Part shown: positions 1 through 64,000 of the stretch, in pieces
Layout of the letters: every line of letters begins with the position of its first letter
Position numbering within the stretch: position 1 is the first letter of the stretch
Source of the DNA: Betaproteobacteria bacterium
GTDB taxonomy: Bacteria > Pseudomonadota > Gammaproteobacteria > Burkholderiales > Burkholderiaceae_E
Assembly (NCBI GenBank): GCA_043760705.1
Contig: JAYUOT010000001.1
Coordinates: 53,231-117,230 of the forward strand
Reading direction: 5' to 3'
DNA: 64,000 nt
Made by a program: the position numbers and the translations under genes
The notes under the pieces: model-generated
What the model was told of the DNA's origin: nothing
The model's database searches: none
The model's input: the letters and a program-made list of their open reading frames with translations, nothing else

Positions 1-249
1 GCTTCTAATCAAAGCGTGCTGCCGATTGGGATTTTGTTTGTGATGTTTGGCGTCGTGTGCATGCTGATCGCTCTGAACGCTCATCGCATGATGATCGAAG
101 CGATTCGCCTCAGGATATCCAATGAACGGTTAGCCGAGCAACGCACACAAGAGGCGCGCCGCGAGGATCGCATCTTGCTGATGAGAATTGTCTATACGCT
201 ACGACGAGCTAGAGCTGGGAGTTTGGAGCCCACATTTGATCTTGTGTGA
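1..249 (+). CDS. 3' end of a membrane/coiled-coil protein (5' end outside the window)
   Basis: The frame is open from base 1. It has a hydrophobic segment, LPIGILFVMFGVVCMLIAL, followed by a charged helix. No family recognised. Confidence 0.3.
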   Translation, partial: ASNQSVLPIGILFVMFGVVCMLIALNAHRMMIEAIRLRISNERLAEQRTQEARREDRILLMRIVYTLRRARAGSLEPTFDLV

Positions 250-315
250 TCAACGCCTGCCTAGGCACAGTCGATTCAGCGAGCGCTTGCCTTGCAAACA
301 TAAGCAAGCGAGATG

Positions 316-340
316 AAAAAAGGCCGCTAGAGGCCTTTTT
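316..340. terminator. Bidirectional rho-independent terminator hairpin
   Basis: aaaaaaggcc (316-325), loop gctaga, then ggccttttt (332-340). The stem is perfect, with an A-run on one side and a T-run on the other. It lies between convergent genes. Confidence 0.65.
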
Positions 341-367
341 AAATTCGAACCACCAGGGTTCGATGCA

Positions 368-709
368 TTACTTTTTTGTATTAGTCGTTATGATGTAAGA
401 CCACAGGAACTCGTACTCTTCCTGCTTGAGATTATCACCCCATGCTGGCATGGCGCGAACGCCATTACGTACTGAGTTCAGAAAGCGAGGCTTCTCCTCC
501 TTGGTGAGCTTACGCAGATCAAAGAAAGAATTTCCCGACACCTGCATATTCAGGCCATGACAGCGTGCGCAAAAACTGGTGTATACCTTCTTGCCTTCGC
601 TGGCCTTACTTGGATCGAAACTGGTGTCATCGGCCGCAAAAGCGGGGGCCTGAGCCCCCGCGATTAGCGCCGCAACAAGTGCTCCTTGGAGCACAGCGGC
701 AAACTTCAT
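368..709 (-). CDS. Small periplasmic c-type cytochrome, likely electron acceptor of the adjacent PQQ dehydrogenase
   Basis: Signal peptide ending AFA, a single CxxCH haem motif (CARCHG) and a distal Met (AMPAWG). It starts 13 bp downstream of the dehydrogenase gene. Confidence 0.85.
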   Translation of the reverse strand: MKFAAVLQGALVAALIAGAQAPAFAADDTSFDPSKASEGKKVYTSFCARCHGLNMQVSGNSFFDLRKLTKEEKPRFLNSVRNGVRAMPAWGDNLKQEEYEFLWSYIITTNTKK

Positions 710-722
710 ATGAGCCCTCTAC

Positions 723-2426
723 TTATTTCAGAGCAAAAGTCCAAACCGAACTTCCTGGAGGTACAGGAGGCAGGTTAGGGTCACCGCCGAGCGCTGCGTA
801 AACCGTTGCAGCGCCGCTGGTGACAGTCACGTACTGCTTGCCCTTGTGTTCCCAAACGATGGGCAGGCCAGAGATACCGGAGCCCGTTTGGAACTGCCAG
901 AGCTTTTTGCCGTTCTTGGCGTCATAGGCGAGGAATTCACCGGTTTGAGCGCCGGTAAAGACAATACCGCCTGCGGTGGACACTACACCCGACCAGAAGG
1001 GTACTTTTGTAGCCACTTCCCACTTGGTTTTGCCAGTGACTGGATCAATCGCAGACAAGTAGCCGCGATTGCCGTCTTTGGGCTCAACCCAGCCGCCAAT
1101 GTCTACGCCGAGATACCAAGCACCTTGCTTATACTCAGGTTTGACCGTTTTGTACTTCCAGCCGAAGTTCAGGGTGTTGGCATAAACCAACCCAGTACCA
1201 GGGTGAAAGCTAACGGGTTGCCAGTTCTTGGCACCAAAAACGTTAGGCCACACATCGACGTGGTCTTTCATTTCCAAGGTGGCACGAACGTTCTTGGTGA
1301 GATCGGTGTCGATCGGACGACCGGTTTTCATGTCGATGCCGCTGGCCCAATTCACTGTCTTGGCATATTGGTTTGCTGCGAGCAGCTTGCCATTAGCACG
1401 GTCAAGAACATAGAAGAAGCCATTACGGTTCGCGTTCAGCAGAGCTTTGGTGGGCTTGCCTGCGACATTGATGTCAGCGAGGACCATCTCGTTCACACTG
1501 TCGTAATCGTATGGATCACCTGGTGAGAACTGGAAGTGCCACTTGATTTCGCCAGTTTTCGGGCTGATCGCCAGAACCGAGCAAACATAAAGTGAGTCAC
1601 CACCGCGGAACGCTGCGTTCCATGGACCGGCATTACCTGTACCCCAATAAACGAGGTCAAGCTCAGGATCATAACTGCCAGTAATCCAAGTGGACGCACC
1701 ACCCTTCAAATACTGATCCTTCTCTTTCCAGGTGTCGCCACCCTTCTCGTCAGGTGCAGCCGTGGTGAAGCGTGTCCACAACTCTTTACCTGTTTTTGGA
1801 TCCCAGCCTTTAATAAAGCCGCGAGTGCCGAACTCACCACCGGACATGCCGGTTAATACGACGCCATTGGCGACCAAAGGAGCGTGGGTCATTGACACAC
1901 CGGTCTTGTAGTCACCGGCTTTCATTTTCCAGAGAGTCTTGCCATCCGCAGCGTTGATGGCCATGACATGCGCATCGAGAGCCGTACGGAAAATCACGCC
2001 GTCTTGAATGGCCAAGCCACGGGAATGAATACCGCAGCATAGGAAGCCGTTGATGTCCGCAGGCAACTCAACCGGGACTTTCCATTTGACTTTACCTGTG
2101 AGCGCGTCGACGGCCATCGTCGAATCATGCACTGCAACATACATCATGCCGTTGTGGACGAGCGGCTGGGTCGAGGCATTCGCCAAGCTACCCATGCTGG
2201 CATTCCAAATCGGAGTTAAGCCCTTGATGTTGGCCGGAGTGATTTGCTTGCCAGGGGAATAACGTTGCGCGTTATAGCCCATGCCGTAGGTGAGGACATC
2301 GCCGCCATTACCGGCATCTGCCTTCAGTTCGCTGGCTGTTTGGGCATTGATGCTTGAGCTAAAGCTCGCAGCAGCAATCAGGCCCACTAGTGCGCCCAGC
2401 CGCACTAATTTACTGGTCTTAGTCAT
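723..2426 (-). CDS. PQQ-dependent alcohol dehydrogenase, methanol/ethanol family (quinoprotein)
   Basis: Vicinal CC (FLCCGIH), repeated W-containing propeller motifs, DPYDYDS active-site region and a signal peptide. The ORF opens at 2453, but the ATG at 2426 has a GGAG 7 nt upstream. Confidence 0.9.
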   Translation of the reverse strand: MTKTSKLVRLGALVGLIAAASFSSSINAQTASELKADAGNGGDVLTYGMGYNAQRYSPGKQITPANIKGLTPIWNASMGSLANASTQPLVHNGMMYVAVHDSTMAVDALTGKVKWKVPVELPADINGFLCCGIHSRGLAIQDGVIFRTALDAHVMAINAADGKTLWKMKAGDYKTGVSMTHAPLVANGVVLTGMSGGEFGTRGFIKGWDPKTGKELWTRFTTAAPDEKGGDTWKEKDQYLKGGASTWITGSYDPELDLVYWGTGNAGPWNAAFRGGDSLYVCSVLAISPKTGEIKWHFQFSPGDPYDYDSVNEMVLADINVAGKPTKALLNANRNGFFYVLDRANGKLLAANQYAKTVNWASGIDMKTGRPIDTDLTKNVRATLEMKDHVDVWPNVFGAKNWQPVSFHPGTGLVYANTLNFGWKYKTVKPEYKQGAWYLGVDIGGWVEPKDGNRGYLSAIDPVTGKTKWEVATKVPFWSGVVSTAGGIVFTGAQTGEFLAYDAKNGKKLWQFQTGSGISGLPIVWEHKGKQYVTVTSGAATVYAALGGDPNLPPVPPGSSVWTFALK

Positions 2427-2597
2427 TAAGTCTCCTCGATGAGAACGGTTCAAATTTTGAGTTGATGTTCAAGCCACTACCCTCCGTAGTGTTTGCGTTG
2501 ATTGGGATAATCGCCAATCGACTTGCGCTTGATGTATCACGAGCGATTGAACATCAGTTTGCTCGCTTTAGCAAGCCTCCATTCCGAAACCTTTATC

Positions 2598-2999
2598 CTA
2601 AGTACGATATTTCTCATCGGAGGGTATTTGATAGCCGATCGCGATTCGGTTCGTCGTGCTGGCTAAAGCGACGACTCGCATGAACTCCCGATGCTGTTCC
2701 TCGCTTAGGCCTTTCGCTTTCGCCGCGGCCGTATGTGTGGTGATGCAGTACTCGCAATTGTTGGCAATACTGACCGCGACGTAGATCAGTTCTTTGGTGA
2801 GTGCATCCAAAGTGCCCGGAGCCATGACCTGTTTGGCTTGTCCCCAAACATGAGTAAGTTGCTCGGGATCGTTGGCGAGCACCCGCCAAAAGTCGTTGAT
2901 GTATTCGGTATTGCGCGTGCGGCGAATATCTTCAAAGACTTTCAGAGCCGCGGGACTGACTTCGTGGTCATTTAGCTTGGGTAAGATCGGCATAGTCAT
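2598..2999 (-). CDS. Carboxymuconolactone decarboxylase / AhpD-like family protein
   Basis: CxxC-His motif NNCEYCITTH, typical of the CMD/AhpD fold; about 130 aa. Confidence 0.8.
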   Translation of the reverse strand: MTMPILPKLNDHEVSPAALKVFEDIRRTRNTEYINDFWRVLANDPEQLTHVWGQAKQVMAPGTLDALTKELIYVAVSIANNCEYCITTHTAAAKAKGLSEEQHREFMRVVALASTTNRIAIGYQIPSDEKYRT

Positions 3000-3107
3000 T
3001 TCCTTGGGGGTGGGTCGAATGCATTTTAAAGGGGGCGTCAGTGAACTCTCCGAAGTGATGCTTCTAAAGCATGCACTATGATGCTGGTCTTAGCAAAAAG
3101 GCAGGAC

Positions 3108-4037
3108 ATGAACCTATTGATTTTAGGGGCGGGAGCCATTGGCGGCTATTTTGGTGCGCGTCTGATTGAAGCTGGGCAGGACGTTACTTTTCTAGTCCGC
3201 CAACCCCGCAAAGCACAACTCGACTCCCAGGGCTTGAAGCTTACGAGCCAGTGTGGTGACTATGCTGCGCCCGTGAATGCGGTGACGAGCGTCGCCGCCG
3301 ATGATCACTACGATGTCGTCATCCTGAGCTGCAAGGCTTACGACCTGGATTCGGCGATGGCGGCGGTTCGTCCAGCCGTGGGAGCAACGACCGTCGTGCT
3401 GCCTCTCCTGAATGGACTCGCGCACATGGAGCGACTCAACGAAACGTTTGGCGCACAGCGCGTGCTGGGCGGACTCGCCAAAATAGTGATCGCGCAATCA
3501 AGCGATGGAAGTATTCAACATCTCAATGATTGGCGCACGGTAATTTTTGGCGAGCAAAACGGTGGACTAAGTGCTCGGGTTCAGGCTCTTCAAGAGGCTT
3601 TTCCTAAGGATTCAGTGTTAGCCGGGGCCGTTCCAGATATTCAACAAAAAATGTGGGAAAAGCTCGTACACCTTTCAACCGTGGCGACCCTGACCTGTTT
3701 GATGCGGGCGAGCGTTGGCGAAATCGCCCGCGTGCCCGGCGGTACCGAGCTGTTTTTGAGAGTGTTGGACTTAAACGCCAAAATTGCGACCTGTGAAGGC
3801 CATCCACCGCCGGAAGCCTTTTTGGCTGACTATCGCCAACTGTTTGCAGACCAAAGTGCGCCCTACGTGCCCTCTATCTTGCGCGACATCGAGCGTCATA
3901 AACCCATCGAGGGTGATCATATTGTCGGCTTCATGCTCGACAAGGCGCGTCAGCACGGGTTGGATTCGAGTTTGCATGAAATCGCGTATCTACATTTGCG
4001 TGCCTATGAAGAAAGGCGCCGCGCCGGTCGGCTTTGA
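3108..4037 (+). CDS. Ketopantoate reductase (PanE/ApbA) family oxidoreductase
   Basis: N-terminal Rossmann motif MNLLILGAGAIGGYFGARL and a family-typical C-terminal domain. The ORF opens at 3078; the ATG at 3108 fits the Rossmann start. Confidence 0.8.
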   Translation: MNLLILGAGAIGGYFGARLIEAGQDVTFLVRQPRKAQLDSQGLKLTSQCGDYAAPVNAVTSVAADDHYDVVILSCKAYDLDSAMAAVRPAVGATTVVLPLLNGLAHMERLNETFGAQRVLGGLAKIVIAQSSDGSIQHLNDWRTVIFGEQNGGLSARVQALQEAFPKDSVLAGAVPDIQQKMWEKLVHLSTVATLTCLMRASVGEIARVPGGTELFLRVLDLNAKIATCEGHPPPEAFLADYRQLFADQSAPYVPSILRDIERHKPIEGDHIVGFMLDKARQHGLDSSLHEIAYLHLRAYEERRRAGRL

Positions 4038-4079
4038 GACTCGTGCTCGAGATCTGTCTCGCCGTGCCTTGGAGCGACC

Positions 4080-5039
4080 TTACTTAGCTTGAATGCCCGC
4101 GGCTTGAGCGACTCGTCTAAATCGTTCGATCTCTGCGATGACGAAAGCCTTTAGATCTTGCGGGCCCAGATCCATGAGTTTGGCGGGCTGACCCGCTTGA
4201 TAGGTTCTAGCTTCCGGGCTCGCCATAACCTTTTTGAATCCTTCGTAAAGCTTATGGGTGATGTCATCGGGCGTGTCCGAGCGCACGAAGAATGAGGCCC
4301 ACACGTAGGACTCAAAATCCGCGTAACCACTTTCCTTCATCGTGGGAATGTCGGGAAAGGCCGGGTCGCGCAGGTTACCCGTGATGGCCAAGGCACGAAG
4401 TCTGCCGTCGCGGATTCGAGGTGCCGCTCCGGCGAAATCAATGGCACCGGTGGTGAGCTGGCCGCCCATGATGTCGACCATCATGGGCTCGCCACCTTTA
4501 TAGGGCACAGCATTGATTTGAAGATTGGTGGCGGTGCCTAACCAGGCGCCCATCAATTCATAGCCTGCCGAATAATTGCCAACGTTCAAGGACAGCCCAC
4601 TTTTCTTGGTTGCGTCGACCATGTCTTTCACGGTCTTGTAAGGGGAGTCTGCGCGCACGATGAATGCGACGGGTGCAATGCTCACCCCTATGACTGGTCT
4701 AAAGTCTTTGATCGAGTCATAAGGCAGGTTCTTCATGACCACCGGATTGACGGTCATGGGCGAGTTGGTGGCCATCAGGATGGTGTAACCATCTGCGGCT
4801 GCGCTCTTGACGGACTGCACCGCGATGATTCCGCTACCACCCGGCTTGTTTTCGACGAGCACGGGTTGACCCCAAAGCTTGGACAAGAGATCGCCATAAA
4901 AGCGCGAGCTGGTATCGGCGCCACTACCGGCGGTAAACGGCACCAAGATTTTGATGGGCCTGTTCGGGTAGTTGGCGACCTGCGGGTAACCCATTGCGGG
5001 GGCGAGCGCCAACAACAATGCAAAGATAGTTTTTTTCAT
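4080..5039 (-). CDS. Bug family (TctC-like) tripartite tricarboxylate transporter substrate-binding protein
   Basis: Signal peptide, then YPNRPIKILVPFTAGSGADT, the hallmark N-terminus of Bug proteins; about 320 aa. Confidence 0.9.
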   Translation of the reverse strand: MKKTIFALLLALAPAMGYPQVANYPNRPIKILVPFTAGSGADTSSRFYGDLLSKLWGQPVLVENKPGGSGIIAVQSVKSAAADGYTILMATNSPMTVNPVVMKNLPYDSIKDFRPVIGVSIAPVAFIVRADSPYKTVKDMVDATKKSGLSLNVGNYSAGYELMGAWLGTATNLQINAVPYKGGEPMMVDIMGGQLTTGAIDFAGAAPRIRDGRLRALAITGNLRDPAFPDIPTMKESGYADFESYVWASFFVRSDTPDDITHKLYEGFKKVMASPEARTYQAGQPAKLMDLGPQDLKAFVIAEIERFRRVAQAAGIQAK

Positions 5040-5136
5040 GGGTCAAACCTTTTGGACAAGGAAGCGATTTCTGGATAAACGTATGCGCTCGACGATGCCT
5101 TCGATGGAACTAGTGAAGGGCGCGCTCACGATGTGG

Positions 5137-6417
5137 TTAGGGGGTTGAGTTCGAGCTGGCTGACATTTGAGGGAGGTGTTGTTTCAGCACACCTTCTCGC
5201 ATCAATCGTTCCAAAGTTTCAGGCTTGACGCCAGCTTCGACAAGACATTCAAAACTGTGCTCGCCCAGATGCGGAGCCGCGCATCGAATCGTTGCAGGGG
5301 TACGCGCAAAAAGTGTCGTCGGACGCACGGCAATGGTGGCACCTTGCGTGGGATGCGCCAGCGGTTCAAACAAGCCCACCGCTTTGAGATGGGGATGCTC
5401 GGGAAGCTCGTCGATGCTGTATATCCTGGTGGCAGGAATGTCTAGTTGATCGCACAGAGCGAGACACTCGATACTCGTCATTTGGCGAGTGACTTCGGCC
5501 AGATCAAAGTACAGCTCTTTCACCCGAGCGTTACGCTCCTGGCGATCTTGGAAATTGTACTTGGCGGCGAGATCCTCACGGCCCACCGTTTTAAATAGCA
5601 CCGTCCAGTGCTCTGCGGTGTAAGGCAGCATGGCGACAAAGCCGTCTTGGGTAGGGGCCGGTTTACGACCCCCTGCCAAAATTCTGGCATAGCCTGCCTT
5701 GCTGGGCGGAGGCATGAAGCTCAAGCCACCAAGATGCTCGGCCAGCGTAAAAGCGGCCATCGTTTCCAGCATCGGCACTTCGACATACTGGCCCTGGCCC
5801 GTTCGTTCGCGGTGAAACAGCGCGGCCAAGACGGCATTGACCAGCGCCATGCCCGTGGTCTTGTCGGCTATCAAGGACGGTACGTAGTCGGGCTGACCGC
5901 TTTCGCGGCCGATTAAAGCGGCGAGACCACAGGCCGCTTGAATCACGTCGTCAAAAGCCGGGCGTCCTGCATCGGGTCCGCTCTGTCCAAAGCCAGTCGC
6001 CACACAGTAAACAACATTGGGGTTGAGCTTTTCAACCGCTCCATAGCCTAAACCAAGGCGCTCAATGGCGGGCACCCTCATATTGTGAACCACCACATCG
6101 ACTGTTTTGACTAACTCCAGTGCGAGCGCTTGACCACCCAAAGTTTTGAGGTCCAAAGCTACCGAGCGCTTGTTGCGATTGATCGCCAAAAAGATCGAAC
6201 TCATGCCCGGATTCTTTGACACGCCGTTAGAGCGCATGAGATCACCGTCAACACTTTCCAGCTTGATGATGTCCGCCCCAAAGTCGCCGAGAATCTGCGT
6301 GGCCAGGGGCCCTAAAACGACCGAGGTCAAGTCCAAAACACGGATCCCCCTCAGAGGTCCAGTGACTGGCCCAGCCCCGGTCTGGCTTGGCCTTGCGTTT
6401 AGTGGGGGCATGGTCAT
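5137..6417 (-). CDS. Family III CoA-transferase (CaiB/BaiF type)
   Basis: GIRVLDLTSVVLGPLATQILGDFGADIIKLE N-terminal motif; about 420 aa. Confidence 0.9.
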   Translation of the reverse strand: MTMPPLNARPSQTGAGPVTGPLRGIRVLDLTSVVLGPLATQILGDFGADIIKLESVDGDLMRSNGVSKNPGMSSIFLAINRNKRSVALDLKTLGGQALALELVKTVDVVVHNMRVPAIERLGLGYGAVEKLNPNVVYCVATGFGQSGPDAGRPAFDDVIQAACGLAALIGRESGQPDYVPSLIADKTTGMALVNAVLAALFHRERTGQGQYVEVPMLETMAAFTLAEHLGGLSFMPPPSKAGYARILAGGRKPAPTQDGFVAMLPYTAEHWTVLFKTVGREDLAAKYNFQDRQERNARVKELYFDLAEVTRQMTSIECLALCDQLDIPATRIYSIDELPEHPHLKAVGLFEPLAHPTQGATIAVRPTTLFARTPATIRCAAPHLGEHSFECLVEAGVKPETLERLMREGVLKQHLPQMSASSNSTP

Positions 6418-6542
6418 TGTTGAAGGCTAGCACGAGTTCGGCGGTGACCCGAGATGACTCCAGTAATAGCGAAACACCTTGCTCGAGACAAACATTGCGA
6501 AATGGGTTCTGCGAAACTTCGCGCCGCTCGCATGCCCTCGGC

Positions 6543-7721
6543 ATGGCATCATGGTCGCTCAACGCCTTTGAGGAGTTCCAAATCGAAGCTTTAAGTATTG
6601 CCCCTTGTAGTTTGTCGCCCGAGTGCGAAAGTCTCCGCCTCCAGGTGCGTGGTTTTTTGGCTGAGGCGCTCCTCCACTACCCGTCGGCCAAGCGAGTCAG
6701 AAATTGGTCTGGCGCGGATGCCGAGTTTAGTCGCAAGCTCGGCGCCAAGGGCTGGATCGGCATGACCTGGCCTAAGCGCTATGGGGGTCAGGAGCGCTCC
6801 CTGCTCGAGCGTTATGTGGTCATGGAAGAGATGCTTGCTGCCGGTGCACCGGTTGGCGCACACTGGGTCGCTGAGCGTCAAAGCGCGCTCCTCCTAATGA
6901 GATTGTCGCCCGAGTTACTCGCCCCCCGTATCGTCCCTTCGATTGCCCGCGGTGAGACCTATTTTTGTATCGGCATGAGTGAGCCGGATTCGGGCTCGGA
7001 CCTTGCCTCGATCCGTACTCGAGCCGTTAATACAGCCAAGGGCTGGGTGATTAACGGTCGCAAAGTGTGGACCTCGCGCGCCCACACCTCTCATTACATG
7101 ATTGCACTGGTGCGCACGGGTGCGCAAAGCGAGCAGCGCCACGCGGGCATGTCGCAATTTTTGGTGGACATGAAAACCCCCGGTCTGACCGTGCGCCCGA
7201 TTCGAAATCAGTTGGGCGAGCATGACTTCAATGAAGTCACGTTCGATGACGTCTTGGTTCCCCATGAACACTTGATCGGCACCGAAGGCGATGGTTGGAA
7301 TCAGGTCTCTGGTGAGCTTGCTTTTGAGCGTAGCGGACCCGAGCGCTACTTGAGTAGTAGCCAGCTCTTGCTCGAAATGCTCGACAGTGCGGACGCCAAA
7401 GATTCACGCCATGCCGTGCAACTCGGGCGAATCGTCGCGAGTTATGCCACTTTGCGGCAGATGTCACTAGGGGTGTCGGGTATGTTGTCGCGCGGTGAGA
7501 ATCCCGCACTAGCGGCGGCCTTGGTCAAGGATCAAGGCGCCCTGGTCGAGCAAGCCATGCCCGATATCGCCCATGATCTCTTTGGCGGGATTGCTCCGCC
7601 AGATTCCGATCTTGCTGGGGCAATGTCCTACACTGCGCGCGCCGTGCCTTCCTTTTCGCTCCGGGGCGGAACCAGAGAAATTTTACGCGGAATCATCGCG
7701 AAAGGCTTGGGGCTACGATGA
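6543..7721 (+). CDS. Acyl-CoA dehydrogenase (FAD-binding subunit)
   Basis: GMSEPDSGSDLASI and GRKVWTS motifs, and a C-terminal GGTREI. The ORF opens at 6387, but that part overlaps the divergent CoA-transferase. The ATG at 6543 is more likely. Confidence 0.85.
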   Translation: MASWSLNAFEEFQIEALSIAPCSLSPECESLRLQVRGFLAEALLHYPSAKRVRNWSGADAEFSRKLGAKGWIGMTWPKRYGGQERSLLERYVVMEEMLAAGAPVGAHWVAERQSALLLMRLSPELLAPRIVPSIARGETYFCIGMSEPDSGSDLASIRTRAVNTAKGWVINGRKVWTSRAHTSHYMIALVRTGAQSEQRHAGMSQFLVDMKTPGLTVRPIRNQLGEHDFNEVTFDDVLVPHEHLIGTEGDGWNQVSGELAFERSGPERYLSSSQLLLEMLDSADAKDSRHAVQLGRIVASYATLRQMSLGVSGMLSRGENPALAAALVKDQGALVEQAMPDIAHDLFGGIAPPDSDLAGAMSYTARAVPSFSLRGGTREILRGIIAKGLGLR

Positions 7722-8812
7722 GCGCTTCCATGATTGAAGAAAGCGCTGCGCGCTTATTTGCAGACAATGTCGACAAAAGCGTTCTTGAGAAGTTCGAAGC
7801 CGGAATTTGGCCACACCAGCTTTGGTCCCTGCTCGTTGAAAATGGCCTGACCCTCGCGCTTGCGGCCGAAGGCTCGGGCGGCATTGAGGCTCCTTGGAGT
7901 GAGGCCTATCCGATCTTGCGGGGACTTGGGTATTGGCAGGTCCCCTTGCCACTCGCGGAAACTATGGTGGCTGCGCTGATGTTGTCACGAGCGGGCCTGG
8001 CGATTCCGGAAGGTGCCATTGCCCTGATCGACGAAACCCAAGCGACTGGCCTGAAGCGCGCCGAAGATGGTAGCTGGAGTGGCAAAGCCAGGAGTGTTCC
8101 CTGGGCGCGCTATTGCCGCTGGGCATTGGCCTCCGGACCAGCAGGTCTGGTGCTGTTTGATATTGCGCTCGAAGACCGGGCGGTGGGTACTGGCGTGGTG
8201 AGCCTGATTCAGCGCACTAATCCGGCGCTTGAGCCGGTGGACGAGCTTGGTTTTGCCAACGTGAGGGGTGTGGCTCAGGCCAACAATCCTTTCCCGAACC
8301 TGGCGAACCCGCTCCTTAGTTTTGGGGCATTGTGCCGCAGTGCGATGATGGTTGGGGCGATGGAGTGGCTACTCGAGCAGTCGGTGCAGTACGCCAAGGA
8401 CCGAGTCCAATTCGGCAAGCCGATTGGGCGCAATCAGGCTATTCAGCAGAGCTTGGCCTTGATGACAGGCGAGGTGGCCAGCGCCCGCATGGCCGCAATG
8501 GTGGCTTGTGCGGATGCGCCAGGCATTGCGAGCCAGGAAGGTGACTCCGCCTTGTTTAGTATTGCGGTGGCCAAGGTGCGGGTCGGTGAAGCCGCTACCC
8601 GTTCGGCGTCGATTGCGCACCAGGTGCATGGTGCGATTGGCTTCACCTACGAGCATGCCCTGAATTTTGCAACGCGCCGCCTATGGGCCTGGCGCGAAGC
8701 CTACGGTGCCGATGCCTGGTGGGCGCAGAAACTCGGAGAAGCCGCCATACAAAGTGGCGCACCAGGGTTTTGGCCGGGCATCACGGCGCGGCATTTTGCA
8801 CAACTCTCCTGA
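7718..8812 (+). CDS. Acyl-CoA dehydrogenase family protein (probable partner subunit)
   Basis: The ATGA start/stop overlaps the upstream ACAD. It has the ACAD C-terminal helical domain (QFGKPIGRNQAIQQ, HQVHGAIGFTYEH) but no SEPxxGSD-like motif. Confidence 0.8.
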   Translation: MSASMIEESAARLFADNVDKSVLEKFEAGIWPHQLWSLLVENGLTLALAAEGSGGIEAPWSEAYPILRGLGYWQVPLPLAETMVAALMLSRAGLAIPEGAIALIDETQATGLKRAEDGSWSGKARSVPWARYCRWALASGPAGLVLFDIALEDRAVGTGVVSLIQRTNPALEPVDELGFANVRGVAQANNPFPNLANPLLSFGALCRSAMMVGAMEWLLEQSVQYAKDRVQFGKPIGRNQAIQQSLALMTGEVASARMAAMVACADAPGIASQEGDSALFSIAVAKVRVGEAATRSASIAHQVHGAIGFTYEHALNFATRRLWAWREAYGADAWWAQKLGEAAIQSGAPGFWPGITARHFAQLS

Positions 8813-8821
8813 CCCGCTCCG

Positions 8822-10234
8822 CTAAACTTGGCGCTCCAAGCGCATTTTCAATCCGATGGGGGACATGACAAAGGCCATGAGTTCTCTGGCCTCTCCTCCA
8901 TCGGGCGTGTCCACCGCCTTGATTTGAAAGCTGCCCAGTAGCATGGCCATGGCGATTTTGATCTCTAAAATGGCCAGGTAGCGCCCGGGGCAAGTCCTTG
9001 GACCGGAGCCAAAAGGCATCGACACCCGGGCGTTTTCATTGGGCCATCGCTCGGGATTGAATTGCATCGGGTTGTGGAAGTATTTTTCGTCGACAGTGTC
9101 ATGGCGAAACGTATTCCAGACGATGGTGCCCGCGGGTACCCGGACCCCGGCGATGTCGGTGTCCTGGGTGGCCTCGAGGGGCATAAAGGGAGCGACCGGT
9201 TTAAGACGCATCGCTTCGCTAATGCAGGCATCCATGTAGTGAAGTGAGTCCATCTGCTCGATCGTGAAGCTCGCGCAGTCGGGCGCCAGGCGTCTGACCT
9301 CGTCGCTTGCTTTGGCGAGAGTGTCGGGGTTTTGATGGAGCAAGTAAATCATCCACGAGATGGTGTTGGCCGTGGTGTCTTCTCCTGCCAGGAGCATGGT
9401 CGACACATTGCCTGCCACGGCTTCGTCGTTGACGCCGCTCTGGGTAGAATCAGCCGCGACAATCATCGCTTCAAGCAAGTTGCCCGGTTTGGTGCGTCTT
9501 TCGGGCTCCGCTTGCAGGCGTGCGCGCGCCTTCAGAATTAAATCATCGACGGCCTCGCGCATGGATTTGACACTGTGGTCCAAACGCCGGTCTCGCGGGA
9601 GTTTGAAGTATCTCCAATACGGGAAAAGGGACAGACTGCGTCTCGCCACCGCTGGCAAGATATCGTCTAAATACTGTTGAATGACGTCGTCTCCCGACTC
9701 AAGCGTGTTGACCTCGGTACCGAAGGCGAGGCCTGCAATGATGTCGACGGTATAGCGCTTGAGATCCTTGTCGAGGTTAATGCTCTGAGCTTGCTCGGCG
9801 GCCGCAAGCCAACGCTTTTGCAGGCGATTGGCCACTTTGACCAGCGCGGGAAAGTAGGCCCGTATCGGACCCGGTGCAAAGCCGGCCATGACCATGCGCC
9901 GCTGGTTGCGCCACTCAACACCTTCGGCCAGAAATAGTCCCGGCGTGGCCCCCATTTCACGCGCAATAGCGGCCGACATGGACGGGCGCCGGAAACGCTC
10001 TGGGCGATCTTTCAATACCGATGAAATGAGTTGATGGTCGGTCAAAACGAGAATCGGGCGGCGTCCAAAAAAAACTCTAAAGACGCTACCGTAACGCTTC
10101 GCCAGGTTTTCAATGTCTTGATGAATGCGCAGGGGCTTGAGGCTGAGGACATTGCCGACCAGCGGCCAGGCTCTGGGGCCAGGAAGCTGTCGAATGTCGC
10201 GCAGGGGCGCTACTTGGATGGGTTCGGTGGTCAT
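8822..10234 (-). CDS. Cytochrome P450
   Basis: Haem-thiolate loop FGSGPRTCPGRYLA, ExxR (EAMR) and I-helix AGEDTT. Confidence 0.9.
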   Translation of the reverse strand: MTTEPIQVAPLRDIRQLPGPRAWPLVGNVLSLKPLRIHQDIENLAKRYGSVFRVFFGRRPILVLTDHQLISSVLKDRPERFRRPSMSAAIAREMGATPGLFLAEGVEWRNQRRMVMAGFAPGPIRAYFPALVKVANRLQKRWLAAAEQAQSINLDKDLKRYTVDIIAGLAFGTEVNTLESGDDVIQQYLDDILPAVARRSLSLFPYWRYFKLPRDRRLDHSVKSMREAVDDLILKARARLQAEPERRTKPGNLLEAMIVAADSTQSGVNDEAVAGNVSTMLLAGEDTTANTISWMIYLLHQNPDTLAKASDEVRRLAPDCASFTIEQMDSLHYMDACISEAMRLKPVAPFMPLEATQDTDIAGVRVPAGTIVWNTFRHDTVDEKYFHNPMQFNPERWPNENARVSMPFGSGPRTCPGRYLAILEIKIAMAMLLGSFQIKAVDTPDGGEARELMAFVMSPIGLKMRLERQV

Positions 10235-10358
10235 GGCTCATTTTAGCGTTTCTCGGGTCTGAATGGTGCAGGAAACCTTCAAGGTGTTTAAAACTTGAGA
10301 GGTCCGCGCATTGAAATGGTTTCGGACAAGCGCGACCTGCAAGGGGTATTCTCGGGAT

Positions 10359-11156
10359 ATGAACACTCAAACGATTTCGAATCAAGAGGCTGCTGCCGTG
10401 CAGGTGAGCCGCGTGCATCACGTCGCTGTGGTGGAGCTATGCCGACCGCCGCACAACTTTTTTGATATGCAAATGATCAAGTCGGTCGCCGATGCATTTG
10501 AGGCGCTTGAGGCCGACCAGACTTGCCGCAGCATTGTCCTGTGCGGACAAGGCACCTCGTTTTGTGCGGGTGCCAATTTCGGCGATTCAAAACGGGAAGT
10601 GGCCGATAGTCCGCGGCGCGTGAACCCCTTGTATTTTGAAGCCATTCGCATGTTCTCCTGTTCGAAGCCGGTGGTCGCTGCCGTGCATGGCCCAGCCATC
10701 GGAGGCGGTTTGGGCTTGGCTTTGGTGGGCGATTTTCGGGTCACTTGTCAGGAGGCGAAGTTTTCGGCCAACTTCAACCGCTTGGGGTTTCATCCTGGCT
10801 TCGGTTTGTCGGTGACCTTGCCCCGTTTGGTGGGGGTTCAGAAGGCGGCGCTGCTGTTTTACACCGGGCGTCGAGTGTCCGGCGCCGAAGCGCTCGCTAT
10901 GGGCTTGGCTGATGTGTTGGTGGCACAAGATCAGGTGCGTTCTGAGGCCATCAAACTTGCCACTGAAATTGCTATTTCCGCACCGCTTGCCGTGGTCTCG
11001 ACCCGGGCCACTCTGAGGCGCGGGCTGGTGGATGCGATCCGGCTGGCTGTCGCTCACGAGAGCACCGAGCAAAACTGGCAGTTTAAAACCGAGGATTTCA
11101 AGGAAGGCATTGCCGCCATGAGCGCTCGTCGCGATCCCCAGTTTCAAGCGCGCTAG
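10359..11156 (+). CDS. Enoyl-CoA hydratase/isomerase (crotonase) family
   Basis: FCAGANF and HGPAIGGGLGLAL oxyanion-hole motifs. The ORF opens at 10311; the ATG at 10359 is preferred. Confidence 0.85.
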   Translation: MNTQTISNQEAAAVQVSRVHHVAVVELCRPPHNFFDMQMIKSVADAFEALEADQTCRSIVLCGQGTSFCAGANFGDSKREVADSPRRVNPLYFEAIRMFSCSKPVVAAVHGPAIGGGLGLALVGDFRVTCQEAKFSANFNRLGFHPGFGLSVTLPRLVGVQKAALLFYTGRRVSGAEALAMGLADVLVAQDQVRSEAIKLATEIAISAPLAVVSTRATLRRGLVDAIRLAVAHESTEQNWQFKTEDFKEGIAAMSARRDPQFQAR

Positions 11157-11247
11157 CACCGCTTCAGCGGCGCCAAAAAATGCGTTTTGGCCCGAATCGA
11201 AGTATGATGAAGCAAACAATCACAGGCTTCCCGGCCAGAAAGGTTTT

Positions 11248-11709
11248 ATGACATTGATTCAGCGCATTTCACTGGTATGCTTGCTCGCGGGCTGGGTTTC
11301 TTTAACGGGTTGCGGAGATGGCGGGAGTGGTGTGCCGGTCAGCGGACTCATCGTCAGCAATGCCACGCCCTCATCAGCCAATGGCACCTACGCTTTGACG
11401 GTGGTCACTTCCAACACGGCGGCAGGGATTACCCAGGTCAAGATTGCAGACCCCAGTAATGCGGGCCGCTCTCTACAGGTTTTTTACAATGCTTCGTCGG
11501 CATTGACCTCCGTGATTTACGCCTCGCCAGAATCGCCAGTGAGCCTGATGACTTGCGTTGTGGGTGGCATTTTGGGTGGGGCCACTTCTGCTTGTCCTGC
11601 GGCCGCGATATTCTTTGATCTCCCCGGCAAAAAGATCACCTTCACCAATGCGACTTTCACGCAATTGACGATTGGCGTCGGGACTTTGAACGGGACCGTG
11701 AGCTGGTAG
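11248..11709 (+). CDS. Hypothetical lipoprotein
   Basis: Lipobox LTGC after a hydrophobic signal, with a Ser/Thr/Ala-rich mature part. No family recognised. Confidence 0.5.
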   Translation: MTLIQRISLVCLLAGWVSLTGCGDGGSGVPVSGLIVSNATPSSANGTYALTVVTSNTAAGITQVKIADPSNAGRSLQVFYNASSALTSVIYASPESPVSLMTCVVGGILGGATSACPAAAIFFDLPGKKITFTNATFTQLTIGVGTLNGTVSW

Positions 11710-11879
11710 AAGTAAGCCCAAGTTTGCCAATATGGCCTTGGCGGATCCCGATTACGATATGAAGGGCCCAAGGGCGACTTCGCTGGCCCCGGCGCAAAAC
11801 GGTATGGACTGCCCTACGGTGCGGTCAAGCCGGTTTCAGATTGCGCGAGATTCTTCGCGCCGCTTGGCCTGATGCCCAA

Positions 11880-12575
11880 CTACGGTGGATAGCCCAAAGC
11901 AGGTTGCCCGAACCCTTCCGCGGCACGCCAGCCCGGAGGCTTTAGAAACAGGTTCGCAAGCATCCCACCTGGGTTGTAGGTCAGCGGTTTATCGGGATGC
12001 TGCCGATCATAGGCCAGCTTAAATTCCGCCCCCGTGCGATACCACGGTACCTTGCTGATGTAGCCTTGGAGTGAGGCGTGGCGCCAGCCCAGATTGCGAA
12101 TGCTCGGCCACACTTGGTCGCCATGGCGAATGTGTTCGTCGCGGAACAGTTTCCACATCTCATGACCCAGAATATCTCCGAAAATAAACAAGCGACCATT
12201 GACGATTTCAAACTCGCTCGGGTCGGAGCCTAGCTTGACGCCGTAAGCCGCACCATTGGCACAAAAGGCCCCGTATTGAGGCTCGTAGTGAGCCGGATTG
12301 GCTAAAAACAATGCGCGATTCTCTAGCGATGAAAAATAGTAGGTGCGCTCGGGATCTTGTAGCCTGTGCGAATGGTTCGCCAGACCTCGAGTGGGTTTGC
12401 CCGAAGTAAAGTAGGCGACCGGGTCGTAACCGAGGAGCATCACGGGTTCGCCCTTCGAGTTCAGGTTGGTTGCAAAAATGGTGCCGCAACCGCAGAGTGC
12501 GAGAAATACCGTGATCGCAGCCATAAGTCGTGCAAGGCGTGGAATCAGGATGCTAAAGATTGAGATGCAAGTCAT
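11880..12575 (-). CDS. YHS-domain-like (lipo)protein
   Basis: LALCGCG lipobox. GYDPVAYF...YYFSS...NPAHYEPQYGAFCANG resembles the YHS-type domain as I recall it. Confidence 0.5.
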   Translation of the reverse strand: MTCISIFSILIPRLARLMAAITVFLALCGCGTIFATNLNSKGEPVMLLGYDPVAYFTSGKPTRGLANHSHRLQDPERTYYFSSLENRALFLANPAHYEPQYGAFCANGAAYGVKLGSDPSEFEIVNGRLFIFGDILGHEMWKLFRDEHIRHGDQVWPSIRNLGWRHASLQGYISKVPWYRTGAEFKLAYDRQHPDKPLTYNPGGMLANLFLKPPGWRAAEGFGQPALGYPP

Positions 12576-13238
12576 AGGTCTCTCTCCAAATATTTACGAG
12601 TCTGCCGAGGCTCGTAAGGATAGCAAGACTTCATCTGGCTATTGGTCTGCTTGCAGTGGCCTCCCGGCGTGCGCTGGGGGTTTGGGCTTTCTGAGCCGTA
12701 TATGGACAGGGTTGCACAGAACGCGGTGATTGGCCGAGTGCTTAATGCTGGCGTTCCGACGCTGTCCGGCTCGGACGGGGTTCGCACGATCGTCGTCGCT
12801 GACGATGGTGTCATTCCCATTAGTTTTAAGCCTGTAGTGTTCAGTCCCAGTCGGGCAGCGAGCTTTAGTCATGGCGCGAGGCTGACCCTGATTCCCAGGG
12901 CGAATGGATTGCCCTTGTTGAAAGGGCTGAGCCGAGGTGGATCGCCAGTGCAGAGCCTTCCCCCGAAGGCCGCGGTGGAGTGGAACTGCGCAACCGAGTC
13001 GTCGACCTTGATGTTCGGCCCACGAGGCACGTTGCCTACTCAGTTCGCTCCACCCGATGGTCGTTAGTGCACAGACCGCTACTTGAGCAATGGCCCCGCA
13101 AGATATACTCAGCCACGCACAGCTTCCTGAACAGTGCTCCCTGAAGCTTATGCTCGACTATGCCTTTTCGGGCGTGTTCGGTATATTCGCGTTGACCATT
13201 GTCAGAACCCAGGCCAAAACTTAAATCGACGCTTCCGA

Positions 13239-14093
13239 ATGAATCAATCCTCCACTCATACCTTGCGTGATCGTGTAGCACTCGTCACCGGTGCCAATAC
13301 CGGGATAGGTTTAGTCACCGCACGGGAGCTTGCTCGCGAAGGTGTGCGGGTATTCATTGCGTGCCGTACGCTAGCCAATGCTCAGGCTGCCGTGCAAGAG
13401 ATCGAGCGGGCCACGGGGAGTCAGCGAGTTGAAGCTTTGCTGTTGGATCTGGGCGACTTCGGATCGATTCGCCGCTGCGCGGCGGAGTTTTTGGCACGTG
13501 ATCTTCCCTTGCATCTGTTGATTAATAATGCGGGCTTAGCAGGCCAGCGCGGAATAACAGCTTCTGGGTTCGAGTTGGCCTTTGGTGTGAATCATCTCGG
13601 CCATTTTTTACTGACTCATTGTTTGCTGGATCGAATGCGCAGAAGCGCGCCAGCGAGAATAGTGACGGTGGCGAGTCGAGCTCACACTCGCTCCAGTGGG
13701 CTGGATTGGGACACCTGCCAAAAGTCGACCCGAACTCGCCTAGCCATCAAAGAGTACGCCGATTCGAAACTCGCCAATGTTTTGTTTAGCGCGGAGCTCG
13801 CACGCCAGTTAATGGGCAGCGGTGTGAGCACCTATGCTTTGCACCCGGGTGTAGTGGCCTCAGATATTTGGCGATCGATCCCCTGGCCGTTGAGTGTCCT
13901 GATCAAAAGAAGAATGATCACCACTGATGAAGGTGCCAGGACCAGTTTGTACTGCGCCACGGCGCCCCAACTGAGCACTGAGAGTGGTTTGTACTACGAC
14001 CAATGTGCGGTTCGCGCTGCCAGCGCCTTGGGCCAAGACTTGACATTGGCTTGCGAGCTTTGGCGACGCAGCGAGCGTTGGGCGGGTCTTTAA
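13239..14093 (+). CDS. SDR family oxidoreductase (retinol-dehydrogenase-like)
   Basis: VALVTGANTGIG, NNAG and YxxxK (YADSK) motifs. The ORF opens at 13134; the ATG at 13239 is preferred. Confidence 0.85.
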   Translation: MNQSSTHTLRDRVALVTGANTGIGLVTARELAREGVRVFIACRTLANAQAAVQEIERATGSQRVEALLLDLGDFGSIRRCAAEFLARDLPLHLLINNAGLAGQRGITASGFELAFGVNHLGHFLLTHCLLDRMRRSAPARIVTVASRAHTRSSGLDWDTCQKSTRTRLAIKEYADSKLANVLFSAELARQLMGSGVSTYALHPGVVASDIWRSIPWPLSVLIKRRMITTDEGARTSLYCATAPQLSTESGLYYDQCAVRAASALGQDLTLACELWRRSERWAGL

Positions 14094-14192
14094 TCGCTCT
14101 TGCGAGCAGATCGCCAGTCTCGCTGGCGCGCCTTCTGCCGCCCACGCTCCTAGCCTGAGTTGAGTGCACAGCCGCTTTGTGGAAACGCCAGA

Positions 14193-15029
14193 TCAACGCT
14201 GGGCGCGATGCTCTTCCCAATCAGCCTCGGACCATAGCAATAGGTCCTCGGCCCCTGAGGTCCGAAGGTGGGCGCCGCCATCGACCGCGACCGTTTCGCC
14301 GTTGATGTACCCGGCCTCGGCACAAATTAAAAAGGCAGCGAGGTTGGCGAGCTCTAGCGGACCACCGACCCGGCCCAATGGATTTCGTGCCGATGCGGAA
14401 GAGTTTTTTAGTCGTTGCTCGGGCATCAATTGTCGATTGGCTCCGGAAGTGGGGAAGGGACCCGGTGCGATGGCCATTAACCTGATTCCCTTGGGTCCCC
14501 ACTCGACTGCGAGGCTGCGAGTCATGGCCTGGACACCCGACTTGGCGATGGCCGATGGTACGGTAAAAGCGCGACCGGTGCGAACCGACGTCGACAGAAT
14601 GCTCAGCACGACGCCGGGCTGCTTGGCCCCGATCCAGCGCTGCCCCGCTGCCATGGTGCAATACATTGCACCATGTAAGGTGCTTGCAAGAATCGCGTCG
14701 GCGGCGCGCGCCGAGAGTCGTTCGGTCTGAGCGATAAAGGTTGCGGCCGCATTGTTGATCAATGCATAAAGTGGGCCGTTTAGCCAAATCTGGTTAAACA
14801 TGGCGTCTACCGCATCCGGCTGGCGTAGGTCGCACACAATTGCCTCCACCTGTGCACCGGTGTTCGAGCGGATTTGATCCGCAGTATCGTTTAGGACGCC
14901 CTCACGGCGACCGCACAGCACCAAGGAAGCACCGAGCTCGGCGAAGCGTTGAGCCATTGCGGCACCTAATCCTGAGCCACCACCGGTGATCAATACGCGC
15001 TTATTGCTCAGGAGATCCGGGCGAAACAT
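14193..15029 (-). CDS. SDR family oxidoreductase (dienoyl-CoA-reductase-like subgroup)
   Basis: VLITGGGSGLG and NNAA motifs; about 278 aa. Confidence 0.8.
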   Translation of the reverse strand: MFRPDLLSNKRVLITGGGSGLGAAMAQRFAELGASLVLCGRREGVLNDTADQIRSNTGAQVEAIVCDLRQPDAVDAMFNQIWLNGPLYALINNAAATFIAQTERLSARAADAILASTLHGAMYCTMAAGQRWIGAKQPGVVLSILSTSVRTGRAFTVPSAIAKSGVQAMTRSLAVEWGPKGIRLMAIAPGPFPTSGANRQLMPEQRLKNSSASARNPLGRVGGPLELANLAAFLICAEAGYINGETVAVDGGAHLRTSGAEDLLLWSEADWEEHRAQR

Positions 15030-15044
15030 GGTGACAACCTCGAT

Positions 15045-16438
15045 TTACGATTCTTCAGAGACCACCTGCGAATGGCCTTTTTCTATACTCGACTGGACTG
15101 TAGTGGCATGGGACGACGGACTTGGCGAGCTGATGGCACTCGTGCGCTCACTCGATGCTTGAGCGCGCTGAGCGCTCGCAGTATGTGGGCTAGCGCCTAG
15201 CTTATCAAAGAGTTCGCTGTTCTGAACGCGTGCGTCCCAGTCTTTGTACCAACGTGCCAAGGAGGCCACGGGCATGGGTTTGCCGACCAAAAAGCCCTGC
15301 ACGACCCGACAGCCGATGCTCTTCACGGTGTTCCATTCTTCGAGGGTTTCAACGCCTTCGGCGACGGTGTTCAAGCCCAAAGTGCCAGCCATGTGGATGC
15401 ATGCACTGAGCGAGCGCCTTTGAGCAAGGTCTTGATCGACATTCTGCACAAAACTTCGATCAAATTTTAGTTCGGTGATCGCGATGTCGCTCAAATCTGA
15501 CATCGTGATATCGCCTGCTCCAAAATCGTCGAGAGACAATGGGAATCCTTTGAGAGCCAAGCGAGAACGGGTGGTGTTTGAAAGGGTTCGATCCAGGGTG
15601 CTGCGATCTTCTGAGACTTCGAGCATGAGATTTTTTGGGCTCACCCCAAACTGCTGCATCGGCTCAAGAAGTTTTTCAGGCAGGCGTGGATCGAACAAGT
15701 TTGAGTCCGCGAGATTGACCGCAACTTTGAATGCTTGGTCGCCTAGGTTGAGTTGCTCACGTAACAGGTTAAGTGCGCCGGTGGGCCCGGTCAGAACATG
15801 CATCAGCAGCGCGTCGCCAAAGCCCCCGGCTTCCATCTCCGGTAAAAATCGGGCTGGGCTGAGCAGTCCGTGGACTGGGTGCTCCCACCGAATTAAAGCT
15901 TCCCAGCCGACCACCGCACCAGTATCGACGTTCACCTTGGGTTGGTAGAAATTGACAAACTGGCGGGTCTCGAGTCCCGATTGAATTTGCTCGCGTGGTA
16001 TCTCGGCACGAACCGGGGCTGACGTCTCAGCGTCAGCAGCGCCGGACAGCAAGACACCAAGCGCCTCGATTTTGGTGGGTTTAGGCATGGCGCCGATCAA
16101 TGACATGCGCATGGCCTCTACGAGTCTTTGGGCCGAGCGAATCACCCTGGGATCTTCGCCGCTCACCCGCAAGATGCGACCCGCGTAGCTTTCCTCGCCG
16201 ATCTTTTGGATGAGCTCGATGCCGTCCAAGCCCGGCATTTGCAAGTCGCATAGGATCGTTTTGACGTCGCTTTTACGCTCACCTAAATAGTCCAGAGCCT
16301 TCAGCGGCTCGGTGATGCCTTCAGCGGCTCGGTGATGCCTTCAGTGTTTTTGTAGCCAAGTTTATGGAGCTGGGACGTGACTACTTTGACTGCGAAGGCA
16401 TCGTCATCAATAATGAGTATTAGATCATCAGGGTTCAT
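15045..16438 (-). pseudogene. Response regulator with receiver + EAL (c-di-GMP phosphodiesterase) domains, frameshifted by a 20-bp tandem duplication
   Basis: From the ATG at 16438 the frame reads MNPDDLILIIDDDAFAVKVV...GITEPLKASPSR* and stops inside the duplication. Deleting one 20-bp copy gives a continuous 1374-nt frame, ...EPLKALDYLGERKSDVKTILCDLQMPGLDGIEL..., that joins the 15045-16244 ORF. That ORF carries EAL-type motifs (YQPKV, DDFGAG). Confidence 0.8.
16297..16344. repeat. 20-bp tandem duplication, 2.4 copies (gccttcagcggctcggtgat)
   Basis: Perfect period-20 identity across 16297-16344. The flanking bases 16296/16316 and 16325/16345 break the period. Confidence 0.95.
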
Positions 16439-16980
16439 ATTGTGCTCAGTTTTCTTGTTTGGCGAGTACGTTCGCGGCATCGGCGCTGGAAGCGCATAAA
16501 GGAGTGTTGAATCTCCGCGCTGAGGAGGTCGATATCTTCGCCTGAAGCGACTTCCTGCATGGTCTCGACTTCTGCGAAAATGTCGCCAAGCCTGAGGGCC
16601 CCGACCGATCGCGAAGAGGATTTGAGGCGGTGCGCCAGGACTTTCGATGCGCGCAAGTCGCCTGCTTTATAGGCTTCAAACGTTTCCCCAGTGACGGCAT
16701 TGGCCGTAAGCGCGATGATTGGTATGTGTTCATTGCCGGTCTCTTCGCCGCGAATGCAGCGCGTGAGTTCGTAACCGTCCATTTCCGGCATATGCAGATC
16801 GGTGAGCACAAGGGAGTACTGTCGATGGGCCAGCCACAACTCCAGGGCCTCGACGCCATTGTTGGCGAAGTCTGCCTGCACCCCAATGTGGGCCAATTGC
16901 TTGGAGATCACTCGTTGACCGGTTCGATCCGTGGTGGATGGAGGCCGACGTTCAGGCCGACGGAGCGTGGAAGTCGTCAC
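16435..16980 (-). CDS. Receiver-Hpt fragment, probable remnant of a hybrid sensor kinase C-terminus
   Basis: Receiver core (LVLTDLHMPEMDG, PIIALTANA) that lacks the N-terminal acidic pair and the end of the domain. It is fused directly to an Hpt-like AHRLKSSSRSVGA. GTG start. The frame is open about 90 nt further upstream with no start codon. Its stop overlaps the REC-EAL ATG (ATGA). Confidence 0.5.
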   Translation of the reverse strand: MTTSTLRRPERRPPSTTDRTGQRVISKQLAHIGVQADFANNGVEALELWLAHRQYSLVLTDLHMPEMDGYELTRCIRGEETGNEHIPIIALTANAVTGETFEAYKAGDLRASKVLAHRLKSSSRSVGALRLGDIFAEVETMQEVASGEDIDLLSAEIQHSFMRFQRRCRERTRQTRKLSTI

Positions 16981-17154
16981 AAAAATGCCCGTCTTTGCAT
17001 GGCTTTGCAGTACCAGGCAGGTGATCCAAGCCTGATTGGGGTCAGCGTCCGCTTTGTAAAATATGTTAAATTATCCCATCGATTGATTTCTCGACGAACT
17101 TGGATTATGCGGACGATGGATCCTCGCTCGGCTATAATGATCGGGCGCTTTCAA

Positions 17155-17250
17155 TGGCGCATTCGCTAGGGGTGTTGCACCGTGTGGTGCATCTGAGAAA
17201 GTCCCTTTGAACCTGATTGAGTTAATGCTCGCGCAGGGAAGCCAGTCTGA
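17155..17250 (+). promoter_or_regulatory. TPP (THI-box) riboswitch
   Basis: GGGGTG (17169-17174), a P3 hairpin tgcacc/ggtgca, CTGAGA (17193-17198), CCCTTTGAACCTGAT (ACCTGAT at 17211-17217), TAATGC and GCGCAGGGAA (to 17240). Candidate P1 is attcgct (17161-17167) paired with agccagt (17240-17246). A perfect TATAAT sits at 17133-17138, upstream. Confidence 0.85.
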
Positions 17251-17305
17251 TGAACGCCCTCGTTCCCTCGCCAACTTCCCTAAGCTTTTGAACGGACATG
17301 GGACC

Positions 17306-18400
17306 ATGGCACCTGCAATTTCAGATCCCGAAGGGCTGATACCGACTTTGTTGGAGTTTTTGGCGCGCTCTGCCGTCAGCGATCAGGCGTTTAATCTTTT
17401 GGCGCTTCGCCTTTTTGCCTATCAGTTCAAACAGAATCTGGCCTATCAGCGTTTTTGTCAAAGGCGAGGCAAAACACCTCGGCTCGTAAAGCACTGGCAC
17501 GACATTCCGGCGGTGCCGATCAATGCCTTTAAAGATTTTACGCTCAGTTGTATTGCGCATCACGAGTGTGCGCGCGTGTTTATGACGAGCGGTACCACAC
17601 GCGGTGAAGTCAAGGGCCGAAATTTCCACCCGAGCCTTGAAGTTTATGACGCCTCGATGCGGAGTCACTTTCAGCCCAGTTTCATGCCAGACATTGAGCG
17701 CATTCGGATGGGGATTCTTTTTCCAACCGAGTCGATGTTGCCGAACTCATCCCTAGCGCATTACCTGGCGCTCGCCGTTGAACACTTTGGCTTATCCAAG
17801 AGTGCCTATTTCCTGAATGAGACGGGCTTGCAAGTCGATGCGCTTTGTACTGTGCTTGAGGAGGTACAAAGCAACGGTGAGCCGTTTGCCTTGCTGGGCG
17901 CCAGCTATGCGTTTGTGCATTTGTTCGATGCGCTCGACGAGCGCGGTGTGACCTACAAGCTGCCTGCCGGGAGTCGTATTCTCGATACCGGCGGGTTCAA
18001 GGGACAGTCCCGCGAAGTGCCTATGGAGGTCTTTTACGAGAAACTGTCCGCAACCTTCGGTGTAGAACGCAGGCATTGCATCAACATGTACGGCATGACT
18101 GAGCTGAGCACTCAATTCTATGACCTTGGCAATGAGACGATTCCCTCCGTCAAACGGGGGCCGCACTGGATTCGATCTCGCCTAGTCGACCCTCTCACGG
18201 GCCGGGACGTGGCCTTGGGCGAGCGCGGAATTCTTGCTCACACGGATCTCGCCAATTTTAATTCGGTCACCACGATCCTGACGGAGGATGTTGGCGTGGC
18301 GACTCAGGACGGTTTTGTACTGCTCGGGCGCGCGCAAGGCGTGGAGGCCAAGGGTTGCTCGATGGCCGTCGACGAATTCTTAAGATCGGCTTCGACATGA
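17306..18400 (+). CDS. LuxE-like acyl-protein synthetase (adenylating enzyme)
   Basis: LALRLFAYQFKQNLAYQRFC N-terminal region, MTSGTT, DTGGFKG, and LGRAQGVEAKGCS with a near-C-terminal Cys. The ORF track opens at 17207, but that lies inside the riboswitch aptamer. The first post-aptamer in-frame ATG is 17306. Confidence 0.75.
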   Translation: MAPAISDPEGLIPTLLEFLARSAVSDQAFNLLALRLFAYQFKQNLAYQRFCQRRGKTPRLVKHWHDIPAVPINAFKDFTLSCIAHHECARVFMTSGTTRGEVKGRNFHPSLEVYDASMRSHFQPSFMPDIERIRMGILFPTESMLPNSSLAHYLALAVEHFGLSKSAYFLNETGLQVDALCTVLEEVQSNGEPFALLGASYAFVHLFDALDERGVTYKLPAGSRILDTGGFKGQSREVPMEVFYEKLSATFGVERRHCINMYGMTELSTQFYDLGNETIPSVKRGPHWIRSRLVDPLTGRDVALGERGILAHTDLANFNSVTTILTEDVGVATQDGFVLLGRAQGVEAKGCSMAVDEFLRSAST

Positions 18401-19899
18401 CGTCGACTGCATTCAGAGCGGCTTATCTGCCGGGCGTACAGCCGGAAGAGGTCACCTGGCAGGCACTGGAGTTTCTGACGCCGGGCGTTGACGCTGGCGT
18501 CGGCACTTTACCTGGGTCAACCCTCAAGGTGGAGGTTCCTCAGCTGAGCCCGGCTCAGATGGTTGCTTTAGCGCACAGAGTACGCCAAGCCAGCCGCGCG
18601 CAGCTCAAAGAGATGACCGTATCAGACATCGTACGGGTGATTGATGCGGCAATCGCGCGCTTGCTTGATGTCCATGATGAGTATCGCAAGCTCCTGGAAG
18701 AGCTGTTGCCAAAGATTACTGGTTTTGATGAGGAGATGGTGCGTCTCGGGCTGAACGGCTTTCTGCTCTCGTTTCGAGCTCTGCAATTGCACCGCTTCGT
18801 GGCTGAGGATTTTGCGAATCCAAAAATCTTGGATGAATTTCAGCCGCAGACGAAACAAGGCTGGTCTAAAGCCCAGGGTGCAGATTTGACGGTCCATGTT
18901 TGGGCCGGTAATGTGCCGGCGCTACCGTTGTGGAGCATGGTGTCGGCGCTCCTGGTGAAAGCCGGTGTGATCGGAAAGGTGTCGAGTGCCGAGCCGGTAT
19001 TTGCAAGTCTTTTTGCTAGGCTTCTCGTTGAGATTGAACCGCGCTGGCGTGATTGCCTGGCCGTCGTATGGTGGAAGGGTGGCGAGGAGGACCTTGAGTC
19101 CTGTCTTTTTCCCCTGGCGGATGTGGTGCTTGCTTACGGAGGCACCTCCGCGCTCAATGGCATTCAATCGCGGGTCCCATCCTCAACACGCTTCCTGGCC
19201 TACGGCCATAAGATCAGCTTGAGTGTGGTGTCCAAGGCCGCGTTGACAACGCGAAAAGGGCAGGCCTGTGCGCGCTTGGCCGCACTGGATGTGGCGCGTT
19301 GGGATCAGCAGGGCTGCTATTCACCCCATGTCATTTATGTTCAAAGAGGCGCGGCGCTTTCACCCCTGGGCTTCGCGCAACTGCTCGCCGGCGAGTTGGC
19401 CTCACTCGAACCCAAAATGGCTCGACGCCTTTTGTCACTAGAAGAGGCGAGCCGCTTAGCGAACTGGCGTGAGTCGCATGAATTTAAAATGTTGAAGTCT
19501 TCAGCCGCCGCCCCGGCCCGTATCGTCTTGGGGGATCAAGGCCATGCCTGGTGCGTGGTCTATTCTGATGAGGCGATACCCCTCGAACCTGGCCCGCTGA
19601 ATCGAAGTGTATTGGTGGTCGCTGTGGATCGCTTGGAAGATGTCTGCGGTTTGATTCAATCGCAATCTGCTTTCCTGCAGACCGTAGGTTTGGCGGTTTC
19701 GCCTGAAGAATTGTTACCTTTTGCTGGGCGCTTAGGGCAGTTTGGTGCCACACGAATTTGCGCGCTTGGCGCAATGACCTCGCCTGAAGCTGGATGGCAT
19801 CACGACGGGCGATTCAGTTTGCTTGACTTGGTGCGCATGGTCGACGTTGAACACTCAGCCGAAGTACTCGCCGAGAACTTCACAAGTTATGAGTCCTGA
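18397..19899 (+). CDS. LuxC-like acyl-CoA/acyl-protein reductase (aldehyde-forming, ALDH superfamily)
   Basis: The ATGA overlaps the upstream stop. Length about 500 aa, candidate catalytic Cys in WDQQGCYSPH, and a layout typical of LuxC-family reductases. Confidence 0.75.
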   Translation: MTSTAFRAAYLPGVQPEEVTWQALEFLTPGVDAGVGTLPGSTLKVEVPQLSPAQMVALAHRVRQASRAQLKEMTVSDIVRVIDAAIARLLDVHDEYRKLLEELLPKITGFDEEMVRLGLNGFLLSFRALQLHRFVAEDFANPKILDEFQPQTKQGWSKAQGADLTVHVWAGNVPALPLWSMVSALLVKAGVIGKVSSAEPVFASLFARLLVEIEPRWRDCLAVVWWKGGEEDLESCLFPLADVVLAYGGTSALNGIQSRVPSSTRFLAYGHKISLSVVSKAALTTRKGQACARLAALDVARWDQQGCYSPHVIYVQRGAALSPLGFAQLLAGELASLEPKMARRLLSLEEASRLANWRESHEFKMLKSSAAAPARIVLGDQGHAWCVVYSDEAIPLEPGPLNRSVLVVAVDRLEDVCGLIQSQSAFLQTVGLAVSPEELLPFAGRLGQFGATRICALGAMTSPEAGWHHDGRFSLLDLVRMVDVEHSAEVLAENFTSYES

Positions 19900-20704
19900 G
19901 ATGAATCATTTTCTGGACATGCGGTCGGTCACTTACGGTTACGTCGACCAAGCAGCGGTGGTGAACAATGTCAGCCTGCAGATAGCTCCCGCCAGGATTC
20001 ACAGCCTGATTGGCCGGAGTGGCTGCGGCAAGAGCACCTTGCTCAAGTTGGCGGCCGGGCTACTCATGCCCCGCTTGGGGGAGGTTGTTTTTCAAGCTCA
20101 GGAGGTCACCGGTCCGCTGTCTGATATGGGGTATGTGTTCCAGTCGCCGACCTTACTCTCCTGGATCGACGTAATTCATAATGTCTTGCTGCCGATTTCG
20201 CTCCATCGTTCGGTGACCCCGGCGGATCGGGCGCGCGCCGAACAATTACTCGGGCAAATGGGGTTAACCGGCCTGGAGCGGCGTCTCCCGCAACATCTCT
20301 CGGGTGGACAGCAGAGCCGGGTGGCCATTGCTCGCGCCCTGATCGCTGCACCTCGTATTTTATTGATGGATGAGCCTTTCTCTGCACTCGATGCAATTAC
20401 GCGCGAGGAATTGCAGCACGACTTTTTAAGCCTGTGCCGGCACCAAGGGATGGCGGTGTTCTTTGTCACCCACGACATTGCCGAGGCCGTGTACTTAGGC
20501 GATACCGTGAGCGTCATGCGTGCGGGCCGCATGGTTCTCGATCGCCACAGCCATCTGGCTTTTCCGAGGCCACCCGGGATTCGATACAGCCCTGCCTTTA
20601 ATGCGCTGTGTGCTGAACTGCGCGAGGCGATGGAAGGCGAGGTGAGAGAGGGTGAGGCTAAAGATCACCAGGCCAACAAAGAGCAAAAAGTGGAGGCCGC
20701 TTGA
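19889..20704 (+). CDS. ABC transporter ATP-binding protein, NitT/TauT family (ThiZ-like)
   Basis: Walker A GRSGCGKST, signature LSGGQQ and Walker B LLMDEPFS. The alternative ATG at 19901 lies 2 nt after the luxC-like stop. Confidence 0.85.
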   Translation: MSPEMNHFLDMRSVTYGYVDQAAVVNNVSLQIAPARIHSLIGRSGCGKSTLLKLAAGLLMPRLGEVVFQAQEVTGPLSDMGYVFQSPTLLSWIDVIHNVLLPISLHRSVTPADRARAEQLLGQMGLTGLERRLPQHLSGGQQSRVAIARALIAAPRILLMDEPFSALDAITREELQHDFLSLCRHQGMAVFFVTHDIAEAVYLGDTVSVMRAGRMVLDRHSHLAFPRPPGIRYSPAFNALCAELREAMEGEVREGEAKDHQANKEQKVEAA

Positions 20705-21459
20705 TACGCCGCGACGATGCAGCCGCAGTCTTGCTCGGCCTCCTGTGCCTACTGGCCTGGGAAGTGATCGTCGCGCTGTTTCATCCCTCGCCTTTGGTTT
20801 TACCAGCTCCCTCGGTCATTGCAGCCTCACTTTGGAAAGGCCTCACCAGCGGATTTCTCTGGCCACACATTGTCTTGACGACGATCGAGGCCTTGTTAGG
20901 GCTGATGCTGGGCGCATGTATGGGCTTCATCGGTGGAGTGACGCTCGGTGAGTCGGCTAGCTTGCGCCGAATTTTCATGCCTTTTGTATTGGTGAGTCAG
21001 GTGATTCCAAAGTTGGCCCTGGCCCCCTTGTTTATCGTGTGGTTCGGCTTTGGCACCTTGCCGACGGTGATTATGACGGCGCTGATTTGTTTCTTTCCTT
21101 TGCTGGAGAACACGGCCACCGCCATGCAGCAAGTTGATCCTCAACGCCTTGAGTTGTTTCGCATGTTGCGGGCGAATTCGTGGCAGACACTATTACGCTT
21201 AAAAATCCCCTCGGGATTGCCGAGCATCATGGCCGGCTTTCGGGTGGCCGTGGTGCTTGCCTGGGTGGGTGCCGTCGTGGCCGAGTTTATCGGAGCCAGT
21301 CGTGGCCTGGGCGCCTTGATTATTGGGGCTCAAGGTTCGATGGATACCTCCCTGATGTTTGCCGTATTGGTGGTGATTACGGTGCTGGGTCTGGCGTCAT
21401 ATAAAGCGGCGCTATGGTTGGAACTGCGCATGTTGCGTGCGCAGTTTTTTGGGTTTTAG
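20701..21459 (+). CDS. ABC transporter permease, NitT/TauT family (ThiX-like)
   Basis: The TTG start overlaps the ATPase stop (TTGA). Six hydrophobic segments and an EAA-like loop (ENTATAMQQVDP...LRLKIPSGLPSIMAG). Confidence 0.85.
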   Translation: MIRRDDAAAVLLGLLCLLAWEVIVALFHPSPLVLPAPSVIAASLWKGLTSGFLWPHIVLTTIEALLGLMLGACMGFIGGVTLGESASLRRIFMPFVLVSQVIPKLALAPLFIVWFGFGTLPTVIMTALICFFPLLENTATAMQQVDPQRLELFRMLRANSWQTLLRLKIPSGLPSIMAGFRVAVVLAWVGAVVAEFIGASRGLGALIIGAQGSMDTSLMFAVLVVITVLGLASYKAALWLELRMLRAQFFGF

Positions 21460-21471
21460 AAGGGTTAAGCG

Positions 21472-22482
21472 ATGTTGAACAAGTTATGCCGAAGTTTTAT
21501 TGCGCCTGTTGTCCTTGGTCTATGGGCAATGCAAGCGCCCGGGCTTGCACAAGCGCAGTCTGCGCCCAAGGCAGATCGAGTGACTGTCGCGGGGTGGAGT
21601 AAACCGATCACCGAAATTACCAACTTGCTGGTGGAGGAACAGAAGGGATTCTTTAGAGCTAAGAGTATCGACTTTGCCTATGTGCCTGGCGCGGGTGGCG
21701 GTGATGCCTTGCGCAATTTGCTGAGCGGACAGGCTGATGTCGCGTTCACTGATCCAGGCTCGCTCTTTGCCGCACTCGACAAGGGTGAAAAGCTGCGAGT
21801 GATTTATGACATCTATCCGCAAAACGTGTTCAACGTGGTCTCACTCAAATCTAAAAACATTACCAAGCCCGCCGATTTGAAGGGCAAGCGCATTGGTGTC
21901 TACAGTCTAGCGAGCGGCACCCGACAAAATCTGCAAGTTCTCTTGCACCAGGCTGGCCTGACTGAAAGTGACGTCACGGTCGTCGTCACTGGCCTTTTGA
22001 ATTTTGCGCCTTTGATGCAGGGGCAGGTCGATGCCACCGCGGCAACGGACACCGGTTTGTTGGTGGGGCGCCAGCGCGGACTTGGCGAAGTCAATGTGAT
22101 GGAGGTTAAAAACCATCTGAATATCTCCAGTGATTTTTTTGTGGTTCGCGAAGAAACCTACCAGAAACGGAAGGACGTTCTGAAACGATTCTTGCAGGCC
22201 TATCAAGACAGCGCGGCCTGGATGATTCGAGCGCCTAATGAAGCCGCAACCCTGGCGATTAAATATGCGATTGATGGGCAAAATCCAGAAGTCAATATCG
22301 AGATCATCAAGCTGCGCAATCTATCGAGTGTCTCTAGTCTTACTCAAAAATCCGGGCTGGGTACGCTTGACGTGGAAGCCTTGCAAAGAGCCGCTCAAGC
22401 CTATAAGGCGATTGGTGTGCTTCAACGTGACATCAAGGTTTCTGAGCTCCTGGGGCAGGACCTTTTGCCGGGTAAGCGATGA
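21472..22482 (+). CDS. Periplasmic substrate-binding protein, NMT1/THI5-like (ThiY-like)
   Basis: Signal peptide ending AQA. GFFRAKSIDFAYVPGAGGGDALRNLLSGQADVAF is typical of SsuA/ThiY/NMT1-type binding proteins. Confidence 0.8.
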   Translation: MLNKLCRSFIAPVVLGLWAMQAPGLAQAQSAPKADRVTVAGWSKPITEITNLLVEEQKGFFRAKSIDFAYVPGAGGGDALRNLLSGQADVAFTDPGSLFAALDKGEKLRVIYDIYPQNVFNVVSLKSKNITKPADLKGKRIGVYSLASGTRQNLQVLLHQAGLTESDVTVVVTGLLNFAPLMQGQVDATAATDTGLLVGRQRGLGEVNVMEVKNHLNISSDFFVVREETYQKRKDVLKRFLQAYQDSAAWMIRAPNEAATLAIKYAIDGQNPEVNIEIIKLRNLSSVSSLTQKSGLGTLDVEALQRAAQAYKAIGVLQRDIKVSELLGQDLLPGKR

Positions 22483-23312
22483 ACGCCTTAAACCCCTCGA
22501 GCGGCGCGGCAAGCAAGAGCGAGCGCACAGTGCACAGGCTGCCCGGGAAGTTTGACGGCAAGGTGGTTTTGGTGACCGGTGCGAGTCGAGGCATCGGCGC
22601 GGCCATTGCCAAGGCGTTCGCGGCGGAAGGTGCGATGGTCTTGGTCAACTATCTTCGTAATAGCGTCGCCGCGAATGAGGTGGTTGCGCACTGTCAAGCT
22701 CTCGGTGGCGAGGCCTGGGCACTGCAAGCAGATGTACGCTCGCGCGAGGCTGTAGAGGCCATGGTGGCTGAGGCATTGAGTGAGGTGGGCCAGATCGATG
22801 TGTTGGTCAATAACGCCTTGAGTCCTTACGCGTTTGACCCCGAGCAGCGCCCGCGTTTTGGTGATATCCCCTGGGCCGCGTATCAAGAACAGTTTGAGGC
22901 TTCGGTGCAGGCCGCCTATCACACCTGTCAGGCTTTGCTCGAACACTTCAAGCGGCGCGGGCAAGGCAGTATTGTGAATTTGGTCAGTGACTTGGTCGAG
23001 CATCCCGTGATCGCTTATCACGACTACAGCACGGCAAAATCTGCCCTGGTCGGTTTTAGTCGCAACCTCGCCGCCGATCTAGGACCGCTCGGCATTCGGG
23101 TGAATTGCGTGGCGCCGGGCCTAGTGTTTCCGACAGAGTCTAGTCGTCACACCCAGGAGGCCGTCAAAGACGCGATTATTTCGCAAACCCCCTTGGGGCG
23201 AATTGCCAATCCAGACGATATCGCAGGACCCGTGTTGTTCCTGGCCTCGTCGTGGAGCCGCTTTATGACCGGTCAGGTACTGGTGGTTGACGGCGGCTTG
23301 GTGATGAAATGA
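22479..23312 (+). CDS. SDR family oxidoreductase (FabG-like)
   Basis: The ATGA overlaps the binding-protein stop. VLVTGASRGIG, NNAL and YSTAK motifs. Confidence 0.85.
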   Translation: MNALNPSSGAASKSERTVHRLPGKFDGKVVLVTGASRGIGAAIAKAFAAEGAMVLVNYLRNSVAANEVVAHCQALGGEAWALQADVRSREAVEAMVAEALSEVGQIDVLVNNALSPYAFDPEQRPRFGDIPWAAYQEQFEASVQAAYHTCQALLEHFKRRGQGSIVNLVSDLVEHPVIAYHDYSTAKSALVGFSRNLAADLGPLGIRVNCVAPGLVFPTESSRHTQEAVKDAIISQTPLGRIANPDDIAGPVLFLASSWSRFMTGQVLVVDGGLVMK

Positions 23313-24205
23313 AGCGGCATCGGAGCAAAGCCATGATTCAGGGGGCCATGGCCGTGGCCGGTGGTGATGTTGGCGCCGTGGCTGATCGCGCTCAGAATAA
23401 AGCTGCGTGCCAAGGAGATGGCTTCCTGGAGCGGATGCCCCAAGGCCAGATAAGCGGCAATCGCCGAGGACAAGGTGCAGCCGGTGCCGTGGACATTGCG
23501 GCTCGCGATGCGCACCGAGGACAAATGGACCGGTCGCGAATATCCCTGTCGCGAATATCCCGGTTTCGTAGGTCCCAAGCTAGAGTCGGTGGGGCTGGCT
23601 TGCGGCGGAGCCGCTTGCAGCAGCACATCCACGACCTCTTCGCCGACCAGGTGACCGCCCTTGAGCAACACGGCACGTGCACCCAGGTCCAAGAGATCTC
23701 GTGCCGCTTGATCCAGCTCATCGACAGCCGTAAGGTCTCTTCCCAAGAGAAGTCCTGCTTCGTCCAGATTCGGCGTGATCACACGGGCGCGAGGAAACAA
23801 CTCGCGCACCAGAATCTCAACGGTTTCTTGGGCGATCAGCGCATCACCACTGGTCGCGACCATGACCGGATCCAGCACAACGTTGGGCAGTCGGTAATGA
23901 TCGATCGCCCAGGCCACGACTTCGACGATGCCGGGTGCGTGCAACATGCCAATTTTGACCGCATCAACCCCAATGTCTTCCACGACGGCCTGAATTTGAG
24001 CCTTGAGAAATTCGGGTGGCACGGCGTGAATGCCGCGTACACCCAGGGTGTTTTGCGCCGTCAGTGCGGTGATCGCACTCATGCCATAGCATCCCAGGGC
24101 CGCAAAGGTTTTGAGATCGGCCTGGATGCCGGCACCGCCGCCACTATCAGAGCCTGCGATGGTCAGGACGCGTGCATAGCTAAGAGTTTTCCCCATGCCG
24201 GGCAT
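23273..24205 (-). CDS. thiD: Hydroxymethylpyrimidine / phosphomethylpyrimidine kinase
   Basis: VLTIAGSDSGGGAGIQADLKTF, TPNLDEAG and HGTGCTLSSAIA motifs. The ORF opens at 24394, but the ThiD domain begins just after the ATGs at 24205/24196. Confidence 0.85.
   Translation of the reverse strand: MPGMGKTLSYARVLTIAGSDSGGGAGIQADLKTFAALGCYGMSAITALTAQNTLGVRGIHAVPPEFLKAQIQAVVEDIGVDAVKIGMLHAPGIVEVVAWAIDHYRLPNVVLDPVMVATSGDALIAQETVEILVRELFPRARVITPNLDEAGLLLGRDLTAVDELDQAARDLLDLGARAVLLKGGHLVGEEVVDVLLQAAPPQASPTDSSLGPTKPGYSRQGYSRPVHLSSVRIASRNVHGTGCTLSSAIAAYLALGHPLQEAISLARSFILSAISHGANITTGHGHGPLNHGFAPMPLHFITKPPSTTST
23533..23562. repeat. 15-bp in-frame tandem repeat inside thiD (encodes GYSRQ-GYSRP)
   Basis: gtcgcgaatatccct / gtcgcgaatatcccg: two copies with one mismatch. 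Confidence 0.85.
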
Positions 24206-24234
24206 TATCCACAAATCAGCGAGGCGCTCGCCCA

Positions 24235-25347
24235 ATGAGCTCAAAACCCAAGAGTGCTGTGCTGGGCGCTGGCCTGATGGGTCGGCTACTGGCTCATCGC
24301 CTGGCCGAATTGGGGCATCAGGTTGAGGTGTTTGAGGCGCAGGGGCCGGACGCGCAAGGGGCCGCAGCAAGAGTCGCTGCGGCGATGCTTGCACCCTTGG
24401 CAGAATCGGCGATCACGGAATTCCCCGTGGTGCGTATGGGTCAACATTCATTGCTGCGCTGGCCGCAACTGATTGCGGGCCTTGCTGAGCCCGTGTTTTT
24501 TCAGCAGAACGGTACCTTGATCGTCTGGCATCGGCAGGATGCGGCGGAGGCGCGCCGCTTTGAGGAATGCCTCAAGCAAACCCAGCTTAAGCTCTCCGAT
24601 TTGCCTGCGCCGGCTCATCTTGTCGAAGCTTCACTCGCCGACCTCGAGCCCGCTCTCAGCGGCCGCTTTTCGCAGGCGCTCTACCTACCCGGCGAAGGTC
24701 AACTCGACAATCGCCAGTTGCTCGCCGCACTTTTACAAAGCTTGCAGCGGCAAGGTGTGACGCTGCACTGGCATAGCCCACGTTCCTTGGAAGATTTCCC
24801 GGTCTCTAGGGATCGTCATTCAAGAAAGGGCCCGGATGCTACTGATTTTGACTGGGTCTTTGATTGTCGAGGCTTGGGCGCTCGCGCTCAATGGCCCGCC
24901 TTGCGCGGGGTCCGTGGCGAGGTGATCCGGCTCTATGCGCCAGAGGTGACTTTGCAAAGACCCACCCGCTTGATTCACCCTCGTTACCCACTCTATATTG
25001 CGCCCAAAGAAAACCATGTGTTTGTGGTCGGTGCGACCGAAATTGAGAGTGATGATTTGTCACCTGCCAGTGTGCGCTCGACCCTTGAACTTTTGAGCGC
25101 TGCGTACACCGTTCACAGCGGTTTTGCCGAAGCGCGCATTTTGGAGATCGCGACCCAGGCTCGGCCGACCCTGCCTGATAATTTACCGGCCGTGCGTTGC
25201 CTGGACGAGCGTCGCCTGCAAATCAACGGACTGTATCGCCACGGCTTTCTCATCGCTCCGGCGCTGCTGGATGTGGTGCTGGAATGGGTGCAACATCAAA
25301 CAAAGATCCTGGCGGGTGCATTGGAGTTGAAATTTGAACATGACTGA
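24235..25347 (+). CDS. thiO: FAD-dependent glycine oxidase
   Basis: N-terminal dinucleotide fold AVLGAGLMGRLLAHRLAELGHQVEVFE, a DAO-family layout, and a position directly upstream of thiS-thiG. Confidence 0.8.
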   Translation: MSSKPKSAVLGAGLMGRLLAHRLAELGHQVEVFEAQGPDAQGAAARVAAAMLAPLAESAITEFPVVRMGQHSLLRWPQLIAGLAEPVFFQQNGTLIVWHRQDAAEARRFEECLKQTQLKLSDLPAPAHLVEASLADLEPALSGRFSQALYLPGEGQLDNRQLLAALLQSLQRQGVTLHWHSPRSLEDFPVSRDRHSRKGPDATDFDWVFDCRGLGARAQWPALRGVRGEVIRLYAPEVTLQRPTRLIHPRYPLYIAPKENHVFVVGATEIESDDLSPASVRSTLELLSAAYTVHSGFAEARILEIATQARPTLPDNLPAVRCLDERRLQINGLYRHGFLIAPALLDVVLEWVQHQTKILAGALELKFEHD

Positions 25348-25555
25348 TTCGTTAACACTGACCGTGCAGATCAATAAGCTGCCCTACGCCTTGCCGCAGA
25401 ATGCAACCCTGGCCGATGCGGTCGCTCTGGCAGGAGTCAAGCCGCCTTTTGCCGCCGCCGTAAACCTGCGCTTTGTGCCGCGAGGCACCTATGACCAGTG
25501 CAAACTTCAACCCAATGATCAGATCGAGCTGATTGCACCGATTACCGGAGGCTGA
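25340..25555 (+). CDS. thiS: Sulfur-carrier protein ThiS
   Basis: About 70 aa ending in ...APITGG, the C-terminal Gly-Gly. An alternative TTG start lies at 25334. Confidence 0.85.
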   Translation: MTDSLTLTVQINKLPYALPQNATLADAVALAGVKPPFAAAVNLRFVPRGTYDQCKLQPNDQIELIAPITGG

Positions 25556-25561
25556 CCGCGA

Positions 25562-26380
25562 ATGACTCAACACTCTCAACCTACCCTTAGTGCGGCACCA
25601 GACGGCATGATTTTGTACGGGCAGCACTTTGCCAGTCGTTTGCTGCTGGGCACCTCACGCTATCCCTCACCGGCCGTGTTGTTGAAAGCCATTGAACGGT
25701 CGCGCCCCGCCATGCTGACAGCTTCCTTACGACGTCAGTCGGCGCAGGGTGATGCCTCACAGAGCTTTTGGAATCTACTCAAGGAGTCCAAGGTACCCGT
25801 GCTGCCTAACACGGCTGGCTGCCATAGTATTCAAGAAGTGATCACCACCGCCGAAATGGCGCGCGAAGTCTTTGAAACCGACTGGATCAAGCTCGAGCTG
25901 ATCGGTGACGATTACAGTTTGCAGCCGGATATTCTTAATTTGCCTGAGGCCGCTGCTCTTCTGATCAAGGCCGGCTTCAAGGTCTTGCCCTATGCGACCG
26001 ACGATCTGGTGCTGTGTCGTCGCCTGGTCGATGTGGGTTGTCAAGCGGTCATGCCCTGGGCGGCTCCGATTGGCACGGGTAAAGGCCCGATCAATCCCTA
26101 TGCGCTACGCATGTTGCGTGAGCGTTTGGAAGTTCCGCTCATCGTGGACGCCGGTCTTGGATTGCCCTCGCACGCTTGCCAGGTGATGGAGTGGGGCTAC
26201 GATGCGGTCTTGCTCAATACGGCCGTGGCCCTGGCCCAAGACCCGGTCGCGATGGCGGGGGCTTTTGCCGACGCAGTCCAGGCCGGCCATGCTGCGTTTC
26301 GTGCGGGTGCCATGCAGGCCCAGGAAAGCGCTCAACCCAGTACGCCTGTGATGGGCACTCCTTTTTGGCATCAGTCATGA
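25562..26380 (+). CDS. thiG: Thiazole synthase
   Basis: VLPNTAGC, IKLELIGD, VMPWAAPIGTGKG and PLIVDAGLG motifs. Confidence 0.92.
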   Translation: MTQHSQPTLSAAPDGMILYGQHFASRLLLGTSRYPSPAVLLKAIERSRPAMLTASLRRQSAQGDASQSFWNLLKESKVPVLPNTAGCHSIQEVITTAEMAREVFETDWIKLELIGDDYSLQPDILNLPEAAALLIKAGFKVLPYATDDLVLCRRLVDVGCQAVMPWAAPIGTGKGPINPYALRMLRERLEVPLIVDAGLGLPSHACQVMEWGYDAVLLNTAVALAQDPVAMAGAFADAVQAGHAAFRAGAMQAQESAQPSTPVMGTPFWHQS

Positions 26381-27309
26381 AAGACCCAAATCAAATGAAC
26401 CCCTTAGACAGCTCGCAAGACCTTGCCGAAGCGATCGCTCGAACCCATGTGTCGATGCTGGCTGGGGATGCCAGGCCTTACGCGGATGCGGTTCAAGCGC
26501 AGGACCGGGGCCTGTCGCCTCAGGCGGCTGGCGTTGTGCAAGGCGCTCGCATGCTTGGCTTCGTCGAGCATGATGCTCAGTGTTTGAGTCAGGCCTGGCA
26601 GGCTCAGACGCTTAGAACCGGACAGTTCTCACTGCCAGCATGGCCGGACCATCCGCAAGACTTTGGAATGGTCCCCTGGCCGAGAAATAATGGCTTTCCG
26701 AGTTGTCCAACAGGCCTCGGGTTGTACGCCGTGCTGCCCGATGCCCAGTGGGTGGCGCGCATGGCGCAAGCGGGTGTGCCGACGCTGCAATTGCGGTTTA
26801 AGTCTGACGACCCTGAAGCTGTGAAGCGCGAGGTGCGTGCAGCCGTCAAGGCGGTACAGGGCACTCAGTCTTTACTTTTCATTAACGATCATTGGCAAAT
26901 CGCGATGGACGAGGGAGCCTACGGTGTACATCTCGGGCAGGAAGATATGGAGATCGCCCCCATCGAGACTCTTCGTGCTTCGGGCCTGCGCTTGGGCTTG
27001 AGCACCCATGGCTATGTCGAGATGTTGCGGGCCGAAGCGCATGGCCCCAGCTACCTGGCCCTCGGCGCGGTGTTCCCAACCACCTTGAAGCGCATGCAAA
27101 CGGCACCGCAAGGCACGGGCCGCCTAGCCGCCTATGCCAAGCTGTTGGCCGGCCGATCCCTGGTGGCCATAGGCGGCATTGATTTGGATCGGGTGCCGCT
27201 GGTGATGAAGTGCGGCGTCGGGTCCATTGCGGTGGTGCGTGCGATTACGGGAGCGAGCGATCCGGAAAAGAGTGCGGCGCAACTGACCGAATTAATGACA
27301 AGAGTTTAG
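26377..27309 (+). CDS. thiE: Thiamine-phosphate synthase with an N-terminal extension of about 100 aa
   Basis: The ATGA overlaps the thiG stop. The ThiE domain runs from about LGLYAVLPD (LQLRFKS, INDHWQIA, GVHLGQED, YLALGAVFPT, VAIGGI). Confidence 0.85.
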   Translation: MKDPNQMNPLDSSQDLAEAIARTHVSMLAGDARPYADAVQAQDRGLSPQAAGVVQGARMLGFVEHDAQCLSQAWQAQTLRTGQFSLPAWPDHPQDFGMVPWPRNNGFPSCPTGLGLYAVLPDAQWVARMAQAGVPTLQLRFKSDDPEAVKREVRAAVKAVQGTQSLLFINDHWQIAMDEGAYGVHLGQEDMEIAPIETLRASGLRLGLSTHGYVEMLRAEAHGPSYLALGAVFPTTLKRMQTAPQGTGRLAAYAKLLAGRSLVAIGGIDLDRVPLVMKCGVGSIAVVRAITGASDPEKSAAQLTELMTRV

Positions 27310-28565
27310 TCGTACTTCCTGGCGTCCTCAATGACTCTGCCGTCATTGGCTAATCCGCCAGGAGCGGTCCAGCGGACTTCTCCGCGTAGTTTGGTGACAT
27401 CGCGAATAGTATGGGTCACTTTCTCGGCAAGAGTGTCGGCCGCCGCGCCGCCCACCATGGCTTCAGCACTTTCGCAGTGAAGGGTCATCGCATCATTGGC
27501 CATCTCGCCCGAGACCACCAGTCTTGCCTTGCTGATTTGCGGATGGCGCTTGATGATCTCTGCGATTTGACCGGGATGCACAAACATGCCGCGCACCTTG
27601 GTGGTTTGATCGGCACGTCCCATCCAGCCCTTGATGCGAACATTGGTGCGACCGCAAGGCGAGGCGCCTGCCAGCACGGCGGAAAGATCGCCGGTGCCAA
27701 AACGAATCATGGGATAAGTCAGGTTGAAATTGGTAATTACTATCTCGCCCACTTCACCGTCCGGCACCGGATCGCCCGTGCCGGGGCGAACAATTTCGAG
27801 AATGCAATCCTCGTCGAGAATCATGCCCTCAACCGCCTCGGACTCGTAGGCCACCATGCCCAGTTCGGCCGTGCCGTACCACTGCAATACCGTCGGCACG
27901 CCATTGTCTTTGAACCAGGTTCGTAGGCTCGGCGGCAGGGCTTCAGCCGCACATAGGGCGCGCTTGAGTTGGCTAATGTCGAGTTGAAGCTCTTGCGCCT
28001 TTTCGATGATGATGCGCAGAAACGAAGGTGTGCCAACATAGGCATCCGGCTTCAGCGCTCGCACCACATCAATCTGCTGCTCAGTCTGGCCACTGCCTGC
28101 GGCGATGATGGAGCAACCCAGCTTTCTCGCGCCGGAGTCGACCATCCATGCACCCGGTGTCATGTGATAAGCAAAACAGTTCTGGAGAATATGCCCCTTG
28201 CGGATGCCCGCCGCGTGAAGCGCGCGAGCGGTGCGCCAAGGATCATCGCCCGTGGCCTCGGGCTCGAAGATCGGCCCAGGTGACATAAAGAGGCGAGCTA
28301 CGGCACCGGGCGATTCAGTATTAAGGCCGCCGAAAGGGGGCAGGGCTTCTTGCATTGCCTTAAGTTCGGGCTTGCGCAGCACGGGCAATTGAGCCAGAGC
28401 CTTGCGACTATTAATGTCCTGAGGCTTGATCGCAGCGAGCATCTTGCCCCAGGCAGGCGACTTGATTTGTGCATGGGCAATGTATTTGGGCAGTGCGTTA
28501 AACAGCTCGCCTTCGCGTTGTTCTGGTGTGCGGACTTCCTTGTCGTCGTAATACTGGCTCATCAA
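27306..28565 (-). CDS. Phenylacetate-CoA ligase (PaaK) family adenylating enzyme
   Basis: About 420 aa with a PaaK-like layout (YGTAELG, FGTGDLS, GRADQTTKVRGMFVHP). Confidence 0.8.
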   Translation of the reverse strand: MMSQYYDDKEVRTPEQREGELFNALPKYIAHAQIKSPAWGKMLAAIKPQDINSRKALAQLPVLRKPELKAMQEALPPFGGLNTESPGAVARLFMSPGPIFEPEATGDDPWRTARALHAAGIRKGHILQNCFAYHMTPGAWMVDSGARKLGCSIIAAGSGQTEQQIDVVRALKPDAYVGTPSFLRIIIEKAQELQLDISQLKRALCAAEALPPSLRTWFKDNGVPTVLQWYGTAELGMVAYESEAVEGMILDEDCILEIVRPGTGDPVPDGEVGEIVITNFNLTYPMIRFGTGDLSAVLAGASPCGRTNVRIKGWMGRADQTTKVRGMFVHPGQIAEIIKRHPQISKARLVVSGEMANDAMTLHCESAEAMVGGAAADTLAEKVTHTIRDVTKLRGEVRWTAPGGLANDGRVIEDARKYD

Positions 28566-28573
28566 AACTTCCT

Positions 28574-29377
28574 TTACAGCCAGCGCTTGCGACGGCGATA
28601 TGACTTCACGTCGGCGAAGGACTTGCGGCCTTCCTGTGCAACGCCGAGATAGAACTCTTTGACGTCCTCGTTCTCGGCGAGATCTTTGGCCGCTCCGTCC
28701 ATCACGATACGACCGTTCTCAAGGATGTAGCCGTAATCGGAGTTCCGTAGGGCGACATTTGTGTTTTGCTCGGCGAGCAAGAAGCTCACATTCTCTTTTT
28801 GGTTGAGGTCGCGTACGATCTCGAAAATTTCGGCAACGATCTGTGGGGCCAGGCCCATCGAAGGCTCATCCAGAAGGATCATTTTCGGGTTGGCCATGAG
28901 CGCGCGACCGACAGCGGTCATTTGCTGTTCGCCACCCGAGGTATAGCCCGACTGAGAAGTGCGACGGGTTTTAAGTCTAGGAAAATAGTGATAGACCTTA
29001 TCGAGGGCGACCGCTGTGTCGGCACGATTAAGCTTTCGCGTATAGGCACCCGTCAGCAGGTTTTCTTCGACGGTGAGGTGGCCGAAACAGTGACGACCTT
29101 CCATCACCTGGATGACGCCCCGATTGACCAGATCGGCCGGCGTGAGGCGCTCGATGGCCTCACCTTTGTAGGAGATCGTGCCCTTGGTGACTTCGCCGCG
29201 CTCGCCTTTGAGAAGGTTCGAGACCGCTCGCAAGGTCGTGGTCTTGCCCGCACCGTTCGCGCCAAGAAGGGACACAATCTTGCCCTCTTCGACAGTAAGA
29301 GACACGCCCTTGAGCACGAGGATCACGTGGTTATAAATAACCTCGATGCCGTTGACAGATAAAAGTGCTGTGGCCAT
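28574..29377 (-). CDS. Branched-chain-amino-acid-type ABC transporter ATP-binding protein (LivF-like)
   Basis: Walker A GANGAGKTT, signature SGGEQQ and Walker B LLDEPS. Confidence 0.9.
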   Translation of the reverse strand: MATALLSVNGIEVIYNHVILVLKGVSLTVEEGKIVSLLGANGAGKTTTLRAVSNLLKGERGEVTKGTISYKGEAIERLTPADLVNRGVIQVMEGRHCFGHLTVEENLLTGAYTRKLNRADTAVALDKVYHYFPRLKTRRTSQSGYTSGGEQQMTAVGRALMANPKMILLDEPSMGLAPQIVAEIFEIVRDLNQKENVSFLLAEQNTNVALRNSDYGYILENGRIVMDGAAKDLAENEDVKEFYLGVAQEGRKSFADVKSYRRRKRWL

Positions 29378-29453
29378 GAGAGCTTTGCTAGTAACAGGGT
29401 TTTACAGTAGGTTTTCGGAGATGCTTGAGTTCGCGGATGCTTGAAATAGTCCA

Positions 29454-29483
29454 GATAGAGATCCTCGACAGAAGATCTCTATC
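29454..29483. other. Perfect 10-bp stem-loop in the intercistronic region
   Basis: gatagagatc (29454-29463), 10-nt loop, gatctctatc (29474-29483). A second imperfect hairpin spans 29488-29520. Confidence 0.6.
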
Positions 29484-29560
29484 AAGACCTTGAGAGCCCG
29501 CCAACGGCGAGCGCTCAAGGAGTCATTGATTAAATTTCAATCAATGAAACGTGGGCCAGA

Positions 29561-30901
29561 TTAGCCCGCATCCTTAGCGCAATCACGCATTTCGATTTTC
29601 TTCTCGGCGGCGTACTTCTTGGCATAGCTGTCGACCATCGGCTTGATGATTTGCATGTCGGCAGCGATGGTCTCCGAAGTGTAGTTCCACTTCTTGCCAT
29701 CCCAGGTATGAACACGGGCTGAGTTGGCGCCCATATGGTCCGCACAGGAGGTGGACAATGGGGTCATCTGACCTTCGAAGCCCAGGGCCTTGATCCGTGC
29801 ACCATCGATGGCCAGGTTTTCGAATCCCCAGCGCACTTGCTCGCCGGTCAATGGCTTCTTGCCATATTTGGACTGCGCACGTGTTACCGCCTCAACCGTC
29901 CAGGCCGCAGCGATCATGCCGCGGTTGTACAGTACGGAGCCGACTTCTTCCTTGGGACCGGTGCCTTGGTTCTTGTCATGCAAGAGCTTGAGCACGTCCT
30001 GATGGACCTTGCTCATGCCTTGGCCAGCCATGAAGTTCAAGCCGTTGTAGCCCTTGGCACCGTCGCCCACGGGAGTGACATCGGGCTCAGCCGCCGACCA
30101 CCACACGCCATACATCTTCTCGCGTGGATAGCCCGTGGCCACAGCTTCTTTCAGCGCCGTAGAATTCATCACACCCCAGCCCCACAGGAACACGTAGTCG
30201 GGCTTACTTTGGCGTACTTGTAACCAAGCTGCCTTTTGCTCAACCCCAGGATGGGTGACGGCGATGAGCTGGAGCTCGAAGCCGTTTAACTTGGCTCGCT
30301 CTTGCAACAGCGGGATAGGCTCTTTGCCGAAAGGCGAATCATGATAAATCAGAGCGATCTTCTTGCCCTTGAGTTTATCCAGGCCGCCTTCTTTATTGCC
30401 AACGTGCTGAACCAGGATGTCCGCCGCCGTCCAGTAAGAACCCCCAAGGATAAAGTTCCATTTGAAAATACGTCCTTCCATCGATTCACTGCGGCCATAA
30501 CCGCCGGTGATCAAGGGAATTTTGTCGCCGGGAACTTTGTCGGTGAGAGCAAAGGTGATGCCGGTTGAGAGTGGATGGAATGCAGTGGCGCCGGTGGGGC
30601 CTTTGCCTTTCAAACGCTCATAGCACTCAACACCCTTGTCGGTCGCGTAGCCAGTCTCGCATTCTTCGTAAGTGATTTTGACCCCGCCGATGCCACCGTC
30701 ACGAGCGTTGATCATCTTGAGATAGTCAACATAGCCGTTCGCGAAAGGCACACCATTCGGTGCGTAAGCGCCGGTGCGATACACCAGCACAGGGAAGAAC
30801 TGCTCCTTCGCTTGCGCAAAGGCGGGTACTTGCGGTACCAGCGCTGCGGCCAAGCCTGCTGCCAAGGCAGCGGCAGCCATCTTCATTTTGGAAATTTTCA
30901 T
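29561..30901 (-). CDS. Liv-type (HAAT family) periplasmic substrate-binding protein
   Basis: Signal peptide ending AFAQA, about 445 aa, and a position within the liv-like operon. Confidence 0.85.
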   Translation of the reverse strand: MKISKMKMAAAALAAGLAAALVPQVPAFAQAKEQFFPVLVYRTGAYAPNGVPFANGYVDYLKMINARDGGIGGVKITYEECETGYATDKGVECYERLKGKGPTGATAFHPLSTGITFALTDKVPGDKIPLITGGYGRSESMEGRIFKWNFILGGSYWTAADILVQHVGNKEGGLDKLKGKKIALIYHDSPFGKEPIPLLQERAKLNGFELQLIAVTHPGVEQKAAWLQVRQSKPDYVFLWGWGVMNSTALKEAVATGYPREKMYGVWWSAAEPDVTPVGDGAKGYNGLNFMAGQGMSKVHQDVLKLLHDKNQGTGPKEEVGSVLYNRGMIAAAWTVEAVTRAQSKYGKKPLTGEQVRWGFENLAIDGARIKALGFEGQMTPLSTSCADHMGANSARVHTWDGKKWNYTSETIAADMQIIKPMVDSYAKKYAAEKKIEMRDCAKDAG

Positions 30902-30967
30902 ACCTTGTCTCCTATTAACCGTAGCAAGTGCTACTACAACCGAATTAAACCAACAACTTTTGCTGCC

Positions 30968-32032
30968 TTAGTGAGGGAAAGGCCACAGACGCAGCTTTTC
31001 CTTCCCAATCGACCAGAGCCTCGCCAGACCGTGAGGTTCAACGATCAGGAAGAACACGATCAGCGCACCGAAAATCATGAATTCGAGATGAGTAACCGCG
31101 GCTGTGGATAGCGGTATACCCAGCCAGGCAGGCAACTGATTCAGCAGGATCGGCAAGAGCACAATAAACGCCGCGCCAAAGAAGCTACCCATGATCGAAC
31201 CGAGACCTCCGATAATGATCATAAACAGTAAATTCAAAGATCGGTTGACGTCAAAGGCGGCCGGCTCCCAGGAACCGAGATGAATAAAGCCCCAAAGCGC
31301 ACCGGCGACTCCGATAAAAAACGAGCTGACGGCGAATGCGCTGAGCTTGGCTTGCAGCGGACGAATGCCGATCACGGCCGCGGCAACGTCCATGTCGCGC
31401 ATGGCCATCCAGGAGCGACCGATGTGACCACGGACTAGATTCTTGGCGAGTAGAGCGAAAACGACCACAAAGAGAAGGACGAACCAATACTTTTGAACGG
31501 GAGAGACCACCGGCAGCCCGAATACTTCCAGGGATGGTACGGATACGGAACCTGAGGCCGAATCGTTGGTGAGCCATTTCACCCGTGAGAAGATCCAGTC
31601 CGAGAAGAACTGTGCGGCTAAGGTCGCCACCGATAGGTAGAGACCTTTGATGCGCAGACTGGGAATGCCGAAGAGTAACCCGACGGCCATCGTGACTAGG
31701 CCTGCCAGGATAAATGCGACGACCAGGTTCAAGCCCGGAATGCGCACGAACAGGTTATAGGCGGCGTAGGCGCCAACTGCCATGAAGGCGCCTGCACCAA
31801 GGGAGATTTGTCCGCAATAACCGACCAGGAGGTTTAAGCCGATCGCGGCCAAAGCGAGGATCAGGAAGGGAATGAGCAGCGCTCTGAACACATAGTCAGA
31901 GGTGAAGAGAGGGACTGCAAAAAAGGCGAAGGCGACCAGGGCAAGAATCACCCAGCGGTCTTGCAGAATCGGAAAGATCTGTTGATCTTTGCGGTACGAG
32001 GTCTTGAATTGACCATTTTCTCTGTAAAACAT
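30968..32032 (-). CDS. HAAT-family ABC permease (LivM-like)
   Basis: Polytopic membrane protein; LLVGYCGQISLGAGAFMAVGAY is typical of LivM. Confidence 0.85.
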   Translation of the reverse strand: MFYRENGQFKTSYRKDQQIFPILQDRWVILALVAFAFFAVPLFTSDYVFRALLIPFLILALAAIGLNLLVGYCGQISLGAGAFMAVGAYAAYNLFVRIPGLNLVVAFILAGLVTMAVGLLFGIPSLRIKGLYLSVATLAAQFFSDWIFSRVKWLTNDSASGSVSVPSLEVFGLPVVSPVQKYWFVLLFVVVFALLAKNLVRGHIGRSWMAMRDMDVAAAVIGIRPLQAKLSAFAVSSFFIGVAGALWGFIHLGSWEPAAFDVNRSLNLLFMIIIGGLGSIMGSFFGAAFIVLLPILLNQLPAWLGIPLSTAAVTHLEFMIFGALIVFFLIVEPHGLARLWSIGKEKLRLWPFPH

Positions 32033-32103
32033 CGTGTGGGGTCTCTAATCTTTTTCTGGCTAAATATTGCGGATACTAGTGAATAGGCGGGGGTGCCTGA
32101 GCC

Positions 32104-33033
32104 TCAAACTCGGTCAATGATTTTTTCACCGAACAAACCTTGCGGACGGACTAGCAAGAAGCCCAGAGCCAAAACATAAGCAAACCAGTTTTCGATGCCG
32201 CCACCGATGACCGGGCCAAGATAGACTTCGGCCACTTTTTCCCCAAGTCCGATAATCAGGCCGCCGATGATCGCGCCCGGCACTGAGGTAAAGCCGCCCA
32301 AAATCACGACCGGCAGGGCTTTAAGGGCCAGCACTTGCAATGAGAACTGAACACCTAGCTTACTACCCCAGACCATGCCGGCGACCAGTGCAACGAAGCC
32401 CGCCACGGTCCAGACAATGACCCAGATTTTGTTCAGAGGAATACCAATCGATTGAGCGGCTTGATGATCGTCGGCAACCGCCCGCAGTGCTCGACCGGTC
32501 GAGGTCTTCTGGAAGAATAGGGCCAGGACCACCACGAGAATGGTGGCGATGACGGTGGCAACGAGATCGTCCCGGTTGAGCAAAATTCCGCCCTGAAAAG
32601 TGTTCTCAAACATCAACAGGGGATCTTTCGAGATGCCCAGATCAATTTTGTAAATATTGGAGCCCCAGATGGACTGACCAAATCCGTCGAGGAAATAGGT
32701 GATCCCGAGCGTCGCCATGAGCAGCACAATCGGTTCCTGATTGACGAGCTTGCGCAGGACCAAGCGCTCAATCACCCAGGCCAGGGCCCACATGATGATC
32801 GATGCCAATATAAAAGCGAGGACGGTGGCCACAAACTGGTTGCTGAAACCGAACCATTTCGGCAGCCACTCCGCCAAGCGCGCCATGGCCAAGGCCGCAA
32901 ACAACACCATACCGCCCTGAGCAAAGTTGAACACGCCAGAGGCTTTGAAGATCAGCACAATACCGAGAGCGACCAAGGAGTACAACACTCCCGCCATGAG
33001 GCCCCCAAGGACCACTTCTAGAAAAAATCCCAT
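32104..33033 (-). CDS. HAAT-family ABC permease (LivH-like)
   Basis: LVALGIVLIFKASGVFNFAQGGM is typical of LivH. Confidence 0.85.
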   Translation of the reverse strand: MGFFLEVVLGGLMAGVLYSLVALGIVLIFKASGVFNFAQGGMVLFAALAMARLAEWLPKWFGFSNQFVATVLAFILASIIMWALAWVIERLVLRKLVNQEPIVLLMATLGITYFLDGFGQSIWGSNIYKIDLGISKDPLLMFENTFQGGILLNRDDLVATVIATILVVVLALFFQKTSTGRALRAVADDHQAAQSIGIPLNKIWVIVWTVAGFVALVAGMVWGSKLGVQFSLQVLALKALPVVILGGFTSVPGAIIGGLIIGLGEKVAEVYLGPVIGGGIENWFAYVLALGFLLVRPQGLFGEKIIDRV

Positions 33034-33062
33034 AGCTTCGTTTTACCTATTCGCTGCTGTTC

Positions 33063-33845
33063 TTAGTGAGCCACGCCAAGATAGGCGCTGATCACATCTT
33101 GGTTATTGCGTACTTCATGTGGCGTGCCATCGCCAATCTTTTTACCGTAGTCCAGGACCACGACCCGGTCTGAGATGTCCATCACCACACCCATGTCGTG
33201 CTCGATCAGGACGATCGTCGTGCCGAACTCATCATTGACATCCATGACGAAGCGACACATGTCCTGCTTTTCTTCCATGTTCATACCGGCCATGGGCTCA
33301 TCGAGCAGCAAGAGGCTGGGCTCCATGGCGAGCGAGCGGCCCAGGTCGACGCGTTTTTGGAGGCCATAGGGCAACTGGCCTACCGGAGTTTTGCGGAAGC
33401 TTTGGATCTCGAGAAAATCAATGATGTGCTCGACGTATTCGCGGTGGGCGATTTCTTCGCGCTCGGCGGGACCGATTCTGAACATTTGGGCCAGCACGCC
33501 GGTCTTCATCTTGAGGTTGCGGCCGGTCATGATGTTATCCAGGACGCTCATGCCCTTGAACAGCGCCAGGTTCTGGAAGGTGCGAGCCACACCCATCTCG
33601 GCGACTTGGCGCGAATTCATCTTGTCAAAGTTCTGGCCGCGAAACACAATGCGCCCCTGCTGGGGTGTGTATACCCCGTTAATCACATTGAGCATCGAAC
33701 TCTTACCCGCACCGTTGGGACCAATGATGGCGCGAATCTCGTGCTCGCGCACGTCGAACGAAATATCCGTGAGGGCTTTGACGCCGCCAAAGGAGAGCGA
33801 AATGTTCTCCAGGCTGAGGACGACGTCACCAATTTTTCGAGTCAT
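33063..33845 (-). CDS. HAAT-family ABC ATP-binding protein (LivG-like)
   Basis: Walker A GPNGAGKSS, Q-loop, signature-like LPYGLQK and Walker B LLLDEPMAG. Confidence 0.9.
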   Translation of the reverse strand: MTRKIGDVVLSLENISLSFGGVKALTDISFDVREHEIRAIIGPNGAGKSSMLNVINGVYTPQQGRIVFRGQNFDKMNSRQVAEMGVARTFQNLALFKGMSVLDNIMTGRNLKMKTGVLAQMFRIGPAEREEIAHREYVEHIIDFLEIQSFRKTPVGQLPYGLQKRVDLGRSLAMEPSLLLLDEPMAGMNMEEKQDMCRFVMDVNDEFGTTIVLIEHDMGVVMDISDRVVVLDYGKKIGDGTPHEVRNNQDVISAYLGVAH

Positions 33846-33965
33846 TGTGTCTTACCTAAATCCTTGGAAGGCTGATTGACGAGGCTTCATTACGGGTTTG
33901 TATGTTGTGCGAGTGATTTTTGAACGGGCGTCTCTTGGGAGCTTACGAGTTGCTGGTAGCGTTCA

Positions 33966-35969
33966 CTAAGCCGCTTGTTTGGCTGCGGAAGCGCTATAAG
34001 TTTTTGCATCCTCAATCACCAGATCTGCAGACACCGAGCCGGTGCGACCGTCTTCGAACTTGACTTGTGTTTCGATGAATTGATTCTTTTTGCCGCTATA
34101 AAGGGCTTCCACAAGGAGCTTGTATTTATCGGCGATGGCCCCCCGGCGTACTTTGCGGGTACGGGTGAGTTCGCCATCATCGGCATCCAGCTCTTTGTGC
34201 AAGATCAGGAAGCGGTGGACCTGGGAGTCGCTCATCATCGGGTCGGTCGCAAGATCGGCGTTAACTTTTTCTACGCAATCTTTGACTAAGTCATAGATTT
34301 CCTTGCGCCCGGCCAGGTCAACATAACCCGCATAGGAAAGATTACGACGTTCTGCGAAGTTGCCACAGGCCTCGAAATCAATATTGATGAAAGTCATGGC
34401 CTTGTCGCGACCGTCGCCAAAAGTAACGGCCTCCTTGATGTAGGGAAAGAATTTGAGTTTATTCTCGATGTATTTGGGCGCGAACATATTGCCGTTGGCC
34501 ATCTTGCCCACATCTTTGGCGCGGTCGATTATTTTAAGATGGCCGTCCTTGTCGAAGTAACCGGCGTCACCCGTGTGGTACCAGCCCTCAGAGTCTTTCA
34601 CCTCAGCGGTGGCGACCGGGTTCTTGTAATACTCGCGCAGCAAACCGGGAGAACGGATCAGAATTTCACCCAGCTCGGAGACTTTGATTTCGACGCCTTT
34701 GACGGCAGGGCCGACGGTGTCGGCCTTGACCTGACCGTTCGGTTGCACGCATACAAATACAGCAGTTTCGGTCGAGCCGTAGAGTTGCTTGAGATTGATG
34801 CCGAGCGAGCGGTAGAAGACAAAGAGGTCCGGGCCAATTGCCTCGCCTGCGGTATAAGCGACGCGGATCTTACTCATCCCCAAGGTGTTACGCAGCGGGC
34901 CGTAAACGAGAATCTTGCCGAGCTTGTACTTTAGGCGGTCCGCCAAACCGACGGAGCGATCACCGTCGAGCAGTCGGCCACCCACGTCGCGCGCAACGTC
35001 CATAAAGTACTTGAACATTTTGCGCTTGAAAGGCGCCGCATCTTCCATGCGGATGGTCACTTGCGTCAGCAGCGCCTCGAGCACGCGCGGTGGTGCAAAG
35101 TAGTAGGTGGGTCCAATCTCGCGCATATCGGAGGAGACGGTATCGGAGGACTCGGGGCAGTTGACCGTGAAGCCGTTGACCAGCCACTGTGAGTAAGAGA
35201 AGATATTTTGACCGATCCAGGCCATGGGGAGATAGGCGAGGATTTCCTCGGTGGGCTGTAGGTCTTCCATCTGACTGGCCACGGACGACATGGAAATCAA
35301 ATTGCGATTGCCGTGAATCACCCCTTTGGGGTGGCCCGTCGTGCCCGAGGTATAGAACATCGCAGCCGTATCGTCGGGTGAGCCTTCGGAAAGTTTTTTC
35401 TCGAAAAATCCGGGCTTGGCTTTGAGAGCTTCGCGGCCCAACTCCACAAGTTTGTCGAAGGACTGCATGCGCGTGTCGGTGTAGCCGCGCAGCCCCCTCG
35501 GGTCGTCAAAGAAGATGTGCTGTAACAGCGGGCACTGGGGGCTGATCTCACGCATCTTGTCGACTTGCTCTTGATCCTCGACCAAGGCAAAGGCAATTTC
35601 TGCGTTTTGAAAGACAAAGACCATCTCCTGGGCGACGGCGTCCTGATACATCGGTACAGGAATACCCCCGAGCGTTTGAATGGCGATCATGGAGGCGTAA
35701 AGGCGCGGGCGGTTTTCCCCAATAAGAGCGAAATTCATGCCGCGCTTAAAGCCTGCGGCGTCCATGCCTGCTGCCAGGGCTTCTACTTGCGACTTTAGCT
35801 CGGCCCAGCTAATCGCTTGCCAGATGCCCAGGTTTTTTTCGCGCAGAGCGGGTGCGCTCGGACGCTCGCTAGCGTGTTTGGCCAATAAGCGAGGGAAGGT
35901 GGTGTCACCCATCTTCGCCACTTCTGCAGCTTGTTCAGCCGTTACCACGCCAAATGCGGCCTGTGTCAT
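33966..35969 (-). CDS. AMP-dependent long-chain-type acyl-CoA synthetase
   Basis: YTSGTTGHPKG AMP-binding motif, YGSTE and TGDAGYFD. The ATG at 35969 has a GGAG 9 nt upstream. The ORF track opens at the GTG at 35984. Confidence 0.85.
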   Translation of the reverse strand: MTQAAFGVVTAEQAAEVAKMGDTTFPRLLAKHASERPSAPALREKNLGIWQAISWAELKSQVEALAAGMDAAGFKRGMNFALIGENRPRLYASMIAIQTLGGIPVPMYQDAVAQEMVFVFQNAEIAFALVEDQEQVDKMREISPQCPLLQHIFFDDPRGLRGYTDTRMQSFDKLVELGREALKAKPGFFEKKLSEGSPDDTAAMFYTSGTTGHPKGVIHGNRNLISMSSVASQMEDLQPTEEILAYLPMAWIGQNIFSYSQWLVNGFTVNCPESSDTVSSDMREIGPTYYFAPPRVLEALLTQVTIRMEDAAPFKRKMFKYFMDVARDVGGRLLDGDRSVGLADRLKYKLGKILVYGPLRNTLGMSKIRVAYTAGEAIGPDLFVFYRSLGINLKQLYGSTETAVFVCVQPNGQVKADTVGPAVKGVEIKVSELGEILIRSPGLLREYYKNPVATAEVKDSEGWYHTGDAGYFDKDGHLKIIDRAKDVGKMANGNMFAPKYIENKLKFFPYIKEAVTFGDGRDKAMTFINIDFEACGNFAERRNLSYAGYVDLAGRKEIYDLVKDCVEKVNADLATDPMMSDSQVHRFLILHKELDADDGELTRTRKVRRGAIADKYKLLVEALYSGKKNQFIETQVKFEDGRTGSVSADLVIEDAKTYSASAAKQAA

Positions 35970-36200
35970 TGTCTCGCTCTCCACCAGTCAACTGGGTTTA
36001 ATGGGTCTTCTAAAATTTTAGCCCAAGCATTTTTTGAAACACTAGCTTTGTAGGCTTACAAGAAGCTGACCTCGAGATTTTATGGTGTTTTTGTTGTGCT
36101 CGTGGCAGGCAATTTTAACCAAGCTTATCTTTGAAGTTGTCAGTTGAGCGACAATTGCAGATTCTTTTTTGACATTTCGTCGGTACGTTCATTCTTGACT

Positions 36201-36878
36201 ATGCGATCACTCCAGCAATTCCTCAATACAGCACCCTGGATGCGTTCGCTTGATGCAGCGCAGCAAGCACGAGTGAGTAGCGATATTCTGGTCCGTGACT
36301 TCGATGCCAATGCGCTGGTCTGTAGAAAAAACGAGGAAGTGCTTTATTGGGTCGGAGTGATTGATGGGCTGGTCAAAATCTCCAGCGTCTCCCTGGAGGG
36401 CAAGCCGGTGAGTTTTACAGGCGTACCGACCGGGGGTTGGTTGGGCGAGGGCTCTTTGTTGAAAGACGAGCCGCGCCGCTATGACGTGGTTGCTCTTCGT
36501 GAGACCCGCATCGCCTTCATGCCCAAAAACACCTTTAATTATCTGTTGGCCAGCGGGATTGCCTTCAATCGCTTCTTGCTGGAGCAAATCAACGAGCGAC
36601 TCGGCCAATTTATTGGCACGGTGGAGTTTGATCGTCTGCTCGGGCCTAACGCCCGCTTAGCGCGTTGCGTTGCGCAATTGTTCAACCCGCTCTTGTATCC
36701 TGGGCAAGGCAACCGTCTCGAGATATCTCAAGTCGAACTGGGGTATCTCACAGGACTGTCGCGCCAACGGACCAATCAAGCCCTGCAGGTCTTACAGGAT
36801 GCGGGCTTACTAAGAGTAGATTACGGCTTGATTGATGTCCTGGATTTAGAGGCCTTGCGCCGTTTCGAAGCGGGGTAG
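36201..36878 (+). CDS. Crp/Fnr family transcriptional regulator
   Basis: A cNMP-binding-like beta-roll, then a C-terminal HTH (ISQVELGYLTGLSRQRTNQALQVL). The ORF opens at the TTG at 36144. Confidence 0.8.
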   Translation: MRSLQQFLNTAPWMRSLDAAQQARVSSDILVRDFDANALVCRKNEEVLYWVGVIDGLVKISSVSLEGKPVSFTGVPTGGWLGEGSLLKDEPRRYDVVALRETRIAFMPKNTFNYLLASGIAFNRFLLEQINERLGQFIGTVEFDRLLGPNARLARCVAQLFNPLLYPGQGNRLEISQVELGYLTGLSRQRTNQALQVLQDAGLLRVDYGLIDVLDLEALRRFEAG

Positions 36879-36909
36879 AGCTCATCACGCTCGGAGGGTA
36901 GCGCTGGTT

Positions 36910-37761
36910 CTATAGCTCCGGCGCTTGCAGAGCCGGGTCAGGGCGCCTGGAACGAGGGAACCATGCGAAGCGGGCCTTAGGAAAGCAATAGTTGATCAAG
37001 GGCACCGCGAAGCTGGCAAAGAAAAGCATCACGATCAGGCCCTGCGGACGATACAAAATCCATTGCCAGACAAAGGCCGCAAGTGCTACAAATGCCGCGT
37101 AAACGAGGCGCGCGACCCGGTGTTGAGGGGTCGTCATGGGGTCGGAAATCATGAAGAAAGCGAACAGCAGGACGGTACCGTTACTGATTTGTTGACGCCA
37201 CATGCTCAGGGCGACTTCGGCCTCGTACTCTAGCCACCAAAGGCGGGCAGCGAGCAGGCAGGACCAACTCACGAGAAAGCTGAGGCTCACGTCCCATCGG
37301 GAGATGCGTTGCGTCACCAAGCCGCCCAGAGCAAAAATCCACAGCGCGGCCAGGCTTTCAGATCCCCATTGGCCGGGGCTTAGCCAAGCGCCTGGCATCC
37401 ATGCCCAAGCGGCGAAGGCGGCGCAATTCGCCGGATTGAGAACGTGGCTGCGACTGTCTGGCGGACCGGCTCGAAACAAGTACTTGCTGCTCATGGCCAG
37501 CGCGGCGAGAACTGGATGCACCCAAAGATTTTCTGCGCGGACGAGAATCGCGATACCTAAACTTGAAACCAGTGCACTGAGATAGCCCTGCCATGAGTTC
37601 TTGGTGGGGAGGGCCAGTCCGTGCTGCCAAATCGCTTGGGTAAAAAGGGCCGCTAGAAACGTGAGCGCGACCTGGGTCGGGCTCAGAGCAAAGTCGCGGG
37701 CCCAGGCGCCAAACACCAACAGGCTGGTGAGGAAGGCGATTTGGAACCAGCGGGCGTCCAT
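36910..37761 (-). CDS. RnfD/NqrB-like polytopic membrane protein (short form)
   Basis: HVLNPANCAAFA and FFMISDPMTTP resemble the conserved motifs of the NqrB/RnfD family. About 8 hydrophobic segments. Confidence 0.55.
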   Translation of the reverse strand: MDARWFQIAFLTSLLVFGAWARDFALSPTQVALTFLAALFTQAIWQHGLALPTKNSWQGYLSALVSSLGIAILVRAENLWVHPVLAALAMSSKYLFRAGPPDSRSHVLNPANCAAFAAWAWMPGAWLSPGQWGSESLAALWIFALGGLVTQRISRWDVSLSFLVSWSCLLAARLWWLEYEAEVALSMWRQQISNGTVLLFAFFMISDPMTTPQHRVARLVYAAFVALAAFVWQWILYRPQGLIVMLFFASFAVPLINYCFPKARFAWFPRSRRPDPALQAPEL

Positions 37762-37773
37762 ACCCTACGCTGA

Positions 37774-39498
37774 CTAACGAAGCGCGCCGGGCATCTTGTC
37801 GATCTCCGCTAAACCCCAGCCGGTCAGTCGACTCAGGGTTTGCTTTTCCTGATCCAGGCGCTCAGGCAATTCGGACGCGTAGTAGCGCTGCACACGGTCT
37901 AGAGTCAGCCGTTTCGCATTGCCACAGGCAACGGTGCATTCGCTCAGCAGGGCTTCGCGGTTGCGACCACTGAAGGGGCCCGTAGCGGTTTGCCAGTTGC
38001 TGTGATCGCCAACCAAAGTTTTGACGCGGCTGGAGCAATAGGCCTCGCAACTATTGCCTGTAAGCTTGGCAATGCATTGCTCAGAAGAGCCACTATACGG
38101 GTTTTGAATTACATATCGGGTTTGCCAGTTCTGGCGGTCTTGAGTTTGGGTAAACATCAAGTCTTCCGGAAAGCTGTTGGGGGTGTAGCGCACATGCATT
38201 CGTGTCACCATGGCGGGCCGAGCGTCGCCGCCAGGACTGGGCCTTGGCATGACTGGCCTAAGTGAGGGGCGGCTTGCGATGGCGGGCTGACTTCCTGAGG
38301 CAGGCTGACTTCCTGAGGCAGGCTGACTTCCCAACATTTGAGCAAAGCCTTCATCGGCATTGCCATTCACCCAGAAGACGCCCGCGTTGCGAAGCTCTTG
38401 GGGGCTCAGAGGGTTGTCTGCACAGGGGTCGCACCAGGACATATCCCAGAAGTATTCAGTGAATACCACCCTATGGTCTTCCTTGGTCGCGGCATTCTCA
38501 AACATCGCCTTATAAAAATCGGCGAACTTGGGCTTGATAAAGGGTGGGAGATTCTGGTTGGCGGGCAGTTTGACGGTGCGGTAATTGCTGCTTTCTACGC
38601 GCCCATGACGAGTCAGCATATAAATGATCAGGTCTTGCGGCTTGTCGGGCGCCGCATTGATCATGCCTAGTCGAATGGGCAGCATGAATTTTTCACTTTC
38701 GAAAGCAAACTGCAAGGGTCGCAAATAGGTGTAGCCGGTTTTTTCCTGTTCCTTGAGATTAACCTTGGCGACAAAAAATTTCATGCCCTGGTTGATATAG
38801 GGTTTGAAGGCCGCACTAGCGCCTTTAGGAATCTTGTAGCCGTTCTCGCGTAACCAAATTTCCAGGCCGCCCGATTGTTTCGCGGAAAGGCTGACAATGT
38901 CATATTCCTCGAGGGTGTACTTGGCCTCGACGGTGACTCCTAAAGCCTTGGAGCGCTCGGCGGATATGGCTTTGGAGGCTGGCGCCGCAGCGGGCGATGG
39001 AACTAGGGGCCCTCTGCGACGCAAGTCTTCTCCCCAGTGAAAATTAAACGTACAAGGATCGTTGTCGAAATATTCGGCCAGCCTGGGGCTGGAATACGCA
39101 TCAATGCGCTCGAAACTGAGTTTTTCAGCGATGCGAACCTGACCCTGTTTCAGTGCGACCGGCGTCGGAATAATCAGTGCAAACTCTTTGAGTGGGCCTT
39201 TGTAGTCGTTCAATAATGAAAGCACCGTCCGATTGCCATCGCGGGCCATAATCACTTTGCTGGCTTCGTTAAAGAGTGAAGCGTCCGCCTTGCCCGCGAA
39301 GAAACCGCAGAACGCTTGCGCGGGCAGGCTAGCGAGAAGGCCTACGAACAGGCTAGCAACGCTGAGCAAACTGTTGCGCCATAAGGCGCCGCGGGTGAGT
39401 CCGGCGCGAAATCGGAAGGGACTGGGCCGGGTGGCACTGAGCAGGGTGGTGCTGGGCAGGGTGGTGACGAGCAAGCCGTCAAGGAATAGGTGTCGCAT
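37774..39498 (-). CDS. Secreted DUF2330-like protein
   Basis: Long signal region, then AQAFCGFFAGK...ALIIPTPV. This resembles the DUF2330 family as I recall it. A low-complexity linker carries SQPASG repeats. Confidence 0.5.
   Translation of the reverse strand: MRHLFLDGLLVTTLPSTTLLSATRPSPFRFRAGLTRGALWRNSLLSVASLFVGLLASLPAQAFCGFFAGKADASLFNEASKVIMARDGNRTVLSLLNDYKGPLKEFALIIPTPVALKQGQVRIAEKLSFERIDAYSSPRLAEYFDNDPCTFNFHWGEDLRRRGPLVPSPAAAPASKAISAERSKALGVTVEAKYTLEEYDIVSLSAKQSGGLEIWLRENGYKIPKGASAAFKPYINQGMKFFVAKVNLKEQEKTGYTYLRPLQFAFESEKFMLPIRLGMINAAPDKPQDLIIYMLTRHGRVESSNYRTVKLPANQNLPPFIKPKFADFYKAMFENAATKEDHRVVFTEYFWDMSWCDPCADNPLSPQELRNAGVFWVNGNADEGFAQMLGSQPASGSQPASGSQPAIASRPSLRPVMPRPSPGGDARPAMVTRMHVRYTPNSFPEDLMFTQTQDRQNWQTRYVIQNPYSGSSEQCIAKLTGNSCEAYCSSRVKTLVGDHSNWQTATGPFSGRNREALLSECTVACGNAKRLTLDRVQRYYASELPERLDQEKQTLSRLTGWGLAEIDKMPGALR
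38285..38331. repeat. 18-bp in-frame tandem repeat, 2.6 copies (encodes (SQPASG)n)
   Basis: ggctgacttcctgaggca repeated perfectly at 38285-38302 and 38303-38320, with a partial copy at 38321-38331. Confidence 0.95.
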
Positions 39499-39667
39499 CG
39501 TCGAGATCCTGGATGACTTGGAGTGGAGGGATGAAAGCCTGGATGCCTATTGAGTCTAGCCAGATAGCGCGCCATGACCTTGGGTTTTCCCTAGTGAGTT
39601 GTAACTCTTTGCAAGTGAAGCGGGCGAATGGCGATGATGATTTCGCATCAACGCAGACCCTGTCGGC

Positions 39668-40171
39668 TTACAGACCGAGCATTTTTGCGAGGGGGCCGAA
39701 CAGGGCCTTCCACCAGCCATTCGGTACCCACATCAAGGCACTGGTCATCACTGCGTAGCGGATCACCCGCCCTAAGGCGATCCAGGCCAGGCAAGACCAA
39801 AAATGCAGCTTCAGCCATCCCGCCATGGCGCACATCGGATCGCCAATAGCGGGTAGGAAAGAAAACAGCAAGGCCTTGGGCCCAAGTTTTTCGAACCAAA
39901 GCAAGTAGCGCGTTTGCTTGTCTTTTGCGACCGCTTCTTTGGCGCCATAGCCCATCCAATAATTGATCACTCCTCCTAAGGTATTGCCGAGTGCCGCAAC
40001 AAGAATAGCGATCCAAAACTGGTCCGGGTTCAGTTTGACGAAGCCAAAGACGGCGGGCTCAGAGGCCAAGGGCAACAAGGTCGCGGAGATCAAGGCAACC
40101 ACAAAGACCGAGCTCAAGCCGTTTTTCGGCAGTGCAAACCAGTCGATCAGTTGAGCTAAGAGTTCTTCCAT
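39668..40171 (-). CDS. YqaA/DedA-family inner-membrane protein
   Basis: About 167 aa; ...LLPLASEPAVFGF...GNTLGGVINYWMG is typical of the YqaA subfamily. Confidence 0.7.
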   Translation of the reverse strand: MEELLAQLIDWFALPKNGLSSVFVVALISATLLPLASEPAVFGFVKLNPDQFWIAILVAALGNTLGGVINYWMGYGAKEAVAKDKQTRYLLWFEKLGPKALLFSFLPAIGDPMCAMAGWLKLHFWSCLAWIALGRVIRYAVMTSALMWVPNGWWKALFGPLAKMLGL

Positions 40172-40209
40172 GAATGGGGTCTTGGTGCTACGACAGCTAG
40201 AATCCTGAC

Positions 40210-41724
40210 ATGGCTATCGATTATCTAAAAAAAATCCTCAATGCAAAAGTTTATGAGGTGGCGCAAGAAACTCCCTTGGAGCTCGCACCTTTGCTTTCAG
40301 CACGCCTGAAGAATGATATTTATTTCAAGCGTGAAGACTTGCAGCAGGTGTTTTCCTTCAAGTTGCGTGGAGCTTACAACAAGATGGCCCAGCTCACAGC
40401 GGCTCAACGCGCCAAGGGTGTGATCGCAGCCTCGGCAGGAAACCATGCACAGGGCGTGGCGCTAGCCGCACAAAGAATGAAATGCCAGGCCGTGATTGTC
40501 ATGCCGGTCACTACGCCCCAGGTGAAAGTCGACGCGGTCAAGGCCCGGGGGGCCGAAGTGGTGTTGCATGGCGAGTCGTATAGTGATGCCTATGCTCAGG
40601 CCCTCACGCTGCAAAAAAAGCAAGGTTTGAGCTTCGTGCATCCTTTTGACGACCCTGATGTGATTGCTGGACAAGGCACGATTGGCATGGAGATTTTGCG
40701 CCAACATCAAGGGCCGATCCACGCGATTTTTGTGGCGATTGGTGGCGGCGGGCTGATCTCTGGCATCGCTGCTTTTGTGAAACAAGTGCGACCAGAAATT
40801 AAAATCATCGGTGTGCAAACCGTCGACTCGGACGCCATGGCCCGCTCGATCAAGGCCGGCCGCCGCGTTGAGCTCAAGGACGTTGGTCTGTTCGCCGACG
40901 GCACCGCGGTGAAGAAAGTCGGGGTGGAGACTTTTCGTCTCACCAAGAAGTATGTCGATGAAATACTGCTCGTCGATACCGATGCAACTTGTGCGGCGAT
41001 TAAGGATGTATTTCAGGATACCCGTTCTATCCTGGAGCCTTCGGGCGCGTTGGCCATTGCGGGCGCCAAGCGCTATGTTGAGCGAACTGGCATCAAGGGG
41101 CAAACCCTGGTGGCCATCGCCTGTGGTGCCAATATGAACTTTGATCGGCTGCGTTTTGTCTCTGAGCGTGCCGAGATCGGTGAGCAAAGAGAGGCCGTCT
41201 TCGCGGTGACCATTCCCGAACAGCCGGGCAGTTTTCGACGCTTTTGCGAATTGGTCGGGCCGCGCAACGTCACGGAATTTAATTACCGAATCAGCGACGC
41301 CAAGGTCGCCCATGTTTTTGTGGGGCTTCAAATTTCAAAAAGCTCGGAGGTAACGCGCATTGCCAAGGCCTTCACTCGGGCAGGTTTTGCCACACTTGAC
41401 TTGACCGACGATGAGCTTGCCAAATTACACGTGCGTCATTTGGTGGGTGGGCGCTCACCTCTGGCAAAGAATGAACGGCTTTATCGCTTCCAGTTTCCTG
41501 AGCGTCCAGGTGCGCTGATGCGCTTTTTGACCCGCATGAGCCCCTCATGGAACATCTCGTTGTTCCACTATCGTAATCATGGCGCCGATTACGGCCGGAT
41601 TTTGGTCGGTTTACAGGTGCCGACTGAAGAAAAACCAAGGCTTGCCGCCTTTCTGGCGGAGTTGGACTATCCCTATATTGACGAGAGCCAGCATCCGGCG
41701 TACAAGATGTTTTTATCGGCTTAG
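40210..41724 (+). CDS. ilvA: Biosynthetic threonine ammonia-lyase (threonine dehydratase)
   Basis: PLP-lysine motif FSFKLRGAYN, SAGNHAQG, and two C-terminal ACT-like regulatory repeats; 504 aa. Confidence 0.92.
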   Translation: MAIDYLKKILNAKVYEVAQETPLELAPLLSARLKNDIYFKREDLQQVFSFKLRGAYNKMAQLTAAQRAKGVIAASAGNHAQGVALAAQRMKCQAVIVMPVTTPQVKVDAVKARGAEVVLHGESYSDAYAQALTLQKKQGLSFVHPFDDPDVIAGQGTIGMEILRQHQGPIHAIFVAIGGGGLISGIAAFVKQVRPEIKIIGVQTVDSDAMARSIKAGRRVELKDVGLFADGTAVKKVGVETFRLTKKYVDEILLVDTDATCAAIKDVFQDTRSILEPSGALAIAGAKRYVERTGIKGQTLVAIACGANMNFDRLRFVSERAEIGEQREAVFAVTIPEQPGSFRRFCELVGPRNVTEFNYRISDAKVAHVFVGLQISKSSEVTRIAKAFTRAGFATLDLTDDELAKLHVRHLVGGRSPLAKNERLYRFQFPERPGALMRFLTRMSPSWNISLFHYRNHGADYGRILVGLQVPTEEKPRLAAFLAELDYPYIDESQHPAYKMFLSA

Positions 41725-42000
41725 GGCGCAAGCACATCGCCTAGGGGCAGATCGATTCGCTTGCGTGGAATCGCTTCAGTACCGGCCCACTTAACGGGAC
41801 GCTAGGACAAGGCGCAAGGTGCTGCCCTACCTCTATTGCGTGCGCAACACCCAAAATGATGGGAAAATTGTGTCTTAAGCGTTAAATATAGTCTCATCCC
41901 GCCTTTTTTGCGTATTTTGCGCGCCGCATCATTTGGCCTGGATGGTACATTCGGGCGCCTTAATCCGCACTTTCTCGTCAACACTTGTGAATAACCGACT

Positions 42001-42720
42001 ATGATCGCTCGCATTGCTTTAGTAGAAGACGATGTCACCCAACGCCAAGCAGCCATGCTGCAATTGGAAGAAGCGGGGATGATGGTGAAACCCTTCGGGA
42101 CACCCAAGGAGTTTTTCTTCGCCTTGGAGCGTGAAAGCTTCGATTTGGCGATTCTAGATTGGGGTTTGCCCGAAATGAGTGGCCCGGAAGTGCTCGCCAA
42201 GATGCGTGCCAGCGGGAATACACTGCCCGTATTGTTCGTGACGGCCCGTGACGCTGAAGAAGATGTGGTTCGTGCCCTCGATACCGGCGCTGACGATTAC
42301 TTAGTCAAGCCGCTACGGGGTAAAGAGCTGGTGGCCAGAATCATGGCCGTATTAAGGCGTTCCAACCCGGGTGCGGCGGAATCTCGCTATTTTGAATTTG
42401 ATCGCTTTAAATTCGATTTGAAAGGCATGATTTTGATCGATGATTCGCTCGTCGAAGCCCAGCAAGAAATCGAGTTAACCCATAAAGAATTCAATTTAGC
42501 TCTGATTTTCCTGAGAAATGTGGGCAAGCCACTATCGCGTAGTCACATTCGCGAAGCCGTTTGGGGTCGTGGCAGTGAAGTTCCCTCTCGCACCATGGAT
42601 ACGCATGTGTCGCGAGTCCGTACCAAGCTCCGGTTGCGCCCAGAGGCTGGCTACTTATTAGCGCCTGTTTACAGCTATGGCTACCGTCTTGAGCATGTCA
42701 CGGTCGAACAAGCCGCATAA
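42001..42720 (+). CDS. OmpR/PhoB-type response regulator
   Basis: Receiver (ALVEDD, LAILDWGLPEMSG, ADDYLVKP) plus a winged-helix output (LTHKEFNLALIF, MDTHVSRVRTKL). Confidence 0.9.
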   Translation: MIARIALVEDDVTQRQAAMLQLEEAGMMVKPFGTPKEFFFALERESFDLAILDWGLPEMSGPEVLAKMRASGNTLPVLFVTARDAEEDVVRALDTGADDYLVKPLRGKELVARIMAVLRRSNPGAAESRYFEFDRFKFDLKGMILIDDSLVEAQQEIELTHKEFNLALIFLRNVGKPLSRSHIREAVWGRGSEVPSRTMDTHVSRVRTKLRLRPEAGYLLAPVYSYGYRLEHVTVEQAA

Positions 42721-44410
42721 TTTGAAGATAACCTCTGCAGCGACCCTATCGCTAGCAGTTTTCATTACGCTATCTTCTTTGGCGGCGAGGCCACAGGCGC
42801 GAAGCTTGGCCAAGCAGAGTTCTCCCCAACCCCCCGTAATGGCGGCGGGGGATTTACTCGTCGAGATTTCCCCCGGCGATACCTTGATTGAACTAGCTTC
42901 TCGAGAGTTGGCCTACCCTCATGACTGGCGCTCTTTGGCTAAAATCAACGGCCTGCGTAATCCCTTGGCGTTGCCGGTCGGGCTCAAGATTTTTGTTCCG
43001 CGGGCCTGGCGTAAACCTGTGCTCACCCAGGCCGCAGTGCAGTCTGTGGAAGGGCTCGCCAACACTACTGCGGGAGCTTTGCGGGTCGGACACTCATTAG
43101 GCGAGGCCGATGTCGTCGAGACCGGTGCGAATGCAGTCGTGATATTACGTTTGCCGGACGGCTCCACCGTCAGAATCCCACCGGGCAGCAAAGTGCGCAT
43201 TGACCGCCTGCGCGGGTATCACGGCTCAGAGGCCATTGATGCTCGCTTGAATCTTGAGCAAGGTGGGTTGGAGCTGCAGAGTGAGTCCAGCCGTCTAGGC
43301 AAAGCACCCACGCCAGGCAGAAGCATCGAAGTTGTGACACCAAAAGCGACGGCTTCGGTGAGAGGGACTTCGTTTCGCATTGGTGCGCAACAAGACAAGA
43401 GCGTTGCCGAGATTCTCGACGGATCGATTGAGTGGGCGGGGGCGACGGAGCGACGACCTTTGCCGGGTGGTTTCGGAGTCGCGGTGAATCGAGCGGGGAG
43501 CCTTGGACCCACCGAGAAACTCTTGCCTGCTTCGGGAAAGCTAGTCTCCGAGGCCAGGCTTGAAGTGGTCGAAGGGGAGATTGAATTTGAAGCGGTCGCC
43601 GGAGCACAAAAATATTTGCTCGAGTTGGCGACTGATCCAAGCTTTGGCGCTCTGGTTTCAAGCGCTACGCAGTCCGAAACTAAGGTTGTCATCCGAAGCG
43701 AACGTGACGGCCAACACTATTTTAAGGTTCGTGCAATCGGGCCTTCTGGGGTGGCCGGTTTCGATGCCAATTTCGCACTCAGTATTGCCGCTCGGCCGGT
43801 GGCGCCTCCGGTCGTGGCGACCGAGCCTGCGGGAGTGAATTTTGGTGAGCGCACCATGCTGGGTTGGGCGCCCGTGGTGCAAGCCGAGCGTTACCGAGTT
43901 CAGGTCGCAAGTGATGAGGGTTTCAAAGACATTCTTTCCGATGAGCTCGCAGCAAACCCCCGATATTTCTTTGGGCCGAAAACGCCGCCGAGTGATGTGA
44001 CCCCCTTTTTCTGGCGGGTAGCCACGCTTGACGCTGCGAAACAAGGCCCCTGGGGGAGTACTCGCAAGATGGAATTCGCGCCGGCCATGGGTGCTGTAAC
44101 ACCGCAAGTGCAGGGTGATTCCGTGGTGTTTGAATGGTCTGGCAAACCTGAGCAAAATTTCGAAGCTCAGCTGGGTCGGGATCTGGCTTTTTTGAACTTG
44201 GTGAGTTCCAAGCAAATCAAAGGTGTAAGCTGGAAGCTTGACTCACTTCCTCCAGGGCAATACCAAATGCGTGTCCGCCAAATCTTTTTTAATGGCTCAA
44301 AAGGGCCCTTTAGCGCGGTTCTGGCGCTAGAGATTCCGGTTCTACTACGAGACAGCTTCGGCCAGCCAATTCGCAGCGGAAGCGGCCAACTGATTGAGAT
44401 GCCACGCTAG
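42677..44410 (+). CDS. Periplasmic LysM + FecR-domain protein
   Basis: LysM (ISPGDTLIELASREL...INGLRNPLALPVGLKIFVP) and a FecR-like segment (VVTPKATASVRGTSFRI). Alternative starts are the ATG at 42695 and the TTG at 42722, just after the regulator stop. Confidence 0.7.
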   Translation: MATVLSMSRSNKPHNLKITSAATLSLAVFITLSSLAARPQARSLAKQSSPQPPVMAAGDLLVEISPGDTLIELASRELAYPHDWRSLAKINGLRNPLALPVGLKIFVPRAWRKPVLTQAAVQSVEGLANTTAGALRVGHSLGEADVVETGANAVVILRLPDGSTVRIPPGSKVRIDRLRGYHGSEAIDARLNLEQGGLELQSESSRLGKAPTPGRSIEVVTPKATASVRGTSFRIGAQQDKSVAEILDGSIEWAGATERRPLPGGFGVAVNRAGSLGPTEKLLPASGKLVSEARLEVVEGEIEFEAVAGAQKYLLELATDPSFGALVSSATQSETKVVIRSERDGQHYFKVRAIGPSGVAGFDANFALSIAARPVAPPVVATEPAGVNFGERTMLGWAPVVQAERYRVQVASDEGFKDILSDELAANPRYFFGPKTPPSDVTPFFWRVATLDAAKQGPWGSTRKMEFAPAMGAVTPQVQGDSVVFEWSGKPEQNFEAQLGRDLAFLNLVSSKQIKGVSWKLDSLPPGQYQMRVRQIFFNGSKGPFSAVLALEIPVLLRDSFGQPIRSGSGQLIEMPR

Positions 44411-44475
44411 CGCACCTCAGCGCCTGCCCGCGGCCTGCCCGCCATTGTCTGTACACGATCTCTTGAATTCGGCCC

Positions 44476-46782
44476 ATGCCTAGTCGACGCTTGGCGTTTG
44501 AATGGTGGGGTCTGCTCGCCCTGGTCCTTAGTGGGGCGGTGCTGCTGGGTGCAGGCCCTTTGGATCAGGCCTCTGGGACCTTGTCGAGACTCGACCTCGC
44601 CATGTTTGATTTTGGCAAGCGTCTGGTGGCCATCGAGCCGACCAAAGATTTAGTCCTCGTCGAAATTGACGAAACCAGCTTAGGTCAGCTCGGTCGCTGG
44701 CCTTGGCCACGTCAACTACATGCCAGCCTAATCGCCAAACTGAAAGACGAAGGGGTTTCCAGTATAGGTTTGGACTTATTGCTCAGTGAGCCTTCCGCTG
44801 ATGATGCAATTTTGGCAAGGAGTTTCCAAGGCCTTTCGGTGCAATTGCCGGTCAGTCGCAGTATTGAGTCGAACCAAAGTATTTGGCCGGTCTATCCGGT
44901 CATCACCTTGGGCGCGCAAGCGAGCATTGCCCACCCTCACTTCAGGGTCGATTCGGACGGAAATGTTCGCGGGCTGTATCTTAACGAAGCGGGCTTTCCG
45001 GCGTTTGCCTTGGGCCTACTCCGGGCTAAGGAGTCTGCGGCCGAGCCGTTCGCCGACCTGCCGATTGCGCGACAAGCCTGGACTGATGCCACCCAGGCGC
45101 GCCGCAACGAGGCCTTGGTTTCGAAGTCCTGGCCGAGCCAAAACTTTGCCTGGTTATTTCCGCTGAAAAGCCCTGTGCAGCGCTATTCGTACGGCGATGT
45201 CTTGCGCGGGGAATTTCCTAAAGACGCCTTTAAGGGTAAAGCGGTGTTGATCGGGGCCAATGCGGAAGGTTTGGGAGATCGCTACTCAAGCAGTTTGTTG
45301 GGTCAGCCGGGTCTTGTTGTCGGCGTTCAATTGCACGCCGTCGCCTATGCAGGATTAATTCAGAAGAACCTGATCCAAAGAGTTCCGATCTTTCACGAGA
45401 TTCTCTTTTCCGTTCTAAGCCTCACGGGGCTCTTGATTCTGCTGTATGGGACCAGCCCACGCGCGGGTCTGGTCATTACCCTCGTGTTTGTGATGTTGTG
45501 GGTGGGTGCCGGTTGGGTAGTTCTCTCGCTAGGCCACTGGCTGCCGCCTGCAGCGGTCATGGCGGCAGCCTTGGCCGCCTACCCACTTTGGAGTTGGCGC
45601 AGGCTTGAAGCGGCCGTTTCTAATTTGCGTCGACAGTCGACCGCCATGGCCGCGCAACCCGCCTGGTTAAGCGGCTTTGTGCCGGAGTCGCGCTCGCTTG
45701 AACCGATTGCACGAGACCTTTCTGCCTTAGACCGTGCCGCAGATCGCCTGATGCAGCTCAAACGCTTCCTGTCCTCGGTGCTCGACAAGTTACCGCATCC
45801 GGCCTTTGTTGCGGATGCCGACGGCTCGATTCGACTCGCCAATCCCACCGCCTATGAGGCGTTCAGCGATTTACCCCGTGCGCGCGATGAACTCGCGCCC
45901 AGCCAGCCGCAAGACTCTGCTGTGCAATGGTTGCGCAATTTCTTCGAAGGTCAGCCAGGCATCGCGGCACTGACCATTGACCCGCTTAAAACGGAGAAGC
46001 AGATGGAGGCGACCGATAAGCTTGGCCGAGAATGGTTGATTGAAGCCAAGCCTCTCGGTGATCCTTGGAAATTGTGGCTGGTACAGTTCGTGGACATTAC
46101 CCGGATCAAAGCGGTGCAGCGCGAGCGCGAGCAGATGCTGGCTTTTTTGACCCATGACATCCGCTCGCCTCAGGTCACGATTTTGAGTGCTTTAACGCAA
46201 GCGGGTGAAACTAAGCACGAAGCCTGGGCGCAAACCATCGAACTTGAGGCAAGGCGCGGCCTGAATCTCGCCGAGAGCTACGTGCAGTGGGCTCGCGCTG
46301 AACATAAGGACTTGCGCCGCGACGATACCGATATGTTCGAGCTTTGTACGGAGGTCATCGATAGTTTTTGGCTCAAGGCTGAGCCTCAAAAAATCCGTAT
46401 CGAACTGATGGGTCAAGGCCCCTTCTGGGCGCAGGTGGATCAAACCCTTTACCGACGAGCCCTCGCTAATTTGGTCGAGAATGCTCTAAGGTATAGCCCG
46501 GCCGGGACGAGCATTACGATCAATATATTTGCGCAAGCAAGCGACTGGCGCATCGAAGTGAGCGATCAAGGTCCAGGCGTCTTAGCGCAAGATCTCGACA
46601 AGATTTTCGAACCCTATGTACGTGGCTCTGGTGCCATGATTCCGGGCAGTGACGTGATCGGAGCGGGTCTCGGCCTGGCGTTCGTTCGCCTCGTGGTGGC
46701 ACGGCACGGAGGCAGCATTGCAGTGAGAAATCTTACGCCCCGCGGCGCGTGTTTCACCTTTACTGTGCCCGCCTCGATATAA
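44476..46782 (+). CDS. CHASE2-domain sensor histidine kinase
   Basis: CHASE2 N-terminus ([20 protein letters not shown]), 3 TM segments, H-box [10 protein letters not shown] and an HATPase domain ([20 protein letters not shown]). Confidence 0.85.
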
Positions 46783-46801
46783 TTCGCCCTCTAACATCAC
46801 A

Positions 46802-48106
46802 TTGGCCTGTGCCCGCATTGGGGCCTTTCATCCGTTGAATATTTTTGCGCTCGGTCTTAACCATAGCACCGCACCGCTCGCGTTGCGCGAGAAGGTGGCG
46901 TTTCCAATGGAAACGATCAATGACGCTCTGATCGACTTACGGCGCAAGTTGCCGCGTCTCGTTCCTGAAGGCGCGATCTTGTCGACCTGCAATCGCACCG
47001 AGATTTACACGGCCAGCCCAGATGAGCAAGCACTTACCAGGGCGGTCGAAGATTGGCTGTGCGGCCACCACGGCGTGAGCCGTGACTTGCTTCAGAATCA
47101 TCTTTATATTCTTCCGGGCAACCTTGCGGTTCGGCACGCTTTTCGGGTCGCCTCGGGCCTTGATTCCATGGTGCTTGGCGAGCCTCAAATTCTGGGTCAG
47201 ATGAAAGACGCTGCGCGCATGGCGCAACAGGCGGGTGCCTTGGGCACCCATCTTCATCAGCTCTTTCAGCGTACTTTTGCCGTGGCCAAAGAAGTCCGCA
47301 CCACGACCGAGATCGGCTCTCAATCGGTGTCTTTGGCCGCCGCCGCGGTTAAACAAGCCAAGCGAATCTTCGAGAATATTGAGGCTTGCCGAGTATTGTT
47401 TGTCGGGGCGGGCGAGATGATTGACCTGAGCGCAACCCACTTTGCGGCGCAAAAGCCAAAGTCGATGACCATTGCCAACCGCAGCACCGAACGCGGTCAC
47501 AAGCTTGCGCAAAAGATCGGAGGCGACTCGATTCACCTTTCTGAGTTGTCAGATCGCTTGGGCGATTTCGATATTGTGGTGTCTTGTACGGCGAGCTCTT
47601 TACCCATTATCGGTCTAGGAATGGTGGCGCGTGCCTTGAAGGTTCGTAAGCATCGCCCGATGCTCATGGTCGATCTGGCTGTCCCGCGCGACATAGAACC
47701 CGAGGTTGCGAAGCTCGATGATGTGTTTCTGAGCACCGTGGACGATTTGGGCCGTATTGTTCGCGCTGGCGTCGAACAAAGACAAGCCGCCGTGATCCAA
47801 GCAGAGGCCATCATTGATCAAAGAGTGTCGGGCTTTATGCAATGGCTAACTGCCCGGGAGAGCGTGCCCGCCATTCGGCTGTTGCATGAGCGCGCCCAAA
47901 GCCTGCGGGCCAGCGAGGTGCTCAAGGCCAAAAAGCTGCTGGAGCAGGGTGCCGACCCTGGGGCAGTTCTTGAACAAATGGCTCAGACACTCAGCGCTAA
48001 ATTCCTTCATGGCCCATCCCTGATGCTCCAGCAACCCGACCAGGCGGACCCCCATGCCTTGGTCGAACAATTGCTCCCTGAAAAAATCTCCCCAAAGAAG
48101 AACTAA
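46802..48106 (+). CDS. hemA: Glutamyl-tRNA reductase
   Basis: [28 protein letters not shown] and GEPQILGQ motifs. TTG start at 46802; an alternative in-frame TTG lies at 46835. Confidence 0.9.
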
Positions 48107-48114
48107 AGTTTTCT

Positions 48115-49194
48115 ATGAAAGACTCCATGCGGGCTAGGCTCGAGCAGTACGAGCTGCGCCTAGCCGAAGTTAATCAGCTTCTATCCAGCGAGCATGCCGC
48201 CAAAGACATGACGATGTTTCGTCAGCTCAATCAGGAGCACACTGAACTCACCCAGTATGTGGATCATTTGATCACTTGGCGAAGCGCCGCGGCTGATCTC
48301 AATGAAGCGCAGAAAATGCGCTCGGATCCAGAAATGTTGGAGTTTGCCGAGGAAGAAATGGCGCGCTCCCAAACCATTATGGAGCGTGAAGTTGTGGTAC
48401 TTGAGCGCTTACTTCTCCCGAAAGATCCTGATGATCATCGCAATGTCATTGTTGAAATCCGAGCCGGCACCGGAGGTGATGAATCTGCCATTTTTGCGGG
48501 CGACTTGCTGCGCATGTACTTGCGTTATGCCGAGCATAAGAAGTGGCGTACTGAGTTGCTATCAGAAAGTGTGTCCGATCTTGGCGGCTATCGGGAGGTG
48601 ATATTTCGGGTGGAAGGCGAGAATGTTTTTGCCCAGCTCAAGTTCGAATCAGGCGGCCATCGGGTGCAGCGCGTTCCAGTGACTGAAACACAGGGGCGAA
48701 TACACACTTCGGCGTGCACCCTTGCTGTACTTGCGGAGGCTGATGAGCAGGCAGTGCTCGCTATCAATCCTGATGAGCTCCGTATTGACGTTTATCGTGC
48801 CTCTGGAGCCGGCGGGCAGCACGTTAACAAGACCGAATCGGCGGTGCGAATTACCCACCTGCCGACGGGCATTGTGGCCGAATGTCAGGATGATCGCTCC
48901 CAGCATCGCAATAAAGATAAAGCCATGAAAGTGTTGGTGGCAAGGATCAAAGACAAGATTGATAGTGAGCGCTCAGCTAAAGAATCCGCCCACCGAAAAT
49001 CACTCATCGGATCGGGAGATCGGTCAGAGCGAGTGCGCACTTACAATTTCCCTCAAGGACGTGTGTCCGATCACCGAATCAATCTCACTCTCTACAAGAT
49101 CGAGCGCATTATGGACGGGGAAATGGACGACATTATCGACGCTTTGGTGGCTGCTCGTCAGGCCGAACAGTTGGCGGCCTTGGCGGACGCCTAA
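48115..49194 (+). CDS. prfA: Peptide chain release factor 1
   Basis: PVT tripeptide ([10 protein letters not shown]) and GGQ motif ([10 protein letters not shown]). Confidence 0.95.
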
Positions 49195-49207
49195 AGCTTC
49201 TCAGACA

Positions 49208-50080
49208 ATGTCCCGCGCCAGATCCTATGATGCGCTCATCGCCGACAGTCGGCTGGCGCGCTCCGAAGCTCGTATTCTACTGGCTGGAGTACTTCAGAAG
49301 GAATACACTTGGCTGCTAGCCCATGGCGACGAAAATGCCCCCGACGAGGTTGCGGTAAAGGCCTTGGCGCTTTTCCACCGGCGCCAAAAAGGTGAACCCA
49401 TTGCGTACCTGACGGGTTCCAAGGAATTCTATGGGCGAAGCTTCAGGGTGGGTCCGGGTGTTCTCATTCCAAGACCTGAAACCGAACTATTGGTCGACTG
49501 GGGGCTTGAGGTATTGCGAACCGAGGTCTCGAGTCCTGCCTTGACGGCGCTTGACCTGGGCTGCGGTAGCGGCTGTGTCGGACTCTCACTGGCACTTGAA
49601 GCCCGGCAACTCGGGCTCGCGCTTGCTCAAATGACGCTCGTCGATCTAACGCCCGAAGCCATCATTTGCACGCAGCGTAACGCCAGCCAACTGGGCGTCC
49701 TTCAGCTTGCCGGGACGACCCTGAACATCCTGCAAGGAAACTGGTTTGACCCAATCCACCCGAGCCAACGCTTTGATCTGATTATCAGCAATCCACCGTA
49801 CATTCCCCTCAGCGATCCCCATTTGTCTCAAGGCGATCTTCGTTTCGAGCCATCGCAGGCTTTGAGCAGTGGCGAGACTGGCCTCCAGGCCATGACGCAA
49901 ATCATCAGCGGGGCGACCCGCTTTCTGAAGCCGTCGGGCCGCTTGTTATTGGAGCATGGATACGATCAAGCCAGGGCCATTCAAACCCTGTTACGAGAGC
50001 ATGGCTATCTCAACCTTGAGACACGAGCCGACCTCGCTGGGCATGCGCGAGTCAGCGCCGGATTCCGACCCCTGAAATAG
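49208..50080 (+). CDS. prmC: Release-factor glutamine N5-methyltransferase
   Basis: SAM motif LDLGCGSG and catalytic NPPY (ISNPPYIP). It follows prfA. The ORF track opens at 48959, inside prfA. Confidence 0.9.
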   Translation: MSRARSYDALIADSRLARSEARILLAGVLQKEYTWLLAHGDENAPDEVAVKALALFHRRQKGEPIAYLTGSKEFYGRSFRVGPGVLIPRPETELLVDWGLEVLRTEVSSPALTALDLGCGSGCVGLSLALEARQLGLALAQMTLVDLTPEAIICTQRNASQLGVLQLAGTTLNILQGNWFDPIHPSQRFDLIISNPPYIPLSDPHLSQGDLRFEPSQALSSGETGLQAMTQIISGATRFLKPSGRLLLEHGYDQARAIQTLLREHGYLNLETRADLAGHARVSAGFRPLK

Positions 50081-50655
50081 GTTGCTTCGTTAAACAAAGT
50101 TTCGTGGAGGGGGGTACACCGTCCAGGCCTTGCAGGGTGCCGTCTGGCCGCTTGGTGACCGACTGCTTTTGCCTTGCCCCCGAGCCGTTCGGCACGCTCA
50201 CCCCACGACGATTCATCTCACACCAATGCACGCTGCCAAAGACAAGCTCATCGGCCTGGCGGCCCCTGTTCGTGCGGCTTTAGCTCATGAAAGCGCTAGC
50301 GCAAAGCAGTGACTAAATCCAGACCCTTGGCGACTGTTTCTTGACTATGTCATCGCCAAAATCATGCTTACCTTGCCGAAAAATCCAAACCCTTCCCTGC
50401 TTAAACTCCCTGGCTCACTGATCTTTTCGCGTTAATGCGAGCTCGCTTTGTCATAAAGCGACGATGCCCCGCTGAGCGGTCCAATCCAGCCGACAGACCA
50501 AGCCCACAAAAAGTCGAAACAAACCTACATTCACCCATAGGTCTCCTGGCCCAAATTTCGTGCAACAAGCGATTCGAGATTTGAAGGGTGGACTGAAGCG
50601 ACAGCGAATCAGAGAACGATCACTGTCATGTTCGACAGCTCAGTGTGGATTAAAA

Positions 50656-51177
50656 ATGAAACTAGATCAAATCAAAAGGGCAGCGATTGCATCGGTACTC
50701 AGTGCTGCAATGGTTTTTGCAAGTGCTAGCAGCTTCGCAAAAACAGAGGACTCCCAGGTGGAGGGCACCCTCGAACAAAACCGTATCGTCATGGTCGACG
50801 GCAAAGAGTCCCTAGTCTCTGCCGATAAGGTCAGCCCCGGCGACACCCTGATTTACCGGGTGCGCTATAGCAACAAAGGCACCACACCAGCAAACAATCT
50901 GGTGGTCACCCTTCCTATTCCCAAGGGCCTGGAATACCTCCCTTCGGCTGATCTCCCTAAAGCGGCAGCCGCCAGTCTGGACGGTGATCGCTTCGAGGCA
51001 ATGCCCATCAAGCGCCTCGTCAAGTCCGTCGATGGCCAGGAAGCCCTCAGGGAAGTCCCCTTATCCCAATACCGCGCCCTGCGCTGGACTGTTGAGCAGC
51101 TCCAAGGCGGTAAGTCAGTGACGTTTTCAGCCCGGGCAAGGGTCGAGCGCGTCAATGAAAAAGTAGCAGGCAAGTAA
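50656..51177 (+). CDS. Small secreted single-DUF11-domain protein
   Basis: Signal peptide (ASSFA), then VSPGDTLIYRVRYSNKGTTPANNLVVTLPIPKGLEYLP, the DUF11 'conserved repeat domain' pattern. Confidence 0.65.
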   Translation: MKLDQIKRAAIASVLSAAMVFASASSFAKTEDSQVEGTLEQNRIVMVDGKESLVSADKVSPGDTLIYRVRYSNKGTTPANNLVVTLPIPKGLEYLPSADLPKAAAASLDGDRFEAMPIKRLVKSVDGQEALREVPLSQYRALRWTVEQLQGGKSVTFSARARVERVNEKVAGK

Positions 51178-51224
51178 AAAACCCGAAGAGCAATTCGATC
51201 CCATCTCCTTTCTAAGAATCGACC

Positions 51225-54005
51225 ATGTTTACACCAAGAAACTTCAAAAGACTCACCCTAGGGCTGGCTACTTTTGCCACGAGCGCATTCCTTGCGAGCT
51301 CTCTGGCGATCGCGGCTCCCCCGGCCGGCACACCCATCGGTAACCAAGCGGCCGCGACTTATACGGACGCCTCGGCGGTGACCCGTACGGCAACCTCCAA
51401 CACGGTGACCACCATCGTGCAACAGGTGGCTGCCCTTACCCTGACCAACACCCAAACCAAGGTCGGAACACCCGGCTCACCGGTAACGTTCTCTCACACC
51501 TTGACCAATACCGGTAACGGTACCGATACCTTTACGGTAGGCGTCGCCAATACCAGTGGTCTCACGCTTTCGTCATTGGTGATCTACCCCGACGCGAATT
51601 GCGACGGTGTTGCCGATAACACCACCGCCATCACCACGGTTGGTCCGCTGGCCTCAGGCGCAAACTTCTGCGTGGTTGTTCAAGGCACTGTACCGGGTTC
51701 CGCAACTGCGGGCCAAACCTCCTCGGTCACTTTGACAGCGGCCAGCCAATTCACACCAGCAGTAACGGTCAATAACGTCGATACAGTGAATGTGACCGGA
51801 AATGCCGTGGTGAACATCTCCAAGGGTATTAGCCTACCCAGTGGCAACCCAGGCAGTGGCCCCTACACTTACACCATCACCTACTCCAACACGGGTAACG
51901 CGACAGCGACCAACGTCGTCATCGCTGACGTGGTTCCAGCGGGGATGGTTTACCTCGGTGGAAGTGCACGTTGGAGCGGCTCAGGCGTCACAGCGTTGTC
52001 CGACGGTGCTGCTCCCGCAGATCCCGCAGGGATCAACTACGATATGGGCGTCACCACGGTGGGCGCGATGACTGCTGTCATCGCTGCGGTACCGGCGGCA
52101 AACTCTGGCACCTTGACTTTTCAGGTCAATGTGGCAGCGAACGCCGCTCCGACCACCATCAATAACATTGCCAAGCTTTGTTATAACGATGGCGTGGCGC
52201 AAGTGCCGTTGGGATGTACACCGGCTAATGCAACGGCCACTGGAAGTTCGTCGAATACCGCTCCCTTCGCTGTGAACCAAATTGCAGCAGTGAACGGTAA
52301 TGGTTCGGCCACGGACAGTGTGGTCACTACGGATCCCGCTGCGATTGCCTCCGCGACTCAAGGTTCGACTGTCTCGTTCAACAACTATGTGTGGAACCGT
52401 GGAAACGGCTCAGATAGCTTTGACATGACCGTGCCCACCGCTGGCTCGGCTGGAAATAATTTCCCGGCCGGAACCACCTTCCAACTGTTCAAGTCCAACG
52501 GTACCACCCCGCTGGTGGACACCAATGGCAATGGCACCGTGGACACTGGCCTGATCCCGGCGACTAACGATGCGACTTGTACTCCAGCGAATGGCTTTGT
52601 CGCTGATACGGTCAACGCTCGATGCGGTTACTTGGTGGTGTTGAAGGCCACCTTGCCGGCTGGCGCAGTAGGGGGTCCTTTCGCGGCGACCAAGACTGCC
52701 ACGTCGAAACTGAACCCGCTCATTTCAGATGGTATTACTGACAGTCTGTCCCTGATCACCAGCAGCACGGTGGACTTGCGTAACGGTGTGGCCAATACTG
52801 CCGGTACGGGTATCGGTCCAGAAGGCTCGCCTGTCACCACTCAGTCGGTCAATCCTGGTGCCACAACAAACTTTGTTTTGAAAGTCAATAACACCAGCGG
52901 CGTATCCGACACTTACAACCTCACAGCCAGTACCGACAGCAGCTTTGGCACAGTCGTCTTGCCAGCAGGGTGGGCAGTAACCTTCCGTACCGATGGCGGT
53001 GCAGGCGATTGCTCAAGTCTGGGTTCGGCGATCACCAATACAGGTTTGGTCTTAGCCGGTGCGAACTTCACAGCCTGCGCCGTGGTGAGCGTACCGGCCG
53101 GTGCGGCTGCCTTGCCAGCACCTGGTCTGAACTTGTACTTCCGTGCCATGTCACCGACGACCGGTGCACTGGACCGTAAGACCGACGCGGTCATTGTCAA
53201 CACTTTGCGCAGCCTCAGTATCAGCCCGAACAACACGGGTCAGGTGTTTCCAGGCGGTTCAGTGGTTTACACGCATCAAGTGACCAACAACGGTAACGTG
53301 ACGGAGGGCGCCACCCTGGGCCAAGTCGCATTGACCGATGCACTGAGCGGTGCCACGTCCGGTTGGAGCGTGATCATTTATTGGGATAAGAACAACGACG
53401 GCATTCTCGATGTGAATGACCCCGTTGTGTCAGACCTCTCCCAGTTGACGGGTGGAACTGCAGGCGCCTCAAGCGCTGCTGGTTTGGACGCTGGTGAAAC
53501 GGCCCGCTTGTTTGTCAAGATCATCGCCCCTGCTTCGGCAGCCTTGGGTGCGGTCGATACAAGCTCGCTGACGGTGACCACGACCGGTGCGGTAAATGGC
53601 GCGGCGGCTCCTGCCGCGGTCACTGCAACCGACACCACCACCGTGATTGCTGGCCAGGTTCGCTTGGTGAAAGAGCAAGCCCTGGATGCAAACTGTGACG
53701 GCACACCGGAGACCGCCTTTACCCAGTCAAACATCGTTGCTGGCGCAGTGCCTGGTGCCTGTATTCGCTACCGTATCACTGGTACGAACGATGGCACTGC
53801 ATCGGTCTCAGGACTGATCATTTCGGACTCGACCCCTGCCGCGACGGTCTACAACAACGGTGCCGGTACGGCGCCTGCTGCGACCACCGTAGGCACGATC
53901 ACCGCGCCTATCAACGGTACTTCAGGCTCGGTGCAGGCTACGGTGGGCAATCTTGCTCCTCTGGCGACCGTAGTGGTGAGCTTCGGTGTGCGGATTAACC
54001 CTTAA
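51225..54005 (+). CDS. Large secreted multi-DUF11-repeat protein
   Basis: Signal peptide ending AIA. Several repeats of the type VTFSHTLTNTGNGTDTF / YTYTITYSNTGNATATNVVIADVVPAGMVY. Thr/Ala/Gly/Val-rich. Confidence 0.75.
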   Translation: MFTPRNFKRLTLGLATFATSAFLASSLAIAAPPAGTPIGNQAAATYTDASAVTRTATSNTVTTIVQQVAALTLTNTQTKVGTPGSPVTFSHTLTNTGNGTDTFTVGVANTSGLTLSSLVIYPDANCDGVADNTTAITTVGPLASGANFCVVVQGTVPGSATAGQTSSVTLTAASQFTPAVTVNNVDTVNVTGNAVVNISKGISLPSGNPGSGPYTYTITYSNTGNATATNVVIADVVPAGMVYLGGSARWSGSGVTALSDGAAPADPAGINYDMGVTTVGAMTAVIAAVPAANSGTLTFQVNVAANAAPTTINNIAKLCYNDGVAQVPLGCTPANATATGSSSNTAPFAVNQIAAVNGNGSATDSVVTTDPAAIASATQGSTVSFNNYVWNRGNGSDSFDMTVPTAGSAGNNFPAGTTFQLFKSNGTTPLVDTNGNGTVDTGLIPATNDATCTPANGFVADTVNARCGYLVVLKATLPAGAVGGPFAATKTATSKLNPLISDGITDSLSLITSSTVDLRNGVANTAGTGIGPEGSPVTTQSVNPGATTNFVLKVNNTSGVSDTYNLTASTDSSFGTVVLPAGWAVTFRTDGGAGDCSSLGSAITNTGLVLAGANFTACAVVSVPAGAAALPAPGLNLYFRAMSPTTGALDRKTDAVIVNTLRSLSISPNNTGQVFPGGSVVYTHQVTNNGNVTEGATLGQVALTDALSGATSGWSVIIYWDKNNDGILDVNDPVVSDLSQLTGGTAGASSAAGLDAGETARLFVKIIAPASAALGAVDTSSLTVTTTGAVNGAAAPAAVTATDTTTVIAGQVRLVKEQALDANCDGTPETAFTQSNIVAGAVPGACIRYRITGTNDGTASVSGLIISDSTPAATVYNNGAGTAPAATTVGTITAPINGTSGSVQATVGNLAPLATVVVSFGVRINP

Positions 54006-54022
54006 CTTGCATCGTACCCAGC

Positions 54023-54068
54023 GGCTCGCCCCAAAAAGAAGCGAGCCCTGGGTGTTTCGGTTCCCAGG
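54023..54068 (+). other. Two adjacent short hairpins between the DUF11 gene and the giant OMP gene
   Basis: ggctcgc (54023-54029) pairs with gcgagcc (54041-54047), and cctggg (54047-54052) with cccagg (54063-54068). No T-run follows. Confidence 0.4.
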
Positions 54069-54090
54069 TTCGAAAAAAGAAAAATAGGCC

Positions 54091-57000
54091 GTGAAAGCCC
54101 TTCTCTCAATCTTCCTTAAACATAGCGCTTGCCTCCGCCTTATCGGGGGGGCACAGTGCTTGCTGAGAGGCTTTGTACCCAGACATGTCAAAGCACTATC
54201 TTTCGCAGTGGGATTCACGGCCGCCCTATCCCTGCCGCAGGCCAATGCCGGACCGGTCCTCGGATTTCCGATTAATAATCAAGCCAGTGCCAGCTATGTG
54301 GATACTGCCAGTGGCCGTATTGAAAAGCTTGATTCCAACTTAGTGAGCGCACCGGTTGCAAAATCGGTCGCCTTCACGCTCCAAAATTCTCAAAATCTGG
54401 CGTCCGCTCAAGGAGCGAGCGTCCGATTCCAACACTCTATCAACAATACCGGCAACTCGGCAGAGAGTTTTGCGCTGTTGCTGCAAGACAGCTACTCCGG
54501 CACCTTCGCATTTACGTCGGTACAAATGTTTGCCGATGCCAATAGTGATGGCGTGCCCGACTCCGCCACTCCGCTCAGTGTTTCACCGGTGTTGCAGCCT
54601 GGAGAAACCTTCCAGTTTTTGGTGATCGCTAAAGTTCCGTCGAGCGCGGGTCTGTCACAAGAGGATCGCTTTACGATCGTCGCTGCGCCCACCTCGGGTG
54701 GCGCACCCCAGCAAACCAATGTCGACACCGTCACGATCACCAACAATGCGGTCATGGTGGTCAACAAATCCTTTTCTCTGTCTGCGGGCCCCTCGCCCAA
54801 TGCCGGACTGACCGTAACCCTAACGTATAGCAATATTGGAAACTCCACTGCGACGGCCGTGACGCTCACCGATGTCATTGGCGCACCGAACGGCGCGCCC
54901 GTTTACGACACCAGCGGTATGCAATATGTCGCGGGCTCAGCGAGCTGGCAAGGTATTAGCTTGAGTGATGCACCTGGCGGCGATGCTGCGGGCATAAGCT
55001 ATGCGGCGACGACCGCTGGAGCGGCCACGACTGTGACTGCCGTGCTCGCCGCCGTTCCCCCGGGTAGTTCGGGCGTTCTAAAGTTCAATGTCGATGTCAA
55101 GGCGGGCTTAGTGCCCGGTGTCGCCAAGACTACCAATGCCGTCGCCGTGAACTATCAGGACGGGATTGGTCCGCAATCGAGCGCGAGCAACAACACCACC
55201 TATTACCGGGTTCTCGCCGACGGACCCGATCTGGTCATGGTCAAGCGCAACAGCGGTGCGTTTTCGGTGGGCGTACGCGGTCGATATTTGTTTGACATTA
55301 GCAATCTTGGTAGCGGACCGACGACAGACCCGGTAGTGGTCACGGACACACTACCTTTTGGAATGTTAATTGAAGCGGCCTTGCTTCCCGCCGGCGGCTC
55401 GAACGGCTGGGCTTGTACCATTGCATCGCCTGCTAACCCGGCCACCTTGACGGGTGAGACGGTGCGCTGCCAAAACCCTTCCTTAATCCCTAGCGGCCAG
55501 CAAATCATCAATCCTTTGGTGATTGCTGTACGCCCCCAGGCCTCTCTCGGCGGCCTCGCTGTGACGAACCGCGCGACGGTTTCGGGCGGGGGTGAACTTG
55601 TAACATCAGCCAACAACAACCTTGCCAGCGACACTGTACAGGTCAGCGCGAGCGCGTCGATCTCAGGCTTCGCATGGTTTGATCTTAATCACAACAATAC
55701 CCGTGATTCCAACGAGCCCCCCGGCGTAGGCATGATTGTTGAGCTCATTGATCTCTCAGGCAATATCGTTGCACGAACTACGACGGCCTCTGACGGCGGC
55801 TATATCCTGAGTAACCTTGCGCCTGGCCCGTCCTACAAAATTATTTTTCGTTATCCCGATGGCAGCACACCGATCGCCGGTTCTCCAATGAATGGTGAAA
55901 TGGGCCAGCCCAACCCGACCTCGAATGGCATCGTATCCAAGGGCGCCATCATTGGTCTGACACTTACTCCAGGGTTGAATGTCGTCCGCCAAAATCTGCG
56001 CTTAGATCCGTCCGGCGTGGTCTATGACTCGGTGACGCGCCTGCCGGTTGCCGGTGCTATCGTAAGGTTTGAAGGTCCACCGGGCTTCAATCCCTCCGAG
56101 CATCTGCTTGGCGGCGTCGGAAATGTGGAGCAAACCACCGGGCTTGCCGGAATTTATCAATATATTCTTCTTGAAGGTGCTCCCAGCGGCGTCTATCGCC
56201 TGCTGGTTACCTCCCCTGCCAACTATTCGCCTGGAACATCCAGGGTCCTCACGCCTTTAGCCTCGCTCAATTGCGGCGCACCGGCCTGCCTAGACCCAAC
56301 GGGATTGGCGCCTAGAGGCACGGCTTATTCAATTCAACCCGCCAATATCGCGTCCGCACCTGCGATTGGGCAAGACACAAGCTACTACCTTGCGTTTAAT
56401 TTGGATGTCACCACCGATCCCGAGATTGTCAATAACCACATTCCGCTGGATCCAGTCGCCATGTCCCGTCCGGGCTTGCTGGTTGAAAAAATTGCGAATC
56501 GCGGCACGGCGGAACTCGGTGATTCTGTGCTCTTTACGGTCAAGGTCAGAAATAGCGGCAAAGCGGTGTTCCCGCAGGTGCAATTGCTAGATCAGTTCCC
56601 GACAGGCTTTAGTTTTATACCTGGCTCGGCCCAATTGGACGGCCAAAAGATTGCCGATCCGCTGCGTGACGGGTCTAAGTTGCTGCGTTTTCCGAATATT
56701 GGCGACCTCGCGGCCGAGGCCAGCCGCACGGTGAGCTATTTGGCCGTGCTCGGGCCAGGTGCTCAACTAGGCGATGGTATTAATCGTGCCTATGCTCGCA
56801 GTGGCAACACGGTATCCAATACAGCAACGGCAAAAGTCGCGGTTAACGGGGGGGTGTTCAGCTCCAGAGGCATTGTGCTCGGCAAATTCTATGTCGATTG
56901 CAACAACAATCATGTACAGGACCTCGAAGAGCTCGGCATTCCTGGTGTGCGGCTCTATTTAGAGAATGGGTCTTATGTAGTGACCGACTCTGAGGGCAAA

Positions 57001-60000
57001 TATAGCTTTGCAGGCTTGTCGGCACGTACCCATGTGCTCAAAGTTGATCGCCTGACTTTGCCAAAGGCCGCGCGCTTGACCTCAATTTCCAATCGCCATG
57101 CGCTGGACGGACAAAGTCGCTTTATCGACTTGAAAAATGGTGAATTGCATCGCGCAGATTTTGCAGAATTTAGTTGCTCGCCCGAAGTTCTTGCTGACGT
57201 CAAGGCGCGTCGCGCCAAAGGCGAGATTTTCTCGATTGAAGTGGATCGTGCGCTTCTGTTGAAGCTTGATCCTGAAGGCAAAGTCCTGGCGCCCACCGAC
57301 CCAAGAGCACTACCGGCCAGTGGACTGCTCGGCGTGCCGCTCGCTCCGACCGGCGGTCTTGGCGCTACGGGCGCGATCCCACTGTTTCCTTCGAGTGTCG
57401 GCAACCCGAGCTTGCCGGGTCTTACTACTGCGCCGTTGACTGCGCTCAGTGCGACCGTCCCTCAGCCCCAATCGCCGTCTGTCGTGTCGGAAAGCCTACA
57501 GGATCGCCTCAATACCATCGATAACAGCCTGGGCCTCCTCGATCTTAAAGAGGGCGACACGCTGCCCATTGCGCAGACCAACATACGCATCAAGGGCACC
57601 CTAGGGGCGACCCTAAAGCTCTGGGTCAACAGCAAGGAAGTACCCGACGCCCGGATCGGTGTTCGCTCCGAGGTTGTTGAGAAACAACTTATCTACCGCG
57701 AGTACATTGGTGTGCCATTGAATGCGGGTAAGAACCTGATCGAACTCAAGCAAACTGACGGTTTTGGCAACGCCCGCGGCGAGCAAAGTTTGAGCGTCAT
57801 CGCGCCCGATCAGCCAGGCCGCATTGAGATCGATTTACCCAGTGCCGGTGTCGCGATTGCCGACGGCGTAACTCCGGCCAAGATCGTTGTACGAATTACC
57901 GATAGCAAGGGGGTGCCGGTCACCGCGCGTACCCCCATCACACTTGAGGCCACGACTGGCCGATGGAAAGTGCAAGACGCTAACCCCAATGAGCCGGGTG
58001 TGCAAACTTTCGTACAGGGTGGACGAGCTGAATTTGAGTTGCTGCCACCGCTCTCTCCAATGGATGCAACGCTGCGCGTGACGAGTGGTATTTTGGGTGC
58101 GGATCGCCGCTTGGCCTTCTTGCCAGAGCTACGCCCTTTGATCGGTTCTGGCGTGATCGAAGGCATCTTGAATTTGCGCAATTTGAAGCCCGGCAGCATC
58201 CAGCCGGTTCGGGCGCGCGACGGCTTTGAACAGGAGCTTCGCCAATTCTCGCGTGAAAGCGCAAATGGCAAAACTTTCGCGGCCGCACGCGCTGCGTTCT
58301 TCCTGAAGGGTAAGGTCAAAGGCGAGTATTTATTGACCTTGGCCTACGACTCCGACAAAGAAGTCGGTGAGCGCTTGTTCCGTGATATTCGCCCCGACGA
58401 GTTTTATCCGGTATACGGCGACTCCTCGATCAAGGGCTTCGATGCGCAGTCCACCAGCCGCCTTTATTTGCGGGTCGACAAGAATCGATCCTACCTACTC
58501 TGGGGGGACTACACCACCAGCAACTTCAATCCAGCTCAGCGTCTCACGCAGTACCAGCGCTCCTTGACTGGCGTCAAGCATCACTATGAGAGTAATGGCG
58601 TCACGATCGATAGTTTTGCGAGCCGCGACACCACTCGCCAAGTGATCAAAGAGTTCAGTGCCGACGGCACTTCGGGCCCGTTTGATTTGGGTCTGACCAC
58701 AGCGCTGTACAACAGCGAGAAAGTTGAGCTTCTCACCCGTGATCGCAATCAACCCGGCATTGTGTTGCGCGCGACGGTGTTGTCTCGGTTTGTGGACTAC
58801 GCCTTTGAGCCGCTCAGTGGCCGCCTGCTGCTGCGCGGGCCACAGGCCAGTGTCGACCCGTTCTTGAATCCGAACAGCATTCGAGTCACCATCGAGGTTG
58901 ATCAAGGTGGACAGGCCTTCTGGGTGTACGGCTCGAGCGCCAGTGTGAAGTTAACTCCAGCATTGACGGTCGGCGCCAATTTCGTGCGTAATATGAACCC
59001 TATTCCCGAGACGTTCACTCGCATGGAAGGGCTTAACCTAAGCTACCAATTTGCCGAGCGCTCGATTGTGACGGCCGAGCTCGCCACCACCACGAAGGCC
59101 GACGGCACGCGTGGTATCGCTGAGCGTATCGAGTACAGCCATGATGGCTCTCAGCTTAAGGTAAGGCTCGTCGCGGCCAAGTCGAATGTTGGTTTTGATA
59201 ACCCGGGTTCAATCCTTCGGCCGGGGCGTGAAGAACTATCCGCCCGTGCTGCCTACACTTTCAAGCCAGGCCTACTGTTCGCGGCCGAAGCACTGCATAC
59301 CAAGGATGTCGCCACCGAGGCCCGTCGCGACGGTGTGTTGCTTAACTTTGAGAAAGCCATTGGAACGACTGCCAAGATCGAGATCGGTGTGCGCCGCGTG
59401 ACCGAGCAAGTACCGACCAATAGCGCTGCCACCAACACGGCGGCCTCCGGCAGTACCGGTGCAGCGCCGGCAACGACCACGCCAGCAAGCACATCTTCAG
59501 CGTCCGCGAGTAGCGCGATTCCGTCCAGAACCGATTTAACGAGTGTGCGCATCAAAGCCACTTCGCAGTTGCCTGGCTTGCCGACCGCCAGTGTGTACGG
59601 CGAGGCTGAGCAGGATCTGAGCGATCACAGTAAACGACTGGTCGCAGTTGGTGGTGAATATCAGTTCGCTGGCCGTGGCAAGGTGTATGCGAGACATGAA
59701 TTTCAGTCGACCCTTCAAGGCGCCTTTGCCTTGAACAATATTCAGCGAACCAATGCGACGGTGCTGGGCATTAGTAGTGAATACATGACTAACGGTACTT
59801 TGTTTAGTGAGTATCGCGGGCGCGACTCGTTCGGTGAACGCACCACCGAGGCCGCGATAGGCCTGCGTAACGTATTTGCTGTGGCGCCAGGGCTACGTTT
59901 GAATACCAATGTCGAGCGCATCAAATCACTCAGTGGAGCCAAAGATCTCGAGGCGCAAGCCCTAGGTCTGGGGCTGGACTACACTGCCAGCGAACTCTGG

Positions 60001-60699
60001 AAGGGCAGCACAAGGCTTGAGCTGCGCGATGCTTATGCCAGCCGCTCCTTTTTGCATACCGCCGATGCCGCCGTTAAGGTGAACCGAAACTGGACTTTGT
60101 TGGGTCGCCATGTCTGGAATCACATTGAAGCCAAAGCAGTGACAACCGCAACCAGTTCGTCGACGGCCAGTGATCGCCTCTTGCAGCGTCTACGCGTGGG
60201 GCTCGCCTATCGTCAAACCGATACTAATCAGTTTGATGCGCTGGCCATGATTGAGAAAAAACGCGAAAGTGATACTGCGCTCACGGCGGTCAATGCCTAC
60301 CGGAACGTCTGGATTGGTTCGGCTCATTTCAACTATCAACCGCAACGCAGCTTGGTGATTAACGGCCAGTACGCAACCAAGTGGGCCCAAGAAACCATCA
60401 CGGGTGTCCCCACCAGCAGCCATACTAGTTTGCTGGGTGCCCGAGCCACTTGGGATCTATCTGAGCGCTGGGATGTGAGCGCCATTGCTTCCACTCTGAG
60501 AAGCCATGAAACCGGTGTGTCGCAACGGGGTCTTGGTCTTGAAGTGGGTTATCTCATGCGCAGCAACACCTGGCTCTCAGTCGGTTACAACTTCTTGGGT
60601 TACCGAGATCCAGACCTGGCACCCAATTCGCAGAGCGACAAGGGATTCTTCTTGCGACTGCGTTTCAAATTTGATGAAGATACCTTTAAGAAAAACTAA
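54091..60699 (+). CDS. Giant outer-membrane protein: DUF11 repeats + SdrD-B/Cna-B-like + Big_1-like domains + a C-terminal beta-barrel of about 800 aa
   Basis: DUF11 pattern (LTVTLTYSNIGNSTATAVTLTDV; VLFTVKVRNSGKAVFPQVQLLDQFPTGFSF). SdrD-B-like (SGFAWFDLNHNNTRDSNEPPGVGMIVELID...DGGYILSNL; FYVDCNNNHVQDLEELGIPGVRLYLENG). Big_1-like (IADGVTPAKIVVRITDSKGVPV). From about 58270 there are many amphipathic beta-strand segments, ending GFFLRLRFKF plus an 8-aa tail. GTG start at 54091; an in-frame TTG at 54160 would give a more canonical signal peptide. Confidence 0.75.
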   Translation: MKALLSIFLKHSACLRLIGGAQCLLRGFVPRHVKALSFAVGFTAALSLPQANAGPVLGFPINNQASASYVDTASGRIEKLDSNLVSAPVAKSVAFTLQNSQNLASAQGASVRFQHSINNTGNSAESFALLLQDSYSGTFAFTSVQMFADANSDGVPDSATPLSVSPVLQPGETFQFLVIAKVPSSAGLSQEDRFTIVAAPTSGGAPQQTNVDTVTITNNAVMVVNKSFSLSAGPSPNAGLTVTLTYSNIGNSTATAVTLTDVIGAPNGAPVYDTSGMQYVAGSASWQGISLSDAPGGDAAGISYAATTAGAATTVTAVLAAVPPGSSGVLKFNVDVKAGLVPGVAKTTNAVAVNYQDGIGPQSSASNNTTYYRVLADGPDLVMVKRNSGAFSVGVRGRYLFDISNLGSGPTTDPVVVTDTLPFGMLIEAALLPAGGSNGWACTIASPANPATLTGETVRCQNPSLIPSGQQIINPLVIAVRPQASLGGLAVTNRATVSGGGELVTSANNNLASDTVQVSASASISGFAWFDLNHNNTRDSNEPPGVGMIVELIDLSGNIVARTTTASDGGYILSNLAPGPSYKIIFRYPDGSTPIAGSPMNGEMGQPNPTSNGIVSKGAIIGLTLTPGLNVVRQNLRLDPSGVVYDSVTRLPVAGAIVRFEGPPGFNPSEHLLGGVGNVEQTTGLAGIYQYILLEGAPSGVYRLLVTSPANYSPGTSRVLTPLASLNCGAPACLDPTGLAPRGTAYSIQPANIASAPAIGQDTSYYLAFNLDVTTDPEIVNNHIPLDPVAMSRPGLLVEKIANRGTAELGDSVLFTVKVRNSGKAVFPQVQLLDQFPTGFSFIPGSAQLDGQKIADPLRDGSKLLRFPNIGDLAAEASRTVSYLAVLGPGAQLGDGINRAYARSGNTVSNTATAKVAVNGGVFSSRGIVLGKFYVDCNNNHVQDLEELGIPGVRLYLENGSYVVTDSEGKYSFAGLSARTHVLKVDRLTLPKAARLTSISNRHALDGQSRFIDLKNGELHRADFAEFSCSPEVLADVKARRAKGEIFSIEVDRALLLKLDPEGKVLAPTDPRALPASGLLGVPLAPTGGLGATGAIPLFPSSVGNPSLPGLTTAPLTALSATVPQPQSPSVVSESLQDRLNTIDNSLGLLDLKEGDTLPIAQTNIRIKGTLGATLKLWVNSKEVPDARIGVRSEVVEKQLIYREYIGVPLNAGKNLIELKQTDGFGNARGEQSLSVIAPDQPGRIEIDLPSAGVAIADGVTPAKIVVRITDSKGVPVTARTPITLEATTGRWKVQDANPNEPGVQTFVQGGRAEFELLPPLSPMDATLRVTSGILGADRRLAFLPELRPLIGSGVIEGILNLRNLKPGSIQPVRARDGFEQELRQFSRESANGKTFAAARAAFFLKGKVKGEYLLTLAYDSDKEVGERLFRDIRPDEFYPVYGDSSIKGFDAQSTSRLYLRVDKNRSYLLWGDYTTSNFNPAQRLTQYQRSLTGVKHHYESNGVTIDSFASRDTTRQVIKEFSADGTSGPFDLGLTTALYNSEKVELLTRDRNQPGIVLRATVLSRFVDYAFEPLSGRLLLRGPQASVDPFLNPNSIRVTIEVDQGGQAFWVYGSSASVKLTPALTVGANFVRNMNPIPETFTRMEGLNLSYQFAERSIVTAELATTTKADGTRGIAERIEYSHDGSQLKVRLVAAKSNVGFDNPGSILRPGREELSARAAYTFKPGLLFAAEALHTKDVATEARRDGVLLNFEKAIGTTAKIEIGVRRVTEQVPTNSAATNTAASGSTGAAPATTTPASTSSASASSAIPSRTDLTSVRIKATSQLPGLPTASVYGEAEQDLSDHSKRLVAVGGEYQFAGRGKVYARHEFQSTLQGAFALNNIQRTNATVLGISSEYMTNGTLFSEYRGRDSFGERTTEAAIGLRNVFAVAPGLRLNTNVERIKSLSGAKDLEAQALGLGLDYTASELWKGSTRLELRDAYASRSFLHTADAAVKVNRNWTLLGRHVWNHIEAKAVTTATSSSTASDRLLQRLRVGLAYRQTDTNQFDALAMIEKKRESDTALTAVNAYRNVWIGSAHFNYQPQRSLVINGQYATKWAQETITGVPTSSHTSLLGARATWDLSERWDVSAIASTLRSHETGVSQRGLGLEVGYLMRSNTWLSVGYNFLGYRDPDLAPNSQSDKGFFLRLRFKFDEDTFKKN

Positions 60700-60737
60700 C
60701 AATGAATAGCTCCGAACGATCTCTGAGACTTAAGGTC

Positions 60738-61847
60738 ATGAATCCTAGCCACGCTAGAATCATTCTTTTGAGCGTACTTCTTTGGTGTGTAACAGCATGC
60801 TCATCGTCGAGCCCGGTGCGACTCGGCAAAGACCAATTGCCCAGCGCTCATGCCGAGCAAAACCGCATGACAGATGGTGTGATTCGCGCTGATCGAAACT
60901 ACATGGCCAGCTTGCAGGCTCGTCTTGGCGCAATTAATGCCAAGGGCCGAGCTGCGGACGACTATTTTCTAAGCAAGGCCACGGCTTGGCTGGATTTTGC
61001 CACGGAAGAATACAGTGACAATGATCGCGGCGGCATTGTTGAGCAGGCCCTATCGCAGGCTTTGTCGCTCATCAAGAACATGGAGACCAACGAAAGCACG
61101 ATGGAGCGCAGCACGGTTATTGTGCCAGCGGCCAAGAAAATCCGTCCAGATCTATGGGCAAAATTTTCTGAGTTTCAAGCCCATCGCGAATTTCCTTGCG
61201 TTGCGGGCAAGGTGGCGCAAGGCGAAGTGCAATTGGTTTGGGCGGGCCATGAAGAGTTAGAAGGGGGCTGGCGACATGCCATGCCGTATATTGAGATTGT
61301 TGAGTCGATGGTCCAGAAAATCGATGTGGAGCTGGAGCGTTGTGTTCAGGTGGCCGCCGCAGCAAAAGCGCACCCCGCGGTTGCCGCCCTCACGCCTGAG
61401 CCGGCGGTGACTGGGACGCTCCGCGTGGAGGCTGAACCGCCCAAGCCGATCACAGCGGAGCCTGCTGAGCTATTGAGCCTGGCGACCGATGCCCTGTTCG
61501 CCTTCGATAAATCCACCCTGGAGAGTGTGTTACCGGAGGCCCGAACCTTGTTGAGCGAGTTTGTTGCAAAGCTGCGTCAATTCAAGACCATCCAGCGGAT
61601 ACTCATTACGGGCCATACTGATCGACTGGGTAGTTCGGCTTACAATTCGCGCCTATCCGAGTCGCGCGCTCAGGCGATTCGCCAGTTCTTGATCCAAGAG
61701 GGGTTTGCGGCTTCCCTGGTTCAGGTGGCCGGCGCGGGCGAAAGTGATCCTTTAGTGACTTGTTCCGGGGACCGGGCAACCCCCGAGTTGCGTGCCTGCC
61801 TACAGGTGAATCGCCGGGTCGAGGTTCGGGTAAAAGCGAGCCGTTAA
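60738..61847 (+). CDS. OmpA-family lipoprotein (peptidoglycan-binding C-terminal domain)
   Basis: Lipobox VTAC. C-terminal OmpA domain (LFAFDKSTL...ITGHTDRLGSSAYNSRLSESRAQAI...NRRVEVRV). An alternative ATG at 60702 lies 2 nt after the giant OMP stop. Confidence 0.85.
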   Translation: MNPSHARIILLSVLLWCVTACSSSSPVRLGKDQLPSAHAEQNRMTDGVIRADRNYMASLQARLGAINAKGRAADDYFLSKATAWLDFATEEYSDNDRGGIVEQALSQALSLIKNMETNESTMERSTVIVPAAKKIRPDLWAKFSEFQAHREFPCVAGKVAQGEVQLVWAGHEELEGGWRHAMPYIEIVESMVQKIDVELERCVQVAAAAKAHPAVAALTPEPAVTGTLRVEAEPPKPITAEPAELLSLATDALFAFDKSTLESVLPEARTLLSEFVAKLRQFKTIQRILITGHTDRLGSSAYNSRLSESRAQAIRQFLIQEGFAASLVQVAGAGESDPLVTCSGDRATPELRACLQVNRRVEVRVKASR

Positions 61848-61950
61848 GAAGTATTAGTAAGTATTAATGAGATAGAGACCGAAGTTGCTGGATCAAGCTT
61901 AGGCGAACAAGACAGAACGGTGCAAGATCACCGTCATTAGCGGGTGGAAA

Positions 61951-64000
61951 ATGTTGGTTGCGTCAGTAATAAGAAGATTGCTTAGTCGGTTGAACGCACG
62001 CTCGCTTGCGGGCACCTGCGGACTCGTCCTCGTCTTGTTCACCTTGCTCTCGCCTTGGCAGCATGCCGAGGCGGTCTACATTAACCGCTACACCACGACC
62101 ACCAATGGCGCCATTACCTTCGTTGGAAACACTCTGGGTTTGGATGGTAGTGCGATTGCAGGGGTGCCGGGGAACCAGGGGTCGATTGGCGCATTCACGA
62201 GCACCAATACGGCGCTGACCTTCGGTAGCTATCCGGCGGGGACCACCAACGATTGGACCAAGAATGGGTCGACTGCTTCCTTGGCAGTGCCGCCGGGTAG
62301 CACAATTCTCTATGCGGAGCTCATCTGGGGGGGCAGCTACTCCTATGGTGGCGAAGATGTCTCCGCCTCGATTAATAATTCCATCACCTTCAAAACCCCA
62401 GGGGGTAATTACACGGTGGCACCCACTGCGGCCACCGCGCAAACCTTGGGCACACCGATTGTTGGAGGCACTTGTACCGCCAATACTTACTGCCGTTACG
62501 TGCGCTCGGCCAACGTCACTGGCCTGGTGCAAATTGGTCAGTCGGGCACCTACGAAGTCGGCGGTGTACCAGCCACTATCGCTATTGAGCCGAACTATAA
62601 TGGCGCGGGTTGGACGCTTGCCGTTGTGTATAGCAATCCCACCATGCCGCCGCGCAATCTCACGGTATTTGTCGGCGCTGAGGTGGGCGGTGCGGCCCCG
62701 ACCGGGGTGAGCGGATTTTGTACGAACCTGTCAGGCCCGGTGAAAGGCCGACTTCTTGTCAGCGCGCAGGAAGGCGACGCCTTCATTGCCGGAGATACGA
62801 TGCGTTTTGGCCCGAACGTCGGCTCAATGACGACTTTGTCTGGTCCCAATAACCCCGTCGGTAACTTTTTCGGCGGGCAAATCAATGGCGATACCGGTGC
62901 GCTCAATTTGGGCGGAACCTTCGGGGGTAGTAACCACAATATTACGACCAGCACGGGTGTCGTTGGCGCGCGCCAAGGTTTTGATATTACGAATGTGGAT
63001 ATCTCATCGTCGCTGCTCAATAGTCAAACAGCAGCGGTCGCGCAGGGCACCACCACTCAAGATCAATACATCATCAATGCGCTTGGCATTCAAATTGATG
63101 TGGGCTCTCCAAAGTTCCCGCTCACGGTGAAGACTGCCAACCGAACGGTGACCTATGTTGGCGACATTGTTACTTATAGTATTAACCTGGACAACACAGC
63201 GGGCACCGCAAATGCCACTAATGTGTTCTTCACCGATACACCTCCGCCAGGGATGAGTTTCATCCCTGGCTCGGTGATCTTCAACGGTACTTCGCAGCCG
63301 AGTTTCAATCCTGTTGCAGGTTTTTCCCTGGGAACGATTAATACGGGTGCCATTGGCACCGTGAGTTTTCAAGTTCAGGTCAATACGATTCCCGCAGCGC
63401 CCGCGCCCGCCCAGTATGCGAACAAAGCGAAATGGACCTTCGATTTCGTCAGTTGCGCAGGCTTTGCACCCGAGGCAGGAGTGGTGGAGACCAATGCCAA
63501 CATTATTACGGCCATTCGTATCGAGCCCGCCAAGACAGTCTCGCCGACCGGGCCAGTCGGTGTTGGGCAGACCTTGACTTATACGATTACCGTACCGAAT
63601 ACCGGTGCCGCCAACTCCTCCGGTACAACTCTCACCGATCTCATTCCTACGGGAACTAGTTATATCGCAGGCACTACCACTCTGAATGGCGTCAGCGTTC
63701 CCGATGTTGCGGGGAGCATGCCCTATGCGGCGGGCGCCTTAATCAATTCACCTTCGGTTGCAGCCGGAGTTATTGCTGCCGGTGCCAACGCGCTCATTCG
63801 ATTCCAAGTGCTCGTCAATCCCAGCCCTCCTGCCATCATTACAAACACCGCAGCGATTGATCCGGATGGCAGCGCTGGCCCTGCCTTGCCGATGAATGTG
63901 GCGGCGGTGAATACGCCACTTGCGCCGCCGGTCGCGGCGAAGTCGTTTAGTCCCTCAACAATTACCGCCAACACACCCTCAACCTTAACCATTCAAGTGA
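61951..64000 (+). CDS. Large secreted DUF11-repeat protein (3' end outside the window)
   Basis: It is absent from the ORF track only because no stop is reached. My translation from the ATG at 61951 stays open to base 64000. Signal-like LVLVLFTLLSPWQHAEA, and DUF11 patterns (VGDIVTYSINLDNTAGTANATNVFFTDTPPPGMSFIPGS; LTYTITVPNTGAANSSGTTLTDLIPTGTSYIAG). Confidence 0.7.
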   Translation, partial: MLVASVIRRLLSRLNARSLAGTCGLVLVLFTLLSPWQHAEAVYINRYTTTTNGAITFVGNTLGLDGSAIAGVPGNQGSIGAFTSTNTALTFGSYPAGTTNDWTKNGSTASLAVPPGSTILYAELIWGGSYSYGGEDVSASINNSITFKTPGGNYTVAPTAATAQTLGTPIVGGTCTANTYCRYVRSANVTGLVQIGQSGTYEVGGVPATIAIEPNYNGAGWTLAVVYSNPTMPPRNLTVFVGAEVGGAAPTGVSGFCTNLSGPVKGRLLVSAQEGDAFIAGDTMRFGPNVGSMTTLSGPNNPVGNFFGGQINGDTGALNLGGTFGGSNHNITTSTGVVGARQGFDITNVDISSSLLNSQTAAVAQGTTTQDQYIINALGIQIDVGSPKFPLTVKTANRTVTYVGDIVTYSINLDNTAGTANATNVFFTDTPPPGMSFIPGSVIFNGTSQPSFNPVAGFSLGTINTGAIGTVSFQVQVNTIPAAPAPAQYANKAKWTFDFVSCAGFAPEAGVVETNANIITAIRIEPAKTVSPTGPVGVGQTLTYTITVPNTGAANSSGTTLTDLIPTGTSYIAGTTTLNGVSVPDVAGSMPYAAGALINSPSVAAGVIAAGANALIRFQVLVNPSPPAIITNTAAIDPDGSAGPALPMNVAAVNTPLAPPVAAKSFSPSTITANTPSTLTIQV

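Follow-up and report, generated by a model that had tools for sequence, protein, structure and literature searches.

In the window analysed here, a stretch of DNA 64 kb long, positions 17158-17256 almost certainly form a TPP riboswitch, judging by sequence and alignment. It precedes an operon of six genes for a LuxE-like adenylating enzyme, a LuxC-like reductase, a three-component ABC importer and a short-chain dehydrogenase/reductase (SDR). The riboswitch is an ordinary RF00059 member and is not novel; the interest lies in its cargo, a TPP-regulated and phylogenetically broad module that appears undescribed. We propose that a functional riboswitch represses this operon, and that the operon would serve to import an oxidised thiamin fragment and reduce it from acid to aldehyde to alcohol, the likeliest conversion being that of pyrimidine carboxylic acid (PCA) to HMP. 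Taken as a whole, this proposal is in our estimate as apt to be wrong as right.

A cmscan search against Rfam 15 gave a plus-strand match to the TPP riboswitch family RF00059 (64.4 bits, E 2.5e-10), which spans the full model (1-105) and is the sole match at gathering level within the 64-kb window. The gathering score of the family is 54.3 bits. An initial annotation had proposed a TPP riboswitch here, with comparison to this threshold set beforehand as the refutation test, and the score lies above it. The conserved THI-element blocks quoted at that time were all found (GGGGUG, CUGAGA, ACCUGAU and GCAGGGAA, each aligned with the consensus in the Rfam alignment), and so were the P3 hairpin (tgcacc/ggtgca) and the P4/P5 arm; the optional P3a is missing from this aptamer. 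The elements are as follows.

17158-17256, plus strand: TPP riboswitch aptamer (RF00059; Rfam score above gathering, covariation)
17161-17167 with 17240-17246, plus strand: P1, AUUCGCU/AGCCAGU (Rfam-assigned UCGCU/AGCCA, extendable)
17168-17171 and 17173 with 17200 and 17203-17206, plus strand: P2, AGGG..U with A..CCCU (Rfam alignment)
17176-17181 with 17186-17191, plus strand: P3, UGCACC/GGUGCA, in a P3 element at 17174-17193 (Rfam alignment)
17193-17198, plus strand: CUGAGA block (Rfam alignment)
17212-17237, plus strand: P4/P5 arm, with P4 CCUG/CAGG and P5 UGAG/CUCG (Rfam alignment)

The P1 suggested earlier (attcgct/agccagt) is plausible as a helix but not strong: its seven positions include one C-C mismatch and one U-G pair, and across close relatives only the three inner pairs are solid. 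Such a weak P1, as well as the failure to find a -35 box (see below), would be expected of a sequence that resembles a THI element through decay or by chance and regulates nothing. We consider this explanation extremely improbable, given the score and E-value above, the conserved pairing of a downstream box with the start codon and the fact that both the element and its covariation are kept upstream of orthologous operons in four bacterial classes.

The latter observation comes from a comparison of homologous loci. A profile search with the LuxE-like protein found it in at least 372 species-level genomes, and from these the 80 best loci were taken (59-89% identity). Most of the best 80 belong to Comamonadaceae (Limnohabitans, Polaromonas, Variovorax, Ramlibacter, Rhodoferax, Curvibacter and Hylemonella); the set also includes Alcaligenaceae (Bordetella trematum, Achromobacter, Pollutimonas), MAGs of Rhodospirillales and other alphaproteobacteria, Geobacillus thermodenitrificans and a MAG labelled Ectobacillus sp. 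A strict regular expression for the THI-box detected only about 18 loci; with the pattern relaxed for the ACUUGA...UAAGGA variant, a same-strand upstream match was seen in 73 of the 80 cassette loci, compared with two matches elsewhere in 1.3 Mb searched on both strands. (One of these two stray matches precedes thiO in Ramlibacter paludis.) Overall, a THI-box is present upstream of the cassette in about 75 of the 80 loci. Individual loci need comment: the element is interrupted by the contig end in L065 and carries an inserted hairpin in L007, the contig stops within thiD in L057, and the upstream sequence of L015 amounts to 186 nt only. In two alphaproteobacterial MAGs (L064 and L075) the riboswitch is truly missing upstream of the cassette.

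Rfam was run on 25 loci and its results were combined with those of the regular expression. All 11 motif-positive loci submitted had RF00059 at gathering level, as did the cassettes of Peribacillus asahii and Desulforamulus aeronauticus; the 13 loci reaching the Rfam cutoff (13/13) span Comamonadaceae, Alcaligenaceae, Rhodospirillales, Bacillaceae and Desulforamulus, i.e. four bacterial classes. For the analysis of covariation, 46 cassette-linked aptamers were aligned with fixed offsets (unequal 5' offsets in MAFFT misaligned the two aptamer types); pairs were counted without P2, because a 1-nt indel between P2 and P4 sets the two types apart. In this alignment 85.5% of the P1, P4 and P5 cells were paired, versus 33-47% when the 3' partners were slid by one to three columns; two-sided changes occurred in 11 of the 15 pairs, and the observed covariation score was reached in none of 500 shuffles. 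P3 covaries too in the related leaders. The window aptamer is of the minority type (ACCUGA...CAGGGA). The majority of cassette riboswitches have ACUUGA...UAAGGA, a compensated change of a C-G to a U-A pair in P4, and in their P5 a G-C pair is swapped to C-G and an A-U pair to G-C. The Bacillaceae versions terminate in a clear GC hairpin followed by a T-run, which is the usual transcriptional architecture of Gram-positive riboswitches. Having this terminator architecture, they indicate that separate lineages make use of the element as a switch.

The start of the first gene had been placed inside the aptamer twice, at TTG 17207 in the ORF track and at ATG 17225 in the public annotation (P0001, 391 aa, the one public protein of identical sequence). 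Close LuxE-like homologues are 364 aa long and align with the query from its first residue onwards, and in related leaders an (A/G)UGGC start aligns at 17306. By this alignment the real start of the luxE-like gene is ATG 17306; the earlier objection that 17207 cannot be real was correct, as that position is within the aptamer and the conserved start is at 17306.

17306-18400, plus strand: LuxE-like acyl-protein synthetase/adenylating enzyme, 364 aa (PF04443, 72.1 bits)

The Pfam threshold for PF04443 is 24.9 bits, below the score of the window protein; the LuxE equivalog model (NF052244) gave 67.6 bits and its cutoff of 550 was not reached. In PDB the protein has one relative, LuxE of 7xc6 (7xc6_E, E 1.6e-17). 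Both adenylation motifs, TSGTTRG and YGMTE, are invariant in 21 aligned LuxE-like homologues, and so is Cys351 in KGCS, 14 residues from the C terminus. In LuxE itself the acylated residue is a Cys that lies about 10 positions before the C-terminal end. With the Pfam and 7xc6 matches, the assignment of the first gene to the LuxE family, and not to thiC, thiM or tenA, is upheld. The accompanying remark that no transporter is involved applies to this first gene but not to the operon, which includes an ABC importer; likewise, the cargo is no lone gene but part of a conserved six-gene operon that adjoins thiD and thiOSGE, and although its enzymology is non-canonical, its connection with thiamin is clear.

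Upstream of the aptamer, the TATAAT noted earlier about 22 nt away is indeed present, 22 nt before P1, and its T-A-x-A-x-T positions are kept in 9 of 10 related leaders. We found no good -35 box in the window leader, and a consensus promoter scan gave no full sigma-70 site there. The promoter element and the parts of the expression platform between aptamer and start codon are listed below.

17133-17138, plus strand: probable -10 box, TATAAT (direct reading; conserved in the leaders of relatives)
17247-17310, plus strand: expression platform (ViennaRNA, RNAalifold)
17252-17256 with 17261-17265, plus strand: platform hairpin, GAACG/CGUUC (ViennaRNA)
17270-17273, plus strand: GCCA box, pairing with UGGC at 17307-17310 when the aptamer is enforced
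17275-17281, plus strand: CUUCCCU box, with alternative pairings predicted by ViennaRNA
17300-17303, plus strand: GGGA, pairing with UCCC at 17277-17280 when the aptamer is enforced
17306-17310, plus strand: start AUGGC, whose UGGC pairs with the GCCA box

To approximate the TPP-bound state, the aptamer pairs were enforced in ViennaRNA; the fold predicted under this constraint has the GAACG/CGUUC hairpin together with the GCCA-UGGC and UCCC-GGGA pairings, so that the start codon is buried. A GCC(A/G)-UGGC helix was recovered independently by RNAalifold from 11 related leaders, with some two-sided changes. In the unconstrained ViennaRNA fold the CUUCCCU box pairs instead with AGGGAAG (17235-17241), the 3' strand of P4/P1; being paired differently in the free and the enforced folds, this box may act as an anti-aptamer or as a sequester. 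Related leaders carry, at the position equivalent to the CUUCCCU box, CCUGC, which is complementary to GCAGG. The mechanism suggested by these folds is as follows. When TPP is bound, the 3' strand of the aptamer (GCAGGGAAGC) would be locked and the GCCA and UUCCC boxes released; the freed boxes would pair with AUGGC and GGGA at the start codon and block initiation of translation. Without TPP, the CUUCCCU box would be free to pair with the aptamer 3' strand instead. On the modelled structures, control of translation by masking of the start codon is probable; we do not rate it higher because the ON state is not cleanly predicted, the start site not being clearly freed in the unconstrained fold and GGGA being paired elsewhere. 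The Shine-Dalgarno sequence of the luxE-like gene is weak. Transcription attenuation was considered for the window and rejected, the leader having no terminator between aptamer and start codon and terminator-like sites being located only inside the luxE coding region.

The six genes at 17306-23312 follow the riboswitch on the same strand with overlaps or gaps of 13 nt at most, and we consider them very probably to be its regulon. Behind the luxE-like gene these are:

18397-19899, plus strand: LuxC-like acyl (thioester) reductase (PF05893, 298 bits; ATGA overlap with the luxE stop)
19901-20704 (start 19889 or 19901), plus strand: ABC transporter ATPase (PF00005, 108 bits)
20701-21459, plus strand: ABC transporter permease (PF00528, 105 bits; SsuC/TauC/SaoP-like)
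21472-22482, plus strand: periplasmic NMT1/THI5-type substrate-binding protein, ThiY superfamily (PF09084, 165 bits)
22479-23312, plus strand: FabG-like SDR, last gene of the operon (PF13561, 200 bits)

The LuxC-like protein is far above the Pfam threshold for PF05893 (21 bits); with the LuxC equivalog model (NF052251) it scored 112.4 bits, not reaching the cutoff of 750. Its sole PDB relative is LuxC, 7xc6_A (E 5.2e-21), in which DQQACFS aligns with DQQGCYS of the window protein; the Cys, which we take to be the catalytic residue of the LuxC motif, is kept. Because the scores of both Lux-type proteins are far under the NCBI LuxE and LuxC equivalog cutoffs, in sequence terms they are a separate clade, distant from the luminescence genes, and with only such distant relationship to the luminescence enzymes the size of their substrate cannot be read from the sequence.

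The best NCBIfam matches of the ATPase are ATPases for taurine, sulfonate and nitrate. The binding protein has a signal peptide (N-terminal ...GLAQAQ, by direct reading). Its relatives in PDB, which include THI5/THI13 proteins, are 3qsl, 4nmy, 2x7p, THI5 (4h6d) and ThiY (3ix1), the best match being the uncharacterised Bordetella protein 3qsl; the relation to ThiY is remote (E 3.9e-4), and sulfonate-binding families score higher than ThiY. The ABC family for sulfonate, taurine and nitrate also includes ThiXYZ. The importer appears to belong to this anion-carrying family and would bring the substrate in. De novo synthesis of HMP by the NMT1 protein in the manner of THI5 was rejected, given the signal peptide and the ABC partners. 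For the SDR, the equivalog model NF006393/PRK08642, named 3-oxoacyl-ACP reductase, is matched by all cassette SDRs, the window protein scoring 290.5 bits against a cutoff of 292 and the Geobacillus orthologue 305.8.

Further genes of thiamin metabolism adjoin the operon, thiD being convergent with it and overlapping the 3' end of the SDR gene.

23273-24205 (start uncertain; ORF to 24394), minus strand: thiD, HMP/HMP-P kinase (PF08543, 302 bits; TIGR00097, 309 bits)
24235-25347, plus strand: thiO (TIGR02352, 259 bits)
25334-25555, plus strand: thiS (ORF ending in GG)
25562-26380, plus strand: thiG (PF05690, 331 bits)
26377-27309, plus strand: thiE (PF02581, 151 bits)

Rfam detected no riboswitch for the thiOSGE operon in the window, and we saw no thiC among the larger ORFs of the 64 kb. 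The cluster covers every step to thiamin phosphate bar an HMP source. Upstream of the six-gene operon, and divergent from it, are a response-regulator/Hpt gene and an EAL gene.

Among the 80 loci, 64 were long enough to be assessed by tblastn with the window proteins, and in 62 of them the six genes are present in identical order; in the two exceptions only the ATPase is missing and the enzymes are kept. Through the SDR we found the same six-gene cassette in P. asahii and D. aeronauticus. In a search with the Geobacillus SDR, the matches listed (72% identity or more) all seem to come from such cassettes; the two that we checked did. In most cassette loci no thi gene adjoins, and the downstream neighbours there are unrelated housekeeping genes (TsaD, NusG, PLD, DUF302). 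Two unannotated neighbour proteins of 200 aa showed no homology to each other. Where thi genes do adjoin, 16 loci (Ramlibacter, Caenimonas and relatives) have thiD between riboswitch and luxE, and in 11 loci it is convergent, as in the window; thiE directly follows the cassette in 10 loci and thiO in 13. In two Limnohabitans loci a gene for a CytX-like putative HMP permease is inserted between riboswitch and luxE. No thiM adjoins any cassette among the neighbours scanned.

With this context it is highly likely, if less so than the regulon itself, that the operon serves thiamin-related uptake or salvage. What the enzymes do can be read in more than one way. The carriage of a carboxylate through acyl-AMP and thioester to aldehyde by LuxE and LuxC is established Lux chemistry. 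In the reading that we prefer, high TPP would switch off the six-gene operon via the riboswitch; when the operon is expressed, the ABC system would import an oxidised, carboxylated thiamin fragment, LuxE would activate the carboxylate with ATP and carry it as a thioester, LuxC would reduce the thioester to an aldehyde and the SDR would reduce the aldehyde to an alcohol. With PCA as substrate, the 5-formyl pyrimidine would be the intermediate and HMP the end product; the adjacent ThiD would phosphorylate this HMP, and ThiE would couple the product to the thiazole made by ThiOSG. Whether the pathway is such a reductive acid-to-alcohol salvage is, we feel, a matter of equal chances; PCA as the specific substrate is a guess that could easily miss. 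We favour the conversion of PCA to HMP because thiD and the CytX-like genes share a transcript with the cassette, the binding protein falls in the ThiY/THI5 superfamily, thiM is not seen beside the cassettes scanned, and the cassette with thiD and thiOSGE supplies all that is needed for thiamin phosphate save the HMP source.

The same riboswitch and the same chemistry could serve to convert 4-methylthiazole-5-acetic acid to HET, or thiamin acetic acid to thiamin. Among the known oxidation products these acids are the main ones, and they have no assigned fates (PMC11223231); the enzyme families do not distinguish between such substrates, and the neighbouring thiE and thiOSG fit thiazole metabolism as well as that of the pyrimidine. 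We still regard a thiazole or whole-vitamin substrate as improbable: the gene for the HET kinase, thiM, was not seen in the scanned neighbourhoods; thiD and the CytX-like genes are on the riboswitch-controlled transcript; the binding protein is from a superfamily that binds pyrimidines; and de novo synthesis of thiazole is already encoded in the window.

One could also suppose that the switch controls a ThiXYZ-type importer of HMP, FAMP or an aminopyrimidine, and that LuxE, LuxC and the SDR act on no thiamin-derived acid at all, their target being, for example, a modified precursor, an antivitamin to be detoxified, a lipid or an aldehyde. ABC systems of the thiXYZ type behind THI elements are classical, the substrate proposed for the LuxE/LuxC pair is putative, and tests of OarX with the obvious acids were negative in Corynebacterium glutamicum (PMC11223231). 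This supposition seems to us unlikely, as 62 of 64 loci, from different phyla, keep luxE, luxC and the SDR gene together with the transporter, and of the cassette genes it is always luxE that comes first after the switch. Moreover, two loci keep the enzymes yet have no ATPase, and the known salvage of FAMP or aminopyrimidine uses a deformylase and TenA rather than a reductase. Reductive salvage of an imported acid, with PCA as the first candidate, remains our preferred interpretation.

Published work on thiamin oxidation gives this interpretation a background. PCA, 4-methylthiazole-5-acetic acid and thiamin acetic acid are oxidation products with no assigned fate, and salvage by reduction after activation has been proposed (PMC11223231). 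OarX, an SDR tied to TPP riboswitches since 2002 and with no assigned function, was hypothesised by Oliveira-Filho, Rodionov and Hanson (2024) to help in reducing activated carboxyl derivatives of thiamin moieties; C. glutamicum proved unable to use PCA or four further oxidation products (PMC11223231). The published contexts of OarX include fmnO, thiM, thiV, ykoCDE and occasionally an acyl-CoA synthetase, and the paper makes no mention of LuxC, LuxE or an ABC importer (PMC11223231). In our literature searches on LuxE/LuxC with thiamin or riboswitch, on the acids and on oarX, the OarX paper was the only relevant one; an earlier note at the level of a database is possible.

The cargo of a riboswitch is among the most reliable pointers to gene function, and here the TPP riboswitch marks a six-gene module of enzymes with no assigned role in at least 372 species-level genomes, its hosts including freshwater Comamonadaceae (Limnohabitans, Polaromonas), soil Variovorax and Ramlibacter, Bordetella, Achromobacter and Bacillaceae. 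It is conceivable, if somewhat short of probable, that the module represents an undescribed and widespread TPP-regulated pathway for importing oxidised thiamin fragments (PCA, thiazole or thiamin acetic acids) and turning them into usable precursors again, the reduction being carried out by a carboxylate reductase of two Lux-type proteins and by the SDR. The cassette offers the activation and reduction steps that are missing from the published salvage hypothesis (PMC11223231). If the proposal is true, it would provide a first metabolic fate for orphan degradation products of vitamin B1, a role outside luminescence for LuxC and LuxE homologues and, probably, a solution to the OarX puzzle, now 20 years old. 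The module is also relevant to the way in which vitamin B1 is cycled by aquatic microbial communities, many of whose bacterioplankton are unable to make the vitamin themselves (PMC10881298). Culturable hosts for testing are available: Geobacillus thermodenitrificans DSM 465, Peribacillus asahii and Variovorax.

Several known systems resemble parts of the cassette. Like OarX, the cassette SDR is FabG-like, lies downstream of a TPP riboswitch and is clustered with thiD, thiE and thiOSG; unlike the OarX loci, the cassette has LuxC and an ABC importer, and the resemblance of its SDR to OarX is one of context. With the thiM-type translational OFF switches of Gram-negative bacteria (RF00059) the riboswitch shares P1-P5, the CUGAGA and ACCUGAU...GCG blocks and a downstream box that pairs with either the aptamer 3' strand or the start region; it differs in the missing P3a, in the short P1 and in its LuxE-like, LuxC-like and SDR cargo, which is outside the classical thi regulon.

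ABC systems of the thiXYZ type behind THI elements were reportedly described by Rodionov in 2002. The importer of the cassette is similarly a three-component NitT/TauT-type system with a binding protein of NMT1/THI5 fold behind a TPP riboswitch. However, its binding protein is remote from ThiY (the PDB entry 3ix1 is ThiY with the ligand N-formyl-4-amino-5-aminomethyl-2-methylpyrimidine; E-value as above), and its genes are always in an operon with LuxE, LuxC and the SDR, not with tenA or ylmB.

The LuxC-LuxE fatty acid reductase (7xc6) shares with the cassette proteins the motif Cys of LuxC, the adenylation motifs and the C-terminal Cys of LuxE, and the cassette genes for the two are adjacent and translationally coupled. 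In contrast to the luminescence system, the cassette has neither luxAB nor luxD, and the scores stay far under the equivalog cutoffs. Given the context of thiamin metabolism, the cassette probably acts on a small heteroaromatic acid and not on myristate. Finally, the proposed sequence of ATP-dependent activation, thioester formation, NADPH-dependent reduction to aldehyde and further reduction to alcohol is also that of carboxylic acid reductase (CAR) acting with aldehyde reductases; CAR is a single multidomain phosphopantetheine enzyme, whereas the cassette would divide the work between two Lux-type proteins with cysteines as acyl carriers.

The conserved start of luxE in the window is the ATG at 17306, which bears out the statement of the initial annotation that the ORF-track start at 17207, where the mechanical ORF begins, is not real. 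The public protein identical to the window luxE product (P0001, 391 aa) was called from the ATG at 17225, a position that falls in the P5 loop of the aptamer; given the conserved start at 17306, the database annotation of luxE is ∼27 residues too long.

At related loci both the riboswitch and the gene content of the cassette were seen to vary. The cassette riboswitch of locus L007 (∼9440–9590) carries an insertion of ∼57 nt between the P4 5′ strand and P5; the insertion forms its own hairpin (AUGCGGC...GCCGCAU), and the element scores below the Rfam gathering score. The switch may have decayed, or it may tolerate the insertion. No TPP riboswitch was found 5′ of the cassette in two alphaproteobacterial MAGs (L064 9640–10000; L075 4190–4520); the full cassette is otherwise present there, with the L075 contig stopping inside the permease gene. 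In both MAGs the preceding gene stops ∼100 nt 5′ of luxE, and the gap contains a promoter-like box, TTGACTTGCAA.

The Achromobacter and Alcaligenaceae cassettes at L036 (12576–12661) and L067 (12588–12649) are without the gene for the ABC ATPase, so that luxC is followed by the permease gene. In two Limnohabitans loci (L004 8680–9981; L008) a CytX-like putative HMP permease gene separates the riboswitch from luxE; its product matches TIGR02358 with 239 bits, below the cutoff of 310.

Every cassette SDR matches a single NCBIfam equivalog, NF006393/PRK08642, whose product name is 3-oxoacyl-ACP reductase; with a cutoff of 292 bits, the scores are 290.5 for the window SDR (22479–23312) and 305.8 for the Geobacillus SDR (L056 5657–6421). 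Because of the genomic context we doubt this product name, which is probably wrong for the cassette SDRs.

Antisense to thiD lies one further ORF:

23309–24238, plus strand, ORF of 309 aa with no Pfam match.

This ORF almost certainly represents no gene but a shadow ORF; thiD, opposite it on the minus strand, scores 302 bits. The thiD and thiO genes are divergent, with only ∼30 nt between their likely starts (24190–24240). No TPP riboswitch of its own was found for the thiOSGE operon (24235–27309); Ramlibacter paludis has a THI-box 5′ of thiO (L060 19153–19236, minus strand).

Directly past thiE, on the opposite strand, a PaaK-like adenylate-forming ligase adjoins branched-chain-type ABC transporter genes (27306–28565, minus strand, to 32032); the ligase has no link to the riboswitch. 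Elsewhere in the window, at 51225–60699, two adjoining very large ORFs, of 926 and 2202 aa, contain DUF11 and SdrD_B repeat domains and probably encode surface or adhesin-like proteins.

Some copies of the cassette, or of its SDR gene, are plasmid-borne, on pVarWS11_2 of Variovorax sp. WS11 (L062) and on a Priestia megaterium plasmid (P0133), and in Peribacillus asahii (L081 10308–13699) the cassette is flanked by genes for an IS110 transposase and a TnpB-like protein. Taken with the 61% identity between the LuxE proteins of Geobacillus and of the window betaproteobacterium, these occurrences suggest that the cassette has spread horizontally.

Follow-up and report, generated by a model that had tools for sequence, protein, structure and literature searches.

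In the salvage route that depends on ThiXYZ and its binding protein ThiY, formylaminopyrimidine is taken up by the cell and then processed by YlmB and TenA. Free fatty acids are reduced to aldehydes by the Lux fatty-acid reductase LuxC-LuxE, a CoA-independent system that uses ATP and NADPH and whose structure has been reported (PDB 7XC6; Tian et al. 2022, PMC9157457). A third system is centred on OarX, a FabG-like short-chain dehydrogenase/reductase and TPP-riboswitch-linked orphan flagged in 2002 (Rodionov et al. 2002; PMC11223231), which in its canonical form clusters with thiM and thiazole genes (PMC11223231). In 2024, Oliveira-Filho, Rodionov and Hanson proposed that OarX is involved in the reduction of the thiamine-derived carboxylates 4-amino-2-methylpyrimidine-5-carboxylate (PCA), MTA, and thiamin acetic acid, and genetic tests with these three compounds in Corynebacterium glutamicum were negative (PMC11223231). 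The operon described in that bacterium is oarX-fmnO, with fmnO as the sole reported partner and no mention of LuxE/LuxC-type genes (PMC11223231), so these negative tests leave the cassette described below unaddressed.

The window analysed here (the whole stretch of 64,000 nucleotides) contains six closely packed genes on the + strand (17306-23312), which encode a LuxE-like protein, a LuxC-like protein, an ABC ATPase, a permease, an NMT1-family binding protein, and a short-chain dehydrogenase/reductase (SDR). Since the junctions between these genes are either 4-nt overlaps or gaps of 1-12 nt, they are regarded as a single operon. As the original prediction held, the operon is headed by a TPP riboswitch, the aptamer of which (THI element; 17158-17256, + strand) matches the full length of the Rfam model RF00059 with 64.4 bits, over a gathering score of 54.3. 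The sequence from the aptamer to the luxE-like start codon (17257-17305, + strand) would presumably act as the expression platform, and no intrinsic terminator was found within it. In the minimum-energy fold, the aptamer sequence CAGGGAAG is paired with CUUCCCU (about 17276-17282), and the GGGAC located directly 5' of the AUG is paired with GUCCC. This predicted pairing would fit sequestration of the ribosome-binding site, in a leader whose fold is not better than that of shuffled sequence (z = 0.05). A TPP element is present 5' of the cassette in 66 of the 71 related loci having upstream sequence, and Rfam confirmed it at E<=0.01 in 20 related loci, 14 of which exceed the gathering score.

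The reading that we favour, with a probability of about 0.5, is that this operon is a self-contained, TPP-repressed cassette for the uptake and reduction of an oxidised part of thiamine, with the conversion of PCA into HMP as the preferred case. According to this model, low TPP would lead the riboswitch to permit expression, and the ABC importer, together with the binding protein, would take in a thiamine moiety in carboxylate form. The LuxE-like protein would adenylate the carboxylate with ATP and transfer the acyl group to its own Cys351 in a CoA-free manner, and its flexible tail would hand this group to Cys307 of the LuxC-like protein, which would reduce the thioester to the aldehyde with NAD(P)H. 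Finally, the OarX-like SDR would convert the aldehyde into a primary alcohol that enters thiamine synthesis. For PCA, the intermediate would be 4-amino-5-formyl-2-methylpyrimidine, and the resulting HMP would be phosphorylated by ThiD. The loss of the riboswitch in four related loci is a point against this reading.

The catalytic residues expected for this chemistry are conserved. The LuxE-like protein (17306-18400, + strand; PF04443, E 5e-20) has 364 aa, a short length for an ANL enzyme, and in this it resembles LuxE, in which the C-terminal subdomain of ANL enzymes is missing. It matches LuxE (7xc6_E) with an E-value of 1.6e-17, K232 being aligned to LuxE K238, and R342 is located 9 residues before C351, the same spacing that separates R355 from C364 in LuxE. 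The motifs that had been read from the sequence (MTSGTT, DTGGFKG, which contains K232, and KGCS near the C-terminus, as well as QQGCYSP in the LuxC-like protein) are all present, with Cys351 of the KGCS motif 13 residues from the end. GR-x6-KGCS appears in 78 of 80 homologues, and 77 place the Cys exactly 13 residues before the end of the chain. These features suggest that the LuxE-like protein adenylates a carboxylate and holds it as a thioester on Cys351. The LuxC-like protein (500 aa; 18397-19899, + strand; PF05893, E 9e-89) would then take the acyl group onto Cys307 and reduce it to the aldehyde. Its alignment with LuxC (7xc6_A, E 5e-21) matches the catalytic Cys (DQQGCYSP vs DQQACFST) and places Q428, H469, and D470 on LuxC Q402, H442, and D443. 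C307 and its flanking residues are invariant across 23 homologues, and 7xc6_A is also the top Foldseek match, obtained with a query model of mediocre quality. Both cysteines are retained as well in a natural LuxE-LuxC fusion protein. LuxC-like proteins grade into uncharacterised homologues down to ~30% identity, a continuum that also counts against the favoured reading.

The cassette thus shares with LuxC-LuxE the Pfam families, the adjacent and overlapping arrangement of the genes, the acylated LuxC Cys, the LuxE Lys/Arg pair, the C-terminal KGC carrier Cys, and the equivalents of the LuxC Gln, His, and Asp residues, and the same chemistry is implied. However, its proteins are only ~20-25% identical to the Lux ones and fall far short of the NCBIfam equivalog cut-offs (112.6 vs 750 bits for LuxC; 67.6 vs 550 bits for LuxE), the operon has no luxD, luxAB, or luxG, it is controlled by a TPP riboswitch and has an SDR gene after the reductase genes, and it is found in non-luminous bacteria of soil, freshwater, and food. 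Moreover, seven of the eight mapped positions of the LuxC myristoyl cleft differ in the LuxC-like protein, five of them to family-invariant residues, which, in an alignment of ~20% identity, argues against a myristate-like substrate. The CAR and alpha-aminoadipate reductases offer a functional analogy only, as they adenylate a free, often aromatic carboxylate with ATP, bind it as a covalent thioester, and reduce it to the aldehyde with NADPH. Pfam searches of the cassette found neither a phosphopantetheinyl carrier nor a NAD_binding_4 reductase domain of the CAR type; in the cassette, the acyl group is proposed to be carried on protein cysteines and the reaction to be split over two polypeptides.

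LuxC is a member of the ALDH superfamily, and the LuxE/LuxC-like pair might therefore be non-reductive, carrying out an ALDH-like oxidation or acting as an acyl-transferring ligase, which could detoxify a thiamine antimetabolite or damage product. A detoxification role has been raised as an alternative for OarX (PMC11223231), and bacimethrin-type antagonists are relevant in the same freshwater habitats (PMC12637900). Nevertheless, GR-x6-KGC, the acyl-carrier motif of LuxE, is conserved in full, and LuxC is reported to be without the catalytic Glu/Asn of ALDH enzymes (PMC9157457); both findings speak for reduction as in the Lux system. Moreover, repression by TPP suits acquisition more than detoxification, and a cell would hardly be expected to devote a high-affinity importer to a toxin. 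This non-reductive role is accordingly considered very improbable, and it is from the conserved residues that we infer a reductase activity and its direction.

The importer consists of an ATPase (19901-20704, + strand; PF00005, E 4e-31), whose closest NCBIfam models are taurine, sulfonate, and nitrate-type ATPases, a permease (20701-21459, + strand; PF00528, E 5e-30) closest to the SsuC/TauC type, and a periplasmic substrate-binding protein from the NMT1/THI5 family that carries a signal peptide at its N-terminus (21472-22482, + strand; PF09084, E 2.6e-48). The LuxE, LuxC, and NMT1 family assignments of the original prediction are borne out by these Pfam matches, and every element that it named was located in its place. 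The binding protein shows 56-63% identity across Betaproteobacteria, Alphaproteobacteria, and Firmicutes, with the invariant motifs PGxGGGxA, YPQNVFN, SGTRQN, and DATAATDTG. Its closest solved relatives in a profile search are 4nmy, 3qsl, THI5 (9e-9), ThiY 3ix1 (2e-8), and TauA (2.5e-4). Its description as ThiY-type holds at the level of the Pfam family, but orthology with ThiY was rejected, because the similarity to 3IX1 is weak (E 3.9e-4 with a single sequence, 2e-8 only with the profile) and the conserved motifs of the cassette protein are absent from ThiY; this is a further point against the favoured reading. As in ThiXYZ, a TPP-riboswitch-controlled ABC importer with an NMT1/THI5-family binding protein would feed a pyrimidine precursor to ThiD, whereas the processing enzymes are reductases in the cassette and a deformylase and an aminopyrimidine hydrolase in the ThiXYZ route.

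The last gene encodes a 277-aa SDR (22479-23312, + strand; PF13561/PF00106) with the motifs TGASRGIG and Y183-STAK, which is proposed to catalyse the step from aldehyde to alcohol. Its best NCBIfam model, as for OarX, is NF006393, with 290.5 bits against a cut-off of 292, and the runner-up family reaches 208. Cassette SDRs score 275-296 bits on this model, compared to 377-426 for the SDRs found in OarX contexts (oarX-fmnO, thiM-thiE-thiD-oarX); both sets are 38-50% identical and have in common the motif PxxPYH[DE]YTTAK. By sequence, the cassette SDR can be placed in the OarX family or in a sister clade of it, and it shares with OarX the position downstream of a TPP riboswitch and the clustering with thiD and other thi genes. 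OarX is widespread without LuxEC, either alone, with fmnO, or with thiMED, FabG-like SDRs mostly reduce ketones, and the 2024 tests left OarX without an assigned function (PMC11223231). It is conceivable, then, that the SDR and LuxEC act on different groups or substrates, for instance the SDR on a ring oxo group or ketone and LuxEC producing an aldehyde fated elsewhere, with no linear pathway. This appears improbable, as the LuxEC-linked SDRs form a separate clade always found alongside LuxE/LuxC-like genes, the conserved minimum, seen in Pantoea, is precisely LuxE-LuxC-SDR, and no other conserved aldehyde-consuming enzyme (transaminase, oxidase) was found in the operon across the loci examined.

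The sequence of acid, aldehyde, and alcohol drawn in the original prediction fits the conserved catalytic residues. Its novelty is partial, since the reduction of carboxylates by OarX had been published in 2024 as a hypothesis similar in spirit, the reductive salvage of carboxylate oxidation products (PMC11223231). The main text of that work goes no further than an occasional 'acyl-CoA synthetase' neighbour and mentions no reductase of the LuxC/LuxE type, and our literature search found no paper tying LuxC/LuxE-type enzymes to thiamine. As a corollary of the favoured reading, canonical OarX, which lacks LuxEC, would reduce the same or a similar aldehyde, and the cassette suggests for the orphan oarX a function that can be tested.

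The thi genes that had been placed next to the operon were confirmed by TIGRFAM and Pfam matches. The gene for the HMP/HMP-P kinase ThiD (23273-24205, - strand; TIGR00097, 310.6 bits, cut-off 205) is convergent, its 3' end overlapping the SDR gene by 40 nt, and its product is the likely consumer of the cassette product. It is followed by thiO-thiS-thiG-thiE (24235-27309, + strand) for de novo thiazole synthesis and coupling, supported gene by gene (thiO, TIGR02352, 259 bits; thiS, TIGR01683, 39.3 bits, with the C-terminal GG; thiG, PF05690, 331 bits; thiE, TIGR00693, 151.6 bits).

The LuxC-like protein is encoded in at least 483 species genomes. A set of 80 fetched loci contains 60 complete cassettes, every one of them collinear, and this recurrence, together with the frequency of the TPP element, indicates that the linkage is not due to local chance. 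The original prediction had named a lack of THI-box linkage for luxCE-like genes in all other genomes as grounds for its refutation, and the search clearly came out the other way. The core triad or the whole cassette is found behind a TPP riboswitch in Beta-, Alpha-, and Gammaproteobacteria, Bacilli, and Clostridia, with differing transporters: an ABC importer in Azospirillum, Priestia, Geobacillus, Desulfosporosinus, and Ureibacillus, an NCS2 nucleobase-type permease on Lactobacillaceae plasmids (L. plantarum), ThiW and NCS2 in Niallia, and none in Pantoea. The genes of the six-gene cassette are also present in Halobacillus, Desulfonispora, and Desulforamulus. This distribution bears on whether the substrate could be unrelated to thiamine, a fatty or other organic acid handled in a sparing or compensation response to TPP limitation, or under relic regulation. 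In both enzyme families, the members that have been characterised (the Lux proteins) use fatty acids, the binding-protein family also takes sulfonates, taurine, and nitrate, and in 28 loci from many genera the cassette has no thi gene nearby. However, known TPP riboswitch regulons are almost wholly devoted to thiamine synthesis, salvage, and transport (PMC11223231), the linkage persists across phyla despite the transporter swaps, Ornithinibacillus and Ramlibacter-type loci have the cassette embedded within thi operons, and the fatty-acyl cleft positions of LuxC are replaced, so that such a substrate is given only a small chance.

As for the branch of thiamine synthesis that is fed, an unlikely but more serious candidate is the thiazole or whole-vitamin branch, in which the same mechanism would convert 4-methylthiazole-5-acetic acid via its aldehyde into hydroxyethylthiazole, the substrate of ThiM, or thiamin acetic acid into thiamine. 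The Niallia operon opens with ThiW, a predicted thiazole ECF S-component (TIGR02359, 175 bits), and the neighbours of canonical OarX include thiM and thiazole genes, as in the thiM-thiE-thiD-oarX arrangement of Gemmobacter; both observations speak for this branch and against the favoured reading. The Ornithinibacillus cassette, in addition, comes after tenI-thiOSGF, and the nearest structural relative of LuxE is phenylacetate-CoA ligase, an aryl-acetate enzyme (PMC9157457). Against this, no thiM was seen adjoining LuxEC cassettes among annotated or Pfam-labelled loci (the systematic neighbour search covered only thiD, thiO, thiG, and thiE), and thiamin acetic acid, a bulky cation, would be ill-suited to NCS1/NCS2 permeases. 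Limnohabitans loci keep thiOSG, thiD, and thiE beside the cassette, and the reference genomes of this genus are reported without thiC (PMC12637900), which makes the pyrimidine the missing part there.

The pyrimidine branch, and with it PCA as the favoured substrate, is also supported by the adjacency of thiD. The convergent overlap with this gene is kept in 24 related loci; in Ornithinibacillus, where the cassette lies inside tenI-thiOSGF...thiD, thiD is directly downstream on the same strand, and in 6-7 Ramlibacter-type loci (6 by automated count) it immediately precedes the cassette, on the same strand and within the same riboswitch-controlled operon. The partner transporters, which are CytX-like, NCS2 (Lactobacillaceae and Niallia), or associated with NMT1-family proteins, are likewise of nucleobase or pyrimidine types. 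The gene for the CytX-like transporter, a predicted HMP transporter, is located between the riboswitch and luxE in one locus (L008), and two other loci (L018 and L020) show the same riboswitch-to-luxE spacing.

The operon in the window is headed by a full-length TPP riboswitch aptamer (17158-17256, plus strand), which matches RF00059 with 64.4 bits against a gathering score of 54.3 and is the sole Rfam family found in the 64 kb. Its first gene starts 50 bases 3' of the aptamer and encodes a LuxE-like protein of 364 aa (17306-18400; PF04443, E 5e-20, 72.1 bits). On the same strand follow the genes for a LuxC-like protein (18397-19899; PF05893, E 9e-89, 298.5 bits), an ABC ATPase (19901-20704; PF00005), a permease (20701-21459; PF00528), an NMT1/THI5-family binding protein with a signal peptide (21472-22482; PF09084, E 2.6e-48, 165 bits) and, as the last gene of the operon, a classical SDR (22479-23312). 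All junctions in this six-gene run are 4-nt overlaps or gaps of 1-12 nt. The gene thiD (23273-24205, minus strand) is convergent with the SDR gene, and thiO, thiS, thiG and thiE come next on the plus strand. The original prediction of a TPP-controlled operon with these protein families and thi neighbours is thus borne out, and every LuxE-like and LuxC-like motif that it quoted was found in the window proteins.

The 3' ends of the SDR gene and thiD overlap by 40 nt (23273-23312), as they do in 24 related loci (31-34 nt by tblastn); no space for a terminator is left between the two genes, and therefore their transcripts must be mutually antisense. thiD, whose start is likely at 24205 or 24196, is divergent from thiO (24235), with starts about 30 nt apart. 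No TPP element precedes thiO in the window; a second TPP riboswitch is found before this gene in two related loci, L006 (15673-15770) and L007 (15707-15804). The promoter scan revealed no sigma-70 consensus site, and the fold of the expression platform had no statistical support.

In a search of the PDB, the only match for both the LuxE-like and the LuxC-like protein was the LuxC-LuxE complex of P. phosphoreum (7XC6), with E values of 1.6e-17 and 5e-21, respectively. LuxE lacks the C-terminal subdomain of ANL enzymes, holds its acyl carrier Cys364 in the motif TRxxKGCxLS, and uses Lys238 and Arg355 as catalytic residues, while LuxC is acylated at its conserved Cys (PMC9157457). The LuxE-like protein matches LuxE in the PF04443 domain, the short ANL core, the Lys/Arg pair and the C-terminal acyl-carrier Cys. 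K232 is aligned with K238 of LuxE, and R342 lies nine positions ahead of C351, the same spacing as between R355 and C364. This cysteine lies in an AKGCS motif 13 residues from the C-terminus; of 80 homologues, 78 carry the pattern GR-x6-KGCS and 77 keep the Cys at exactly this distance.

Regarding the LuxC-like protein, C307 (DQQGCYSP) is aligned with the acylated Cys of 7xc6_A (DQQACFST), and Q428, H469 and D470 with Q402, H442 and D443 of LuxC; these four residues are invariant among 23 homologues. Both proteins score far under the NCBIfam equivalog cut-offs (67.6 bits against 550 for LuxE, NF052244, and 112.6 against 750 for LuxC, NF052251, with ~20% identity to 7xc6_A), and they are therefore family members rather than orthologues. 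For the same reason, membership in a lux operon was rejected; neither luxD nor luxAB was found in the window operon or in the other lineages examined. CAR-type carboxylic acid reductases provide only an analogy to the cassette, and no operon protein holds the PP-binding or NAD_binding_4 domains of that type.

The acyl-binding cleft may have diverged as well. Seven of the eight mapped positions of the myristoyl cleft of LuxC are replaced (W111 by G, M114 by a gap, S118 by F, A121 by Q, S166 by L, T169 by W and F436 by P), with only L107 kept, and five of the replacements (F126, Q130, L176, W179 and P463) are invariant in the family, a comparison that is only suggestive in view of the low identity of the alignment. 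The structure model of the LuxC-like protein is of mediocre quality (pLDDT 67). Functional coupling of both enzymes is supported by a natural fusion, the metagenomic representative P0474 (871 aa), in which a LuxE-like part (48-381) and a LuxC-like part (461-866) are joined by a linker of ~40 residues, and which retains the acyl-carrier Cys (RGC) and the catalytic Cys (QQGC). In an exhaustive search, the LuxC-like family proved to be large and continuous (463 representatives at 50% clustering, E<=1e-30).

A LuxC-like relative is encoded in at least 483 genomes of a scan that covered one genome per GTDB species. The best 80 of these loci (53-83% identity) were retained, mostly from Comamonadaceae, with genera such as Limnohabitans, Polaromonas, Variovorax, Acidovorax, Ramlibacter and Hylemonella. 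When searched by tblastn with the window proteins, 60 of the 80 loci showed the complete six-gene cassette, with order and strand identical in all 60, and each of the remaining 20 ends at a contig end. The original prediction had singled out linkage of TPP riboswitches to luxE/luxC-like genes in other genomes as the observation to look for, and this linkage is present both in distant lineages and in 66 of the 71 loci with upstream sequence, where covariance models R1 and R2 place a TPP element on the plus strand ahead of the cassette. The element lies less than 400 nt from the luxE-like gene in 55 loci; in the other 11 there is one intervening gene, which is thiD or, in L008, a CytX-like gene (L018 and L020 show equal spacing).

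A strict THI-box regular expression missed most divergent riboswitches, and it was replaced by a looser one and then by covariance models. R1, built from the upstream regions, was too narrow, and R2 was trained on R1 matches, which makes R2 scores at these loci circular. For this reason, Rfam's own model was used as an independent cross-check, and for each of the eight divergent loci examined it placed the element at identical coordinates (69.3, 57.6, 54.4, 52.9, 52.0 and 51.6 bits, plus two matches cut by contig ends); the Rfam gathering score was exceeded in L043 and L073. The TPP element is missing in four loci (L028, L032, L064 and L074), which seem to have lost riboswitch control secondarily, and in a fifth, L071, the 186 nt of upstream sequence are too short for a call. 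Two of the four, L064 and L074, have an intergenic region of ~100 nt before the luxE-like gene, preceded by an unrelated gene. L009 contains a second TPP-like match upstream of the first (8431-8535 and 8739-8842).

Beyond Comamonadaceae, the search was extended by tblastn against plasmids and by a second homology search with the LuxC-like protein of Ornithinibacillus. The family is also found in Azospirillum (Alphaproteobacteria), Pantoea dispersa (Gammaproteobacteria), many Bacillaceae (Priestia, Geobacillus, Metabacillus, Halobacillus, Ureibacillus, Niallia and others), Clostridia (Desulfosporosinus, Desulforamulus and Desulfonispora) and small plasmids of Lactobacillaceae. Planococcus, Kurthia, Acinetobacter and Corynebacterium were absent among the 120 matches listed in a third homology search. 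The full six-gene cassette with a TPP riboswitch is present in Azospirillum (59.6 bits), Geobacillus (64.1), Desulfosporosinus (69.3) and Ureibacillus (61.1), and in Priestia with a TPP match below threshold (49); six-gene cassettes are likewise found in Halobacillus, Desulfonispora and Desulforamulus, for which gene order was recorded. In Pantoea, the riboswitch (71.7 bits) is followed by the LuxE-like, LuxC-like and SDR genes without a transporter. In a plasmid of L. plantarum (67.6 bits), an NCS2 (PbuX-like) permease precedes these three genes, and in Niallia taxi two tandem riboswitches (85 and 72.9 bits) precede ThiW, the NCS2 permease and the same triad. These arrangements across lineages define a core composed of the riboswitch, the LuxE-like and LuxC-like enzymes and the SDR, with a swappable transporter. 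Because all six proteins are ~52-63% identical between Betaproteobacteria and Firmicutes, and copies are carried on plasmids, these comparisons suggest that the cassette moves as a module.

In Ornithinibacillus salinisoli the cassette is located within a thiamine operon, in the order TPP riboswitch, tenI, thiO, thiS, thiG, thiF, a weak second TPP element, the cassette and thiD. Placed between thiF and luxE-like, the weak element (L077, 8742-8808; custom-model score 27 bits) suggests that the cassette came in together with its own riboswitch. Both tandem riboswitches on the N. taxi plasmid pMEGANia (L087) are complete (2564-2672 and 2751-2860). Two copies look like decaying ones: in Desulfonispora thiosulfatigenes the binding-protein gene is split in two ORFs (L092, 10959-11983), and in L086, whose record bears the label Pseudomonas silvicola, the cassette genes lack annotation, match in two pieces and are apparently pseudogenes. 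Incidental Rfam matches in these loci are a c-di-GMP-I riboswitch that precedes an HTH gene of Desulfosporosinus lacus (L089, 1433-1523; 80.8 bits) and a 'Bacillus-plasmid' RNA on the L. plantarum plasmid (L083, 10035-10095; 74.2 bits).

The importer matches the ThiXYZ-type layout, with an NMT1/THI5-family binding protein, a permease and an ATPase under a TPP riboswitch. The binding protein had been described as ThiY-type; its assignment to the NMT1/THI5 family (PF09084) stands, and orthology to ThiY was rejected (E 3.9e-4 with the single sequence and 2e-8 with the profile against 3IX1). The motifs PGxGGGxA, YPQNVFN and SGTRQN, invariant in the cassette binding proteins, are missing from ThiY in the alignment. 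Among its solved relatives, those that bind taurine rank lower than THI5 and ThiY. An AlphaFold model made from the single sequence had a pLDDT of 36, too low to be of use.

The window SDR, the riboswitch-controlled gene that overlaps thiD, conserves the TGASRGIG motif and the Y183-x3-K pair. Its best NCBIfam model is NF006393 (290.5 bits, cut-off 292), which is also the best for all cassette SDRs (275-296 bits, with the next family at about 190-208). After the cassette SDRs, the nearest ones on plasmids (41-46% identity) are encoded in classical OarX contexts, such as TPP riboswitch, SDR and LLM flavin oxidoreductase in Rhodococcus (the oarX-fmnO arrangement), TPP riboswitch, thiM, thiE, thiD and SDR in Gemmobacter, and TPP riboswitch and SDR alone in Exiguobacterium. 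SDRs from OarX contexts score 377-426 bits on NF006393. Identity is 47-77% within cassette SDRs, 45-65% within canonical OarX (those without LuxE/LuxC genes) and 38-50% across both, and the motif PxxPYH[DE]YTTAK is common to the two sets. Based on these scores and on the identity between clades, the cassette SDR reads as a probable sister clade of OarX.

According to Oliveira-Filho, Rodionov and Hanson 2024 (PMC11223231), whose set comprises 87 OarX genomes, the link of this FabG-like SDR to TPP riboswitches dates from 2002. OarX has been hypothesized there to reduce activated carboxylate oxidation products, such as 4-amino-2-methylpyrimidine-5-carboxylate (PCA), MTA and thiamin acetic acid, or thiazolones. 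The genetic tests reported there, carried out in C. glutamicum with carboxylates and thiazolones and never with aldehydes, were negative. 'Acyl-CoA synthetase' genes are described as occasional neighbours of oarX in A. puyangensis and C. nuruki, and LuxC and LuxE are not mentioned in the main text of the paper, including for C. glutamicum. In the cassette-carrying loci L082-L085, PGAP labels the LuxE-like gene as 'long-chain fatty acid--CoA ligase' or 'acyl-CoA synthetase' and the SDR as '3-oxoacyl-ACP reductase', and the LuxC-like gene of non-luminous bacteria is named 'acyl-CoA reductase' with GO:0008218 (bioluminescence). These automatic names are likely misleading, and the oarX neighbours described in 2024 as 'acyl-CoA synthetase' genes may owe this label to such naming.

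Judged from its gene content, this TPP-repressed set of an importer, LuxE, LuxC and an SDR would most simply serve carboxylate uptake followed by reduction to the alcohol. The importer would take up a carboxylate vitamer, the LuxE-like and LuxC-like enzymes would reduce it to the aldehyde, and the SDR would then convert the aldehyde into the alcohol. The pyrimidine branch, from PCA to HMP, is favoured by the links to thiD, the CytX-like and NCS2 partners, the relatives of the binding protein and the gene content of Limnohabitans. The thiD gene is inside the riboswitch-controlled operon in 6-7 Ramlibacter-type loci, comes after the SDR gene in Ornithinibacillus and is convergent in 24 loci. The CytX-like gene of L008 (best match TIGR02358) is inserted between the riboswitch and luxE, and an NCS2 nucleobase permease is the cassette partner in Lactobacillaceae and Niallia. 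Limnohabitans reference genomes reportedly lack thiC (PMC12637900), and Limnohabitans loci retain thiOSG, thiD and thiE beside the cassette, so the pyrimidine would be the missing part in these bacteria. A local motif search of the window and the fetched loci, which bears on these stretches and not on whole genomes, found no match to thiC. The thiazole moiety is a live alternative as the substrate, given that ThiW is encoded in the Niallia operon and that canonical OarX is found clustered with thiM and genes of the thiazole branch (Gemmobacter; also PMC11223231). The failure of PCA in the 2024 tests does not apply to the cassette, because LuxE/LuxC-type genes are unreported for C. glutamicum, and PCA may never have been activated in those tests.

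With a probability of roughly one in three, PCA would be an unrecognised B1 vitamer exchanged in the environment, which the widespread, horizontally mobile TPP-controlled cassette would convert into HMP by means of a CoA-independent LuxE/LuxC-type heteroaromatic carboxylate reductase and an OarX-like aldehyde reductase, providing an additional source of pyrimidine for freshwater bacterioplankton that lack thiC, such as Limnohabitans; OarX itself, long an orphan, would then reduce a formylpyrimidine (or a thiazole aldehyde). Already known are TPP-controlled salvage operons, the LuxCE mechanism, the association of OarX with thiamine, and reductive salvage of carboxylate vitamers as a general idea. 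The searchable literature yielded neither a link of LuxC/LuxE-type reductases to thiamine nor the conserved LuxE-LuxC-SDR triad and its wide distribution. If true, this proposal would introduce a reaction type new to B1 salvage, in which ATP and NAD(P)H drive the reduction of an oxidised vitamer, and would give LuxC/LuxE-type reductases their first physiological role outside bioluminescence. It would also define OarX as a thiamine-moiety aldehyde reductase, making the OarX question directly testable, and the new vitamer would alter models of B1 cross-feeding. The carriers include Limnohabitans and Polaromonas, abundant freshwater bacterioplankton and reported pyrimidine auxotrophs, as well as Pantoea, Azospirillum and Variovorax, which are associated with plants, and lactobacilli of food.

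The genes that flank the cassette and its thi neighbours in the window are unrelated to them; upstream they encode an EAL protein and SDRs, downstream a PaaK-like ligase and a Liv-type ABC system. Right after thiE, the minus strand encodes the PaaK-like AMP-binding ligase (27306-28565), the Liv-type ABC transporter (28574-33845) and, in the same region, a second AMP-binding enzyme (33966-35984), an operon that also combines adenylating enzymes with an importer. Further downstream, a very long ORF of 2202 aa (54091-60699, plus strand) is found beside other large ORFs (51225-54005 and 60702-61847).
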